Source: a virus
Lineage: Duplodnaviria; Caudoviricetes
Reading direction: 5' to 3' (one strand)
Length of the DNA stretch: 53,821 nt
IMG/VR virus record: IMGVR_UViG_3300037993_000169
Span: 1-53,821 of that record
Shown: positions 1 to 53,821 of the stretch, one piece after another
How positions within the stretch are numbered: the stretch's first letter is position 1
Layout: every line of letters starts with the position of its first letter
Translations under genes and position numbers: made by a program
Notes under the pieces: model-generated
The model's database searches: none
The model's input: only the letters and a program-made list of their open reading frames with translations
What the model was told of the DNA's origin: nothing

Positions 1-222
1 GTTCACGGCGCAGTTCGCGACGCAGTTCGCGGCGCAGTTGGCGACGCAGTTGGCGACGCAGTTGGCGACGCAGTTCACGACGCAGTTCACGGCGCAGTTG
101 GCGGCGCAGTTGGCGACGCAGTTGACGACGCAGTTCACGACGCAGTTGACGACGCAGTTCACGACGCAGTTGGCGGCGCAGTTGGCGGCGCAGTTGACGA
201 CGCAGTTGGCGGCGCAGTTGGA
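1..222 (+). repeat. 12-bp coding tandem repeat GCAGTT(G/C)(G/A)CG(A/G)C
   Basis: About 18 consecutive units are directly visible; the same repeat occurs at 53732-53821. Confidence 0.97.
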
Positions 223-918
223 ACAGCTATCGCTATCGCAAAAAAGGCCGGCGTAGGGCTCACCTGGCATTACTGGCTCGGTGGTCAATTTTGGGTCGGC
301 TACTGGTGGTATTTCGGTGTAGCGACCGTGAGCTTTTTCATGGATGTCTGCAAACTGAAACTGGCAAAGGATATTGTTGAGCGGGCCATCGCTTACAAGA
401 AGGTCTGCGAATCCGTCAACTACATTTGGCCGAACCGTGATTTCGTGATGGTCTGCGCCCGGCCCACAAAGATCAATAGAGATGAACAGGGGCGTCTCCA
501 CTCGACCGCCGAGAAGGCCATCGAGTATCCCGATGGATGGGGTCTCTACTGTGTCCATGGCGTTAGATTCGACAACGTTGCCCTGTGGCAGGCTGTCTGC
601 TCTGGTTCGCTTTCGGCACACGAGATTCTGGCTATCCGTAACGCGGAACAACGCCGGGTTGCCTATGAGATCATGGACAAGACGAAGATGGCGGCGCTCA
701 AGCCTGTTGTAGTGGACGAGGCGGCGGACTCCATGAGCGGCCCTCTCGGCATCGTGTCTTTTAATGTCGATGGGTTCAAGAAGCCCTTCCTTTATCTGCG
801 TTGCGTCTGCCCAAGCACCGGGCGGGAATATTACCTTGAAACTCGGCAGAAGACGTGTGCTGCGGCCGTAGCGGCAAGTTTCGGACTGAAGAAGGTGATG
901 TTTGAGAAAGAATGGTAA
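1..918 (+). CDS. 3' part of a DUF6745-like protein with an AV[G/R/H/D][D/G] tetrapeptide-repeat region; the gene starts at 53492 and wraps around the window end
   Basis: Frame 1 is open from base 1 to the TAA ending at 918 (VHGAVRDAVRGAVGD...WHYWLGGQFWVG...). C-terminal motifs RLHSTAEKAIEYPDGWGLYCVHGV, IRNAEQRRV and CPSTGREYYL are typical of DUF6745-type proteins. The ORF-track start at 328 is internal. Confidence 0.75.
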   Translation, partial: VHGAVRDAVRGAVGDAVGDAVGDAVHDAVHGAVGGAVGDAVDDAVHDAVDDAVHDAVGGAVGGAVDDAVGGAVGTAIAIAKKAGVGLTWHYWLGGQFWVGYWWYFGVATVSFFMDVCKLKLAKDIVERAIAYKKVCESVNYIWPNRDFVMVCARPTKINRDEQGRLHSTAEKAIEYPDGWGLYCVHGVRFDNVALWQAVCSGSLSAHEILAIRNAEQRRVAYEIMDKTKMAALKPVVVDEAADSMSGPLGIVSFNVDGFKKPFLYLRCVCPSTGREYYLETRQKTCAAAVAASFGLKKVMFEKEW

Positions 919-992
919 GTGACGGACTCCCCGTCACCCGGAAGGACGTCCTGCAGGACGGTGGGTTTTTCCTCGGCCCCACACCTTCCGGG
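919..992 (+). other. Structured intergenic element (hairpin plus three-way junction)
   Basis: GTGACGG/CCGTCAC (919-937). CCGGAAGG (938-945) pairs with CCTTCCGG (984-991) and encloses the stems CGTCC-TGCA-GGACG and GTGGG...CCCAC. Confidence 0.45.
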
Positions 993-1023
993 ACCTTACG
1001 AGGACTCACAGGAGGAAGTGACC

Positions 1024-1212
1024 ATGAAACTGTCTGGCGTCTGCAAGGCATCTGAACTGCGCGACCATATGGCCCGAGTTCTGATCGACATGTTGAATCC
1101 CTCTCCTGAAAAGAATGTTGACGAGTTTACCAGGAAGCGGGCCGAAAGGTGGGTAGAGCGGCGGGAACAGGTAAACAGAGAGGCGGCGGGGACGGTGGAC
1201 CATGGATTTTGA
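1024..1212 (+). CDS. Hypothetical protein (62 aa)
   Basis: ATG at 1024 preceded by GGAGG; overlaps the next ORF. Confidence 0.55.
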   Translation: MKLSGVCKASELRDHMARVLIDMLNPSPEKNVDEFTRKRAERWVERREQVNREAAGTVDHGF

Positions 1213-1384
1213 AGCCGCAGTGGACGCATACCGCAAGGCCAAGGCGCCGTTCTTCAACTCTAACGAATTCAGGGAGGATGTCGCCCGGTGGTTTTTCGAG
1301 GCCGGGCGCAGATCGGAGCGGGAAGAGATAAGGCAGGAGGGCTTCACGCCGATAGAAACGGCTGCATTAAGGAGGATAGCATGA
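1202..1384 (+). CDS. Hypothetical protein (60 aa)
   Basis: Chained by overlaps to both neighbours; its stop overlaps the ATG at 1381 (ATGA). Confidence 0.55.
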   Translation: MDFEAAVDAYRKAKAPFFNSNEFREDVARWFFEAGRRSEREEIRQEGFTPIETAALRRIA

Positions 1385-3372
1385 AAGACATTCGTTTAGA
1401 CAAGCTCATTTTGAGGGATTTTCAGGGGGGCAATGATGTACTGGTCTGCGACGGACAGGACACGGACGTTTATGCGGCCAACGGGGTAGGAAAGACGCGC
1501 CTTGCATCGGCGGTCTCGTGGCTTCTGTTCGGAAAAGACAGCCTCGGTCGCAGCGACTTCGACATCAAGAACAAGGACGCTACGGGGCAGGAAGAGCACG
1601 GCCTTGAGCACAGCGTTGAGGGAGAACTGAGCACAGACGGCGACAGTATTACCCTGAAGAAAGTCTATCACGAGGTATGGACGAAGAAGCGGGGGGCCGC
1701 AAAAGAAGAGCTTACCGGGAATACAGTCGACCATTTTATTGACGGTGTGCCCGTTCAGGAGAAGGAATACAAGGCCCGCATCGCGGAACTTGCCGGGGAC
1801 GAGGGGATATTCAGGCTCATCACGAGTCCTACCGCTTTCCCGTCGCTTCACTGGCAGAAACAGCGCGAGCTGCTGCTCGCTGTCTGCGGCGACATGACGG
1901 ACGCCCAGGTGATCGCCTCAGATAACCGCCTTGCGCCTCTCTCCGGGATCCTCGGGAAGCACACGATCGACAATCACAGGAAGATTCTCGCGGCTCGCAA
2001 GGCAGAGATCAATAAGGAGATGCAGGGTATCCCCCCAAGGATAGATGAAGTCCGTCGCATGATGCCGGATGTCACGGGCCTCGACCGGGGAATGCTCTCT
2101 GTCAGGATCGCGGGCATGGAAACGGCACTCAGCGACGCCCGGCTCCGCCTCTCCGGAGTGGATAACGGGAGCGCCGTCACCGACCTCATGAAGCAGGTCG
2201 CAGTAATAAACAACGACATCCAGGGCAAAGAGCTTTCCCACTATAACGCCGTAGGGAAGGACATCGCCCGGATCACCCAGCAGATCAATGAGATTGTGAG
2301 CAATAAAGAGGCGGCGGAGCGCAAAGCAAGGTCCGCGCGGGAAGAGGCGGACGGCAAGGAACACAGGATCCACGGCATGGCTGCAATCCTCGACGCACTC
2401 CGCGCACAGTGGATAGAGATTAACGCTGAGGCGTTTGAAGACGATACGTCTACCTCATGCCCCACGTGCGGTCAATCCTTGCCCCTTGATCGCGTCCAGG
2501 AGGCAAGAGACAAGGCGCGGAAGGGTTTCAATTACCGCAAGGCCGAGCGCCTGGCAGAGATCGACCAGAAGGGAAAGGGCCTGAAGGAAGAGAAGGAGCG
2601 CCTGCAGAAAGAGATCGATGCCCTCGGCGCGGTCGTCATGGCTCCGGAAAGTGGCTGGCATGAATCTGAGCTGCAGGAACTAAGAGACAAACGCGACATG
2701 ATGAAAGCCGCGGCAGAGAATTATTTTCAGGTGGACGGCTGGGCCCTCCTCGTCGGGCAGAAGGCCGGCCTTGAGGCCCGGATCACCGCCGAGCGGGAAG
2801 GAGTGAAAGAGGCCCGCGAAGTCGTACAGCAGGAAGTCGACAGCCTCGACGCGCAGCTGAAAGAGGCGCAGGCCCTCGTCAAAAGGTTCACGGACCGGGA
2901 AGCCGGGGAGAAGCGGATAGAAGAATTGAAGGCCGACGAGAAACGCCTTGCCGCGGAGTTTGAGAAGAGCGAGGCGGAGTTGCTCTTGTGCGACTTGTTT
3001 GTGAAGACGAAAGTGGCGCTACTCACGGATAGGATCAATTCCAAGTTTGAGTTTACGCGCTTCAAGCTCTTCAATGAACTCGTGAATGGCGGGATCGAGC
3101 CGTGCTGTGAGATCACGGTGGCGGGGATAGGCTACAATTCTGGGCTTAACAGCGCAGCGAGGACACAGGCCGGGTGCGACGTGATCCGGACCTTACAGGC
3201 TCACTACGGGCTGCGAGCGCCCGTCTTCATCGATAACCGGGAATCGTGCACGATTATCCCCGAGATGGGGTGTCAGGTCGTGAGCCTGTACGTGTCGCCG
3301 GAAGATAAGACCCTCCGCGTCGAGCCCGCCTCCCAGGCGCCCACGAGGAAGGCGGCGGGGCGGCTGATATGA
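1381..3372 (+). CDS. SMC/SbcC(Rad50)-like ATPase of the phage recombination module
   Basis: Walker A ANGVGKT, long coiled coils, central zinc hook CPTCGQ, signature-like LNSAAR and Walker B VFIDNRES. SD AAGGAGG precedes ATG 1381. Confidence 0.9.
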   Translation: MKDIRLDKLILRDFQGGNDVLVCDGQDTDVYAANGVGKTRLASAVSWLLFGKDSLGRSDFDIKNKDATGQEEHGLEHSVEGELSTDGDSITLKKVYHEVWTKKRGAAKEELTGNTVDHFIDGVPVQEKEYKARIAELAGDEGIFRLITSPTAFPSLHWQKQRELLLAVCGDMTDAQVIASDNRLAPLSGILGKHTIDNHRKILAARKAEINKEMQGIPPRIDEVRRMMPDVTGLDRGMLSVRIAGMETALSDARLRLSGVDNGSAVTDLMKQVAVINNDIQGKELSHYNAVGKDIARITQQINEIVSNKEAAERKARSAREEADGKEHRIHGMAAILDALRAQWIEINAEAFEDDTSTSCPTCGQSLPLDRVQEARDKARKGFNYRKAERLAEIDQKGKGLKEEKERLQKEIDALGAVVMAPESGWHESELQELRDKRDMMKAAAENYFQVDGWALLVGQKAGLEARITAEREGVKEAREVVQQEVDSLDAQLKEAQALVKRFTDREAGEKRIEELKADEKRLAAEFEKSEAELLLCDLFVKTKVALLTDRINSKFEFTRFKLFNELVNGGIEPCCEITVAGIGYNSGLNSAARTQAGCDVIRTLQAHYGLRAPVFIDNRESCTIIPEMGCQVVSLYVSPEDKTLRVEPASQAPTRKAAGRLI

Positions 3373-3674
3373 GCCATACACCGGGGCCATGGAGAGAAGG
3401 AAAGTGGGGCGGAAGTGTTGTAACAGATACCCCTCCAGACAGGATGGGATATGTATATGAGATTTTGTGGTACGGCGGCTACGTGATCTGTGAGAGCGCG
3501 AGCAGGACAGACATTTCCGTCATCTCGGCGGCCCCTGATCTTCTGGCGGCCTGTAAGGCATTTGTAAGAAAGGTCGATGAGGGAGAGGCGCGGGGCCTTA
3601 TGGCCTATAACGGACGGCTCATTATGGAGTCATATAACCAGATGAAAGCCTTTGTAGTATATACTTCATCCTGA
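3369..3674 (+). CDS. Conserved phage hypothetical protein (HTPGPW...ISAAPDLLAAC type)
   Basis: The MSHTPGPW start and AAPDLL motif are common in small early phage proteins; ATGA-coupled to the ATPase. Confidence 0.75.
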   Translation: MSHTPGPWREGKWGGSVVTDTPPDRMGYVYEILWYGGYVICESASRTDISVISAAPDLLAACKAFVRKVDEGEARGLMAYNGRLIMESYNQMKAFVVYTSS

Positions 3675-3727
3675 CAATGTACGGGATTTGGGAATGGAAA
3701 ATAAAAAAGAAAAGGAGGAACACGCAT

Positions 3728-3946
3728 ATGACGGGGGGACCACCTAATGACGTGTGCGTCTGTGGCCACGATAGAATGAATCACGCAGGGGACGGGGAGG
3801 GGTACTGCAGGAACACGGTGTGCGTGTGTACCAAAATGAAAGGTGATGTGGGAGTGAAAAGTGACGTGTCGCCGGAAGATAAGACCCTCCGCGTCGAGCC
3901 CGCCTCCCAGGCGCCCACGAGGAAGGCGGCGGGGCGGCTGATATGA
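3728..3946 (+). CDS. Small Cys/His-rich protein fused to the duplicated ATPase C-terminus
   Basis: SD AAGGAGG before ATG 3728; CVCGH...H...C...CVC motif; the last 26 residues are identical to the ATPase tail. Confidence 0.6.
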   Translation: MTGGPPNDVCVCGHDRMNHAGDGEGYCRNTVCVCTKMKGDVGVKSDVSPEDKTLRVEPASQAPTRKAAGRLI

Positions 3947-4173
3947 GAACACCAGAGGAGACGATAGCCAAGATCATTAAGGAAATGGACGGCAAAAGGC
4001 AAAACTGCATGGAGGCGGCGAAATCCTTTGCTCTGATGGCTCTTACCGGAAACCAGGGTGACAAAGAAGATAACGAAAACGATGCAAAGAGGCGGAAACA
4101 AGAGGCTGATTTGTGGGGGGAAGCAATCAGAGTCGTCGAATTCTGGACCACGGGACCAGGGAGGGAGCTATGA
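3943..4173 (+). CDS. Hypothetical protein (76 aa)
   Basis: ATGA-coupled on both sides. Confidence 0.65.
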   Translation: MRTPEETIAKIIKEMDGKRQNCMEAAKSFALMALTGNQGDKEDNENDAKRRKQEADLWGEAIRVVEFWTTGPGREL

Positions 4174-4526
4174 AGACTGTCAACATCTACAAGGCGCAGA
4201 CCATCGGGCAACAGATGACCGTTGAACCCCTTGTCATCAATATCTCTGAGGAGTTCCCGGATTTTAAGAGCATTGATGAACACGACGCGCTTTTTGAGAA
4301 AGAGGCGCTGATGTTGGCTGACGGTCTTCTCTCGACGCTTCCGGGCGGGACGATTGACCGGCTTGTTGCCGAATTGCTCAAGAGAAAGGCAACGTCGTTC
4401 GTCGTGCCCCTATTCGGTAGGGAAAACGGCAGCGAAAAACGCTACAGAGAGGCAACGCTATCCGATGAAGAACGACGGGGAATAGCAAAGGTGCTGATCG
4501 AAGAACTCGACAAAATGACCAAATAA
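4170..4526 (+). CDS. Hypothetical protein
   Basis: ATG 4170 after GGAGGGAG; overlaps the previous stop. Confidence 0.65.
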   Translation: MKTVNIYKAQTIGQQMTVEPLVINISEEFPDFKSIDEHDALFEKEALMLADGLLSTLPGGTIDRLVAELLKRKATSFVVPLFGRENGSEKRYREATLSDEERRGIAKVLIEELDKMTK

Positions 4527-4538
4527 AGGGAGGATACC

Positions 4539-5726
4539 ATGGAAGACAAACGAACCACCACGTACGCAAAGAAGGAACCAGGATCACCCGAACCGGGAAC
4601 CGCACTCGCAACGCAGTCAGACGGCTTTCTCGACACTTTTACTAAGGCCGTCATCGTGCAATTCAACAGCGTCAGCACTGAAGTCGCCTTCTCGCCTTAT
4701 CAGAAGCGCCTCGCGCAGCATCTCTTTATCAAGATCGATGCGAGCCTTAAAGACCTGGAAGTCAAGAGGATGAACACCCCGGCGAAGCAGGGCAACACGC
4801 CCATCACCTGGGAAAACATCAACATGGAAAAGCTCGCGGTCGACGCCGTGGACCGGATAGACTTGGGCCTCGATGCGCTCATTCCCAATCATATCCATGT
4901 CATCCCCTATTTCAACGGCCGCAAAAAGAAATACGACCTGGATCTCCGAGTCGGCTATGCAGGGAAGGACTACTATTACCGGCAAATGGCCGTAGAGACG
5001 CCGGAGGACGTTGTTTACGAGCTGGTCTACGAGAGGGACAAGTTCATCCCGAAAAAGAAGTCCATCCACAACAAAGTCGAGTCCTACGAGTACGAGATCG
5101 AGCAGCCTTTTAAGCGCGGCGCGGTCGTCGGTGGCTTTGGGTACATCATGTACAGAAATCCTGAGAAGAACAAGCTCATCCTCGTGAGCGCGGACGATTT
5201 CGATGCGTCGGCGGCGAAGGGTAACGCGACGTTCTGGAAGGACTACCCGAAGCAAATGAAATGGAAGAAGGTCGTCACGGCCACTGTTACCAAGCTGCCC
5301 CTCGACCCTCAGAAGATCAGCAGGGCCTTCCTTGCCGTCGAGGCCCAGGAAGACGCGATGGACGCCGCGATAGTGGGCGCGGAGATAGAAGAGAAGGCGA
5401 ACCGGGGACCGGTCATCGACATAACCGAGGGGCAGCAAGCCCTCACCCAGGAGAACGGAGTAGGCGCCGCCCCCGAGTCCGACCCGGGCCCCGAGCAGCC
5501 CGACGCTCCTGCGGACAAGGAGGCCGTCAAGGCCCTTTCCTTCGACGAGATCGCCAGCCGCCTGAAAGCCGCGAAGAGCATACCGGAACTCACCGAGGTC
5601 GGCAAGCTCATCGACGGCCCCGAAGGTACAAGCCTGTCCGCGGATGAGGTTCGGGCGCTGAAGGAGCTCGGTGCCAAAATCCTCGAAGACGGGAAGAAAC
5701 GCGCGCCGCGCGGGCCGGCGTGGTAG
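4539..5726 (+). CDS. recT: RecT-family single-strand annealing protein
   Basis: LGLDALIPNHIHVIPYFN...LRVGYAGK, LVYERDKF, RGAVVGGFGYI and FWKDYPKQMKWKK follow RecT motifs; lies between the SMC-like ATPase and the MBL nuclease. Confidence 0.85.
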   Translation: MEDKRTTTYAKKEPGSPEPGTALATQSDGFLDTFTKAVIVQFNSVSTEVAFSPYQKRLAQHLFIKIDASLKDLEVKRMNTPAKQGNTPITWENINMEKLAVDAVDRIDLGLDALIPNHIHVIPYFNGRKKKYDLDLRVGYAGKDYYYRQMAVETPEDVVYELVYERDKFIPKKKSIHNKVESYEYEIEQPFKRGAVVGGFGYIMYRNPEKNKLILVSADDFDASAAKGNATFWKDYPKQMKWKKVVTATVTKLPLDPQKISRAFLAVEAQEDAMDAAIVGAEIEEKANRGPVIDITEGQQALTQENGVGAAPESDPGPEQPDAPADKEAVKALSFDEIASRLKAAKSIPELTEVGKLIDGPEGTSLSADEVRALKELGAKILEDGKKRAPRGPAW

Positions 5727-5728
5727 AG

Positions 5729-6478
5729 ATGATTCTTTTTACGCCCCTTGCTTCCGGCTCGTCCGGCAATTGCTACCACCTTTTCGACGGCCATACCCCG
5801 CTCATGATCGAGGTCGGTATTTCCTGGAAGAAGGTACGTGAAGCTCTGAATTTTAAGACGAGCGATATTGCTGGCATCATCGCAAGTCACGGCCACGGTG
5901 ATCACCTTGGTCACGCGAAAGAGGCCATGAAGGCGGGGATAGACGTTTACTGCGGGCAACAGGCAGCCGACATGCAGCGTTTAGAGGGGTATCTCCTGCA
6001 CATCATAAAGGCGGGAGATTGCTTTAACATCGGCACATGGGCAATACGTGTTTTCGAGGCCGTTCATGATGTTGAGACTTTCGGGCTTCTTCTCGCAAGT
6101 GGCGACGAGCGTCTTCTTTATCTCACCGACAGCCAGTATAGCGAGTACCGCTTCTCTGGCTTGACACACATCATGGTTGAGGCAAATTACTGCCCCGATG
6201 TTCTGTCGGAAAACGTCGCAAGCGGCGCGGCGCATAACTTTGTGGCGAGACGTACGCGCCGCGGACACATGAGTATTGATACGGTCCTGGGGCTTCTAAG
6301 GGCAAACGATCTGAGACATTGTCGGGCAATATGGCTCTTGCATTTATCAGATCAGAACAGCGATGAGGCGAGGATGGTGCGGGAAGTTCAGGAGGCGACG
6401 GGCATTCCTTGCTATGGGGTAAGGCCGCTGACGCCATCCTTGCCCTCTTTTCTTCCCAGTTCTACACGGAGGAGGTGA
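5729..6478 (+). CDS. MBL-fold metallohydrolase (YycJ/WalJ-like exonuclease)
   Basis: LASGSSGNCY, SHGHGDH (HxHxDH), VHD, YLTD, VEANY, GHMS and LLHLS motifs. Confidence 0.92.
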   Translation: MILFTPLASGSSGNCYHLFDGHTPLMIEVGISWKKVREALNFKTSDIAGIIASHGHGDHLGHAKEAMKAGIDVYCGQQAADMQRLEGYLLHIIKAGDCFNIGTWAIRVFEAVHDVETFGLLLASGDERLLYLTDSQYSEYRFSGLTHIMVEANYCPDVLSENVASGAAHNFVARRTRRGHMSIDTVLGLLRANDLRHCRAIWLLHLSDQNSDEARMVREVQEATGIPCYGVRPLTPSLPSFLPSSTRRR

Positions 6479-6774
6479 TGGTGAAGAAAGCACAGGAGCG
6501 CATCGAGCGCGACACAGGAGGACTATTATATAGTATCAAGGGAAAAGTGAGGAATTTTGAAAATAATTGCAGGTTCGCAGAATTGCGTTGCGAGAGTAAG
6601 AAATTATTTTTCAGAGGGAGTGAAGTATATAATTCCCTAACGAAAGCCCTCATTGTCGAATATCTGGCTATCCTGGTCGCGTGCTGCTGCGAGAGGAATT
6701 GGGTGTGGGCTCTGTACTGGGTAGGGGCCTGCGCGCTCACTGGGGCGCTGCTGGTGATAAAGGTGAGGGCATGA
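6478..6774 (+). CDS. Hypothetical membrane protein, probably a mosaic containing an AT-rich insert
   Basis: SD GGAGGTG; hydrophobic C-terminus; the middle spans an AT-rich block ending in an IS-end-like 22-mer. Confidence 0.4.
   Translation: MVKKAQERIERDTGGLLYSIKGKVRNFENNCRFAELRCESKKLFFRGSEVYNSLTKALIVEYLAILVACCCERNWVWALYWVGACALTGALLVIKVRA
6616..6637. repeat. IS1595-end-like 22-mer GGGAGTGAAGTATATAATTCCC (second copy at 10226-10247, one mismatch)
   Basis: Two copies identical at 21/22 positions are visible. The IS1595 assignment is from recollection and from the transposase remnant at 9651. Confidence 0.6.
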
Positions 6775-7238
6775 CCCTCACCCGCCGATACGAGTGCAGC
6801 CATTACCCCGACTGCCTCACCCAAGCCGCTCTGGTCGATGCCAAGTTCTGGAGTTGTCAGAGCTGCGACGGTGCCCTTACACCCATGCTGGTTATGCCTG
6901 TGCCTTCCGGTGGGCGTCATCCTAGGCTGAGCCGACCAGTAAAGCCGCCCAAGGAGAAGATCGCGCGGCCTGCGAAGCCTGGGCCGAAAGAGAAGCCGGG
7001 TCCAAAACTCTGCGCCTGCGGATGCGGGGAGCCTATCCCGCCAGGGAGCTCCAAGTGGGCAACGGGAAAATGTCGGAGAAAGGCGCATACGGAGACCTAT
7101 TTCAGCCTGCATCGGGAAGAGCACAATAAGGGGCGCCGGGAGAAGCGGAGGGAGAAGCAAGAAGGGATAAAGCACGAGAAGAAGATCGACCGCTACGTCG
7201 AGCGGATGAAGGCCGTGTTGATGATTGAGGGGATATGA
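6771..7238 (+). CDS. Cys-rich, basic hypothetical protein (putative zinc-binding)
   Basis: CSHYPDC, CQSC and CACGCG...C motifs; Lys/Arg-rich C-terminus; ATGA coupling. Confidence 0.65.
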   Translation: MTLTRRYECSHYPDCLTQAALVDAKFWSCQSCDGALTPMLVMPVPSGGRHPRLSRPVKPPKEKIARPAKPGPKEKPGPKLCACGCGEPIPPGSSKWATGKCRRKAHTETYFSLHREEHNKGRREKRREKQEGIKHEKKIDRYVERMKAVLMIEGI

Positions 7239-7429
7239 GAAAAGCAGGCGTACAAATAAAACATAGGAGGACGGACTGGACGATGGAACGGCGGTTTGGT
7301 GTGAACGGGTAATCGTCTTTAATAATGATGAGTTGAGAGAGAATCTTTCATGTGATGTGGTAGGGATGAAGCGTAAGCTTGCGGGATTATAGATGAAAAT
7401 GCTGTCGTATGGTGCTTTGTTGAATTATC

Positions 7430-7582
7430 TTGACATACAGAAAAAGACTATGCAAAACTACGTGCTACGGGAGATGCTTTGGCAGGCAATCACTTAAAGA
7501 ATTCATTTGAGGCGCACGGGCGGAGGCAGACCCTTCCTGCCAAGGACTCCCTTCTGCCAAAACCCGTGACGTCTCTTTTTTT
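7430..7582 (+). promoter_or_regulatory. Sigma70-like promoter followed by an attenuator-like leader upstream of the replication initiator
   Basis: TTGACA at 7430 with TG-c-AAAACT downstream; long stem 7509-7575 followed by T7; TTGGCAG box (7479) complementary to two CTGCCAA boxes inside the stem. Confidence 0.5.
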
Positions 7583-7622
7583 CGGATTACTGAACTCGCG
7601 GTAAGGTACGGTATGGAACGGA

Positions 7623-8432
7623 TTGGCGCCTCCAAACGGATGGATTAAGCTTCACCGGAAAGTCTTAGAATCCGGCATTATCAAGAATCACAGGCTCTGG
7701 GCTTTTTGGTGCTGGTGCCTTCTGAAAGCTACTCACCACGAAATAGATCAGGTGGTCGGAAGTCAGATCGTTCACCTTCTCCCTGGACAGCTTATTTTCG
7801 GAAGAAAGGTCGCATCTATTGATCTCAACATGACGGAAAGGCAGGTCAGAACTTCGCTCAACTTCTGTCTGAATGTGGATCGGAATATGACCATCCAGCC
7901 GACCAACAAATTTTCTATCTTAACTATAGTAAATTGGGATACTTACCAACATATAGACGGAGAAACTGACCAGCAAACTGACCAGCAAACGACCAGCAAA
8001 CGACCAGCAAACGACCAGCAAACGACCACAAACAAGAATGTAAAGAAGGAAAAGAATGTAAAGAAAAAGACATCATCTCCTATCGGAGATGTCCCGTTCG
8101 AGGAGATAGTGAGCTACCTGAATTTACGGACGAGGAAGGAATATAGGCCGGAAGGGAAAATAATCCGGGGGCTCATCAGTGCACGATGGAACGAAGGTTT
8201 CAGGGTAGAGGAGTTTAAGAAGGTCATCGACAACCAGACAATAAAATGGCTCAACGATCCGAAGATGTGTGAGTTTCTAAGACCGGAGACCATTTTCAGT
8301 AATAAATTCGAATCCTATCTCAACGCAAAACCCAATGCCGCCCAGGCGGGTCTTATCAGCCCATCATCGCAGGGGATCATGGAGTGGGCAAGGCGAAAAC
8401 AGGAGGCAGCCGATGCAGAACAAGGACAGTGA
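7623..8432 (+). CDS. Phage replication initiator (lambda O-like organisation, conserved phage C-terminal domain)
   Basis: N-terminal GWIKLHRK...LLKATH...PGQLIFGR; C-terminal FKKVIDNQTIKWLNDPKMCEFLRPETIFSNKFESYLN; internal iterons. Confidence 0.88.
   Translation: MAPPNGWIKLHRKVLESGIIKNHRLWAFWCWCLLKATHHEIDQVVGSQIVHLLPGQLIFGRKVASIDLNMTERQVRTSLNFCLNVDRNMTIQPTNKFSILTIVNWDTYQHIDGETDQQTDQQTTSKRPANDQQTTTNKNVKKEKNVKKKTSSPIGDVPFEEIVSYLNLRTRKEYRPEGKIIRGLISARWNEGFRVEEFKKVIDNQTIKWLNDPKMCEFLRPETIFSNKFESYLNAKPNAAQAGLISPSSQGIMEWARRKQEAADAEQGQ
7963..8065 (+). repeat. Putative replication origin: six AAAC(T)GACCA(G)C iterons plus an A-rich AAGAATGTAAAGAA duplication
   Basis: 11-12-bp tandem units at 7963-8033 lie inside the initiator gene and are followed by an A-rich tract, as in lambdoid origins. 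Confidence 0.8.
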
Positions 8433-9024
8433 ACGGTTCGGAGAGATCATCACAGTGCTGAATGAGGTTTACGGCGACCCATCAAAATCTCTATCTCCGC
8501 TTCGCCTGGAGTTTTATTTCAAGTCGCTTGAAGACCTCTCAATTGAACAACTCAACGATGCGGCCGTGAGGATAGGACAGACAAAGACCTTTCATGTTTT
8601 GCCGACGCCGGCTGAGATCAGAGAAGCAACCCAGGGAAAGAGCGAGGATCGGGCGGAATTCGCTTTCGAAGACCTTGTAGGCGCGATCCAGAGTGGAATC
8701 TACTGCAGGGGCGCGGTATTTGAAGATGGCGCCATAGTGAAGTGCATTGAGGCAATGGGCGGCATAGAACAGGTGTCCGACTGGCGAACAGATGACCGGG
8801 AATGGCACAGAAAGGAGTTTATCAAACTCTACAGGGCATATTCAACAAGGGGGCCATGGCCGGAAGACAAGGTAATAGGAGCGCACGAGCACCGCAACGC
8901 GCTCCACGGATATACTCAGGAATTTATGCCGCCTGCGCTGATGGTCGGGAATCAGGAATGGATAGAGCGCAAGATGTTGGCAGGGGCAAAGGCACCGGAA
9001 CTACAGGAAGGAGGGGTAAAGTGA
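8413..9024 (+). CDS. Putative helicase loader/replication protein (DUF6475-like)
   Basis: Directly follows the initiator; F(H)xxPTPAEIRE motif and FEDGAIVKCIEAMGG...RKEFIKLYRAY; SD AGGAGG. Confidence 0.65.
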   Translation: MQNKDSERFGEIITVLNEVYGDPSKSLSPLRLEFYFKSLEDLSIEQLNDAAVRIGQTKTFHVLPTPAEIREATQGKSEDRAEFAFEDLVGAIQSGIYCRGAVFEDGAIVKCIEAMGGIEQVSDWRTDDREWHRKEFIKLYRAYSTRGPWPEDKVIGAHEHRNALHGYTQEFMPPALMVGNQEWIERKMLAGAKAPELQEGGVK

Positions 9025-9452
9025 TAATCAAACTCCCCCTCTCCGTGACCCTACCCCGCAAGACCAAGGCCGATAAGGTGCTATACCTAAATCTCAACGT
9101 CTACCGGAACACGCACCCGCACGTCCTCAGCGATGCGAAGATCGCCTATGCGGAGATCGTGGCAAAGGCTGTGCCGGCAGACTTTCAGGTGGCGCAAGGG
9201 CCTCTCTCTTTTCACTACACCGTCTTTCCCGGAGACGGCCGGGCCTTTGACCTGTCAAATGTCTGCTCGATCATCGACAAGTTTGTGTGTGATCCCCTGC
9301 AGGACCTCGGTGTGATCCTGAACGACAACTACAAAACGATACGGCGCGTGACTTACGAGTTCGGCGCGATAGACCGGGCGGATCCGCGGTGTGAGTTGGA
9401 GATTAGGCCGCTTGTGGACAGCCGGAGCCTCTTTTCCGGGGGTGGGGCGTGA
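9021..9452 (+). CDS. rusA: RusA-like Holliday junction resolvase
   Basis: LNLNVYRN and DLSNVCSIIDKFVCDPLQDLGVILNDNY match the RusA D-x-x-N...K...D...G-x-x-x-x-D pattern; GTG start with GGAGG. Confidence 0.75.
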   Translation: MIIKLPLSVTLPRKTKADKVLYLNLNVYRNTHPHVLSDAKIAYAEIVAKAVPADFQVAQGPLSFHYTVFPGDGRAFDLSNVCSIIDKFVCDPLQDLGVILNDNYKTIRRVTYEFGAIDRADPRCELEIRPLVDSRSLFSGGGA

Positions 9453-9477
9453 AAGAAAAGCCCGGCCGAAGCCGGGC
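9452..9477 (-). terminator. Intrinsic terminator for the reverse-strand island
   Basis: On the minus strand: GCCCGGC-TTCG-GCCGGGC followed by TTTTCTTT. Confidence 0.85.
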
Positions 9478-9489
9478 GGGGAAGGCTTA

Positions 9490-9651
9490 TTACTTTTTGT
9501 GGGGCTTCCTCGGTTTATCCCAGTACGGCGATTTGCAGGACGGGCAGACGGCTGGATGCTCGGGTGTCCGCGGCCACCAGGTGTGGCCGCAGCCCTCGTC
9601 GGGGAACATGCGGAAAAGCTGAAAGGTGCTGAGCGTGATCTTGTCAGACAT
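9490..9651 (-). pseudogene. 53-aa chimera: IS1595-like transposase N-terminus joined to a zinc-ribbon peptide
   Basis: Hand translation: MSDKITLSTFQLFRMFPDE-GCGHTWWPRTPEHPAVCPSCKSPYWDKPRKPHKK. Absent from the ORF track (<60 aa). Confidence 0.6.
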
Positions 9652-9653
9652 GA

Positions 9654-9824
9654 TTATTTGTCCCTTTTGTCGTTTTTGGCTGCATCGTCCATTGCTGACC
9701 GCAGAATTTCAATGCAGAGGAACGGGACGGTGAATCCAGCCTCAGCCGCCATTTTTGCGAGTTCCCCGTACAGTTTGCGGGGAAATTTGCGGAGGGAAAG
9801 GGTCGTATATTCGGGATTAGCCAT
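9654..9824 (-). CDS. Ribbon-helix-helix (Arc/FitA-like) DNA-binding protein
   Basis: TTLSLRKFPRKLYGELAKMAAEAGFTVPFLCIEILRSA fits a beta-alpha-alpha RHH pattern; SD GGAGGAGG. Confidence 0.65.
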   Translation of the reverse strand: MANPEYTTLSLRKFPRKLYGELAKMAAEAGFTVPFLCIEILRSAMDDAAKNDKRDK

Positions 9825-10125
9825 TGTTGGCCTCCTCCGGAGCAAAACATTGGGCACAATACGGGCTGCCGTTCTCCCAACGAATGTCTTTGCGCATCAG
9901 CGCCTCTCCGCAGCCATGACATTTTGCGATGACCTCTCTTGCGAGAATTCTGTCTCGCTCGGGGGCACTCATCGCAGCATACTCTTTGTCGGGAATGGCG
10001 CAAGGGTTAACATGAGTTATCCAAGACTGCTGGTAGACGGACCAATATGTCACTGTGCCATCGCGATGGATCGTATTCCTTTTCATCTTGTTGCCCTCCA
10101 GTTTTTTATTTTGTGTGTTACTCAT
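9817..10125 (-). CDS. Hypothetical protein with C-terminal CxxC...CxxC (start may be 10086)
   Basis: CHGC...CAQC motif; GGAGG precedes ATG 10086; overlaps the RHH gene. Confidence 0.6.
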   Translation of the reverse strand: MSNTQNKKLEGNKMKRNTIHRDGTVTYWSVYQQSWITHVNPCAIPDKEYAAMSAPERDRILAREVIAKCHGCGEALMRKDIRWENGSPYCAQCFAPEEANNG

Positions 10126-10131
10126 ATATAC

Positions 10132-10160
10132 AATATAAACAATGACAACGATGTTGTCAA
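10132..10160 (-). promoter_or_regulatory. Sigma70 promoter TTGACA-17-TATATT overlapped by the palindrome TGACAAC-gat-GTTGTCA
   Basis: -35 at 10160-10155, -10 at 10137-10132; perfect 7-bp inverted repeat at 10143-10159. Confidence 0.75.
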
Positions 10161-10225
10161 GTGTTTTTTCAGAAAAAGAGAGGAAAATAAAAAATAATGT
10201 TAAATCGTTGGGGGAGAAGGAAAAA

Positions 10226-10247
10226 GGGAGTGAAGTATATAAATCCC
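10226..10247. mobile_element. Probable terminal repeat of a decayed IS1595-like element
   Basis: GGGAGTGAAGTATATAAATCCC lies upstream (minus strand) of the promoter, passenger ORFs and transposase remnant. Confidence 0.5.
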
Positions 10248-10394
10248 AAAGAAAAGCGCGGCCGATGAAAATCGTACATTGGTGGGAAGATGAGCTTTGA
10301 AGACTGGCTGATCTTTGGTGCCGCTCTGGCCGTGTGGGGCGGGGTATAACGGGTTGTGTTGGCTGATGATGGCGGTGAACAAGGGGAGGTGAGC

Positions 10395-10577
10395 ATGGAT
10401 CAGATATGGCTTATCGGCTGGAAATCCATTGCAAAATATCTCGGGATTAGCGTACCGACGGCAAAGCGTTGGTTTCAAGGATCAGAGATACCGGTTCGCC
10501 ATCCGCCAGGTATGATGGTGAGGGCCCCGAAGGCGGACCTCGATGCATGGGCAGCAAAGTACGCCGAGCCAAGATGA
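10395..10577 (+). CDS. Small MerR/Xis-like HTH DNA-binding protein, possible late-gene regulator
   Basis: LIGWKSIAKYLGISVPTAKRW...IPV...DLDAW pattern; SD GGAGGTG; immediately upstream of terS. Confidence 0.8.
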   Translation: MDQIWLIGWKSIAKYLGISVPTAKRWFQGSEIPVRHPPGMMVRAPKADLDAWAAKYAEPR

Positions 10578-10614
10578 GCCAACTTTTTTGAGTGTGAGCC
10601 AACTTTTTTATACT
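10566..10614 (+). promoter_or_regulatory. Putative late promoter with phased GAGCCAA direct repeats and a TATACT -10
   Basis: TGAGCCAACTTTTTT at 10575 and 10595, GAGCCAA at 10566, TATACT at 10609-10614, and no TTGACA. Confidence 0.6.
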
Positions 10615-10646
10615 ATGTTGTGCGATGTCTGTGGTAGTAGTTGTTT

Positions 10647-11078
10647 ATGCCTATAGACCCCGAGCGCCGGAAGGCCGCCGAAGACGCCTGTACAAACCTC
10701 TGGCAAGAGGCATTTAAGAAGCTGGGAATAACCGCCGAAAAGCGCGCAAAAGAGTTGAAAGACATGGGTTTTTCCGATGTCCGCGACTATTTTAAGGTCA
10801 CCGACGAAGGCGATCTGCGGGCGCTTCCGTTCGAAAAAATTAAGAACGGCAAAACCAAGGCAATAAAAAGAATCAGACAGACGGTCACCCAGAGCGAGAC
10901 CGAGGGTGTGATCAAGGTCCACACGGAGTATGAGTTTTACGACAAGCTCGCCGTGCTCAAGGAAATCAGCGATCTGTGTGGGGACCGGCCGGCGGAGAAG
11001 CAGCGGCACGAGTTTGACCTACCCGATAACGTATCCGTAAGTATCAACATCGGCGAGAAACCGGAGAAAAGCGAGTGA
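10647..11078 (+). CDS. terS: Terminase small subunit
   Basis: Directly upstream of terL; ELKDMGFSDVRDYF...KAIKRI...YDKLAVLKEI resembles TerS C-terminal regions. Confidence 0.7.
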   Translation: MPIDPERRKAAEDACTNLWQEAFKKLGITAEKRAKELKDMGFSDVRDYFKVTDEGDLRALPFEKIKNGKTKAIKRIRQTVTQSETEGVIKVHTEYEFYDKLAVLKEISDLCGDRPAEKQRHEFDLPDNVSVSINIGEKPEKSE

Positions 11079-12535
11079 ACATCGCGTATATTGCCCCCCC
11101 GACCTTGTCCCGCTTTCATCACTCAGCCGCCTTTTATCGCTTCATGCAAGGGCCTGTCGGTTCCGGCAAGTCGACGGGGTGCAGCGCGGAGCTTATGCGC
11201 CGGGCAGCCGAACAAGTGATAAGTCCCGACGAGAGGCGCCATACCCGCTTTGCCATCATCAGAAATACGTACAGAGAGCTTGAAGATACTACTGTCAAAA
11301 CATGGCTCGACTGGTGGCCGGAGAGCGTTTTCGGCAGACTCAACAAGAACGACATGACCCAAACGATGCGCTGGCAGGACGTAGAGGCCGAAATCCTTTT
11401 CCGCGCTCTTGATCGCCCCGACGACATCAAAAAACTCCTGTCCTTGGAGCTTACCGGCGCATGGGTGAACGAGGTCCGGGAAATGCCCAAGAGCATTATT
11501 GACGCCCTCGGCGACCGTGTCGGCCGCTATCCGGCCATCAAAGACGGCGGCTGTACGTGGCGCGGGGTGATCGGCGACACAAACCCTCCTGATGAATACC
11601 ACTGGATTTACCTCCTCGCCGAAGAAGATCGACCGGAAGGCTGGGCGTTTTTCAAGCAGCCAGGCGGATTGATCGAGCTACCGGACGGAAAGTTTATCGA
11701 AAACCCGGACGCTGAAAACATCGCCAACTTGGAGCCGCATTATTATCTTACCCGCATGGCCGGCAAGGCCGTTGACCATATCCGGGTGTATTACTGCGGG
11801 CAGTACGGCTTTGTCAAGGAAGGAAAACCGGTTATTGCCGAGTACGTGGACGCAATGCATTGCAGTCATGAGATACTCAGGCCTATTCCCGGCCTATCCC
11901 TCATGATCGGGATAGACTTCGGGCTCACCCCCGCGGCGACATTCGGGCAGCGGATGCCAAACGGTCGCCTTACGTGTGTCGACGAGCTCGTCACCGAGGA
12001 CATGGGCGCCGTGAGATTTGGGGAACTTCTCAAGGCAAAGCTCCTGTCGGAGTACGCGCCGTGGGTGAAACAAGGCCTTGTGTCAATGTGTGGCGATCCG
12101 GCCGGGGAACAGCGCGTGCAGACAGATGAAAGAACGCCCTTTCAGATTCTCAACGCGATTTTCAAGCCCATCGGAATTATCGCAAAGCCCGCGAGGACGA
12201 ACGATTTCACCCTGAGAAGAGAAGCGATAGCGGTTCCCTTGTCGAGGCTGATTGTCGGCAAGCCAGGGCTGATTATCTCCCCAAAATGCACCATCACGAG
12301 GAAGGGTTTAGCGGGAGGCTACTGCTATAAGCGCGTGCAGGTCGCCGGGCAAGAGCGGTACCAGGATAAGCCCGACAAAAACAAGTACAGTCACCCCGTA
12401 GAAAGTTTGGGCTATATGCTGATTGAGGCAGGCGAAGGTGATTCAATTAGAGGTTTACGACCGGAAGAGGATAATTCCGAAGCAATTAACACAGCCCTCG
12501 CGCAAGCGCAGAGAGGGCCATGGGGAGGAGGATAA
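11075..12535 (+). CDS. terL: Terminase large subunit
   Basis: Walker A GPVGSGKS, Walker B-like AWVNE, DTNPP, nuclease motif GIDFGLTPA, and KNKYSHPVES. Confidence 0.95.
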   Translation: MNIAYIAPPTLSRFHHSAAFYRFMQGPVGSGKSTGCSAELMRRAAEQVISPDERRHTRFAIIRNTYRELEDTTVKTWLDWWPESVFGRLNKNDMTQTMRWQDVEAEILFRALDRPDDIKKLLSLELTGAWVNEVREMPKSIIDALGDRVGRYPAIKDGGCTWRGVIGDTNPPDEYHWIYLLAEEDRPEGWAFFKQPGGLIELPDGKFIENPDAENIANLEPHYYLTRMAGKAVDHIRVYYCGQYGFVKEGKPVIAEYVDAMHCSHEILRPIPGLSLMIGIDFGLTPAATFGQRMPNGRLTCVDELVTEDMGAVRFGELLKAKLLSEYAPWVKQGLVSMCGDPAGEQRVQTDERTPFQILNAIFKPIGIIAKPARTNDFTLRREAIAVPLSRLIVGKPGLIISPKCTITRKGLAGGYCYKRVQVAGQERYQDKPDKNKYSHPVESLGYMLIEAGEGDSIRGLRPEEDNSEAINTALAQAQRGPWGGG

Positions 12536-12538
12536 CCC

Positions 12539-12757
12539 TTGGATGAAAATCAGGTATTGGACGAGGCGTGGGAGATAATCAGGGAGAACGTCGGCTTTAT
12601 CGACCGGACTTTCGCAGCCAGCCCACCCGCAGGCAAGCGCGTCGCCTTGTCGGCTATCGGCGCTCTCGTGAGTCTCAAGCTCAAGCACGTCTGCGAGTGG
12701 GATCAGAAGCAGGTAGAGCTCAGGGCGGAACATGGGAGACTCCATGCCGCGTCTTAA
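12539..12757 (+). CDS. Hypothetical protein
   Basis: TTG start after GGAGGAGG; fills the gap between terL and the GroES-like gene. Confidence 0.55.
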   Translation: MDENQVLDEAWEIIRENVGFIDRTFAASPPAGKRVALSAIGALVSLKLKHVCEWDQKQVELRAEHGRLHAAS

Positions 12758-13208
12758 GCTCCTCAATGACATCATCGCCCTGATCCCCGACCCGCCCGAC
12801 GAGACTTACGGGTGCATCATCATTCCCGAGCACCTGCGTATGCGGCTCTGGCAAGGGACCGTCGTCGCCTGCGGCCCAGGCGTGCGCCCCGGCTACAAGG
12901 TGGACCGCCCCCACTACGAGGACGGCAAGCAGTATGTCTTGCGGTTCTGTAACTGGGACGGGCACAAGCGCGTCAGCCTCGATGTCCATGTCGGCGATCA
13001 TGTGCTTATCGGCCGGCAACAGGCGGAGGAAATCAAAGAGATACAGGCTCCGTGTTTGAGGGAGATGGATTGGTTCAGCGCCGGGCAGAGCGTGCTTTTT
13101 ACCCGCCAGGAAGAGGTTTTAGGCGTGATCGGGGAGGGAGGAAAGGTGAAGCACTTGAGGGGAGATTGGATTTGTAAGGACGTCTGGTGTGAGGGGGACC
13201 CGACATGA
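12744..13208 (+). CDS. groES: GroES/Cpn10-like co-chaperonin
   Basis: LKLLNDIIAL...GCIIIPE...GTVVACGPG...LDVHVGDHVL...RQEEVLGVI follows the Cpn10 consensus, with insertions. Confidence 0.8.
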   Translation: MPRLKLLNDIIALIPDPPDETYGCIIIPEHLRMRLWQGTVVACGPGVRPGYKVDRPHYEDGKQYVLRFCNWDGHKRVSLDVHVGDHVLIGRQQAEEIKEIQAPCLREMDWFSAGQSVLFTRQEEVLGVIGEGGKVKHLRGDWICKDVWCEGDPT

Positions 13209-13274
13209 GAATACCGAACAAAATTCACTTTCTCGGCCAGGATTATACTGTCGAATTCGTACCCACTCTCAGCC

Positions 13275-13523
13275 ATGATGCCGACAATAAGGCGCATGGT
13301 GGAAGGTGAACTGGTGATCCCCCTCGTCCGCCAGCTATCCCGCCCCATCTACGAGCCCGGCGATACTGTGCGGCTCCGTTCGCCTCACCGCGGCTCCGAC
13401 ATGACCGTCGTCGATCACCGCACGTCCGACGACTGCGTGATCTGCGAATGGACCTACGAGGGAATACCGCAACGGGCAGGCTTTGACGCCGCAATCCTGG
13501 AGGTGGTAAGAAATGCCCACTAA
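13275..13523 (+). CDS. YodC/DUF2158-like small protein
   Basis: PGDTVRLRS...DMTV...CEW..G.PQRAGF...LE matches the DUF2158 pattern. Confidence 0.6.
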   Translation: MMPTIRRMVEGELVIPLVRQLSRPIYEPGDTVRLRSPHRGSDMTVVDHRTSDDCVICEWTYEGIPQRAGFDAAILEVVRNAH

Positions 13524-15996
13524 GTACCGCGACGGCTCACCGACCTACACCGACGACGGCCCGCCGCCCCTCAACGTGCCCATGCACGAGGAACCCCACA
13601 AGGAAGAGACGGGCGACGACCCGGAAAAGATCGGCGAGTTTCTTGAGTCGATTCAGAAGAAGACCCAGGCATGGATTGACAAGGAGACGAAGAACCGCAA
13701 GCGTTACCGCGAAGCCCTTGAGTTTCACGAGGGTATCAACCAGTGGGACCCCGCCAACGCCGCGCTTCGCCAGTCCGACGGTCGACCGATGATGACAATC
13801 AACAAAATGAACAAATTCACCCGCCAGGTCACCGGAGACATGCGGCTTAACAAATTTCAGGTGAAGATAACCCCCGCCAACGTCGACGGGGATCACACAA
13901 TAGCCAAGATCAGGGGTGGACTCGTCAGTGGCATCCACTACAACAGCCGGGCGGAATCCATATTCCATGACGCCAACACAACGATAGTCGAGGGCGGGTA
14001 CGGTGCGTGGCGCCAGCTCTATGGGCCGAGCGAAGACAACCCCTTTCTGCAGGACATATACCTGGAACTTATTGAAAACCCCATGGCCGTTATTATGGAC
14101 GCCAACGCAGCCGCCGGCAAGTGCTACCGGGACGCCAACCACGCGGGCATCGCCGAGCGGCTGTCCATAAAAGAGTTTGAGCGGAAATACCCCAACGCTT
14201 CGAAGCCTTCCGACTCCATGAAGATGAGCCAGGGTATCAGCCGAGATCACTGGTACAACCGCGATAACGTCACCGTGCAGGAGTGGTTCGAGCGCGTCAT
14301 CGTGCCGAAAACCATGTGCCTGATGGATGACGGGCAAGTCCTCAGTAAAGAGGAAGCCAACAAAAAGATCAAAGAGTGGCAGGACCGCCAGGAGGCCAAA
14401 GGCATAGTCGCAAAGCTTCAGGCCGAGGCAGGACCGCAAGCAGCACCTCCAGGCTCGGGTGCGCAACAGCAACAACAACCCCCGGCAGCACCCCCACAGG
14501 CTGCCTCCTCTCCCCAGTCAGGGCAACCGGGAGCCGGCCAACCCCCCCAGTTACAACCGGCTCCCCCTGCCCCCCGACAACCCATGCCGTCGGTCAATGC
14601 ACCGCCCCCCGAGCCAGAGCCCCGCATTCTCAAAGAAAAAGAAGTTGACACCTATGAGATACGGCATTGGGTAGTCAGCGCGACCGAGATCCTGGCACCT
14701 GAAGAAGACAAGCTCGCAGGCGAGAAAGTACCCGGCAGGTACATCCCCATAACGCTCGTCCGCGGCCGCCATCGGAACATCGAGGGCGAGGATTATGTGT
14801 CGTCCCTCACCCGGGATTCCTTTGATGCCCAACGCAATTACAATTACGCCATCACGAGCAACGCCGAGGCAACGGCGCTGCAGGGTAAGGCACCCTACAT
14901 CGGCACGGCGACGCAGTTCGGCACTGGTCAGCAGTTGACCCGGTTTGCCCAGGCCAACGCCAAAAACACGCCAATCCTCACCTATACGCCGCATGTGATC
15001 GAGACATCCGCCGGCGCGCAGCTCGTACCGCCGCCCCACCGGGAACCCCCGCCGCAACCCTCTCCTGCCTATATCCAGATGATGGAGCGGGCAGATAGGG
15101 ACATCCACGACACGATAGGCATGGGCAGGCGCGACGTGGGCGAGACGGGACCGGAGCAATCCGGTAAGGCCATCCACGAGGCGAGCATACCGGGCGACAT
15201 CACCGTCGTGGACTACCACGATTATCTCCTCGAAGGCGTCATGCACTCCTGCATGGTCATCAACGAGATGATACCGGATATCTACGACACCAAACGAGAT
15301 GCCCAACTCAGGGACAACGACAATTCGGAGTATTTCGTGCCCGTCAACACCACGATCGATGACGCGATAGAGGCGATAGGGGCGCACCCCGAGCGATACA
15401 AGGGCATGGACCTCGAAGCACTGAAGGTCATGAAAGCCAAAAACCCGAGCGCCAAGTACAACGACATCCAGAGAGGGCGGTACAAGGTCGAAGTGACGAC
15501 CGGACCTGCTTTCTCGACGCTCAGGCAGGAAGCTGGCAAGCTCTTCGGCACTTATGTCCAGGGCGACCCGCAGGCAAAGCACCTCATGGGAGACCTCATT
15601 CTCGAGACCACGGGTGCCGGGCTGCCTCTCGTTGACGAGGCCGCGAGGCGCGTGCGCAAGACCTTGCCGCCGGGGCTCATCAAGCCCAAGCCAGGAGAGG
15701 AAAAGGAGCCGCCGATGCCGCCTTCGCCTCAGATGGTGGCGAAGATGAAAGAAATTGAAGTCAAGGCCGCGAAAGTCGCCAACGAGAAGGCGAAAATCGA
15801 CGCACACGCCCAGGAGATGCAGCTTAACGCGCAGATCAAGGTAAAGGAGATGGAGATTAAGCTTGCAGAACTTGCTTTGAAGAAGCTGGAACTCGCCAAC
15901 GAACTGGCAAAGAGCAAGGGTGCGATCAGGGAAGAAGTGGTGGATATCCTACGGGAGGTGGGGGAAAAGATGCAGGAAGGAGCGGTGCAGGGATGA
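13513..15996 (+). CDS. Portal protein, P22-like
   Basis: QWD...R...GRPMMTINK, GGYGAWR, GRYIPI, DAQRNYNY, EQSGKAI and GRYKVEVTTGPAFSTLRQEA; located after the terminase. Confidence 0.93.
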   Translation: MPTKYRDGSPTYTDDGPPPLNVPMHEEPHKEETGDDPEKIGEFLESIQKKTQAWIDKETKNRKRYREALEFHEGINQWDPANAALRQSDGRPMMTINKMNKFTRQVTGDMRLNKFQVKITPANVDGDHTIAKIRGGLVSGIHYNSRAESIFHDANTTIVEGGYGAWRQLYGPSEDNPFLQDIYLELIENPMAVIMDANAAAGKCYRDANHAGIAERLSIKEFERKYPNASKPSDSMKMSQGISRDHWYNRDNVTVQEWFERVIVPKTMCLMDDGQVLSKEEANKKIKEWQDRQEAKGIVAKLQAEAGPQAAPPGSGAQQQQQPPAAPPQAASSPQSGQPGAGQPPQLQPAPPAPRQPMPSVNAPPPEPEPRILKEKEVDTYEIRHWVVSATEILAPEEDKLAGEKVPGRYIPITLVRGRHRNIEGEDYVSSLTRDSFDAQRNYNYAITSNAEATALQGKAPYIGTATQFGTGQQLTRFAQANAKNTPILTYTPHVIETSAGAQLVPPPHREPPPQPSPAYIQMMERADRDIHDTIGMGRRDVGETGPEQSGKAIHEASIPGDITVVDYHDYLLEGVMHSCMVINEMIPDIYDTKRDAQLRDNDNSEYFVPVNTTIDDAIEAIGAHPERYKGMDLEALKVMKAKNPSAKYNDIQRGRYKVEVTTGPAFSTLRQEAGKLFGTYVQGDPQAKHLMGDLILETTGAGLPLVDEAARRVRKTLPPGLIKPKPGEEKEPPMPPSPQMVAKMKEIEVKAAKVANEKAKIDAHAQEMQLNAQIKVKEMEIKLAELALKKLELANELAKSKGAIREEVVDILREVGEKMQEGAVQG

Positions 15997-17240
15997 GCGC
16001 CCTTGTGACCATCTACGTCCTCGGTTTTAACAGGCTGGAAAAGACCAAAATAGCCGTCGAGTGCATCCTCAAATACACCGAGGGGATAGATTACGAGCTT
16101 ATTCTTATCGACAATGGTTCTACCGACAACACGCTTGAGTTTTTCAAGTCCGTAGACCATCCCAAAAAGAAGGTTTTCAGAATCCCGAAGAACGAAGGCG
16201 CCGCCCCTGCCGTTGATAGCGTCACAGAGCACTTTCACGGCGATTATATAGTGGGCATCGCAAACGACGCCTATGTCACTCAAAACTGGCTGTCAAACAT
16301 GCTCGCGTGCTCCGAATCGGATGATAAAATCGGCATGGTAAACCCGCGGTCTTCGAACGTCAGCAATCTCCAGGGCGTTGACCTGACATTCAACAGCTTT
16401 GAAAAAATGCAGGAGAAGGCCGCAGAGTATAATGTGCCGGACCCCCGCAAATGGCACGACAGACTCAGGCTTATCACCATAGGGACGCTCTACCGTGCCG
16501 ACTGCCTCGGTCTCATAGGCAAGCCCGATCACAGGTTCATCCACGATTTCGTTGACGACGATATCGCCTTTAGAGTTAGGCGGGCGGGCTACAGGACCAT
16601 ACTTTGTGGCGACACCTTCATCCATCATGACCACGATTTCAGAAACGATAGAACCAAGCCCGATTTGAGACAGAGTCTCGAGCACGGAAAGCTTTTTTTC
16701 AGGGAGAAGTACTACGGCGTCGACGCATGGGATGACGTGAACAATTACGAATTGGAAATGATGAACCTCATTGACCCAGAAGAGAAGCGGGGATGTGTCG
16801 CCCCTCAGATTCTCGGCATAGACGTTGCGTGCGGGACACCGATACTGGAACTGAAAAACAAGCTCAGAATGGCCGACATCTTCGACACGCAGCTTTCCGC
16901 CTTCTGTTCCGATGCGAAGTATTATGTCGATCTGAAGACCATCTGCAGCGGCAAGGTCGCCGTCGACAGGATAGAATACCTGCCGGCACACTTCCCCCTA
17001 CCCGAGTTTGATTACGTCATCCTCGGTCGGCCGATCAATCTCTACCCGCAACCAGAGAGACTGAGTAGCGAGATAGCCGCGCTTCTCAAGCCTGATGGGC
17101 AATTCCTTTTCAAATCCTTCAAGGGCGGCTCCCTGTGCGTCTCAAAGGTCAACATGACGCACAACGTACCTACAGTAGCCACAACCCCGTCACTGATAGG
17201 CGATGACGGCTATGAAGTCGTGGTGAAAAGGAAGGTATGA
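15993..17240 (+). CDS. Family 2 glycosyltransferase with a C-terminal methyltransferase-like domain
   Basis: ELILIDNGSTD, ND, DDDIAFR...GY and FIHH in the GT2 domain; then ILGIDVACG, FDYVIL and LLKPDG. Confidence 0.88.
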   Translation: MSALVTIYVLGFNRLEKTKIAVECILKYTEGIDYELILIDNGSTDNTLEFFKSVDHPKKKVFRIPKNEGAAPAVDSVTEHFHGDYIVGIANDAYVTQNWLSNMLACSESDDKIGMVNPRSSNVSNLQGVDLTFNSFEKMQEKAAEYNVPDPRKWHDRLRLITIGTLYRADCLGLIGKPDHRFIHDFVDDDIAFRVRRAGYRTILCGDTFIHHDHDFRNDRTKPDLRQSLEHGKLFFREKYYGVDAWDDVNNYELEMMNLIDPEEKRGCVAPQILGIDVACGTPILELKNKLRMADIFDTQLSAFCSDAKYYVDLKTICSGKVAVDRIEYLPAHFPLPEFDYVILGRPINLYPQPERLSSEIAALLKPDGQFLFKSFKGGSLCVSKVNMTHNVPTVATTPSLIGDDGYEVVVKRKV

Positions 17241-18208
17241 AGGCCCAAGTTAAGCCTCGCATCGACCTCGATAACCGGACCCGGCTCGAAGAAGCTATCC
17301 CTCTGAGCACGCCTTTTGTCTTGTTCGTGGACCCCTCCAGCCGGTGCAACTTCCATTGCCCCTTTTGTCCGACGAGCAGCAAGCCGGATAGCAGGCGAGG
17401 CCGTATACCTTTGGACCTGTACAAAAAGATCATAGATGACCTCGACGAGTTTGATAAACCCCTCAAGGTCCTGCGGCTCTACAAGGACGGTGAGCCTCTG
17501 TTACATTTGAACCTGCCGGAGATGGTACGCTATGCCAAGGATAAAGGCAGCGCGCTCAAGGTAGATGTCACCACGAACGCCTCCATGCTGACCTCAAATA
17601 TGGGCCATAGGTTGGTCGCCGCCGGCCTGGACCGCATCAACATCTCCATAAACGGCATTTCGGACGAGACATACAAACAAAATACCGGGTATTCCATCGA
17701 TTTCGATAAGCTGGTCTATAATATCCGGCAGTTCTACCAGCATAGAGAGGGCTGCTTTGTTTTCATCAAAACTATAGGCGACCTTCTTACTAAAGACCAG
17801 CAGCGGCAGTTTCTCGACATCTTCGGGGATATTTGTAACCAAATCTCCATCGAGCATGTTGCCCCATGTTGGCCCGACTTCGATGTCAAGGGCGTCAACC
17901 GCGACGTCGGCATCTACGGCCAAACCATTGAGGCGGTAAAGGTGTGTCCTTATATTTTCTACTCTCTCGCCGTCAATTCTGATGGGACCGTAAGCCTGTG
18001 CTTCCTCGATTGGTCGAGAAAAATGATTCTCGGAGATTTAAAGACGCAGAGCCTTAAAGAGATATGGGAGGGAGACGTGCTGAGAGGGCACAGGATCAAC
18101 CACTTGACGGGATACCGGGGAGGTATGTGCGCCTCCTGCGGGCAATTGTCCTATGGCCTACCTGATAACATAGACGCCTACGCCGAAACGCTCTTGGAGC
18201 GAATATGA
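17237..18208 (+). CDS. Radical SAM protein with a SPASM/Twitch domain
   Basis: CNFHCPFC (CxxxCxxC), DGEPLL and TTNAS; C-terminal CPYIF...VNSDGTVSLC...C..C. Confidence 0.93.
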   Translation: MKAQVKPRIDLDNRTRLEEAIPLSTPFVLFVDPSSRCNFHCPFCPTSSKPDSRRGRIPLDLYKKIIDDLDEFDKPLKVLRLYKDGEPLLHLNLPEMVRYAKDKGSALKVDVTTNASMLTSNMGHRLVAAGLDRINISINGISDETYKQNTGYSIDFDKLVYNIRQFYQHREGCFVFIKTIGDLLTKDQQRQFLDIFGDICNQISIEHVAPCWPDFDVKGVNRDVGIYGQTIEAVKVCPYIFYSLAVNSDGTVSLCFLDWSRKMILGDLKTQSLKEIWEGDVLRGHRINHLTGYRGGMCASCGQLSYGLPDNIDAYAETLLERI

Positions 18209-19452
18209 ATGTCCTGCACATAACCCCTCACCTCGGCGGCGGAGTCGGGCGGGTGCTTCTCGCCTGGTTGAGAAAGGACAAGAGCTCCACCCATACCGTG
18301 TTCTGTCTTGATTACGCCAACAAGAAGGCCATTGAAGCTTCTCGTGAGACGGGATTTCGCCTGTATGGCAACACGCATGTATGGCCACCCATGATTAATA
18401 ATTATATTGAGAAGGCCGACATTGTCCTGATCCACTGGTGGAACCATCCGTTGCTCTATGATTTCCTTATCCGCCGATCCCTGCCGCCGGCTCGCGTCGT
18501 GATGTGGAGCCACGTATCTGGTTTTTATCCCCCCAATGTTTTCACTGACGCTCTTTTGAAATATCCCGATATTTTTGTCTTCACTACTCCCATGAGCGAG
18601 AATACACTTGAAGCGAAGAGGGCAAGCGGAGACCTGCGAGTCATATGGTCAACGGCCGGGACAGATCACGTAAAGGACGTCAGACCGAAGCCGCACAAGG
18701 GCTTCATCGTTGGCTACATCGGCACGGTCGACTATTGCAAGATGCACCCCGACTTTCTGAAGATGTCCATGAGCGTTAAGGTCCCAGGTGTGCATTTCAT
18801 CGTCTGCGGCGGACCCAATGACGAGCAGATGAGAGAAGAAGCCGAGAGGCTCGGCGTGGGCGACAAGTTCACGTTCACCGGCCCTGTTGACGACATCGCT
18901 CCCTATCTGAGTGAGTTTGATGTTTTCGGCTATCCCCTAAACCCGATGCATTATGGAACGTGCGACCAGTCTTTAGCTGAGGCCATGGCAGCGGGAGTAC
19001 CCCCTGTGACGTTGGGGAACCCTATGGAGCGGTACATGGTAGACGCCCATGGCTATGTAGTAGAGGAGGAGAATTATGCGGCCGCAATAGAATTGCTTCA
19101 TCTAAATCCTTTCCTCCGTCGTGATCTGTCCGGATATCTGCGGGAAGCAGCCGCGCAGAGGTTTTCCCTTGACGCCATGATTGAGCAATGGCAACACGTC
19201 TTTGAAGACCTTATGAAAAAGCCGAAATCAGAAAGGAAATGGTCTGGAAGAGTCAGCGGCGAGGGCGTTTCCCCCTCAGAAGTGTTTATCGAATCGCTCG
19301 GGGATCACGTCGATGACTTCAGAGCGAACCTGAAAGGCACCCCGTCATTCAACTGGAAATCCAAGACAAGGGGCACAGCGCACCAGTATAGTTCATTTTC
19401 CCCGCAAGACAAGATTCTTCGAGAATGGAGTGATTCTATGGAGGTGGCATGA
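18205..19452 (+). CDS. GT-B (family 4-like) glycosyltransferase
   Basis: HLGGGVGRV N-terminus, VGYIG, FTGPVDDIAPYLSEFDVF and LAEAMAAGVPPV. Confidence 0.9.
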   Translation: MNVLHITPHLGGGVGRVLLAWLRKDKSSTHTVFCLDYANKKAIEASRETGFRLYGNTHVWPPMINNYIEKADIVLIHWWNHPLLYDFLIRRSLPPARVVMWSHVSGFYPPNVFTDALLKYPDIFVFTTPMSENTLEAKRASGDLRVIWSTAGTDHVKDVRPKPHKGFIVGYIGTVDYCKMHPDFLKMSMSVKVPGVHFIVCGGPNDEQMREEAERLGVGDKFTFTGPVDDIAPYLSEFDVFGYPLNPMHYGTCDQSLAEAMAAGVPPVTLGNPMERYMVDAHGYVVEEENYAAAIELLHLNPFLRRDLSGYLREAAAQRFSLDAMIEQWQHVFEDLMKKPKSERKWSGRVSGEGVSPSEVFIESLGDHVDDFRANLKGTPSFNWKSKTRGTAHQYSSFSPQDKILREWSDSMEVA

Positions 19453-21035
19453 ACGTCCTTTTTATCGTGATGCCTTATCTGATGAAGCTGGAAGTCAAAG
19501 AGCACATGCTCAGAAGCTTCCGCGCTTTCCCCTATGGGCTTCTTTCTGTGGCGTCGTATGTCAAGAGCCAGCTGGGCGACAAGGTTAATGTCCAGGTGCT
19601 TGATTGCAACGCCTATGATGATTTCCTACCCGTCATAAGGGACACTCTCCGGACATTCAACCCCTCACTCGTCGCCCTTGGTATGCAGTTCGACATCTCC
19701 TATAAGCATCTGTCTGCGGTTACGGAAACGATTAAACGATGCAGCGACGCCGTTGTGGTGCTCGGTGGCTCGGCGGCAACATCCTCCTACGACAACATCC
19801 TTGAAAATCAACCCGGTATAGATGCGATCTGCTACCATGAGGGCGAATTACCGATGCTCAGGCTGGTTACGAGCGATAACCCCAGGGGAACCCTTCAGGG
19901 GGACCCTTCGTGGATTACCAGAGACTCTTTCCGAGGAGGAAAGAGGCCCTTGAAGTCTTCTATTCAAAACCTTGACGACGCGATCGATATTGACTATTCC
20001 CTTGTCAACATCAAAGACTACGAGATGGTTGAAGCTTTTTCGCCGATGTCGCATAAGATTCAGAACAAGCGGCAGTTCTACCTCATGACGTCCCGCGGCT
20101 GTCCTTTCAATTGCTGCTTTTGCTTTCACTCCGGAGATCCTGACAAGTCGATGAGATACGCGAGCCCGGAGAAGGTCATAGCGCACGTCAGGCACCTCGT
20201 AGATGACTACGGTATGAACGTCCTGACCATTAATGACGATCAGATATTGTTCAATCAGAGGAGGGCGAAGGAGATTTTTAAGGGCCTCGCTCAATTCAAA
20301 ATACGCCTCGAATGCCCGAACGGCTTATCGACGGCCTTCATTGATGACGAGGTGGCATGCCTGATGCGCGCGGCCGGCCTGGACACCGCGACCCTTGCCA
20401 TAGAATCGGGCTCACGCTATATGCTCAACAAGGTCATCCACAAACCCCTGACGCTCGACAAGGTTAAGCCGGTCATCGACATCCTGAGAAAGTACGACTT
20501 CTGGATTCACGGCTTTTTTGTCTCGGGCATTCCGGGCGAAACAGACGAACACCGAGACGAGACCGTGAGATTTATCAAGGACGTAGGTTTCGACTGGGCA
20601 GTATTCAACCTCGCAATGCCTTCCCGCGGCAGCGACATGTTCAGGATATGCACGGAGAAAGGCTATATCCCCAAGGATACACGCATCGAGCACCTTCAGT
20701 ACAGCCGGTATATCATCGACACCCCTGAATATAGCACCGAGTATGTGGCAACCAAGACGTACCGGATGAATCTGGACGTGAATTTCGTCAACAACTACCG
20801 CATGAAACACGGGGAATACGCCATCGCCGCCGACGCTTTCAGGGATGTTATCAGGAGATATGAAGACCAGGCGTTTGCGTACTACTATCTAGCAAAAGCA
20901 CTTTGGAATCAAGCAAGCTCTCTTAGCACGAAGCACCTTGTTGAGCCGGGTTTGGCAATGGAAAAATATTATGAGATCGTGCACCGAGACCCTGCCTGGA
21001 AAGCGCACGCCGAATACTTCGGGATGGTGACGTGA
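19449..21035 (+). CDS. Cobalamin-binding radical SAM enzyme (class B methyltransferase-like)
   Basis: PYGLLSVASY, VVLGG, EGE, TSRGCPFNCCFC, AIESGS and GIPGET; TPR-like C-terminus. Confidence 0.93.
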   Translation: MNVLFIVMPYLMKLEVKEHMLRSFRAFPYGLLSVASYVKSQLGDKVNVQVLDCNAYDDFLPVIRDTLRTFNPSLVALGMQFDISYKHLSAVTETIKRCSDAVVVLGGSAATSSYDNILENQPGIDAICYHEGELPMLRLVTSDNPRGTLQGDPSWITRDSFRGGKRPLKSSIQNLDDAIDIDYSLVNIKDYEMVEAFSPMSHKIQNKRQFYLMTSRGCPFNCCFCFHSGDPDKSMRYASPEKVIAHVRHLVDDYGMNVLTINDDQILFNQRRAKEIFKGLAQFKIRLECPNGLSTAFIDDEVACLMRAAGLDTATLAIESGSRYMLNKVIHKPLTLDKVKPVIDILRKYDFWIHGFFVSGIPGETDEHRDETVRFIKDVGFDWAVFNLAMPSRGSDMFRICTEKGYIPKDTRIEHLQYSRYIIDTPEYSTEYVATKTYRMNLDVNFVNNYRMKHGEYAIAADAFRDVIRRYEDQAFAYYYLAKALWNQASSLSTKHLVEPGLAMEKYYEIVHRDPAWKAHAEYFGMVT

Positions 21036-21913
21036 TGGAGTTCCGCCGCCTCGGTCGTACCGACTTTCAAGTATCCGTTTTAGGCTTCGGGTCCGCAGAG
21101 ATTGGGCAGGGGAATCTTGAGCAGAAGAAGGTCGATAACCTGCTCGGCATGACCCTTGATTCAGGCATAAACGTGATCGATACGGCGGAGTGCTACGGGA
21201 ACACCGAAGAGTTGATAGGAAACGCGGTAGGGCATCGAGACGATGTGTTTATCTTTACGAAATGCGGCCATGCGATGAGCGCAGGAGAGAAAAGCTGGCT
21301 TGTCGGGGGGATATTTTCTGGCGTAGAGAGAAGTCTCAGAAGGCTCAGGCGCGACCACGTCGACCTGCTTCAGCTTCACTCCTGCCCCATAGAACTGCTC
21401 AAGCAGGGCGAGGTTATAGACATCCTCGAAGCCCTGAAACAATCCGGCAAAACCCGCTTCATCGGCCTATCCGCCGACGGCAATGCGGCCAAATACGGCA
21501 TTGAGACAGGACGTTTCGATGTTCTGCAAACATCCTTCAGCATAGCCGACCAAGAGGCATTGACGCTTACTTTTCCTCTCGCACGAAAGAAAAACATGGG
21601 GATCATCGTCAAGCGCCCCCTCGCTAATGTCGTCTGGAAGCATAAAGAGAAGCCGGAGAACCCTTGGCTACACACGTACTGGGAGAGAATACAAAAGCTC
21701 GGCTATCGGTTTTTGGACTCCTGCGCCGTCCCTTTACGTTTTGCCTTATCTCCTGCCGCCGTGTCAACCGTCCTTGTCGGCTCAGTGATGCCGCAGCATT
21801 TAAGACAGAATGCGGCCTATGCATCCTATGGGGCGTTGAGCGCCTACAAGTTTATGCAGATTCGCACCCGCTGGAAACATTCCGGCGGTGATGAATGGCC
21901 GGGAGTGGGATAA
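21032..21913 (+). CDS. Aldo/keto reductase
   Basis: RRLGRT..VSVLGFG, IDTAECYG, FTK, SLRRLRRDHVDLLQLH and GKTRFIGLS. Confidence 0.93.
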   Translation: MMEFRRLGRTDFQVSVLGFGSAEIGQGNLEQKKVDNLLGMTLDSGINVIDTAECYGNTEELIGNAVGHRDDVFIFTKCGHAMSAGEKSWLVGGIFSGVERSLRRLRRDHVDLLQLHSCPIELLKQGEVIDILEALKQSGKTRFIGLSADGNAAKYGIETGRFDVLQTSFSIADQEALTLTFPLARKKNMGIIVKRPLANVVWKHKEKPENPWLHTYWERIQKLGYRFLDSCAVPLRFALSPAAVSTVLVGSVMPQHLRQNAAYASYGALSAYKFMQIRTRWKHSGGDEWPGVG

Positions 21914-21936
21914 CGTGGTAGAAGATCAGAAATCTC

Positions 21937-21965
21937 TTGACAAACCTGAAACTTTCATAGACAAT
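21937..21965 (+). promoter_or_regulatory. Sigma70-like promoter TTGACA-17-GACAAT upstream of the scaffold/capsid genes
   Basis: -35 at 21937-21942; -10 at 21960-21965. Confidence 0.65.
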
Positions 21966-21974
21966 GATAAACAG

Positions 21975-22061
21975 ATGATTACACTACCGAAACAAGAGAT
22001 AATCGACATCCTCAAAGCCCTCGACGGGGCAAAGAAAAAGCTTCAGGAGCGCATAAAATGA
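21975..22061 (+). CDS. 28-aa putative leader peptide (MITLPKQEIIDILKALDGAKKKLQERIK)
   Basis: ATG about 10 nt after the -10 box with no SD; amphipathic-helix-like sequence. Confidence 0.45.
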   Translation: MITLPKQEIIDILKALDGAKKKLQERIK

Positions 22062-22111
22062 GATAGCGACAACACATAGTTTCCCTACCTCTCAGGGTAG
22101 CAAAGGAGAAC

Positions 22112-22153
22112 AAAGGGTGACTGTCCGGCGACGGATGGCCACCCTTTTTATTT
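22112..22153 (+). terminator. Intrinsic terminator-like hairpin in front of the scaffold gene
   Basis: AAA-GGGTGACTGTCCG-GCGA-CGGATGGCCACCC-TTTTTATTT. Confidence 0.75.
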
Positions 22154-22172
22154 CAACCACAGGAGAGACTTT

Positions 22173-23099
22173 ATGCCAGACCCCACGGACCCGCCCGTGA
22201 TCGCCGACCCAGCAGCCCCGGCAACCGCATCCGACCCAGCAGCAGGCCCCGCGCCTGACCCGCCTGTATCGCCGGACCCAGGCACCGGCACACCACCAGA
22301 CCCTTCAACGCCGCCAAATCCACCAGAGCCGGGTTCGGAACCCACGGCAGCAGAGAAGAGGATAGCAAAGCTCGTCGCGGAGCGGAACAGGGAGAGAGAG
22401 CGAGCGGCCTTCCTTGAGGGTCAGCTTGCGGCCACCAAACAGGCCCCTGCGACCCCTGCACAGCCCGCAGTAGACGCACCGCCCACCCCCCCGGACCCCT
22501 CAGAGCATGAAGGCGGGGAATTCGGTACTACCTTCCGGCAGGCGGAGCTTGCTTATGCGGCCGATTTGGGTGCCTGGAAGGTCCGGCAGCAGCTTAAAGC
22601 CGACCAGGAACAGGCTACCAAGGCCACCCAGGAGAAGACCGAACAGGAGAAGGAGACGGCGCTCAAGGCGAAGCTTGAAGAGGCCGAAGAGGAAGACCCC
22701 GGAGTTTCGGACATCCTCAAAGACCCCAAGCTGCCCCTTTCCCGGCCAATGTACGACGCGATCAGGGAATCAGACCTTGCCCCTAAGCTGTTCCGGTATC
22801 TATCGGACAACAGGAAGGAGGCGGAGAAGATATTTTTTATGACGCCCGCGGCTGCAATCAGAGCCGTAGCGCTCATCGAAGCGAAGCTCACAGCCCCGCC
22901 GACAGCACCGGCGGTTAAACCAACAGTAGTCAGCCAGGCCCCCGCGCCAATGACCACGGTGAAGGGTGCGACGGGATCGCCGCCTGTCGACGAAGAGCAC
23001 GAGAGCGCCGAAGCGTTCTATGCCCGGCGCCAACGGGAGGAATTCGGCCCCGGAGGCCCCCGCCACCATGAATTATTGTTCAGGGGGCGGCGCGTATAG
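22173..23099 (+). CDS. Capsid scaffolding protein
   Basis: Pro/acidic N-terminus, KRIAKLVAER coiled coil and helical C-terminus; immediately upstream of the coat gene. Confidence 0.8.
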   Translation: MPDPTDPPVIADPAAPATASDPAAGPAPDPPVSPDPGTGTPPDPSTPPNPPEPGSEPTAAEKRIAKLVAERNRERERAAFLEGQLAATKQAPATPAQPAVDAPPTPPDPSEHEGGEFGTTFRQAELAYAADLGAWKVRQQLKADQEQATKATQEKTEQEKETALKAKLEEAEEEDPGVSDILKDPKLPLSRPMYDAIRESDLAPKLFRYLSDNRKEAEKIFFMTPAAAIRAVALIEAKLTAPPTAPAVKPTVVSQAPAPMTTVKGATGSPPVDEEHESAEAFYARRQREEFGPGGPRHHELLFRGRRV

Positions 23100-23108
23100 G
23101 AGGGCGAC

Positions 23109-24422
23109 ATGCCTAATAAGCTTTTAACATCAACTCTCGTGACCCGGGAGATTTTGCGGATAGTCCACAACAACCTTGCCTTTACCAAAGGCATCAACCG
23201 GAGTTATGACAAGGTATTTGCCGAGAGCGGCGCGAAGATCGGCGCCACGGCGAATGTCAGGCTCCCCAACCAGTACTACCTCTCCGACGGCCCCGACCTT
23301 CAGGCGCAGGCCACCCAGGAGCAGACGGTGCCCGTGACCGTCAACCACCAATGGCACGTCGATGTCAATTTCACGACGGCCGACCTAACCCTGTCTCTGG
23401 ATGACTTCTCGAAGCGCATCCTTTCCCCTATGGGCAACCGGCTTACTTCCGGCATCGACTATTGGGGACTCAACGCGGCCCTTTACAACTGCTACAACTT
23501 CGTAGGAACCCCCGGAACGCTCCCCGGCACGAGCGGCACCGGCTCCTTTGGCCTCTATTCGACCACGACCAGCCCTGCAATCTTCTTGAACGCGGGAGCG
23601 GCGCTGTCGAGCATGGCGGTGCCAACGGACAACAACAGACGGTGCGTCCTCTCGCCTAACGCTCAGGCAAACAGCGTGCAGGGCCTGTCCGGACTCTTTG
23701 AGGCTCGTGAGTTGATTGCCGAGCAGTACCGTAAGGGCGTACTCGGGTACGCGCTGGGCTTTGAGTTTGCGACCGACCAAAACATCAACGTATTGACTAC
23801 GGGTGCCCATGGCGGCAGCCCCGTGGTGTACGGTGCCAACCAAACGGGCAGCAGCCTCTATACGTCCGGGTGGCCGGCGAACACCCAAGTGCTTATGCCG
23901 GGCGAAATCTTCCAGATCGGCAGCGGCGCGACGGCGTGTCTCGCCCTGAACCCCGAAAACCAGCAGGCCAACGGCAACCTTCAGAACTTCGTAGTTGGAG
24001 GTTGGAGCGTGAGCATTCAGAACAATGCGCCTGTCCAGACGCTTACCCCCGTGACTTCGGACGCCAACGGTTTTGCAACCATACCTATAACCCCGTCGAT
24101 CATCCCGGCTGCCACACAGCAGGCTTATGGCACCGTTGCAGCTTCCCCGGTGAGCGGCGCGGCCATCACCATCATATCCGGCTCGGCCAGCACGTCATAT
24201 CCGCAGTCGCTTGCTTACCACAACGACTTTGCCACCCTGGCATGTGTAGACCTGGAGCTTCCGACGGACGTTGCGTTCGGCGGCAGGGAAATGATTGACG
24301 GCATATCACTCCGCATCGTGCGGCAATACCTTATCGGGTCCGACCAAATCCCGGCTAGGGTTGACGTACTCGGCGGATGGGCGGTCCTGCGGCCTTCTTT
24401 CGGCTGCCGGATCAGCTCGTAA
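23109..24422 (+). CDS. Major capsid protein, P22 gp5-like
   Basis: MPNKLLT...INRSYD...GAKIG.T.NVRLP, LTLSLDDFSKRIL.P, GISLRIVRQY and RVDVLGG. Confidence 0.93.
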   Translation: MPNKLLTSTLVTREILRIVHNNLAFTKGINRSYDKVFAESGAKIGATANVRLPNQYYLSDGPDLQAQATQEQTVPVTVNHQWHVDVNFTTADLTLSLDDFSKRILSPMGNRLTSGIDYWGLNAALYNCYNFVGTPGTLPGTSGTGSFGLYSTTTSPAIFLNAGAALSSMAVPTDNNRRCVLSPNAQANSVQGLSGLFEARELIAEQYRKGVLGYALGFEFATDQNINVLTTGAHGGSPVVYGANQTGSSLYTSGWPANTQVLMPGEIFQIGSGATACLALNPENQQANGNLQNFVVGGWSVSIQNNAPVQTLTPVTSDANGFATIPITPSIIPAATQQAYGTVAASPVSGAAITIISGSASTSYPQSLAYHNDFATLACVDLELPTDVAFGGREMIDGISLRIVRQYLIGSDQIPARVDVLGGWAVLRPSFGCRISS

Positions 24423-24434
24423 GGAGGTGAAGAG

Positions 24435-26099
24435 ATGAGCGTATTCACGGTCACAGACGGCAATCCCGACGGTAGCCAGTTCGGGACTCAGCCTTCAGAG
24501 AAAATCGCGTTTTACGGTGCGCCCCCGATATCACAGAGGGGTCAGGCGCTTCAGGCTCTCCTTCAAGGTCGGCCTGTGTGCCAGTTCATCACATATCAGT
24601 TGTCCGCGTCTCCTACGACGGTCAACAACGGCAGCACTTCTGAGTCCGCCGTTACCTTTATAGGCTTGCAGACTGGCGATTTCGTTGTGTCGGTCAACAA
24701 GCCGACGACACAGACAGGTTTGGCTATTGCAGGGTGGAGAACCGCTGGCACGACAATCTACATCAACTTCGGCAATGCGACGGCGACCACAACCGTGCCG
24801 ACTGCCTCAGAGACGTACACTTTTGTCGTTGCCCGCGGCCTGCCTACTATCACGGCGGCTCTCACCCCTGCGGCCGTAGCACCCAACACAGCGGTAGAAC
24901 AGGTTTTCACCGTCCAGGGCTCCGGCGCGGCGGCAACGGCAATCATCAATGCGGCCGGCCAGGTTATCGGCGCCAACGTCACGGCGGGCGGCACCGGTTA
25001 TTACACTCCCCCGGAAGTCATTTTTGCGGGTGGCGGCCCGGCTAACCCCATTACATCGGGCACTTACGCAGGACTGGGCGCTCCTGCCGCAACGGCGACC
25101 TATCCTTACGGCTCCGGCGCGACGGGCATCGCTATCGTGTCCGGCGGGGCGGTGACGGGCATCAGGATCACAAACCCCGGCTCCGGCTATCAGATCGCCC
25201 CGGCAATTACTTTCGCCGGCGGCAACAACATCAGCCTTGGCCAGACCATCGTCGGCAACAAGCCGACGGCTCAGACGGGCCTCGGCGTGGCGAACTGGAG
25301 AATTGCCGGAAACTATCAGGTCGGCATTACCTTCCAGAACTTCACGGCCACGACCATCACCCCGACGGCGGGCGAAAGCTACACCTTCGCGGTTTTGGGT
25401 ACGGCTCCGGGCTGCACGAACCTTATCACATTCGGCGCGGCGTCCTCTACTCCGGGCGCGACCGTCGGGGCAACCAGCACGGCGGAGCAGGCCATTTCCG
25501 TTACTGGCATCACGGCGGCTACGGACTGGGTAGTCGGCCTCAGCAAGCCTTCTTTGCAGCTCGGGCTTATCACAGGATCGGCAAGGGTATCTGCAACCAC
25601 ATCTAACGCAGTCTATGTATCTTATGCAAACGTATCGAGCGCGGCGATTACGCCTACCGCCAGCGAGGTTTACACCATCACGATAGGCAAGGCGACTCCG
25701 CCTCTTGCGTCCGTGCTCTATCCGGTTTATACGGCGGCCTTCACTTCGGTTCCTACCGTCAGCGGCTCGGAACAGAGCATAAGTATATCCGGCATCTCGG
25801 CAGGGTCGGCACTCAACGTCATGCCTCCGCCCGGAATGCCTGCCGGCCTTACCATAGGCGGGGCGAGGGTGAGCGCGACCACGGCGGGGCTGTGCTATGT
25901 CAACTTCGTCAACACATCGACGACCAACTCCCTGACGCCTCCTACGGGCGTCTACCAGTTCGAAAACTTCGCCGCTCTCGGACCTGGTGTGAACAACTGG
26001 GTTTCGATACCGGTCAGCCCGACAAGGACCGATGCGGCAAACCTGGCCAACGAGCAGCAGCAAATGTTGGCTTCAATCGGTATGGCTCAGGGCTACTAA
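24435..26099 (+). CDS. Ser/Thr/Ala/Gly-rich head decoration/fibre protein with four internal repeats
   Basis: Follows the coat gene; N-terminal DGNPDG...KIAFYG..P; repeated EQ...V.G...NKPT.Q.GL units; C-terminal ANE...L...G motif as seen in head-fibre anchors. Confidence 0.7.
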   Translation: MSVFTVTDGNPDGSQFGTQPSEKIAFYGAPPISQRGQALQALLQGRPVCQFITYQLSASPTTVNNGSTSESAVTFIGLQTGDFVVSVNKPTTQTGLAIAGWRTAGTTIYINFGNATATTTVPTASETYTFVVARGLPTITAALTPAAVAPNTAVEQVFTVQGSGAAATAIINAAGQVIGANVTAGGTGYYTPPEVIFAGGGPANPITSGTYAGLGAPAATATYPYGSGATGIAIVSGGAVTGIRITNPGSGYQIAPAITFAGGNNISLGQTIVGNKPTAQTGLGVANWRIAGNYQVGITFQNFTATTITPTAGESYTFAVLGTAPGCTNLITFGAASSTPGATVGATSTAEQAISVTGITAATDWVVGLSKPSLQLGLITGSARVSATTSNAVYVSYANVSSAAITPTASEVYTITIGKATPPLASVLYPVYTAAFTSVPTVSGSEQSISISGISAGSALNVMPPPGMPAGLTIGGARVSATTAGLCYVNFVNTSTTNSLTPPTGVYQFENFAALGPGVNNWVSIPVSPTRTDAANLANEQQQMLASIGMAQGY

Positions 26100-26110
26100 C
26101 GGCGCGTCAA

Positions 26111-26134
26111 GGAGGGGAGGTAAAACTCCCCTCC
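26111..26134 (+). other. GC-rich hairpin after the head-fibre gene
   Basis: GGAGGGGAG-GTAAAA-CTCCCCTCC; no clear U-tract. Confidence 0.5.
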
Positions 26135-26154
26135 AACTTAAACAGGGGGCCTGC

Positions 26155-27117
26155 ATGGGTAACCGTTCCACGATAGGACTTGCCATGATTGTCAAAAACG
26201 AAGAGGAAAGAGTCGGCGCGGCTCTCGATTCCGTCAAAGGCCTTGACGAATTGAAGGTGTTGGACACCGGCTCGACGGACAAAACGGGCGAGGTAGTGCG
26301 TGATCACGGCGGAGATTTTATTGAGGGCTATATTTGGAACCAAAACTATGCAGAAGCCCGGAACAAGTCCATAAGGCTCTGTACCACCGATTGGATTTTG
26401 TATATCAACGCGGGCGAAAGAATGGACCCCGGCGGAGTGGATGAGTTGAGGCGTAGCATTGGCCTTATAGAAGAGGGATACCCGCAGATACAGGGCGGCG
26501 ACGTGCTGATGTATAACGCCGCCAACCCCTCAGATGCATTTCCGGGTACAAGGCTCATCAAAAACAGCCCGGACATCTGTTTTAACGAGAAGTACCGCAT
26601 TCACGAATACCCGAATGTGCTTCAAAAAGCGGATTTGAGAGACGCCGTGAGGGTCAGTTTCAGGCCCCGCCCCGCAGGCAACGGCGATTACAACGAGCGC
26701 CTTTTCATCATCGAACAGATGGTCAGGGAAGACCCGCACGATCTGAGGCTACACTACATCGCGGCCAGGGAATATCAGGTCAACAAGTTCTATCCCAACG
26801 CGATCTATTTTTACGACAGGTATCTCAGGACGAGGACTGAAAAAGCTTTTTGGAATGAGAGGGCCGAGCTTGCCGACGTGTATTTTTCACTTGCCTTGTG
26901 TCTTTATGAGATGCGCGAATGGAAGCCGGCAAAAGTCAATCTTGCTCTCGCCTTGACTGTCAATGCGGATTTCAAGGAAGCGGCTCAGCTCCTGGCTAAA
27001 ATAGCCAGCGAGGATGTTGACGACCCCAATGGGGAGTTGAATGCGGGACGGTGGGCCTACATATCGGAAGCGGCACAGAATAGAAAAATGGGCTTTAAGT
27101 CCAAAGGAATCTTCTGA
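26155..27117 (+). CDS. Family 2 glycosyltransferase with TPR-like C-terminus
   Basis: AMIVKNEE, VLDTGSTDKT, W..NYAEARN, DWILYINAGE and RIHE, then DPHDLRLHYIAAREY and further TPR-like helices; resembles protein (flagellin) glycosyltransferases. Confidence 0.88.
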   Translation: MGNRSTIGLAMIVKNEEERVGAALDSVKGLDELKVLDTGSTDKTGEVVRDHGGDFIEGYIWNQNYAEARNKSIRLCTTDWILYINAGERMDPGGVDELRRSIGLIEEGYPQIQGGDVLMYNAANPSDAFPGTRLIKNSPDICFNEKYRIHEYPNVLQKADLRDAVRVSFRPRPAGNGDYNERLFIIEQMVREDPHDLRLHYIAAREYQVNKFYPNAIYFYDRYLRTRTEKAFWNERAELADVYFSLALCLYEMREWKPAKVNLALALTVNADFKEAAQLLAKIASEDVDDPNGELNAGRWAYISEAAQNRKMGFKSKGIF

Positions 27118-27133
27118 AAAGGAGGTGAAGAAC

Positions 27134-27262
27134 ATGAAAAAGAAGACCGCGAAACAGGGCAAGGCGGATGCGCCCAAGAAGAAACCTTTCGGCTCTCACA
27201 CCGGTTTTGGCGAAGAGATGCGCGAGGGTCATGCTGCAACGAAGAAAAAGGGCAAGAAGTAG
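27134..27262 (+). CDS. Small Lys-rich protein (42 aa)
   Basis: SD AAGGAGGTG; MKKKTAKQGKADAPKKKPFG...KKKGKK. Confidence 0.65.
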   Translation: MKKKTAKQGKADAPKKKPFGSHTGFGEEMREGHAATKKKGKK

Positions 27263-27285
27263 GCCCCTTCGGGGGCCTCATTTTC
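27261..27285 (+). terminator. Probable intrinsic terminator
   Basis: AGGCCCC-TTCG-GGGGCCT followed by CATTTTC. Confidence 0.6.
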
Positions 27286-27303
27286 TCTAAGGAGACGTGA
27301 TTT

Positions 27304-27774
27304 ATGGCTATTGATCTATTCCCGATGGCGCTTTACAGAGACGAGCTCGACCCGATAGTCGTCAATAACGAAGAAGAGCGCCAAGCGAGGCTTGCGGAGG
27401 GCTGGAAGGACCGGCCGACATACGACCCGAAGAAAGAGGACTATGACCCGAACATGAGCAAGGTTATAGCCGTGGAGTTTCAGAAGTTCCCTTGCGCCGT
27501 GTACCACCCGGACGGCCGCGCAGAAGTCGCCCGTAACCAGGTGGCGCTCGACCGCTATCTTCTCGAAGGCTGGGCGGAAAGAATAGGCGAGTGGGACGAG
27601 CGCGGCACCATCGAGCGCAAGGTGGAGACCCTGAGGGCACAGCTTGACGAGGCAGAGGCGCAGCTTGCAGCCTTCGATGCAGAGCAGGAAGGCAAGGCGG
27701 CAGGGAACGCACTGATAGAAGAGGAACCGGAGAAGAGAGGGAGGGGCAACCCCAACTTTCGAAAGAAGGCGTAA
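27304..27774 (+). CDS. Hypothetical virion-module protein with a duplicated FPxxxY...EGW motif
   Basis: FPMALY...LAEGW and FPCAVY...LLEGW; coiled-coil C-terminus; SD AAGGAG. Confidence 0.7.
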   Translation: MAIDLFPMALYRDELDPIVVNNEEERQARLAEGWKDRPTYDPKKEDYDPNMSKVIAVEFQKFPCAVYHPDGRAEVARNQVALDRYLLEGWAERIGEWDERGTIERKVETLRAQLDEAEAQLAAFDAEQEGKAAGNALIEEEPEKRGRGNPNFRKKA

Positions 27775-28521
27775 ATGATCCTTACTGCTTTGCAGATGGT
27801 CACTGAAGCCCTCGGACTTGCCGGTGCCCTGCGTATGGACGAGCCGGTTGATCCGACCGTGGCGCAGAGGGCGCTTATTCCCTTCAACCTCATGCTCGGG
27901 TTTCTCAGCAGCAAGGGATGGATGAAGCGCGCCACGATTTACGCCTCGGCACCGATCACGTCACCGAACTACATTTACACCATCGGCATCGGCGGCGCCA
28001 TCGCCATGCAAAAGCCCTTGTCAATCGTCTCGGCGTTCACCAGGGACGGCACATCCATCGATCGGCAGCTCGACATCATCTCTCCGAATGAAATGGATGT
28101 GTTTCCTGATAAAAGCTACCTCGTGGCGCCCCCTGAAAAGCTTGCCTATGACCCTGGCCCCACCCAGCAGGCGGCACAGACGGCTCTCGGGACCCTAACC
28201 TTTTATCCTATTCCGGATCAGCCCTACACGCTTTTCTTCAGGTCCGACGAGGGATTTACGCAGTTCGCTTTTCTGACGGACATCGCGTCATTTCCCGATG
28301 AGTACCAGGAGGCGCTTGTCTATAACCTGACGAGGCGGATATGGAACAAGTACCACAACGAGAAAACCGACCCCTGTCCGCAGGAGATCAAGACCATCGC
28401 GCAGAACGGCCTCGACGCCATCGCGGAATTGAACTACGAGGACCCGGCTGTGCTGATGGACGTGCCGACCAGCGGGAGAAGCAAGGGGATTTACAACATA
28501 TTGAGCGATAGCTACCAATGA
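27775..28521 (+). CDS. Head-to-tail adaptor (P22 gp4-like)
   Basis: TA..MVTEAL...G, N.ML, YPIPD and P.EYQEALVYNL motifs; located before the gp10-like gene. Confidence 0.75.
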   Translation: MILTALQMVTEALGLAGALRMDEPVDPTVAQRALIPFNLMLGFLSSKGWMKRATIYASAPITSPNYIYTIGIGGAIAMQKPLSIVSAFTRDGTSIDRQLDIISPNEMDVFPDKSYLVAPPEKLAYDPGPTQQAAQTALGTLTFYPIPDQPYTLFFRSDEGFTQFAFLTDIASFPDEYQEALVYNLTRRIWNKYHNEKTDPCPQEIKTIAQNGLDAIAELNYEDPAVLMDVPTSGRSKGIYNILSDSYQ

Positions 28522-29987
28522 AGATTGATTTTTTGTCTCCTTCCACCGACTACGCAGGCAGATCCCCGGACTGGATCGGGAATCGCTGTGTCAACTGGTA
28601 CCTCGAAGTCTCGGCGGGAGGCCCAGGCAGCAAGTCAAAACTGATACTCATCGGCTCGCCGGGCACCGTCCTTGCTTTTACCGTGGGCGTAGGACCCATC
28701 CGGGGGATGCACGTCTTCAACAACACGCTTTTCGTCGTCTCGGGAGAACAGCTTTTCTCTGTCCCACCCGCAGGCACAATCCCCTTGGTGCTCGGTACGC
28801 TCTTGACGTCGGTCGGCCGCATCGTCATAAAAGACAACGGCATCAAGGACGCGAACGATATCGGCGGAAATCAGTTGATGATAGTCGACGGGGTTGAGGG
28901 CTATATCTACAACATTTCGACGGGGGCCTTCAGCACCATCACGGGCGGCGGATGGCCGGGCACCCCTTCGAACCTCGAATACATAGATGGCTATTTCATC
29001 ATCCCGGTTGTCAACTCCATGAGTGCCTTTGCCTCCAATCTCTATGACGGTACGACTTGGAACGCCCTTGCAACATCGCCCGTCGAGGCTGCCCCGGATG
29101 TCCTTCAGGCACCTATGAACAGCCATGACCAGCTTTTCATGCTGAAGCAATACACGTCCGAAGTCTGGCAGAATATGGGGACCGCCCCTGCGGCAGGCTT
29201 CCCTTTTCAGCGGATACCCGGCGCCGTATTCGACTATGGCACCTCGGCCCCCTTATCCGTCGGGCGCGGAGATAATTCTTTCTTCATGCTCGCCAACCAG
29301 CGGAACAACGACGGCGGGGAGTTTGTCGGCGCGGTCGAATTCAACGGCAGCTTTCAGATCATCAGCCCCCCCGGCATCACCTACCAGATGTCCTTATGGC
29401 CCACACTGCTCGATGCCTTCGGCTATACCTATTCCGACGGCGGGCACACCTTCTACGTCGTCACCAGCCCGAGCGGCAACCAGACCTTTGTTTATGACGC
29501 CAGTACCCAGCTCTGGCACGAAAGATCGACCTACACGGGCTCACCCTACACAATCGGTCGGCACATAGCCAGTTGCTACGCCTACTTCAACGGCATGCAC
29601 CTCGTGGGGGATTATGCGAGCGGGAATATCTACCAGATGTCCTCAAGCATTTACCAGGACAACGGCAGCCCCCTTGTGTCCATGCGCGTGGGCGGACACG
29701 TCTATGACCCCGAGAACCTCTCGCCCATCTTCATCAGACAGTTGACCGTCGATGTAGAAACGGGCGGCGGCATCGTCGGAAGCGAGGAACCCGCCAGTAT
29801 GGCTATGGCATTCTCTGCGGACGGTGGGCATACCTTTTCAAACGATTACGTGCGCTCGATAGGCTCGGGAGGGCAATACGGCAAGCGCGTCGTCTGGTAC
29901 GAGATCGGGTCATTCGTGGATTTTGTACCGCGGCTGACGATCAGCGACAACTGTCAAAGGAATGTTATGGGAGTATATGTCCGATGA
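28518..29987 (+). CDS. Tail nozzle/packaged-DNA stabilisation protein (P22 gp10-like)
   Basis: RCVNWY, GPIRGMH, YIDGYF, SEVW, GHTFYV, TFVYDASTQLWHER and SADGGHTFS. Confidence 0.9.
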   Translation: MKIDFLSPSTDYAGRSPDWIGNRCVNWYLEVSAGGPGSKSKLILIGSPGTVLAFTVGVGPIRGMHVFNNTLFVVSGEQLFSVPPAGTIPLVLGTLLTSVGRIVIKDNGIKDANDIGGNQLMIVDGVEGYIYNISTGAFSTITGGGWPGTPSNLEYIDGYFIIPVVNSMSAFASNLYDGTTWNALATSPVEAAPDVLQAPMNSHDQLFMLKQYTSEVWQNMGTAPAAGFPFQRIPGAVFDYGTSAPLSVGRGDNSFFMLANQRNNDGGEFVGAVEFNGSFQIISPPGITYQMSLWPTLLDAFGYTYSDGGHTFYVVTSPSGNQTFVYDASTQLWHERSTYTGSPYTIGRHIASCYAYFNGMHLVGDYASGNIYQMSSSIYQDNGSPLVSMRVGGHVYDPENLSPIFIRQLTVDVETGGGIVGSEEPASMAMAFSADGGHTFSNDYVRSIGSGGQYGKRVVWYEIGSFVDFVPRLTISDNCQRNVMGVYVR

Positions 29988-30226
29988 TTACCCCCGCCCC
30001 GCTCAATATCCCGATATCGCCCAAGGGGCCGAGCGTCAGTGACCCCGCGTGGATGAACTGGTTTAACCTCGTGGACCGCCTGCCCGTGTATGTCACGGCG
30101 ACATTGCCGGCAGCGGGGACGAAGATGGACGGGAAGCTTATTATGGAGAACACGGGCACCGGGGCGAACCTCATCATGTATACCGGCGGCGCCAGGTACA
30201 GGATAGTAGGGGGGACAGCGTTCTAA
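29984..30226 (+). CDS. Hypothetical tail-associated protein
   Basis: ATGA-coupled to the gp10-like gene; W..WF motif. Confidence 0.65.
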   Translation: MITPAPLNIPISPKGPSVSDPAWMNWFNLVDRLPVYVTATLPAAGTKMDGKLIMENTGTGANLIMYTGGARYRIVGGTAF

Positions 30227-30236
30227 GGAGGGCTTC

Positions 30237-30395
30237 ATGCCTGTAACAGTGAAAAAGAAGGGCAAAAAATACGAAGTGAAAACCCCGAACGGCATTAAGG
30301 CCAAGGGCACCACGAAAAAGAAGGCCAAGGCGCAGGAGCGGCTTTTGAACGCGATAGATCACGGATTCAAGCCTGACAAGAAGGGGAAGAAATAG
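30237..30395 (+). CDS. Small Lys-rich protein (52 aa)
   Basis: Hand translation MPVTVKKKGKKYEVKTPNGIKAKGTTKKKAKAQERLLNAIDHGFKPDKKGKK; SD AAGGAGG. Confidence 0.7.
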   Translation: MPVTVKKKGKKYEVKTPNGIKAKGTTKKKAKAQERLLNAIDHGFKPDKKGKK

Positions 30396-30396
30396 G

Positions 30397-30900
30397 ATGC
30401 TCATTTACCGGCACGAGATTCTTACCGACCGCCTCATAGAAGAGATGGAAGTTATGTTTGACCTCTACCTTGAGGAAGTGGCCGCCCCCTTTCATGACTT
30501 CCCGTGGGATGTGAATTGGGGACTTTACAAAGGGTTTCAAGAAGCCGACAGCCTTCGCATCATAGCTGGTCGCACCGAGGTGGGGCAGTTAAAAGCCTTC
30601 GCCGTGGCGGTCATTGGGCAGCATCCGCACTACGCTTGCATCCACGCAACGGTGCCGCTCTTTTTTCTCCACCCCGATTTCAGGAAGGGCATGGAAGGCG
30701 TCAGGCTCCGGAACATGATCGAAAAGCTTGCGGCCGATTCGGGGGCACAGTTGATTTTAATGCACGGAGGTCATCACAACCGCGTATGGAAACTATTCGA
30801 GGCCGGAGGTTTTCAGGACTTCGGACAATACGGGGTTAAGGTCCTCCCCAACGGGCCGTTAGGTACTCGTCCTATTTACAAGACGAAGAGAGGTGCGTAA
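30397..30900 (+). CDS. GNAT-fold acetyltransferase-like protein
   Basis: FFLHPDFRKGMEG (acetyl-CoA motif A) and KLFEAGGF; sits just before the ejection genes. Confidence 0.8.
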   Translation: MLIYRHEILTDRLIEEMEVMFDLYLEEVAAPFHDFPWDVNWGLYKGFQEADSLRIIAGRTEVGQLKAFAVAVIGQHPHYACIHATVPLFFLHPDFRKGMEGVRLRNMIEKLAADSGAQLILMHGGHHNRVWKLFEAGGFQDFGQYGVKVLPNGPLGTRPIYKTKRGA

Positions 30901-31670
30901 TGGGCGGCATGATTTTAGGCGGGGCGGCGATAGGCGGGATTCTCGGTATCGGCAGCTCGGCGATATCCGCCAGCGGCGCAGAATCGGCGGCGAACACGGC
31001 GGCATCTGCACAGGAGGCCGGCCAGCAGCTTACCTATGCGGAATGGCAGCAGCAACAGGCGAACATGCAGCCTTGGCTCACGGCGGGCACGAAAGCCGTC
31101 AACCAGCTCTCCGCAAATTCCCAGGCAGGAGCATACAACCCTCCGGCCTTTTCCTTCAATCCTCAGACCGTCTCCCAGAACCCCGATTATCAGTTTGTCA
31201 TGGGTCAAGGTACGGCGGCACTCGCATCCCAGGCAGCAGCAGCCGGTAATTACGGCTCCGGTAACATGGGAACCGCCCTTGAGAATTACGGCCAGGGCCT
31301 TGCGAGCACCTATGAGAACCAGTATTACAACCAGGCCCTCCAAACCTACGGCCAGAACCTGAACTCCCAGTACACGATGCCCTACAACTTCCTCGCAGGC
31401 ATCTCCGGAACCGGGCAGAACCAGTCTCAGGCAATGGGATCCCTGGGATTGCAGGCGGCAAACACCATGGGGCAATACGGCGTGGGTGCAGGGAACGCGC
31501 TTGCTTCCGGTACGATGGGGGCAACAAATGCCTATGCGGGCGGGATAAACAGCGTCGCAAATCAATTCGGCTCCGGATACAGCAATTATGCGCTCATGAA
31601 CTACCTGAATAATCAGAATAGCGGTAACAGCATGGCAGGCACAGGCGGGGAATTTTGGGACACCATATAA
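30900..31670 (+). CDS. DNA ejection protein (P22 gp7-like)
   Basis: Gly/Ala/Ser-rich hydrophobic N-terminus, QPW..AG, NPDYQF...QG and SGN...AL..YGQGLAS. Confidence 0.75.
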   Translation: MGGMILGGAAIGGILGIGSSAISASGAESAANTAASAQEAGQQLTYAEWQQQQANMQPWLTAGTKAVNQLSANSQAGAYNPPAFSFNPQTVSQNPDYQFVMGQGTAALASQAAAAGNYGSGNMGTALENYGQGLASTYENQYYNQALQTYGQNLNSQYTMPYNFLAGISGTGQNQSQAMGSLGLQAANTMGQYGVGAGNALASGTMGATNAYAGGINSVANQFGSGYSNYALMNYLNNQNSGNSMAGTGGEFWDTI

Positions 31671-31701
31671 TTATGGAGAATGGCAGTAAGGGAGGCGCCT
31701 T

Positions 31702-33552
31702 ATGTCGTGGGAAAATTTACTTGCGCCATACCAGAGTCCGAATCAGATCAATACCGTAGGGCAGAACGTCAGCCAGGCGGTCAATAACGTGGCGGGCATG
31801 CAAGGCATTCAGAACAACTCCTACACGAACGCCCTGAATCAGATTGCCGTGCAGAACGCGCAGACCGATCAGGCATTTCAGAACTGGCTTAACGCGCAGC
31901 TTGGAGCACCGCAGGCACAGCCCGGCAACTTTCTGACGCCTCCGCAGAGCGATCAGGGGACCAACGGCGCAGACACAACGGCGGCGGCACCGACAAATCA
32001 GGTAGCGCCCACAGACGATCAAACCGCCGTAAACCAGATCGCAAGTCCGCAAGGCATGATACCGGGTCAGCCGAACCAGTTGGTACAGCCACCGACGAAT
32101 CAAATGGTGGCAGGACCGGGCGCACCCGCGAATCAACCCGGCGTTGCGCCTCAGCCTTCGCCACAGCCCGTTTCTCCCACCGGCGCGCCTTCTATGCCGG
32201 GTCAGCCCTCGAACGCAGTCGCAGGAGCAGCAGGGCCGCAAATGACGCCCGCACAAGCCGGAGGCATGGACCTCTCCAAAGTCCCGCCTCAGTTCCGCAC
32301 CCGGTATATTCAGTACCTTCAGCAGCAGCAGGCCATAGCCCAGAAGGCGGACAAGGAAAATATGGCGCAGTGGCAGCCCTGGTTCAAAGATGCCATAGCA
32401 TCCGGCAAGGACTCGGCCGTGCAGGGTGTCCTCACCGCGGCAGCCAGCCAGCCGGGCAGTGTGGGGCAAATGGCAAAACAGTTCCTTTCCATGGGCTTCA
32501 AGGTGACCGGGCCGAAGGACTTTCAGATCACCACGACCGTCACAGCCGAGCAGGCCGCGAAGTGGGCGAAGGATAGCCCCGACAGAGCGGAAGAGATCTC
32601 CGAGCTCGTGGGGAAGAAGGTCAACGCGAAATTCACCAACGGGCAGTTCGCCGGGGCAAAAGAGGTAAAGAAGTCGGCAGAGCATAGCACTGACTTCGCC
32701 ACCTTCAAAGCGGGCATGGTGCAGAAGCCCGGAGAGTCTGACACGGATTACAACGCCCGAGTGTCGAAAGCGTGGGGCGATGAACAGATAAGGCGGACGG
32801 GCGGAAAGGCCAAGGCCACATCTGAAGCCATAGGAGGCGAAAGCACCCCATTTAAGGAATGGACCGACCAGCAAAAAAATACATGGTTTCAGATGACGGA
32901 GCAGGACCGCCAGTCGAAGCCTGATTTTGGATATCGGGACAACGAATCGAAGCGCCTCTACAACCAGCAGTTTGCTCAATGGCTCGCCAATAAAGGCAGG
33001 ACCGGGCGGGAAACCGTCGCAGGACAACAGGAATGGAAGGCCGACAGCGCAGCCCTGAAAGACCTGAGAAAGCGCGAAGAGCTTATAGGAACCTTCGTCA
33101 ACAGGATAGGTGCGACATCCGGTGTGGTGGAACGGCTTTACAAAAACCTAAACAACCGCGATTCACGGCTTGCGAATAAGCCCATAAACGCGCTGAAGGG
33201 CATAGTTGGCTCCGGCGATCTTGCGGCCGTCAGGCTTGCAATGACCAGCCTTTCAAACGAAGTCGGCAAAGTCGAATCGGGATCGCTCGGTATTGCGGGT
33301 ATCTCCGTGGATCAGGCCAAAATCATGGCAAAAATCCACGATGAGAACCTGAGCCTTGCCGACATAATGAAGGTCATCCAGACCGGAAAAGACTTGGGTG
33401 AAACGGCTAAGAGCAGTGTTCATACCCAGGTGACGGACCTCGAACGGAAAATGACCGGGAAAGGCGGCGCAAAGACCGTCGTCCGTACCGGCACGTACAA
33501 CGGCAAGAAGGTAAACCAGTATTCGGACGGGACAGTGGATTATGCCGAGTAG
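31702..33552 (+). CDS. Putative DNA ejection protein (gp20 position)
   Basis: Gln/Pro/Asn-rich N-terminal half and helical C-terminal half; lies between the gp7-like and the large ejection gene. Confidence 0.6.
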   Translation: MSWENLLAPYQSPNQINTVGQNVSQAVNNVAGMQGIQNNSYTNALNQIAVQNAQTDQAFQNWLNAQLGAPQAQPGNFLTPPQSDQGTNGADTTAAAPTNQVAPTDDQTAVNQIASPQGMIPGQPNQLVQPPTNQMVAGPGAPANQPGVAPQPSPQPVSPTGAPSMPGQPSNAVAGAAGPQMTPAQAGGMDLSKVPPQFRTRYIQYLQQQQAIAQKADKENMAQWQPWFKDAIASGKDSAVQGVLTAAASQPGSVGQMAKQFLSMGFKVTGPKDFQITTTVTAEQAAKWAKDSPDRAEEISELVGKKVNAKFTNGQFAGAKEVKKSAEHSTDFATFKAGMVQKPGESDTDYNARVSKAWGDEQIRRTGGKAKATSEAIGGESTPFKEWTDQQKNTWFQMTEQDRQSKPDFGYRDNESKRLYNQQFAQWLANKGRTGRETVAGQQEWKADSAALKDLRKREELIGTFVNRIGATSGVVERLYKNLNNRDSRLANKPINALKGIVGSGDLAAVRLAMTSLSNEVGKVESGSLGIAGISVDQAKIMAKIHDENLSLADIMKVIQTGKDLGETAKSSVHTQVTDLERKMTGKGGAKTVVRTGTYNGKKVNQYSDGTVDYAE

Positions 33553-36500
33553 TATCGACATCTCGCAGGTCAAGTGGGACAACGCCGACTCCATAAGCGC
33601 GCTGTTCGGCGCCGATGCGGATAAGGCGAAGCGTATCATAAAGGCGGAATCGTCCGGCGACCCCACCGCCAGGCACACGAACAAGAACGGCACCCATGAC
33701 GGGGGGCTGTTTCAGATCAACTCCGTTCATCTCCCCGAATTGAAGAAGGCGGGGATAATAAAAGACGAGCAGGATCTGTTTGACCCCGAGAAGAACACGG
33801 CGGCGGCGGCATATCTTCATCACAACAAGGGGTGGCAACCTTGGGAGGCATCGAAAGCGAAGTGGGGCGAAGAAAAGCCCGTAGACAAGCCGGTCGCTAT
33901 CGACCCCGATAAAGTAAAATGGGACGAGGAACCGGCAAAGCCCCCGCAGGAAGAACAAACCAAACCCAAGACAGCAGCGAAACCCCCGGAACCGACCTTC
34001 GCACAGAAAGCCGCGCCATTTGTGCGGCCACTCCTCGAGACCGGCGGCGCCATGGCCGTCGGTACGCTCGCGGCCCCCTTCAATGTCATCGCCCCCGGAG
34101 TCTCCGAAGCATTGGGGGTAGCCGGAGGCTATCTTGCTGGGAAGTATGCGGCCGACCTCTACGACGAGACCATAGCCCGGACGAAGAAACCGCCCACACC
34201 AAAAGAGGCGGTCTCTAATTTCCTTACGAAAGACGCGCCGGAAGCGCTCATGATCGGCGGGACCGGTCCCGTGATAGGCAAGTTGGGAAGCACGGCGAAA
34301 TTCGGCATGGAGAATGTCGGTCCCACCGCAGCAGGAGCACGAAGCGCCGCAGCCAAGCAAATAGCAAAGGCGACAAGCGCCGGCTCGATTTACGTCGACA
34401 ATGCCCGAGCAGCGCAAGAAATAGAAGCCCGGATACCGGGCCTGAAATTCACCCGCGGCCAGCTCACCAACGACCCGCAGGCGATCATGCTACAAAGGGC
34501 GTTGGAGCGCTCGGACACGGAAGCGGCCGGCTTCTCACAGGAGCAGAGAGCCTTTGCGAATGACGCATTGCAGCGATACTACCAATCGCACCTCACCGGC
34601 GGGCAGTACGGCATAGAAGACTTTCTGTCGACCGTCAGGGGCCAACAGACCGGCCTTGAAACCAACGTCGAGCAGCTTCAGGGCACTGTCGACGCGAAGG
34701 TGGCGGAACTCGGTAAGGCGATGCCTGTGCAAGAAACCGGGGCGACCCTCACCAAAGAAGCCCGTGAAGCCAGAACAGAGACAAAAGCGAAGGCAACGGC
34801 GCTATTCAACGAGATACCGACCGACGTCACGGTAAAAACTCAGCCCTTGTATGATGCCATCCAAGGCGTCGAAAAGGACTTTAACCCCAACGTCGAAGAT
34901 CCCGCCAACCATCCATCGAGGTTGATAAACGGGATTATGAAGGAGATCGAAGAAGCACCGGCAGCACCGAGCAAGCTTGTCGACGCCAAGGGGCAGCCCA
35001 TCACTCGCGCCAAAGAACCGAAATACATCCCCCCGCCCTACCAGGCGACCGCCGAGAGATATTCATCCGGAGGTGGTTATGTAGTGCGAACCGGTCCCAA
35101 CAGCTTTCAGAAGAGCATGAACGGCGAGGCGTGGTACAGGACCGAAGAAGAAGCCCAAAGGAACGCTACAGCCCTGAACAAGCGCAATATGAAGGCTTTC
35201 GATGAGCAGAATCAACAACTGAAAGCGCAGTGGGAAAAGGATGAGGCACGTATCAAGGAAGGGGCAAATCCAAAGCTCAAAGACCTTTCCTTCAAAGACC
35301 TGACGAAGCTCCGAAGCACTGTTCTTGCGGACCTTCGTACGGCCCGTGCATCGGCAAACCCGAACGCACGGCTTATCTCACGGCTGAATAAGATCAGGGA
35401 AGGCGTGGACGCCACAATAGACCAACTTGCGAAGAAGCCCGGCGCAGTCGGTCAGAAGTACCGCCAGGCCGCGAAGTTCTACCGTGAAGAATATGTCCAG
35501 AAGTACCGCCAGGGCGCAGTTGCCGATATCCTCCAGGCAGGGAGCAGGGGCGAAGAGACCCGCATTGCCACGGCCAATATCGCGCAAAAGTTTTTCACGA
35601 AAGACGGTGCCGACCAGTTTGTCAAATCCATAGGAAGCAAGCCCGCAGCACGCCAGGCCATGAGGGACTATGCCGCTTACGACCTTCTGAACACCGCCGT
35701 AGACCCCGCCACCGGGCAACTTAACCCCGGTCGCGTCTACCGCTGGTATTCCCACAACCGGGAAGTGCTGTCAAAGCTCGGGCTGGAAAAGGAATTCGAC
35801 AGCGTGGTCAAAATACAGCGGGCAGTCGACAACGCCCGGGGCACGCTCACCGTCTTCAATAAGTCCGTAGCATCACGGGTGCTCGGCGCGGAGCCGGAAA
35901 AGGTCATCGCAAACGCTTTTGGCGGTGCAGGCAGCAAGAACACCGCCCAGGTTGCAAAGGACCTGCTCGGACTGGCAAAGGGGAATAAGGCAGCAGAGGA
36001 AGGGCTGAGAAAGGCCTTCGCCGACTACTTCTATCAGAAGTCCGTCACCACGGCCGTCGATCGCATGGGAAACCCAGTTATCAGCGTCGCACAGATGACA
36101 AGGGTACTCCGGGAGAACGCGCCGGCCATCCGAGAGATATACAAGGGCCAGCCGGGGAAACTTCAAGCTCTGGCAGATATCCGCAATGCCTATGAAATCC
36201 TCGACCGCACGGCGAAGTCCCCTCTCGGCGGCGGCTCGGACACGGCGGAAAACATCCTAACGGTACTCGGAAAGGCGACGGAACCCGTCTTGGGCCGCTC
36301 TCGAATAATCAACACGGCCCGCATCGCATACCGCTACCTGAAGGGCATGAAGGACCAGGACGTGAATAAGCTCGTCATCAGGGCGGCATTCGATCCGGAT
36401 TTCGCGGAAGGGCTTATCATGGCGGCACGGGGCAAGGCGGCAAAAAGCGTTATCGAGGCAGGGACGAAAAAGGCCCTTGCCTTAAAGCCCGCTCCAAACC

Positions 36501-36571
36501 TTAAAGGTCTGGCCGCAGGATACGGTGCAACAAAGGCGTGGAACGTCCTTACGCAAGGGGATCAGCGATGA
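33542..36571 (+). CDS. Large DNA ejection protein with N-terminal lytic transglycosylase (SLT) domain
   Basis: IIKAESSGDP.A...N.NGT.D.GLFQIN...LFDPEKN...GWQPW in the first ~105 aa; the remainder is Ala/Lys-rich and helical. Confidence 0.8.
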   Translation: MPSSIDISQVKWDNADSISALFGADADKAKRIIKAESSGDPTARHTNKNGTHDGGLFQINSVHLPELKKAGIIKDEQDLFDPEKNTAAAAYLHHNKGWQPWEASKAKWGEEKPVDKPVAIDPDKVKWDEEPAKPPQEEQTKPKTAAKPPEPTFAQKAAPFVRPLLETGGAMAVGTLAAPFNVIAPGVSEALGVAGGYLAGKYAADLYDETIARTKKPPTPKEAVSNFLTKDAPEALMIGGTGPVIGKLGSTAKFGMENVGPTAAGARSAAAKQIAKATSAGSIYVDNARAAQEIEARIPGLKFTRGQLTNDPQAIMLQRALERSDTEAAGFSQEQRAFANDALQRYYQSHLTGGQYGIEDFLSTVRGQQTGLETNVEQLQGTVDAKVAELGKAMPVQETGATLTKEAREARTETKAKATALFNEIPTDVTVKTQPLYDAIQGVEKDFNPNVEDPANHPSRLINGIMKEIEEAPAAPSKLVDAKGQPITRAKEPKYIPPPYQATAERYSSGGGYVVRTGPNSFQKSMNGEAWYRTEEEAQRNATALNKRNMKAFDEQNQQLKAQWEKDEARIKEGANPKLKDLSFKDLTKLRSTVLADLRTARASANPNARLISRLNKIREGVDATIDQLAKKPGAVGQKYRQAAKFYREEYVQKYRQGAVADILQAGSRGEETRIATANIAQKFFTKDGADQFVKSIGSKPAARQAMRDYAAYDLLNTAVDPATGQLNPGRVYRWYSHNREVLSKLGLEKEFDSVVKIQRAVDNARGTLTVFNKSVASRVLGAEPEKVIANAFGGAGSKNTAQVAKDLLGLAKGNKAAEEGLRKAFADYFYQKSVTTAVDRMGNPVISVAQMTRVLRENAPAIREIYKGQPGKLQALADIRNAYEILDRTAKSPLGGGSDTAENILTVLGKATEPVLGRSRIINTARIAYRYLKGMKDQDVNKLVIRAAFDPDFAEGLIMAARGKAAKSVIEAGTKKALALKPAPNLKGLAAGYGATKAWNVLTQGDQR

Positions 36572-36723
36572 AGCCAACGATAGATTTTGACTTTCAGGTA
36601 GCAGTGAAGAGCGTAAAGACCAATGCCGAGGAGAAGCAAACAGTTGTGATAATAGGCGGGAAGATTGAGGATTCCGGCGAGAACCATAACGGCGATCACA
36701 TAGCCCATATGTGGAAAGTATAG
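36568..36723 (+). CDS. Hypothetical protein (51 aa)
   Basis: ATGA-coupled to the ejection gene. Confidence 0.45.
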   Translation: MKPTIDFDFQVAVKSVKTNAEEKQTVVIIGGKIEDSGENHNGDHIAHMWKV

Positions 36724-36726
36724 AAC

Positions 36727-38355
36727 ATGAGTCTTCGTGTCGCAATAAAAACCTCTCACGGCTTCATCACCGGCAACGCGACCGACAGCCACGACTCCTT
36801 GATAGAGAAGCGGCACATGCGCGGGGTCAAAGAGGAGCAGCACGGCTTTACTCCTGACGGCCGGCTCTTTCTCGACCGCATAGCGGCAATCAGGTGGATC
36901 GCAGTCAACGAAAAAGACGTCTTCAAGAAGCTGATCGGCCGGGTGGATTCGAAGGGGCTCTACTCCGCGCTCTACCATGAAGTCAAGGGGATCGGACACA
37001 AGGAGCCGGAGGCACCGGTTGTTCACGAGCCGTCGAAGGCCCCAGACGTGTCAAAAATGAAGGCCATCGTAGTCGACTACGGCTATCACACCTACATGGC
37101 GGACCGGCTTTCCCGCGAATATGGGGAAGTTTTCTATTACCGTGCGGATTGGCGCGGCTTTTTCCCGACCAGCGACAAACAGAAAGTGGGGCACGGCTTC
37201 AAGAACTATGAACGCATCCTGAAGTTTTGGGATTACGTCGACAAGGCCGATATCGTAATTTTCTTTTCGCTCTATGATGACGACCTGCAGAAAGCCCTTC
37301 GCAAGATGGGTCACACGGTCTACGGTCCGGGGCCAGGATATACCGAAACGGATAAATGGCTGCTCTACCATGTGCTTCTGAGCGGGACCGGGAAAGAAGA
37401 TAAGGACCTTCTGAAGTTCTACGGCCTCGACGGGCTCAGTGTTAATCTGCCCGTCATCCCGACCGAGCTTATCGTGAGCCTGGATAGCCTCAAGAAGCGG
37501 TTGAAGGATGCGAAAGACCTTTATATTACCCCTCGATACACTTACGACCGCGGCGACATGGAGACGGAGCACTTCGAGGACTTCGAGAAGTTTATTACCG
37601 TGCTCCGGGAACTGTCCTACGAAACGGAGTACGAAGAAGAAGAGAAAGAGTTTATCGTCAGGCCGAAGGTAGAAAGCTCTTGTGAGTCCGGATACGATGA
37701 GTTTCAGATCGACGGGCAGAGTTCTCCCTATGTCACCATGGGGAACGAGAACAAGGACGAGACGTATATCTGCAAGGCCGTCAAGCTCTCGGAATTGCCG
37801 GAAGCATTGGAGAAAATACGCGCAGCCATGGCGCCGGTATATGCAAAGCTCGGCTATCGGGGGAACCACTCGACGGAAGTCCGTTTTGATGAGAAAGGCA
37901 CCGGGCTTTTCCTCGATGACACATGCAGAAAAGGGCAACCCCCCGGCGAGATATGGTCTGAACTCTGGCAGGATTACGGTGCCAACATCTACCAGGTGGC
38001 GAAGGGAGAGACCCCCAACATGAAGCCGGTAGCGAAATATGCTGCGCAGATAAACCTGCATAGCCCGTGGCTTGTCAATAATTGGGTCCCCGTAAGTTAT
38101 CCAAAGGAAATCGCGCCATGGGTGAAGCTGAGAAACAACACCGTAGTGGGGGGCCGTGAATATTGTCTTCCCTTCGACAAAGAAAAGACTCTCGGGTCGG
38201 TCATCGGCCTGGGGAACACAGTGGACGAGGCGGTGAAGAACTGCCTGGAATACCTCAAAGAGTTTTGGGCGCACAAGCTCTATGCGAAAGAGGAATCCTT
38301 TGAAGAGGTAAAAAAAGCGATGAAGGCGGGGGAGCAATGGGAAATAAAGCTATGA
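36727..38355 (+). CDS. ATP-grasp-like protein (PurD-like fold) with an extra N-terminal domain
   Basis: Pre-grasp region IVVD.G...ADRL..E..EV.YY, ADIVIF...D...LRKMG..VYG...E.DK; later GYRG..STEV and LDDTCR.G.PP. Confidence 0.6.
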   Translation: MSLRVAIKTSHGFITGNATDSHDSLIEKRHMRGVKEEQHGFTPDGRLFLDRIAAIRWIAVNEKDVFKKLIGRVDSKGLYSALYHEVKGIGHKEPEAPVVHEPSKAPDVSKMKAIVVDYGYHTYMADRLSREYGEVFYYRADWRGFFPTSDKQKVGHGFKNYERILKFWDYVDKADIVIFFSLYDDDLQKALRKMGHTVYGPGPGYTETDKWLLYHVLLSGTGKEDKDLLKFYGLDGLSVNLPVIPTELIVSLDSLKKRLKDAKDLYITPRYTYDRGDMETEHFEDFEKFITVLRELSYETEYEEEEKEFIVRPKVESSCESGYDEFQIDGQSSPYVTMGNENKDETYICKAVKLSELPEALEKIRAAMAPVYAKLGYRGNHSTEVRFDEKGTGLFLDDTCRKGQPPGEIWSELWQDYGANIYQVAKGETPNMKPVAKYAAQINLHSPWLVNNWVPVSYPKEIAPWVKLRNNTVVGGREYCLPFDKEKTLGSVIGLGNTVDEAVKNCLEYLKEFWAHKLYAKEESFEEVKKAMKAGEQWEIKL

Positions 38356-38804
38356 TCAGCATCCGAGAAGCGACTCTATCCGATCTCGACGCCATCATGT
38401 CAGTAGAACAGGCGTGCTTTAAGGTGGACGGGTTTAACAAAAGGCAGTTCCGGCGATTGATCGTTACCTCGACGTCGAGGGTTTTTGTGATAACCCACAG
38501 GGACAAAGTTATCGGCCATGGTGTCGTACTCGTGACCCCCCTTCGAAACGGACAAACCAAGGGGCGAGTCTATTCCCTTGCGGTCCTTCCCGAGCACGAG
38601 CACCAAGGTTACGGCCGGCAGCTACGCGCTCACATGTGGGCCTATCTCGCCTCAATTTCCGTCGCCTATATCACGGCTGAATGTCACGCGGAGAATAAGC
38701 GACTGGTAAAAAGCAACACGTTGGCTGGGTACAGAATAACCGGAGGGCTGAAGGGCTACTACACCGACGGTTCCGACGCCTTCAGATGGAGAAAAGATCT
38801 ATGA
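38352..38804 (+). CDS. RimI-like GNAT acetyltransferase
   Basis: IREATLSDLDAIMSVEQACF, YSLAVLPEHEHQGYG, N...GY and GYYTDGSDA. Confidence 0.88.
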   Translation: MISIREATLSDLDAIMSVEQACFKVDGFNKRQFRRLIVTSTSRVFVITHRDKVIGHGVVLVTPLRNGQTKGRVYSLAVLPEHEHQGYGRQLRAHMWAYLASISVAYITAECHAENKRLVKSNTLAGYRITGGLKGYYTDGSDAFRWRKDL

Positions 38805-38941
38805 CCCTTCAAGACATCCGTCAATCCCTTATCGCCGTCGATCAGTCGTACATCGAGCATCGGATCACCGACGCCGCATACGTGAGCGAGGTGCACCGGC
38901 TCATCGAACAGTTGAAACATTCCACAGAGGTGACACAATGA
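38801..38941 (+). CDS. Hypothetical protein (46 aa)
   Basis: ATGA-coupled on both sides, exactly filling the gap. Confidence 0.5.
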   Translation: MTLQDIRQSLIAVDQSYIEHRITDAAYVSEVHRLIEQLKHSTEVTQ

Positions 38942-40962
38942 GCGTAAGCATTGCGCCCTATCCCCGTTTCAAGGCATTCTACCCCGGCACGGGGAACCCT
39001 CTTTCCGGAGGGCAGCTCTGGACCCTTCAGCCCGGGTCTGTAGGTTTCGGCAACCTGAAGGCCAGCTATACGGATTCCTCGGGCCAGACGGTGAACACCA
39101 ACCCGGTGATCCTCGATCCGAGCGGCGAGGCCGATGTGTGGCTCTCCGGCTTTACCAAGCTTGTGCTGCAGGACTCGCAGGGCAATCAGATATGGAGCCG
39201 GGACAACGTCTCTTCCATGCCCGCTCCGAGTGGCGCAACGACTCAGGAAAGTCAATGGATAGAGCAGTCGTTGGCTTACACCTATATCAACTCCACACAG
39301 TTCTCCGTCCCCGGCGATCAGACCGCTATTTTCATGGCGGGGGGTCGGATTCAGGCCACAATTTCCGCGGGGTTAATCGAGGGTATGATCACGGGCGCCG
39401 TTGCAGGCTCCATCCCGGTCGCCACGGTTGTGACAGTCGCATGGGACTCAACGGTCCTGGACGCAAGTATGTCGTCAATCGCAACCGGGATCATCCCTCC
39501 CGGAACATCCTCCTTTCCTTATCAGGTGGGGGAGGAAATGGTTTGGCCCGGCCCAAAACTCCCTCCGGGCAGGTGGATGGAAGAGGATCACTCGGCGGTG
39601 GGCAGGGTAACCTACGCCGCCCTGTTCAATTTCCTTGCAATTCAGACCTCGGGGAATACGCACGGCTCCACGACCATCGACAGCATTCCAGACACCACGG
39701 GCATGGGCGCGGGCATGCCTATTTCGGGCATAGGGATCGTCAATGAAGCAATCGGCAGCAGCAACCTCATCGCATCATGGGCAAGCCCCACGGGCACGGG
39801 GAGTGTGACCCCCGTCAACGTCAGCTACGGGACGTTTACCGTCTCCGGCGCAAACATCGCAAGCGCGGAATATTCCGGCACATCACCTGCGGCACAGACG
39901 GCCACCCTGACTATTTCCGGGCTCACGGCAGGACAGACCTACTCTCTCAGCTTCACGCCCATCGTGAGTGGGCAGGCGCCTGTTCTCACGGCTACTTCAG
40001 GGATCAGTCAATGCGCGTCAATACCGGGCGTTGTGAGCGGCGTTGTCGAGCAGTTTTACTTTGTCCCCTCCGGCAGTTCAGCTGTCTTCACTTTTACCAA
40101 CACGGCGGCGAGCACGTGGGCGACCGCGAGCACGAGCTGCAACGCTACGGGATACGACTCATTCACTAGCTCGGGTCCCAATATCACGTCTGCGGTCAAT
40201 ACGGCAGGGACACTTGAGACGGCAGATACAGCCGCCATTACAACCGTTATCGGGCAAATGTATCAACTCACCGCGACATCGGCCCCCGTAACTGGGCAAA
40301 CCATGACTTTGTCAGGCTCGGATAAGGCGATACCATCGATTACGCTTGCGGCGGGTCCTCAGAGCATCACCTTCATTGCCACCGGAACTTCTCTCGTTTT
40401 GACAGTGACCAATAACGGTGCAGGCAGCAATGGCTGCACGTTCACTCTCTACAAGTACACCCCGCAAACCATAATAACCGCAGTAAACAGCGGCAGCCAG
40501 ATCATCATAAGCCAGCCCGCAACAAGCTCGAATGTCGCCGTCGCCATCGTCGTCGCGCCCCACGGGGTAGGGGACGGGTCGACCACCTTCAACATTCCCG
40601 ATGCGCGCGGAAGAATGATAATGGGTGCAGGACAGGGGAACACGGGCGAGGGAGAGTGGACGGGGACAACCCAGGTGCCGGGAGTCGCGGGCGGTGCGGA
40701 GACGCATACCCAGGCAGCAGATGAGGTCGGCCCAGCAACAATTACGGTTACCGATCCAGGTCATGTACATCCTGCTTCATCAGGCAACTTCTTAGTAAGT
40801 GGAGGGGGGAGTTCAATAGCGGCAGGGACATATGCTTTTCAGCAAGCCACTAACACCGGCAGCAGCATGACCGGCATATCTGGAGTCGTAGGCAATCCCG
40901 TACCTACGCCGATGAATATCACGAGTCCTTATACAGTAAGAAAGATTCTCATTCGTTACTGA
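38938..40962 (+). CDS. Tail fibre protein with N-terminal attachment domain and split tail-collar domain
   Basis: PLSGGQL...YTDSSG...NTNPVILD..GEA N-terminus; collar halves VGEEMVWPG...TYAALF and GVGDGSTTFNIPDARGR; C-terminal MNITSPY...ILIRY. Confidence 0.85.
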   Translation: MSVSIAPYPRFKAFYPGTGNPLSGGQLWTLQPGSVGFGNLKASYTDSSGQTVNTNPVILDPSGEADVWLSGFTKLVLQDSQGNQIWSRDNVSSMPAPSGATTQESQWIEQSLAYTYINSTQFSVPGDQTAIFMAGGRIQATISAGLIEGMITGAVAGSIPVATVVTVAWDSTVLDASMSSIATGIIPPGTSSFPYQVGEEMVWPGPKLPPGRWMEEDHSAVGRVTYAALFNFLAIQTSGNTHGSTTIDSIPDTTGMGAGMPISGIGIVNEAIGSSNLIASWASPTGTGSVTPVNVSYGTFTVSGANIASAEYSGTSPAAQTATLTISGLTAGQTYSLSFTPIVSGQAPVLTATSGISQCASIPGVVSGVVEQFYFVPSGSSAVFTFTNTAASTWATASTSCNATGYDSFTSSGPNITSAVNTAGTLETADTAAITTVIGQMYQLTATSAPVTGQTMTLSGSDKAIPSITLAAGPQSITFIATGTSLVLTVTNNGAGSNGCTFTLYKYTPQTIITAVNSGSQIIISQPATSSNVAVAIVVAPHGVGDGSTTFNIPDARGRMIMGAGQGNTGEGEWTGTTQVPGVAGGAETHTQAADEVGPATITVTDPGHVHPASSGNFLVSGGGSSIAAGTYAFQQATNTGSSMTGISGVVGNPVPTPMNITSPYTVRKILIRY

Positions 40963-40974
40963 GAGAGGTCGAAG

Positions 40975-43512
40975 ATGAAACACTTTTTTGCCGCACTCCT
41001 CATCCTTGCCGCCCTCTTCATTGGGACGGCGTACGCACAGCAACAGTTTTCACAGGCGCTTTCGAGCCAATGCTGGAACTTTGACAATGTCCCGACATCT
41101 CCGACCTACGGAACGTGGGTCTATAATTCCCAGTGCACGCAAAGTTTGAATCTCGGTTTTGTCGATGCTCGTGGGTTCAAGACCCTCAATGCTGCCCAGG
41201 TGACGGCGGCTCTTCAAGGTCTGCAAATTAAAGTTTTTGAGTACATCCCTCTTGGAGCGCCCCTGACGACGAGCGTGCCGATCAGCGTCGAGAGTAGCGG
41301 GGTTGTCGACACAAAGGGTTATGCTCTCACAATCAGCGCCCCCTGGTGCGACAAAATGGCCTCGGCATCGTCACCGATCATTGGTACCGGGGCAATTACG
41401 TGGAATGTTAGTGATTGTGGAGGCTTCTATTCTTTCATTGACTCTATCGTCAACTCTTCTGGTTCAGTTTCCCTCATCAACGATTCCGCATCCCCCGGCA
41501 ACAGCATGGTGTATGGCACAAACTCATCAGGAGTGAAGGGCTGGCAGACTGGCGGCTCGGGTTGTAGCGGGGGAGTCTGTTCGGGCTCGGAGCTTGACCT
41601 CACAGATATCTCCGGCGCGGGCGATAATGCAAAGCTCCAGAACTATCAGGGACAGATTCACTTGCTCACGCAGTCCGCCAATATTTCCGGGGGCTACACG
41701 CCATCTCCCTCAAACGACTGGAACAACCCCGCGAAGCACTACGCATTTCTCCCCTCGAGCATCTTCGACCTCGGGGAATTCCACGCCTATGGGCCTGGAT
41801 ATTTCCTTGTCGGCGATCACTCGCCGATCACCGGCACGTCGATCAATGACATGGCCCTGGCCGTCTGGGACCATGTCATGACTCACGATGTTTCCGGTTG
41901 CACGGCTTCGGGCGTGCCTTGGTCTTGCTGCACGGGGTCAGGATCGGGAACGTGTTCTTCTGTGGATTGGGCAGGATGGTTCGAAGCTCAGGACTACTCT
42001 TCTCTCGCAGATTCGATGATGTTCGGAACCGTGAGCGGAGCAACGCAAGCCCACCAAAGTGAAGTGCTGGGGACTGATGGGTTGTCGTATTCGTGTATCC
42101 TCGGCTACACGCCGTCGGATACGACGACGCAGCCGCCCAGCGGCGTCAATGCTCATCTTTATTGGTGCAGCGCGGCACCTGGAAACATCCTCTACAGCAG
42201 CACTTGCAACAACGGCAGCGGGGATATGGTCTGGACCATCGGCACGCAGTATCATGCGTCCGGATACGGCGTGGGAGAACTGTTCGGTTTGACGGGTTTT
42301 GCAAGTGCCTGGGGCACGCCTTCCTTAATGGTTGGCACGACCGGGGAGATTGAAGTCGGTAGCGACCTCTGGGATACGCTGGGAGGCGGAATAGCCGTTG
42401 CGACCTATTCCCCGATCTTGGCGTACAAGAGCGATAATGAAACTCCTGTGTCCACAGGAACCATGATCGGCAACAGCATCCCCAAGATAGTGGGGGGTGC
42501 GATTCAGGTGGGTCAGCAGATGTACGATCCCTTGATCTTGCAGACGGCAGTCAGCCAAGTCATGGGATCAGATGGGCACGTCTACGACAATATTTCCGCC
42601 TACCAGCCCACGAACACGACGACCGCCCCGGTCAGCGGAGGGTCATACGCGACTTACTGGACTCGCCACAAGAATACACAGGGGGGCTACACGGACAGCG
42701 GCCAGAACCCGCTGCCCTTCGTGATTGGCAGCCTCTACACGCCTGGTGGTGCAGTAGTGCAGTTGCAATCCGATTCCTATCAGACGGGCTCTTTCACTCA
42801 AACCGGTTTAATCCATGCGCTGGTTAACGGCATAGACGTCGGTATTCCTTTCGGCGCTTGGACCGGACCGGTATTTGCCGGGCAGCTGATGAATTCGCCG
42901 ATGGTCAGTAACCAGTGGGCGTTCGCTGCTGGGAACGGGAGCGGTGCGGGCGGCTTCAGCATATCTGGCGGGGTGCTGACTCTTGCCCCATATGCAGGCG
43001 GTTCTTCGACGGCGATTGCCACACAGGCCATGAAGTGGCCTGTGGCCGGGCGGACCTACACGGTCAGCATCGATGTCACCGCCCTAGTAGATACCGTTGC
43101 CCCGATCGTGATATCAGGATTAGCCAATGGCGGGACCGGCTATGCTCAATACGATGTGTTCTGGATAACGCAGGCGGGCGCAGCAAACGGCGAATTTGTT
43201 GTCGATTCGGTAAATGGGTCAGGGACGATTCTGACCTGTCACATGGCCAATGGCGGGACCGGCTACAGCGTCGCCAACAATCTCCCGACAACCACGAACA
43301 GCGCCCACGGCTCGGGGGCCCTAATGAATATCATCGAGGTAGGGCCTGGCTATCTGGTTTACACGCTCGGGGGCACTCAGGGAGTGCCAATATCCACAAT
43401 CACCACTAACACGCAGAATATCACGGCGGTTAATAATAAACCGTTGGATATCTTTTCGACGGACGGCACCACAACGGCGACCGTCACGTCGATAAGTATA
43501 GTGTTGCAGTAA
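40975..43512 (+). CDS. Large adhesin/tail-fibre-like protein with a predicted Sec signal peptide and Cys-rich motifs
   Basis: N-terminus MKHFFAALLILAALFIGTAYA-QQ; Ser/Thr/Gly-rich; CTASGVPWSCCTGSGSGTC motif; two V.G.DG..Y...P.SG....YW repeats. Confidence 0.7.
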   Translation: MKHFFAALLILAALFIGTAYAQQQFSQALSSQCWNFDNVPTSPTYGTWVYNSQCTQSLNLGFVDARGFKTLNAAQVTAALQGLQIKVFEYIPLGAPLTTSVPISVESSGVVDTKGYALTISAPWCDKMASASSPIIGTGAITWNVSDCGGFYSFIDSIVNSSGSVSLINDSASPGNSMVYGTNSSGVKGWQTGGSGCSGGVCSGSELDLTDISGAGDNAKLQNYQGQIHLLTQSANISGGYTPSPSNDWNNPAKHYAFLPSSIFDLGEFHAYGPGYFLVGDHSPITGTSINDMALAVWDHVMTHDVSGCTASGVPWSCCTGSGSGTCSSVDWAGWFEAQDYSSLADSMMFGTVSGATQAHQSEVLGTDGLSYSCILGYTPSDTTTQPPSGVNAHLYWCSAAPGNILYSSTCNNGSGDMVWTIGTQYHASGYGVGELFGLTGFASAWGTPSLMVGTTGEIEVGSDLWDTLGGGIAVATYSPILAYKSDNETPVSTGTMIGNSIPKIVGGAIQVGQQMYDPLILQTAVSQVMGSDGHVYDNISAYQPTNTTTAPVSGGSYATYWTRHKNTQGGYTDSGQNPLPFVIGSLYTPGGAVVQLQSDSYQTGSFTQTGLIHALVNGIDVGIPFGAWTGPVFAGQLMNSPMVSNQWAFAAGNGSGAGGFSISGGVLTLAPYAGGSSTAIATQAMKWPVAGRTYTVSIDVTALVDTVAPIVISGLANGGTGYAQYDVFWITQAGAANGEFVVDSVNGSGTILTCHMANGGTGYSVANNLPTTTNSAHGSGALMNIIEVGPGYLVYTLGGTQGVPISTITTNTQNITAVNNKPLDIFSTDGTTTATVTSISIVLQ

Positions 43513-43524
43513 ATGGGAGGGACC

Positions 43525-43752
43525 ATGAAGCATTTCTTGATTCTGTTTTTTGCGGCCTTTCTCTTCGTGCCGATCACAGCTTCACGTGCCGACGACGAGA
43601 CGGTGACCATGCTGCATCGTAGCACTATCGCCGCACCTAAGTCCGATACGCGATCCGCCGATGCGATCAGGGCCAAGAAGGCACGGGAGATCGAGAGGAA
43701 GCGGATACATTCAGAGAGCATACGGCAGGCCGTCAAGGGCCTGCATAGATAA
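43525..43752 (+). CDS. Small protein with predicted signal peptide
   Basis: MKHFLILFFAAFLFVPITASRA-DD; SD GGAGG. Confidence 0.6.
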   Translation: MKHFLILFFAAFLFVPITASRADDETVTMLHRSTIAAPKSDTRSADAIRAKKAREIERKRIHSESIRQAVKGLHR

Positions 43753-43762
43753 GGAGAAGGTT

Positions 43763-43831
43763 ATGCGCTATCTTGTGATCGTCGTTTTTATTGCGGCCAT
43801 GATGGGCTTGGCATCGATATTGCCGATCTAG
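43763..43831 (+). CDS. 22-aa hydrophobic peptide
   Basis: SD AAGGAG; MRYLVIVVFIAAMMGLASILPI. Confidence 0.35.
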   Translation: MRYLVIVVFIAAMMGLASILPI

Positions 43832-43884
43832 AGCGCAGGTTCCCGGAAGCCGGTGCTTCCGCAAAGCCATAAAGGAGGACTCCC

Positions 43885-44283
43885 TTGAAAAAAGTTTATC
43901 TCTCCCTCATCCTCATTGCCTTTGTAATCGCCTACTGTACCGTGACGTTTGCGCAGAATGTCGCCTCAGTGACAGCCGTTGGCAACAGCCCCGTCTCGTC
44001 TCAGGTGGTATGCGGCAGCACCCCCACGCTGCTCTATAGACCCACTCAGGCAGGATGGGCGACCAATGCGCCGTATGGCCGGGTGTCTATCTGGTTTGAG
44101 AACCAGAGTAACGTGCCGGTCTACATCGCCCCTCGAAGCGACATATCCACGAGCAATGCGGCTATACTGCTCACCATTCAGGGGCACACCTTCAACTTTG
44201 ACCGGACGACGGGCGGCAACGTGACCTGGTACTGCATCACGGCGAGCGGAAGTGCGACGGTCGGGGTCCTGGAGGAAAAGTGA
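43885..44283 (+). CDS. Beta-rich protein with predicted signal peptide
   Basis: TTG start after AAGGAGG; MKKVYLSLILIAFVIAYCTVTFA-Q; two Cys in the mature part. Confidence 0.7.
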   Translation: MKKVYLSLILIAFVIAYCTVTFAQNVASVTAVGNSPVSSQVVCGSTPTLLYRPTQAGWATNAPYGRVSIWFENQSNVPVYIAPRSDISTSNAAILLTIQGHTFNFDRTTGGNVTWYCITASGSATVGVLEEK

Positions 44284-44798
44284 TGAAGCAATACCGAGTC
44301 ATCCTTATTGTCTGTCTCCTTCTGAGCCCTGTTGCGGCTTTTGCCGGCGGGTCATCCTCACCCCCTTCCGGTTGGAATTACAATTTCCAGACCAACACCC
44401 TGACGCCGGTCGGGGGGGCGGGGGTGAGCGTCACCGTTGCTATCGACTGCCACGCGAATTGCTCTCCTACCGCCGCGCAGCTTACAAGCGGCGCTGTTCT
44501 CTATAACACTGGCCAGACCACGGGCAACTCTGCCGTCACCCTCCCCGCCGTCTCCGGCTGGTCGACAGGTTCGTTTTCCCTCGACGTGACGGCCACGACT
44601 ACCGGAATGCCCGTGGGAAACATCACGGTCAGCTCGACAACAGCCAATATCTGCCTCGATGAAGCGTGTGGCACGACATACACGACCCTGACCGTGACCA
44701 CGCCTACAGCGGATACGAGCCTTGTGTGCCGGGCCTTTGGCAACGGGGCGGATATCCACTGTTATTCGGTAGGCGCGATGAGCGCCACGGGGTCATAA
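44280..44798 (+). CDS. Thr/Cys-rich protein with predicted signal peptide
   Basis: MKQYRVILIVCLLLSPVAAFA-G; six Cys in the mature region. Confidence 0.7.
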   Translation: MMKQYRVILIVCLLLSPVAAFAGGSSSPPSGWNYNFQTNTLTPVGGAGVSVTVAIDCHANCSPTAAQLTSGAVLYNTGQTTGNSAVTLPAVSGWSTGSFSLDVTATTTGMPVGNITVSSTTANICLDEACGTTYTTLTVTTPTADTSLVCRAFGNGADIHCYSVGAMSATGS

Positions 44799-44799
44799 G

Positions 44800-46572
44800 A
44801 TGAAGCGGCTTCCCTCTCTCTGCCTGTTCGCCCTTCTTTTTATGCCGGGTGTCGCCATGAGCGCGACGTGGTACGTCAACCCCTCCGGTGCTCAGTTTGT
44901 CGGCACTCAGGGCACCTATCAGATAGGCAACGACTCTACCGGGAGCGGCACCCTTGCGACGCCTTACGCCACTATCGGCAAGGTCATAACACAGATGGCC
45001 TCAAACGACGTGGCCTATGTTGCCGCCTCGACCGACACGGAATCCGTCATCACTTTCACTACGGGGCAGAGCGGAAAGAACCTTACTATCACGGCAGACG
45101 GAACGGTCAATATCGCCCCAGCAAGCGGGTCCGCCTGCATCTATACGACCACCAGTTTTACAAGCGGCATCCTCACTTTTAACGGCCTCAATCTTGTAGC
45201 GACCGGCACAACTTACGATTTGCAGGTCAAGGGACTCGGAACAATAGTTTTCAACGGCTCCGGCGCAGCGGGCAACATCAACGGGCAAGGGACGATAGGC
45301 AACTCCAGCATGACGGGGAACATTATACTGTTCCAATCGTCAACCCCCGGCCCCACGGTGACATTCAACAATTATACGCTTCAAAATGGATCAAGCGTTT
45401 CCAACGAGACAATATCGATCTATGGCTACGTCAATTTTATATGGAACGGGGGAACGCTCAAGCTCGGCCCCAGCAATGGGATTCATGTTGGCACTACCAT
45501 CACGGGCTGTAATTTTACGGTGCAAAACGCTGTTATCGACAGCACAGCAATAACTTCATCCTCATATTATATGTGGTATGGTGGGGTTTTTAGCCTCGGA
45601 GCCGTCACGTTTAGCGGCAATACGGTTGCCTTTGGAGAGGGGCAAGGCATCGGCATCGACCGGGGCGCAAGTTCTGTCACCATTCAGAACAACACCCTCA
45701 CAACTACAGCCAGCACGGTCAGAACGGCCATAGCGGTAGGAACAGACGGTCCAACTGCAGACGCCCCAGCCATACCTACCGCCACTATTTCGGGCAATAA
45801 AATCTATTTTAACGGTTCGGGCCATTCACACGGCTTGCTAATGGGGATAGGACTCACAAGCGGAAACGCCTATGACAATCTTATAATCGGAGCGGATTAC
45901 GGAATAGTCGTCAAATCTACCGGCGTTTCGGTCCATCATAATATCGCTATAGGCCCCCAGTCTGGGGGGCTTGGCGGTTTGTACGTCAGGCAGGCTCAAA
46001 CCAATACCATTCTCAATAATACGTTCTACGTGACTGCCGGGCCTTCGGTCACCTTCGACCACGAGGTGGGATCGGCAGGGCCACCGTCAGGCAACATCAC
46101 GGAGAACAATATCTTTTACCAGCCGGTAAGCAATACGACAACCGTCCTTTCAGACAGCGAGGGAAGCACGAACGGGAACATGATCGGGAACCAGTTTGAC
46201 TACAACGTCTATTATGCGCCGGGCGCGACCTTCTTTGCATCACTTAATTGCGGGGCAACGCCGCCCACTACTGCGGCTAACATATCGGCCCTAAGAACGG
46301 CGTGGGCGACCTACAGCAGCAGCTATCCGACGAACGACGCGCACAGCGTTGCGAGCGACCCGAAATTTACAAACAAATCAGGCACCTACTCTCTGGCAAC
46401 AGACTTCACCCTCGCCTACAATTCCCCCGCGATCAAGGCCGGAACGAACGTGGGACTCACGACAGACTACCGGGGCCGTCCAGTACCGGCGACACCGGAC
46501 ATAGGCGCGATGCAGCACCTTTACAGCGTGGGGAGGGTGGGCAGCCAGTGGATAGGGGTTTATGACCCATAA
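44800..46572 (+). CDS. Right-handed beta-helix (pectin-lyase-like) protein with predicted signal peptide; candidate depolymerase/adhesin
   Basis: MKRLPSLCLFALLFMPGVAMS-ATWYV; GND...GT...PYATI; Asn-ladder repeats (IQNNT, ISGNK, NNTF, NNIF); C-terminal DFTL..NSPAI.AG...DY.G...PDIGA. Confidence 0.85.
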   Translation: MKRLPSLCLFALLFMPGVAMSATWYVNPSGAQFVGTQGTYQIGNDSTGSGTLATPYATIGKVITQMASNDVAYVAASTDTESVITFTTGQSGKNLTITADGTVNIAPASGSACIYTTTSFTSGILTFNGLNLVATGTTYDLQVKGLGTIVFNGSGAAGNINGQGTIGNSSMTGNIILFQSSTPGPTVTFNNYTLQNGSSVSNETISIYGYVNFIWNGGTLKLGPSNGIHVGTTITGCNFTVQNAVIDSTAITSSSYYMWYGGVFSLGAVTFSGNTVAFGEGQGIGIDRGASSVTIQNNTLTTTASTVRTAIAVGTDGPTADAPAIPTATISGNKIYFNGSGHSHGLLMGIGLTSGNAYDNLIIGADYGIVVKSTGVSVHHNIAIGPQSGGLGGLYVRQAQTNTILNNTFYVTAGPSVTFDHEVGSAGPPSGNITENNIFYQPVSNTTTVLSDSEGSTNGNMIGNQFDYNVYYAPGATFFASLNCGATPPTTAANISALRTAWATYSSSYPTNDAHSVASDPKFTNKSGTYSLATDFTLAYNSPAIKAGTNVGLTTDYRGRPVPATPDIGAMQHLYSVGRVGSQWIGVYDP

Positions 46573-46695
46573 GGTCCGATAGCGGGCCTACCGACATCGG
46601 CACGGAGGTAGAGATGGCACCATTCAAGAAGTCGGACGGTGACGGTGAACCAATAATGACGGATTCGACATGCGGCACACGTGGAGGATGAACTA

Positions 46696-47031
46696 ATGGC
46701 GGTTCCGATGGAGAACACGCACTATCTTATCGAATTTCTTATCGGCCTCACAGGTATGGCGGGAGGGTATACAGTGGCGTGGTTCACTCTCGGCAAGAAA
46801 GTGCAACAGTTGGATAACATCGAGCGGAAAGTGGAAGACATTCAGGGCACCCTTAAACCTGGAATCCTTCCATCAACGCGGATCAAGATCGACTCTCACG
46901 AGGCAAGGATATGCGCCCTCGAAGGGCAGACGTTTTGTGCGGGGCATCCATTGCTGATGAGCAGGGTGGAACATATAGAGGCAGGGGTGGATCGAATCCT
47001 CGATCATATGCTGGAAGGGGCAAGAAAATGA
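46696..47031 (+). CDS. Single-TM plus coiled-coil protein (lysis region, holin-like?)
   Basis: One hydrophobic segment followed by heptad-like sequence; SD GGAGG. Confidence 0.55.
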   Translation: MAVPMENTHYLIEFLIGLTGMAGGYTVAWFTLGKKVQQLDNIERKVEDIQGTLKPGILPSTRIKIDSHEARICALEGQTFCAGHPLLMSRVEHIEAGVDRILDHMLEGARK

Positions 47032-47195
47032 CCCCCCTTGGAAACGCGCTCATCGACCAGTGGAACGCCTCAGACGGGATGACCAGGGCGGAGATGGTGA
47101 AGCACCTGGTAGAGAAATACCCTGACCTGGTATGCGCCGTGATGAGGTCGGAGGGCAAATGCAGGAAGGAGAAAGATCATGAAGCCGGAGGATAA
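47028..47195 (+). CDS. Hypothetical protein
   Basis: ATGA-coupled; overlaps the endolysin start. Confidence 0.45.
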   Translation: MTPLGNALIDQWNASDGMTRAEMVKHLVEKYPDLVCAVMRSEGKCRKEKDHEAGG

Positions 47196-47649
47196 AGACG
47201 TCTTCTACGCCCTTAGCGACGACCAGGCCACAATCCTCACCGTATGGGGAGAGGCCCGGAATCAGTCTATCCTCGGCAAGCAGCTTGTGGCCCAGGTGAT
47301 CGACAACCGTGCGACGAAGCATCGGTTGACCCCAAAGCAGGTGTGCTATCAACCGAATCAGTTTAGCTGTCTCATCTCGACCGATCCCAATTACCCGAAG
47401 ATGCGGGAGATCGCCGGGGACTGGGAGAAGGCGCTGCAATCAAATTCCTCCCTGCAGGAATGCGCCCATACGGTGAGGGGACTCGATGACTTCACGACTC
47501 GGCAGGTGGTGATGGTGAAGCTCATGCGTGCCACATTTTACCGGGTCGTCGGGACGGCGAATGAGTGGTTCGACAATGCAATCAAGGCCGGGAAGCTAAA
47601 AAAGGTGTGTGTCGAAGGGAGTCACGAATTTTTCCGGGAGGTGGTGTGA
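47179..47649 (+). CDS. Endolysin, SleB/Hydrolase_2 family cell-wall hydrolase
   Basis: LTVWGEARNQ...G...VAQVIDNR, VC.QP.QFSC, ATFY and G.H.FF. Confidence 0.9.
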   Translation: MKPEDKDVFYALSDDQATILTVWGEARNQSILGKQLVAQVIDNRATKHRLTPKQVCYQPNQFSCLISTDPNYPKMREIAGDWEKALQSNSSLQECAHTVRGLDDFTTRQVVMVKLMRATFYRVVGTANEWFDNAIKAGKLKKVCVEGSHEFFREVV

Positions 47650-47650
47650 C

Positions 47651-48040
47651 ATGATAAGCGGCATAGAAGTATCGGGCATTTATTACGGGATAGCGCACTA
47701 CTTCCCACCAACGTTTTTGCTGGCAGCGGGGCTTGTTCTCCTTGCTTGGGTCATCTTCGAGAACTGGCTGGCGAGGACCAAGCGCATCAGGGCAAACTGC
47801 ACGGTCGATCTTGTGACGCAAAAATGGCTTGAGCCTCTTGCAATCAAGATACTCAAGGCAGGGGGATGGGATGTATCAGTGCTGCTACAGGGGGTGCAGA
47901 GTGGACGAGGAGACGCAGGAATTGTTGCGCCCGCTCCAGGACAGGTCAGTGGACCCAAAGAGCCTGGAGGGGAAGCTGTTGACGAAAGCAAAGGGAGAGG
48001 GACAGGAGTCGGCGGGCCCTCCACCTGGACACATGAGTGA
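47651..48040 (+). CDS. Holin-like membrane protein
   Basis: Hydrophobic segment followed by ENWLARTKRIRANCT; directly after the endolysin. Confidence 0.5.
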   Translation: MISGIEVSGIYYGIAHYFPPTFLLAAGLVLLAWVIFENWLARTKRIRANCTVDLVTQKWLEPLAIKILKAGGWDVSVLLQGVQSGRGDAGIVAPAPGQVSGPKEPGGEAVDESKGRGTGVGGPSTWTHE

Positions 48041-48140
48041 GGAAGAGGACACGGCAGAGAGCCTACAGACGGATGGTAAGGGGCTGAAAATCGAAGTGAC
48101 CCACGAGTGGCACTTCTAAAAAAACAAGGAGGAAAGGAAT

Positions 48141-48479
48141 ATGATCAAGCCGACAGTGGGAAGAATGATACTTTACACGCCGTCAGCATGGGACAAGCAG
48201 GGGCCGAAAGGCATGGCGGTAGGAACCGGCAAGGAATGTGCGGGGATTATAGTAGCCGTGCATGGCGATAAGTGCATCAACGCTGTAGTTTTTGATGGCA
48301 ACGGTGAAGCGTTCAGCAAGACGAGCGTTAATCTTCTTCAAGACGACGATAAGCCTTACTGCGACGGCGAAGGGAACGATTTGGGCGGCTATTGCAAGTG
48401 GATGGAATACCAGAAAGGCCAAGCGGCAAAAACGGAAGAGCTGGAAAAGAAGTTTCAGGAAGAGAAACAGACCGCATAG
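48141..48479 (+). CDS. Conserved phage hypothetical protein (KPTVGR type)
   Basis: MIKPTVGR...AGII..VH....IN..VFD.NG...WM.YQKGQAAK; strong SD. Confidence 0.75.
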   Translation: MIKPTVGRMILYTPSAWDKQGPKGMAVGTGKECAGIIVAVHGDKCINAVVFDGNGEAFSKTSVNLLQDDDKPYCDGEGNDLGGYCKWMEYQKGQAAKTEELEKKFQEEKQTA

Positions 48480-48504
48480 GCGGAAAAACACAAGGAGGAT
48501 TTTC

Positions 48505-48999
48505 ATGGCATTTACACTGGCAGGGTTCATTCAGGACGTGGATAAAGTAGAGGCATCGGTCAAGGCCGAACTCGCAAAGTTCGAGGCTGATCTGGCTAAG
48601 GCTATGCCGGACATTCAGAAAGTCTTTGCTGCTCTCGCAGCGGCGGCCCCTTTCATGGGAATCATCGACCCGGAGCTTGCACCTGCTGTCCCCGCAATAG
48701 AGGCAATATGCACGGCAGCCCCCACGGTTGCAAACAACATGCTCACGGCGGTCGGCAGCCAGAACGCTAAGGACGCGATCACCAACACGGCGGCTACCCT
48801 TCTGAGCGTCGGACAGGCGGCACAGAAGCTCACCACGGGCGGGGCGCTGACCACGACCGACAAGCTCACGGCATCGGTGACGAACATCGCAACCAACGCA
48901 GTCAACATGCTCGTGGCAGGGCAGGCGGCGATAGCAGCGGCTACTCCTGCCCCTCAGACCTTGACTGAGCAGGAAGCACCTGGAAATACGGCGGCATAA
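48505..48999 (+). CDS. Ala-rich hypothetical protein
   Basis: SD AAGGAGG before ATG 48505; last gene of the rightward late block. Confidence 0.7.
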   Translation: MAFTLAGFIQDVDKVEASVKAELAKFEADLAKAMPDIQKVFAALAAAAPFMGIIDPELAPAVPAIEAICTAAPTVANNMLTAVGSQNAKDAITNTAATLLSVGQAAQKLTTGGALTTTDKLTASVTNIATNAVNMLVAGQAAIAAATPAPQTLTEQEAPGNTAA

Positions 49000-49228
49000 A
49001 CAAAGCAACCTTCACCGGGGCGGGTCATTGTCGGCTCGCCCGCAGAAATAGACAATCTCTTTTGCAGTCACCCGGACGATGATTGCTCCGGGGCCGGAAC
49101 AAAACGAACATTCGGTGTGGATTGGGGTACGTGGTCCCCAGGTCGATGCATCTCCTTCAAGCGGTCTTGGTTCCATACATTCCGTCCTTAAAGTAAAATC
49201 TGCACAATGGTGTATAAAGGCATTGTAA

Positions 49229-49411
49229 TTATTCCCTGTTTTGTTTATATAGGTCTTCGCGTATATTTGCGAGGGTGTTATCATGGCAGGCGGGGCATAC
49301 TATGCCTCTCCAATCGTAAAAAGGGGCGCAGGTAAAATCTCTCTCATGTTCGACCGCATGGCGGCAGGCTGGATGAGCGTTGGGACAATGGGCGGAAGAG
49401 GGGCAGATCAT
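49229..49411 (-). CDS. Small Cys/His-rich hypothetical protein
   Basis: ATGA-coupled to the MazG-like gene; six Cys. Confidence 0.45.
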   Translation of the reverse strand: MICPSSAHCPNAHPACRHAVEHERDFTCAPFYDWRGIVCPACHDNTLANIREDLYKQNRE

Positions 49412-49662
49412 GATTCGGTTTCCGCATCATCAAATGGTCTATCACACACCGAAGCAATGAATTTAACAGCCATAGCCGCTACCTGTAGTGCCTCTTTCCT
49501 CATCCTTACCATGTCCCGTTCTTGGGCCTTCACCTCGTCCCACAGCTCGTCAACCTCTTCCTTCAATACCGAAAAACCCTCATGTGCCGAATAAAAGAAA
49601 GCCCGATGTTTCGCGTTGGACCGTTCCAATTCCGCTTGAACTTCCGCTAAAACGTCGATCAT
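49408..49662 (-). CDS. MazG-like all-alpha NTP pyrophosphohydrolase
   Basis: HEGFSVLKEEVDELWDEVK...MRKEALQVAAMA (EExxE...E pattern; the usual final Asp is Gln). Confidence 0.65.
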   Translation of the reverse strand: MIDVLAEVQAELERSNAKHRAFFYSAHEGFSVLKEEVDELWDEVKAQERDMVRMRKEALQVAAMAVKFIASVCDRPFDDAETES

Positions 49663-49665
49663 GGG

Positions 49666-51867
49666 TCATAACCTCCCTATGGCCGGGAATAAGTCTTTAA
49701 TGACGGGTATATCCCCCTTGTAAGCGACTATGATTTTTTGCTCTCGCTTTGGAAATTTCCGCATATTCATGGTTTTTTTTGCGTGAGCAAGGCGGGTAAA
49801 CTCCGATTCGACGTATACGATTTTGTTGTAAACACTTAAACCCCATGACTTTAGGAAGATTTCTGTCTCGGATTCATGACAGTAATACCCCCCGTTCTTG
49901 TCCCTGCTGTCGCCTGTCATCACAACGAAAAAGCGGTTGTCATTCAGGTGTGCTAAGGCTATTTTGTACCCTGAGAACAAGGCGTCCCTGAATTGATCGT
50001 AGGTACTGAAGGAATTTATCTCACCTTCCGGCGGCTGCCCATCATAGTCGATATATTTTTCCACCTTGTAGTACGGGGGACAGGTGAACATCAGGTCAAA
50101 CATGCCTTCCGGCTCGTAGGTCGAGCTATCGCTCTTTATCCATTTTGCGCTGTTGAGGTCCTGGCATATCATGTTGTTGGCATCGCATTGGTTTTGCCGG
50201 ATTTCGCTCGCAATGTACTCATAGTCGTATGAGCCAGCGATAAACCCGAATTGAACTCCACCGCCAAAAGGGTTGTAAACCCGTCGGCCATCTCGTGGCA
50301 TGAAGAAACGAAGGATGACTTCACATGCCACGGGGTCGAGCACTGAAGCGTTACCGTTGTGGGCGTGTCCTGTTACTACATTGGCAAAGCCGTTTGTCCC
50401 CTGCCAGCAGCCGTCACGGGAAGCGTACAAGGGATTAGCCACACCGCGCAAGGCCCCGGCTTCTTCGATCTTTGCGTTCCAATCTTTCTTGAGTTGTAAC
50501 CATTTGGCCTTGTTGGGTTCCCATACGTTTGTCATGGTGATATGGGCGAGTATCTTCATGCGGATATCTTCGAGCTTGCCGTGAACCATGTAGTGAAAGC
50601 CGGACATTTCCAAGTAAGTTTCAAAGCCTATGCTCTTAAACAATGCCGGTGTCTCAAACGTACTTTTCGGATTGGTCGTCATTATCGCCGGATAGTTGTT
50701 TGTGTTATGAGAAATAGCCTCCAGAACCATACGCTTATACAGGTCGTCGGTATGTCTATCTGGGCGGATAACCGACTGAAGCAGACAAAATTCTTTGACA
50801 ATATCGTTGTTCTGAAAAGTCATAAAACCCGCAAACTCGTCGTTAATTTTCAAGATGATCGCCGAATGAATTTGCATGTTTTTTCTGGCCGCCCGGTGCG
50901 CTATACCGTCCTCAAGGGCCAATGTTGCCACGTCCGTCTCATATCCCGAGCCAATGACGGACGGGACATAGAAAAACTCCGCCTTGTCGTTGAAAAGCGT
51001 CTCCTGACAGATTGCCATTCCCATTATTTCCTCCTCTCTTCCTGTTTTTGGTATCCCCGACATTTCTATCCCGCATTGGTCGGGGCAGCGGGTACATGAT
51101 CCTAAGTAAACCTGCCCGTGTAGCGATACGGTCCTTCCGCCACCTACAGAATCGTCGCGCCGAGTTATCAGAATGTCACCATTAAGCACGTGAGGATTGG
51201 ACAGGCGCACCCTAAGCGGATTGTCAATGACAGGCGCAAGTGACAAAAGATAGTCCTGCTTTTCCTTACGTGACCTCGCCCATTCTGATTTTCCGTAATT
51301 GCAGGTAACGACTCGGCACACACTACGGACGCCTGATGACCGCAGGCGTTCAATCTGAACGATACGGTGTGACAGTTCTGCGTCACTATCAAGGCCGCTC
51401 GTTGAGGTGTTCACGACAGCTTTAAGCCAGCGTAAACCATCAATTTGTTCATCGGTCAATATCTCCCAGTGTTTTGTGATGATTACCGGCGTTTTTTTCG
51501 CCCACCTAAAATCTCGCATTGTCGAGACTGTGTGCGTCCAGTCGTGGCACGGGTCACCAGCGGTTCCGATACGATACCAGCTTACAGGATGAGCCATCAT
51601 GATTTTTGTAAGTGTTGTTCTATGCCACAAGCCGCAGAACTGCCTACTCACGCTTTTTGTGAAGTCAATACCGTACCTGGCTGCGGTCTTCGCCGCATAA
51701 CATTCGCCATAGCACCCCCCGTCCGGATAAGCCTTCATCCCGAAAGAGCACCCTTTTATTGTGTCTACATCGAGTACCCCTTTACCGTTCTCGGTCACGG
51801 TAAGAACAGGGAGATAACGCCTCGGTGATTGAGGTTCCGGCTCATAAAATAAGGATGCCTGTTTCAT
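49666..51867 (-). CDS. Three-domain protein: SPL-like radical SAM, GNAT-like, and amino-DNA methyltransferase
   Basis: N-terminal C-x11-C-x3-C, RIGTAGDP and IITK; middle AGFMTF...LQSVIRPDR...FKSIGF; C-terminal SVLDPV, YNPFGGG (motif I) and FTCPPY (motif IV). Confidence 0.75.
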   Translation of the reverse strand: MKQASLFYEPEPQSPRRYLPVLTVTENGKGVLDVDTIKGCSFGMKAYPDGGCYGECYAAKTAARYGIDFTKSVSRQFCGLWHRTTLTKIMMAHPVSWYRIGTAGDPCHDWTHTVSTMRDFRWAKKTPVIITKHWEILTDEQIDGLRWLKAVVNTSTSGLDSDAELSHRIVQIERLRSSGVRSVCRVVTCNYGKSEWARSRKEKQDYLLSLAPVIDNPLRVRLSNPHVLNGDILITRRDDSVGGGRTVSLHGQVYLGSCTRCPDQCGIEMSGIPKTGREEEIMGMAICQETLFNDKAEFFYVPSVIGSGYETDVATLALEDGIAHRAARKNMQIHSAIILKINDEFAGFMTFQNNDIVKEFCLLQSVIRPDRHTDDLYKRMVLEAISHNTNNYPAIMTTNPKSTFETPALFKSIGFETYLEMSGFHYMVHGKLEDIRMKILAHITMTNVWEPNKAKWLQLKKDWNAKIEEAGALRGVANPLYASRDGCWQGTNGFANVVTGHAHNGNASVLDPVACEVILRFFMPRDGRRVYNPFGGGVQFGFIAGSYDYEYIASEIRQNQCDANNMICQDLNSAKWIKSDSSTYEPEGMFDLMFTCPPYYKVEKYIDYDGQPPEGEINSFSTYDQFRDALFSGYKIALAHLNDNRFFVVMTGDSRDKNGGYYCHESETEIFLKSWGLSVYNKIVYVESEFTRLAHAKKTMNMRKFPKREQKIIVAYKGDIPVIKDLFPAIGRL

Positions 51868-52067
51868 TTTTTCGGCTTCGCTTTCTTTGTCGGTTTTTCA
51901 AACTCGGTAATGGCGGCAATCAGAGTTGACTCAAGCAGCCTTACCTTCTTATCCTTCGTGGTATCCAGCTTTCCTTCCCGTTCCTTACCGTTCAAATGCC
52001 TGCCCATTCTCAGGGCTCGTTCAGCGTTCGCGCATGCTTCCCCACCTCCTTACCTTGTAGTAATATG

Positions 52068-52157
52068 TTTCTACCATGTGCGGGGAAGGCTGTCAAGAAA
52101 ATAATTGCTTTCGACACAAAAAATATGCTTGACAATCTTTCTGTCTCGTAGTAGTAT
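52068..52157. promoter_or_regulatory. Back-to-back divergent sigma70-like promoters
   Basis: Minus: TTGACA (52096-52091)-17-TAGAAA with upstream TG. Plus: TTGACA (52129-52134)-17-TAGTAT. Confidence 0.65.
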
Positions 52158-52202
52158 TCTATCAGCGCATGAACACTCATTAAAAGGAGGCGAAAAAACA
52201 AC

Positions 52203-52361
52203 ATGGCGAGAATATATACAGAGATAGATGACACCCTTTTTGACCAGTTTAAAGCGACCGTTGCCATGAAGCACAAAAAACTGAAGGAGGTCGTTGCAAT
52301 CCTCGTGAAGTCGTATGTCAACAAGAACAAGCCGAAGCCCAAAGACCAGGCCGACAAATAG
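52203..52361 (+). CDS. Ribbon-helix-helix (ParG/Arc-like) regulator, 52 aa
   Basis: Hand translation MARIYTEIDDTLFDQFKATVAMKHKKLKEVVAILVKSYV...; SD AAGGAGG; first gene after the rightward promoter. Confidence 0.75.
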   Translation: MARIYTEIDDTLFDQFKATVAMKHKKLKEVVAILVKSYVNKNKPKPKDQADK

Positions 52362-52534
52362 GGGGAGAAGACGAAGGTTGAAATCAGATCGTGGAGAACT
52401 AACAGTGTACTATACTATTGAAAAAACTTCTGCCGGTTGGGTGGCATTGCGCCAAGAACCCGCCGAAAGGTATACACAAGAAAAAGAATACTCCCCTTTT
52501 CGGCGCGATGAGGGGGCAAAAGAAGGAGGCGCCA

Positions 52535-53080
52535 ATGAATCCTACTCTCACCCATTGGGCGTCAGGCTTACTCGCCGGGGTTGCCTGGCTCGTCACCTAT
52601 GCCATGGACAAGCACAAGAAGGACCATCCTCGCATAGGCGGCGGTGCCTCTGTCGCTGCGGCGATCCTCGCCGGCGCTTTAGCTGTGATCCTCCTCGCGG
52701 GGCTGCTGCTCCTCACGGGCTGCGCGACGTGTAAGCAATCCGCGATCAACGACGCTTCAAAGCGGAACACCACCATTCAATCAGACGAGTTACACGGCGA
52801 CAGTGACGGCGCAATGAGTTGGCTATCCGATCTCTTCAAATCTCCGCCAATCCTTCTTTGCAGGCACATCGCTTGTGCCCTAATCGACAAATACCCCCAA
52901 GGCATCGTAGTGGTGGGGAAGAGGAAGAGCGACGGGGTGGAGCACGCTGAGGTCCATCTGAACGGTGTGGCCCTGACTCTTGTGGACCCGACGATCAGAG
53001 AGATACCCTTCACAGAGTTTGATGGACCCACAGTAGAGTTTGATCGGGACGGGTTTTTATCATTGAAGTATGATAAGTGA
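52535..53080 (+). CDS. Membrane protein with internal lipobox-like LLTGC
   Basis: SD AAGGAGG; two hydrophobic segments, the second ending LLLLTGC. Confidence 0.55.
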   Translation: MNPTLTHWASGLLAGVAWLVTYAMDKHKKDHPRIGGGASVAAAILAGALAVILLAGLLLLTGCATCKQSAINDASKRNTTIQSDELHGDSDGAMSWLSDLFKSPPILLCRHIACALIDKYPQGIVVVGKRKSDGVEHAEVHLNGVALTLVDPTIREIPFTEFDGPTVEFDRDGFLSLKYDK

Positions 53081-53124
53081 GCGGAGTTCTACGACGGATT
53101 CGACACAAAAGGAGGAGAAAGGAT

Positions 53125-53481
53125 ATGGCAAACAAAGCTACAGCGGCAACGGAAATACCACACGGCTATCGTCATGGAGATCTGGCCCTGATCCGCATCG
53201 AGAAGCTCCCGGAAGGGCTGACGGGGGATGAGTCTAAGACCCTGCTGACCGGCAGCCACGGGCATCCGCACACCTATGATGTCGGGGACTTTTACCCTCA
53301 CGTGGAGGGCAATTGCGTAATCGGTTATTTCGTGGCGAGGGGGACCACGCTTTATCACCCCGAGCACGGCGAGGTGATCAACGGGAACGGGTTGCGGCCG
53401 GCGAGGATAGAGGACGGCGTATACGAATTGAGGCGCCAGGTCGAGCACACAAACGAGGGCCTGCGGCCCGTTATCGACTAA
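53125..53481 (+). CDS. His-rich conserved protein that typically accompanies DUF6745 genes
   Basis: YRHGDL, GHPH, LYHPEH and GVYELRRQVE motifs; directly upstream of the DUF6745-like gene. Confidence 0.75.
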   Translation: MANKATAATEIPHGYRHGDLALIRIEKLPEGLTGDESKTLLTGSHGHPHTYDVGDFYPHVEGNCVIGYFVARGTTLYHPEHGEVINGNGLRPARIEDGVYELRRQVEHTNEGLRPVID

Positions 53482-53491
53482 GGGGGACGAA

Positions 53492-53821
53492 ATGCCTGAT
53501 CGCATTAATAGGTTGACCGAAGAGCAAGAGAAAATGATGCCGGAGTGGGCCAAGAAGTGGATAGCAATAGGACTCCGCACCGGCGAGACGGATTGGGATA
53601 CCTTCGATAAGTACATGCCCGTCTGCTACGACAAAGCGGGCATCAAATACCCTGCCAGGGTGATACGGGTAAAATCGCCTCTCGTGGGGGCTTTAGCCGC
53701 TTGCGTGGCGGAAGCCATCTTACGCAAGCGGCGCGGCGCAGTTCGCGACGCAGTTGGCGACGCAGTTGGCGGCGCAGTTGGCGACGCAGTTGGCGACGCA
53801 GTTCACGACGCAGTTCGCGAC
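53492..53821 (+). CDS. 5' part of the DUF6745-like repeat protein (continues at base 1)
   Basis: MPDRINRLTEEQEKMMPEWAKKWIAIGL...VKSPL...AVRDAVGD; no stop before the window end; exactly 110 codons. Confidence 0.8.
   Translation, partial: MPDRINRLTEEQEKMMPEWAKKWIAIGLRTGETDWDTFDKYMPVCYDKAGIKYPARVIRVKSPLVGALAACVAEAILRKRRGAVRDAVGDAVGGAVGDAVGDAVHDAVRD
53732..53821 (+). repeat. 12-bp coding tandem repeat, same family as 1-222
   Basis: GCAGTT(G/C)(G/A)CG(A/G)C units run to the last base. Confidence 0.97.

Follow-up and report, generated by a model that had tools for sequence, protein, structure and literature searches.

The stretch of DNA analysed here (the window, 53,821 nucleotides, estimated to be 74% complete) is a contig from peat that belongs to a P22-like, short-tailed podophage. 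A block of closely spaced genes lies on its plus strand between the tail fibre gene and the lysis genes, with the following features:

38938..40962, + strand: leaderless tail fibre of 674 aa (Pfam Collar PF07484, 2.5e-7; PHROG tail protein)
40975..43512, + strand: mosaic protein of 845 aa, predicted to be exported (ORF list, leader rule and module searches)
43513/43525-43752, + strand: protein of 79/75 aa, whose leader begins at the ATG at 43525
43763..43831, + strand: hydrophobic ORF of 22 codons with an AAGGAG ribosome-binding site
43885..44283, + strand: jellyroll protein of 132 aa with a TTG start, predicted to be exported; part of the conserved core of the cassette
44280/44283-44798, + strand: protein of 172/171 aa, predicted to be exported; the 'second gene' slot of the cassette
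44800..46572, + strand: right-handed beta-helix protein of 590 aa, predicted to be exported; candidate polysaccharide lyase or hydrolase
46681..47649, + strand: start of the lysis cassette (context), with a one-TM holin-like protein of 116 aa (46681) and an endolysin of 156 aa (47179)

The five ORFs and the 22-aa hydrophobic ORF described in a first-pass annotation of this DNA were all present in the ORF list, and the block sits where that annotation had placed it, between the Collar-containing tail fibre and the holin-like and endolysin genes. The endolysin matches Pfam Hydrolase_2 (PF07486, 1.5e-7) and is a PHROG endolysin, and small transmembrane proteins similar to the holin-like protein are found upstream of the endolysins of two related phages, L007 and L010. 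The genes of the block overlap or are separated by gaps of 1 to 54 nt, and every start is accompanied by a Shine-Dalgarno-like motif except that at 44800, which abuts the preceding stop codon. The description of most mature parts as rich in Ser, Thr and Gly holds for four of the five proteins (fractions of 0.28-0.38) and fails for the 75-aa protein (0.16).

Leaders were sought with a crude home-made n/h/c-region rule, applied in six frames to every ATG, GTG and TTG start of ORFs of at least 40 aa; within the first ~35 residues the rule calls for a positive n-region, an uncharged hydrophobic core of 7-15 residues and a c-region that is small at -3 and -1. Across the whole window 31 of 1789 starts passed. 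All five block genes were among them, with scores of 4.17-5.93, while the only other passing starts on the plus strand (9775/9787, 21035 and 52604) scored 2.0-2.94. By this rule no other gene of the window has a strong signal peptide, and the probability that five such genes would be contiguous by chance among the 41 listed genes is about 5e-5. The predicted leaders show the three-part n/h/c layout, with small side chains at -3 and -1, and this Sec/SPase-I anatomy confirms the Sec-type signal peptides that had been proposed for the five genes. A pattern scan of the whole window for a lipobox with a +1 Cys matched only antisense ORFs within other genes; a receptor-blocking lipoprotein of the Llp or Cor type was considered and set aside, as none of the plausible genes has a lipobox.

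The mature proteins contain, in gene order, 14, 0, 2, 6 and 3 Cys residues. Paired Cys had been put forward as a feature of the block, and the number is even in three of the four Cys-bearing proteins; parity is weak evidence, however, since 17 of the 30 other Cys-bearing genes of the window also have an even number. The better evidence for pairing lies in Cys pairs that are invariant within the protein families described below. Leaders are likewise retained as a property in homologues, in three of three proteins with the N-terminal domain of the 845-aa protein and in the gene after the 132-aa gene in all five phages compared; for the 590-aa and 75-aa proteins there were no homologues in which leader conservation could be followed. 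Export of the block proteins is thus well supported by sequence, through the standard anatomy of the leaders, their retention while the underlying sequence drifts, and the invariant Cys pairs. Since all of the cassette proteins start with bacterial secretion signals, these tail-fibre-like and putative sugar-cutting proteins probably act outside the cytoplasm, the site of particle building.

The 845-aa protein, for which cleavage is predicted after residue 21, has an N-terminal domain with an invariant Cys33/Cys54 pair, followed by a fibre-repeat motif belonging to phrog_36859 (residues ~155-200), a central domain (205-535) and a C-terminal display domain of ~100 aa (700-800) that also occurs within J-like, hub-like, sheath and decoration proteins. 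Taken as a whole the AF2 model is poor (pLDDT 48), and its confident stretches resemble a beta-solenoid at a generic level (Z up to 7.2). Judged by its modules, the protein is a mosaic of phage-fibre parts. The leader and the Cys33/Cys54 pair are kept in two further proteins, P0007 (58% identity) and P0010 (55%). The second of these, a metagenomic protein, joins the same leader and N-terminal domain to a Pfam Beta_helix body, and lies on a 154-kb contig among seven glycosyltransferase genes (families 1/4 and 11), five methyltransferase genes, Bac_transf and DegT; this is a bacterial exopolysaccharide locus. Over residues 98-183 P0010 has 48% identity to a leaderless protein, the tailspike of the related phage L011.

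The 590-aa protein matches Pfam Beta_helix (PF13229) with an E-value of 4e-5 and 23.7 bits, under the gathering cut-off of 25.9 bits. Its ESM Atlas model (pTM 0.87) has structural neighbours with TM-scores of 0.60-0.73 over 408-498 residues, and in six of the ten neighbours listed the aligned part is Beta_helix or Pel9A-like. Residues 534-571 match the NCBIfam choice-of-anchor Q domain at 28.6 bits, against a cut-off of 25. Structural neighbours and anchor domain together bear out the beta-helix that had been noticed in the block. The leader runs directly into the helix, with no extra N-terminal domain, and choice-of-anchor Q stands at the end; this order is that of a bacterial-type secreted protein, and the fold and domain matches make it a candidate polysaccharide lyase or hydrolase. 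Sequence searches of the PDB gave nothing significant, neither an alignment to a characterised enzyme nor similarity to the beta-helix lyase VexL. Body modules of the fibre or spike type are present in the 845-aa protein (repeat and C-terminal domain) and the 590-aa protein (beta-helix), and none were found in the three small proteins.

Among the small proteins, the 75-aa protein consists of a signal peptide or signal anchor and a highly charged helical tail, and has no family in Pfam, PHROGs, NCBIfam or PADLOC. The 22-codon ORF is possibly a small membrane peptide, and it is also present in contig L003 (99.6% identical). The 132-aa protein has ten homologues at 46-71% identity, and it occurs in five IMG/VR contigs of related phages. 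All eleven members of the family have a hydrophobic leader and two invariant Cys, and nine have an A|Q cleavage site; drift is concentrated in the leader, where pairwise identity is 0.30 compared with 0.63 in the mature columns. The AF2 model of the protein (pLDDT 80) has only generic fold matches in the PDB (Z 8.4 and 8.0), and in BFVD the mature fold has 77 matches (E<=1e-3) among small phage proteins that are uncharacterised. The 171-aa protein that follows is rich in Ser, Thr and Gly and has six mature Cys; 12 of the 16 differences between the window and L003 fall within its gene, at 44412-44447. In five of five phages the gene after the 132-aa homologue encodes a leader and a (G/S)-G-x-S-S-(P) motif, after which the sequences diverge. 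These comparisons show that the conserved core of the cassette consists of the 132-aa jellyroll and the next protein, with its leader and G-G-S-S-S-P start.

The survey of related podophages that had been suggested as a check showed that the cassette recurs. Four distinct relatives (L007, L008/L009, L010 and L011) share the hub protein at 54-57% identity and the ejection protein at 61-65%; the coat protein is 53% identical in L008, with no coat match in the examined stretches of the others. In all four, the next gene after the 132-aa gene again encodes a leader, here with a variable body. In L010 there are four consecutive Sec-type genes and one with a twin-arginine-like leader, and the second cassette protein of L007 has weak matches to the glycosidase families GH32N/BNR_2. 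The cassette is directly upstream of the endolysin region in four of the five distinct phages, and in three of the five it lies after the tail-hub gene, inside the structural module, a position that suits a part of the virion better than an accessory function. The block is a conserved set in this phage lineage and not a random insertion.

A more distant counterpart is found in PBR31, a cultured temperate podophage of Xanthomonas. PBR31 has the same backbone order (GroES-like, terminase, portal, scaffold, coat, tubular A/B, then acetyltransferase, three internal proteins and spike), with 37% identity in the coat and 34% in the hub, and the corresponding slot holds a fibre-like gene with a leader. 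The product of this gene, orf035 (QIN95346.1), is a Ser/Thr/Gly-rich protein of 269 aa with a typical leader, and its gene has the tail spike and holin genes as immediate neighbours. In contrast to the five leader-bearing genes of the window, PBR31 has only this one in the slot; it has no homologue of the 132-aa protein, and orf035 shows no sequence similarity to the five proteins. A tblastn search of a phage collection with the 845-, 590- and 132-aa proteins gave no match.

We propose, at roughly even confidence and from sequence evidence, that the block is a late exported cassette whose products bind or cut glycans of the host envelope. The block would be co-transcribed with the tail-fibre and lysis genes, since its genes overlap or lie 1 to 54 nt apart and neither promoters nor terminators are enriched. 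The leaders would direct the products through Sec and be removed by signal peptidase I, as their sequence and their conservation in homologues suggest, and the mature proteins would fold outside the cytoplasm with disulfide bonds, since the Cys pairs are invariant. The two large beta-solenoid or beta-helix proteins may then bind or cut glycans, trimming or masking the surface polysaccharide of the host in the periplasm or at the cell surface late in infection, and the 132-aa jellyroll with the next protein may be an adaptor for variable partners. If so, progeny would not be trapped on debris or matrix, and superinfection would be reduced. A precedent is VexL of Burkholderiales Vi-antigen loci, a periplasmic beta-helix lyase that is reported to reach the capsule polymer in transit (PMC6003464). 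VexL and P0010 share with the block the succession of leader and right-handed beta-helix, and VexL is described there as acting outside the cytoplasm on the surface polymer of the cell that makes it (PMC6003464). Both differ in being cellular genes in biosynthesis loci, whereas the genes here are late phage genes, and the likeness of P0010 to the 845-aa protein is confined to the first ~125-145 residues. Some observations count against a glycan-directed cassette: the VexL study reports that the periplasmic enzyme did not abolish sensitivity to a capsule-specific phage (PMC6003464), an additional step would be required in a diderm host to bring a periplasmic protein to the outer surface, and the modules of the 845-aa protein and of the relatives' leader-bearing proteins are of the virion-fibre type.

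This last point also speaks for a rival reading close to the original proposal of an exported virion-appendage system, in which fibre-like proteins folded in the periplasm dock onto particles built in the cytoplasm when the envelope breaks at lysis, with the 132-aa protein or the short conserved mature N-termini as docking element. We regard this as rather unlikely. A conserved start with a variable body is the pattern in which receptor-binding proteins evolve, and one leader-bearing protein encoded by L010 (8871-9971) matches the C-terminus of the window fibre with its own C-terminus (40% identity, 131 aa, E 8e-14). In L007, L009 and L011 the cassette follows the hub gene, directly or nearly so, within the structural module; the mature fold of the 132-aa protein recurs among many small phage proteins; and orf035 of PBR31, in its tail spike-holin slot, was labelled 'putative structural protein' by its depositors, although the available part of the PBR31 paper contains neither mass spectrometry nor mention of its leader. 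Against this, the phage already has a conventional receptor-binding protein in the window fibre, whose N-terminal 195 aa are 44-64% identical to the fibres of L007, L009, L010 and L011 and which has no signal peptide by our rule. When the five proteins were compared by BLASTP with the fibre and with the relatives' proteins, none matched this anchor (residues 1-195). Spikes and fibres of the P22 gp9 and T7 gp17 type resemble the block proteins in their modular, Ser/Thr/Gly-rich beta structure, beta-helix bodies and swapped distal domains, but they have an N-terminal particle-binding domain and no leader, whereas the five proteins have a leader and lack the clade anchor. Our literature search returned no description of such an assembly route. 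Export as first proposed is well supported by sequence and the appendage system is not established; the alternative offered beside it, remodelling of the host surface or matrix, fits better because of the leaderless fibre, the secreted-enzyme build of the 590-aa protein and the exopolysaccharide locus that holds the closest relative of the 845-aa leader and N-terminal domain, while the fibre modules and the structural-module position keep a virion role alive.

Two other readings depart further from a late exported cassette. Morons are classically found in the slot where tail fibre and lysis genes meet, and the block could be lysogenic-conversion cargo, expressed from the prophage to alter the lysogen surface or exclude phages and with no role in the lytic cycle. 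We consider this improbable, although PBR31 is temperate and has an integrase and, near its own slot, a putative O-antigen deacetylase, and an integrase could be missing here because the window is incomplete. No integrase or repressor was found by a Pfam scan of the 51 window proteins, and there was no PADLOC match. Consensus scans, which are weak tests, found 11 promoter-like sites (7.6 +/- 3.0 in shuffles) and 10 terminator-like sites (12.8 +/- 3.4), GC3 is 0.64-0.72 in the block and 0.66-0.74 in structural genes, and GC likewise matches the neighbouring late genes; the separate lysogenic promoter that would have spoken against the original proposal thus left no sign, nor did a terminator or foreign composition. 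The tight spacing suits translational coupling, and across phages the core pair retains 45-70% identity, about as much as virion genes do, which is unlike fast-turnover cargo. It is highly improbable that the proteins are not exported at all, with N-termini that serve cytoplasmic or virion-internal proteins as membrane anchors or assembly helices, or that result from a wrongly chosen start codon. The leader call comes from the home-made rule only, and the 75-aa protein and 22-aa ORF could be membrane-anchored instead of cleaved; however, the starts have ribosome-binding sites, the leaders have the expected regions and small -3/-1 residues, hydrophobicity and cleavage motif persist throughout the 132-aa family (11 of 11) as the leader sequence drifts, and three proteins have bacterial relatives with the same leaders or hallmarks of secreted proteins.

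Exported phage proteins beside tail-fibre genes are familiar from T5 Llp, phi80/T1 Cor and lambda Bor/Lom, which block receptors or superinfection at the surface of the infected cell. These are small lipoproteins or outer-membrane proteins, whereas the block has no lipobox and encodes five proteins in a row, including large ones with fibre or enzyme modules. Prophages of Porphyromonas gingivalis carry five leader-bearing genes that are read as morons in the part of the report available (PMC10367356). These genes, of unassigned function, carry leaders of the SPase I type, in many cases with glutamine at the exposed N-terminus, and are not described in that part as fibre-like or as a conserved cassette (PMC10367356). 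They belong to another phage family and host phylum, and the likeness concerns their leaders; in the window, glutamine follows the predicted cleavage site in two of the five block genes, as it does in nine of the eleven members of the 132-aa family.

The window carries a P22-like podophage and is a whole IMG/VR virus record of 53,821 bases, which is classified there as linear and 74% complete. Its coat protein has 28-37% identity to those of its best cultured relatives (38 records, all below 60%), and its gene order is shared with PBR31, a cultured temperate podophage of Xanthomonas. No tRNA and no lipoprotein spanin were found in the window. The first-pass annotation had placed five leader-bearing genes and a 22-codon ORF between the tail fibre and the lysis genes, and all six ORFs lie where it put them, with the holin-like gene and the endolysin 3' of the block.

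Landmark genes of the window, by start position
11075, terminase
13513, P22-type portal (PF16510, 4e-103)
22173, scaffold (Pfam/PHROGs)
23109, P22-type coat (Pfam/PHROGs)
27775, adaptor (Pfam/PHROGs)
28518, gp10-like hub (phrog_578)
30900, 31702 and 33542, three ejection proteins, that at 33542 with an SLT domain
38938, tail fibre with a Collar domain
40975, block gene, 845-aa protein
43525, block gene, 75-aa protein
43763, 22-codon ORF
43885, block gene, 132-aa protein
44283, block gene, 171-aa protein
44800, block gene, 590-aa protein
46681, holin-like gene
47179, endolysin (PF07486)

Leaders were scored with a crude n/h/c-region rule of our own. All candidate starts in ORFs of at least 40 aa, in six frames, were put to this rule, and 31 of the 1789 passed. 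Under this rule the Sec-type leaders proposed for the block are borne out, the five genes scoring 4.17-5.93 on the coding strand while the other passing ORFs of that strand reach only 2.0-2.94; the chance that five such genes would be contiguous among 41 genes is about 5e-5. The block starts are preceded by ribosome-binding sites, except that at 44800, which abuts the stop codon of the gene before it; the site of the 22-codon ORF is AAGGAG. Export of the block proteins, predicted from these leaders, is the well-supported part of the reading. The described Ser/Thr/Gly richness holds for four of the five mature parts (fraction 0.28-0.38). The claim of paired cysteines stands in part: the mature counts are 14, 0, 2, 6 and 3, and parity by itself is weak evidence because 17 of the 30 other Cys-bearing genes of the window also have an even number.

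The five proteins are not paralogues of one another (best E 0.11). None has a family above cut-off in Pfam or PHROGs, four have none in NCBIfam, PADLOC returned no match for any of them, and sequence searches of the PDB gave nothing significant; RecA rows returned there for the 171-aa protein were rejected as low-complexity linker matches. The 590-, 845- and 132-aa proteins had no tblastn match in 50,697 phage records. Neither the 590-, 845-, 542- and 1009-aa proteins nor the N-domain alignment yielded a relative in scans of IMG/VR, the window fibre gave one weak locus (L002), and nothing was found in species-genome scans with the central-domain and N-domain alignments.

The 132-aa protein is the member of the block with a family. 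A word-based search found ten homologues at 46-71% identity; a hydrophobic leader is present in all 11 aligned sequences and an A|Q junction in nine, and two cysteines are conserved throughout. Pairwise identity is 0.30 in the leader columns versus 0.63 in the mature columns, and this drift of the leader against a conserved mature part is characteristic of a cleaved leader. The gene is present on five IMG/VR contigs (L007, L008, L009, L010 and L011), which represent four distinct relatives, since L008 and L009 are near-identical across their overlap. By BLASTP against the window, these contigs have a portal of 36-38% identity, a coat of 53% (L008), a 554-aa protein of 36-63%, a hub of 54-57%, an ejection protein of 61-65%, a fibre N-domain of 58-65% (37% in L010) and a 542-aa protein of 27-54%. 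Judged by these comparisons, the contigs with the 132-aa gene are relatives of the window's phage. In the window and in L007, L009 and L010, the cassette is followed immediately by the endolysin region, and the hub gene precedes it in L007, L009 and L011.

In every relative, the gene 3' of the 132-aa homologue encodes a leader followed by (G/S)-G-x-S-S-(P), as in the 171-aa protein of the window, and beyond this start the sequences diverge completely.

Product of the second cassette gene in relatives of the window's phage
L007: 595-aa body, weak GH32N/BNR_2 matches
L009: 414-aa fibre-like protein
L010: 254-aa protein, with the small domain of the 845-aa C-terminus (E 0.019)
L011: 70 aa only

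In L010, four genes with Sec-type leaders stand in a row, and the leader of a fifth gene is twin-arginine-like. This last gene (L010 11628-12380) encodes a 250-aa cassette protein that starts T-R-R-R-F-I-R, and therefore Tat rather than Sec may serve one member of the cassette.

In an AF2 model of the 132-aa protein, built on the 11-sequence alignment (pLDDT 80), the leader is helical and a disordered linker separates it from an eight-stranded jellyroll. The model's matches in the PDB are generic (Ena1B, Z 8.4; PM2 spike P1, Z 8.0; best Foldseek E 1.3e-3), and we derive no function from Ena1B or P1, these Z scores being within the tool's range for common arrangements. Among predicted viral structures the fold has 77 matches at E<=1e-3, mostly uncharacterised phage proteins of 83-100 aa, with TM up to 0.84 by target. 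These matches suggest that the modelled domain is a common small phage fold, here provided with a leader.

The 845-aa protein is a mosaic: in a full HMMER search, 251 proteins reached E<=1e-3, and every one of them matched only a part of it. Residues 1-183, including the leader, are 58% and 55% identical to the proteins P0007 and P0010, respectively, with Cys33 and Cys54 invariant. A motif at residues ~155-200 is repeated across many fibre-like proteins (phrog_36859). Residues 205-535 match three proteins, all with leaders, one of which also has a tail-fibre N-terminal motif (Mtd_N and several tail-fibre PHROGs), and residues 700-800 form a small domain that is likewise embedded in J-like central fibres and hub-like proteins, in a tail sheath and in a head-decoration protein. 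The AF2 model has a pLDDT of 48, so that we make no claim of fold beyond its solenoid-like confident stretches, and the ESM Atlas yielded nothing for this protein. A 'Q-Q-...-C-W' likeness between its N-terminus and L010 8871-9971 was not significant (E 0.42) and was not counted.

P0010 consists of a leader, the N-domain of the 845-aa type and a Pfam Beta_helix body. It is encoded on three metagenome contigs that are identical across the 20 kb compared; on one of these, of 154 kb, its neighbours include seven glycosyltransferase genes (families 1/4 and 11) and five methyltransferase genes, and the locus further holds Bac_transf, DegT and other sugar-pathway genes. By this content, it is a locus of surface-polysaccharide biosynthesis. 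The sole taxon label of the contig is the depositor's own MAG name, 'Dehalococcoidia'. The leaderless tailspike of L011 matches residues 98-183 of P0010 at 48% identity (E 1e-12); modules therefore pass between the spikes of this phage clade and an exported enzyme of cellular origin.

The 590-aa protein is essentially without sequence relatives. The beta-helix claimed for the block finds its counterpart here, in an ESM Atlas model (pTM 0.87) whose neighbours are bacterial Beta_helix, Pel9A-like and DUF1565 proteins; one of the ten structural clusters listed is viral. The Pfam Beta_helix score falls slightly below cut-off, and residues 534-571 match NCBIfam choice-of-anchor Q above cut-off. Choice-of-anchor Q is a hallmark of secreted or surface proteins.

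We propose, at about even confidence, that the block is an exported cassette whose products would act late in infection, binding or cutting host-envelope glycans. This reading is favoured because the 590-aa protein has a bacterial-type architecture, because the 845-aa protein has a counterpart in a polysaccharide locus and L007 a glycosidase-like body, and because a normal leaderless fibre is present whose anchor is absent from the five proteins. That the proteins are exported virion appendages is a possibility to which we give a lesser weight. The fibre-type modules in the cassette proteins speak for it, as do the position of the cassette in the structural module and a leader-bearing L010 protein whose distal domain is common to the window fibre (40% identity, E 8e-14). 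Against it stands the 590-aa protein, in whose model the helix begins straight after the leader, leaving no room for a particle-binding domain. A further proposal, somewhat more doubtful, is that this peat podophage clade makes a second host-recognition set outside the cytoplasm, in which fibre- and spike-like proteins would be Sec-exported, form their disulfides in the periplasm and join the particle no earlier than lysis, caught by way of the conserved 132-aa jellyroll or of short conserved N-termini. Virions would in that case bear, once mature, both a fibre made in the cytoplasm and appendages made in the periplasm.

Carriage of the block as prophage cargo is less likely and in our view improbable. 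The block has 11 promoter-like sites (7.6 +/- 3.0 in shuffles) and 10 terminator-like sites (12.8 +/- 3.4), neither enriched, and its GC3 of 0.64-0.72 is in line with that of the structural genes. Least probable of all, set beside the leader scores, is that the proteins are not exported.

The assembly of tailed-phage particles is generally regarded as wholly cytoplasmic, and phage enzymes acting on surface sugars as either carried by the particle or set free when the cell lyses. Here a phage lineage keeps a cassette of predicted exported proteins whose modules are those of tail fibres and tailspikes, and the front end of one of them is common to an enzyme of a bacterial polysaccharide locus. 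The sugar coat of the host may be treated from within during infection, to destroy receptors or loosen the matrix; alternatively, maturation of some part of the particle may take place outside the cytoplasm. In either case, traffic of modules between receptor-binding proteins of phages and envelope enzymes of bacteria is documented.

PBR31 gives bench access to the question through its orf035 slot. This gene, annotated 'putative structural protein', lies between the tail spike and the holin and encodes a fibre-like protein rich in Ser/Thr/Gly, which begins with a typical leader and has two cysteines in its mature part. In the parts of the PBR31 paper available to us, a signal peptide is mentioned only for another gene, and mass spectrometry is not reported. 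That gene is orf040 (4931-5578 of the PBR31 DNA, L014), near the same slot, whose product, an SGNH esterase or deacetylase with a leader, is annotated as possibly modifying the O-antigen. At the level of abstracts, we found no description of exported tail-fibre-like proteins of tailed phages; the nearest precedent, as far as the consulted text goes, is a set of five leader-bearing genes of P. gingivalis prophages (PMC10367356). The sections seen of a paper on viruses of Tunturi (Acidobacteriota) mention neither signal peptides nor mass spectrometry. According to the portion consulted of another report, VexL, a beta-helix lyase of the periplasm, has access to capsule polymer during its transit, although it did not abolish phage sensitivity (PMC6003464).

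The block was found in 24 peat or wetland metagenome runs, none recorded as RNA. In four of these runs, contigs match the window almost exactly (27-30 of 30 bins covered, six listed single-letter differences). The joints 44281>44940 and 44847>45235, each on one contig with sides of 30 letters only, were not relied on. L003, a contig from a second assembly, is 99.6% identical to the window; of its 16 differences, 12 lie in a single 36-base stretch inside the 171-aa gene (44412-44447, residues ~44-55). This clustering, which includes two compensating single-base indels, points to a local variable patch or a recombination tract. At the start of the tail-fibre gene (38950-39023), contig depth in four other peat metagenomes is several-fold above the flanks and many contigs diverge to either side; a short conserved fibre N-terminus is therefore common to several different phages there.

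Other genes of the window merit mention. Between portal and scaffold (15993-21913) lie GT2, radical SAM/SPASM, GT1, B12-binding radical SAM and aldo/keto reductase genes, and a GT2-TPR gene (26032-27117), 69% identical to its L007 counterpart, follows the gene for the 554-aa protein in the head module. These sugar and radical genes might serve glycosylation of Ser/Thr-rich virion or exported proteins, or a change of host polysaccharide. On the minus strand, 49666-51867 encodes a 733-aa protein whose C-terminal part is a DNA methyltransferase (phrog_498, 4e-35) and whose N-terminal region, also long, has no family match in Pfam or PHROGs. The tail/ejection module holds two GNAT acetyltransferase genes (30397-30900 and 38337-38804), and PBR31 likewise has an acetyltransferase gene 3' of its hub gene. 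Immediately 3' of the window's hub gene, an 80-aa ORF (29984-30226) has a 'P-A-W-x-x-W' start common to fibre-like proteins of L010 (8057) and L011 (9254), and may be a small tail adaptor overlooked through length filters.
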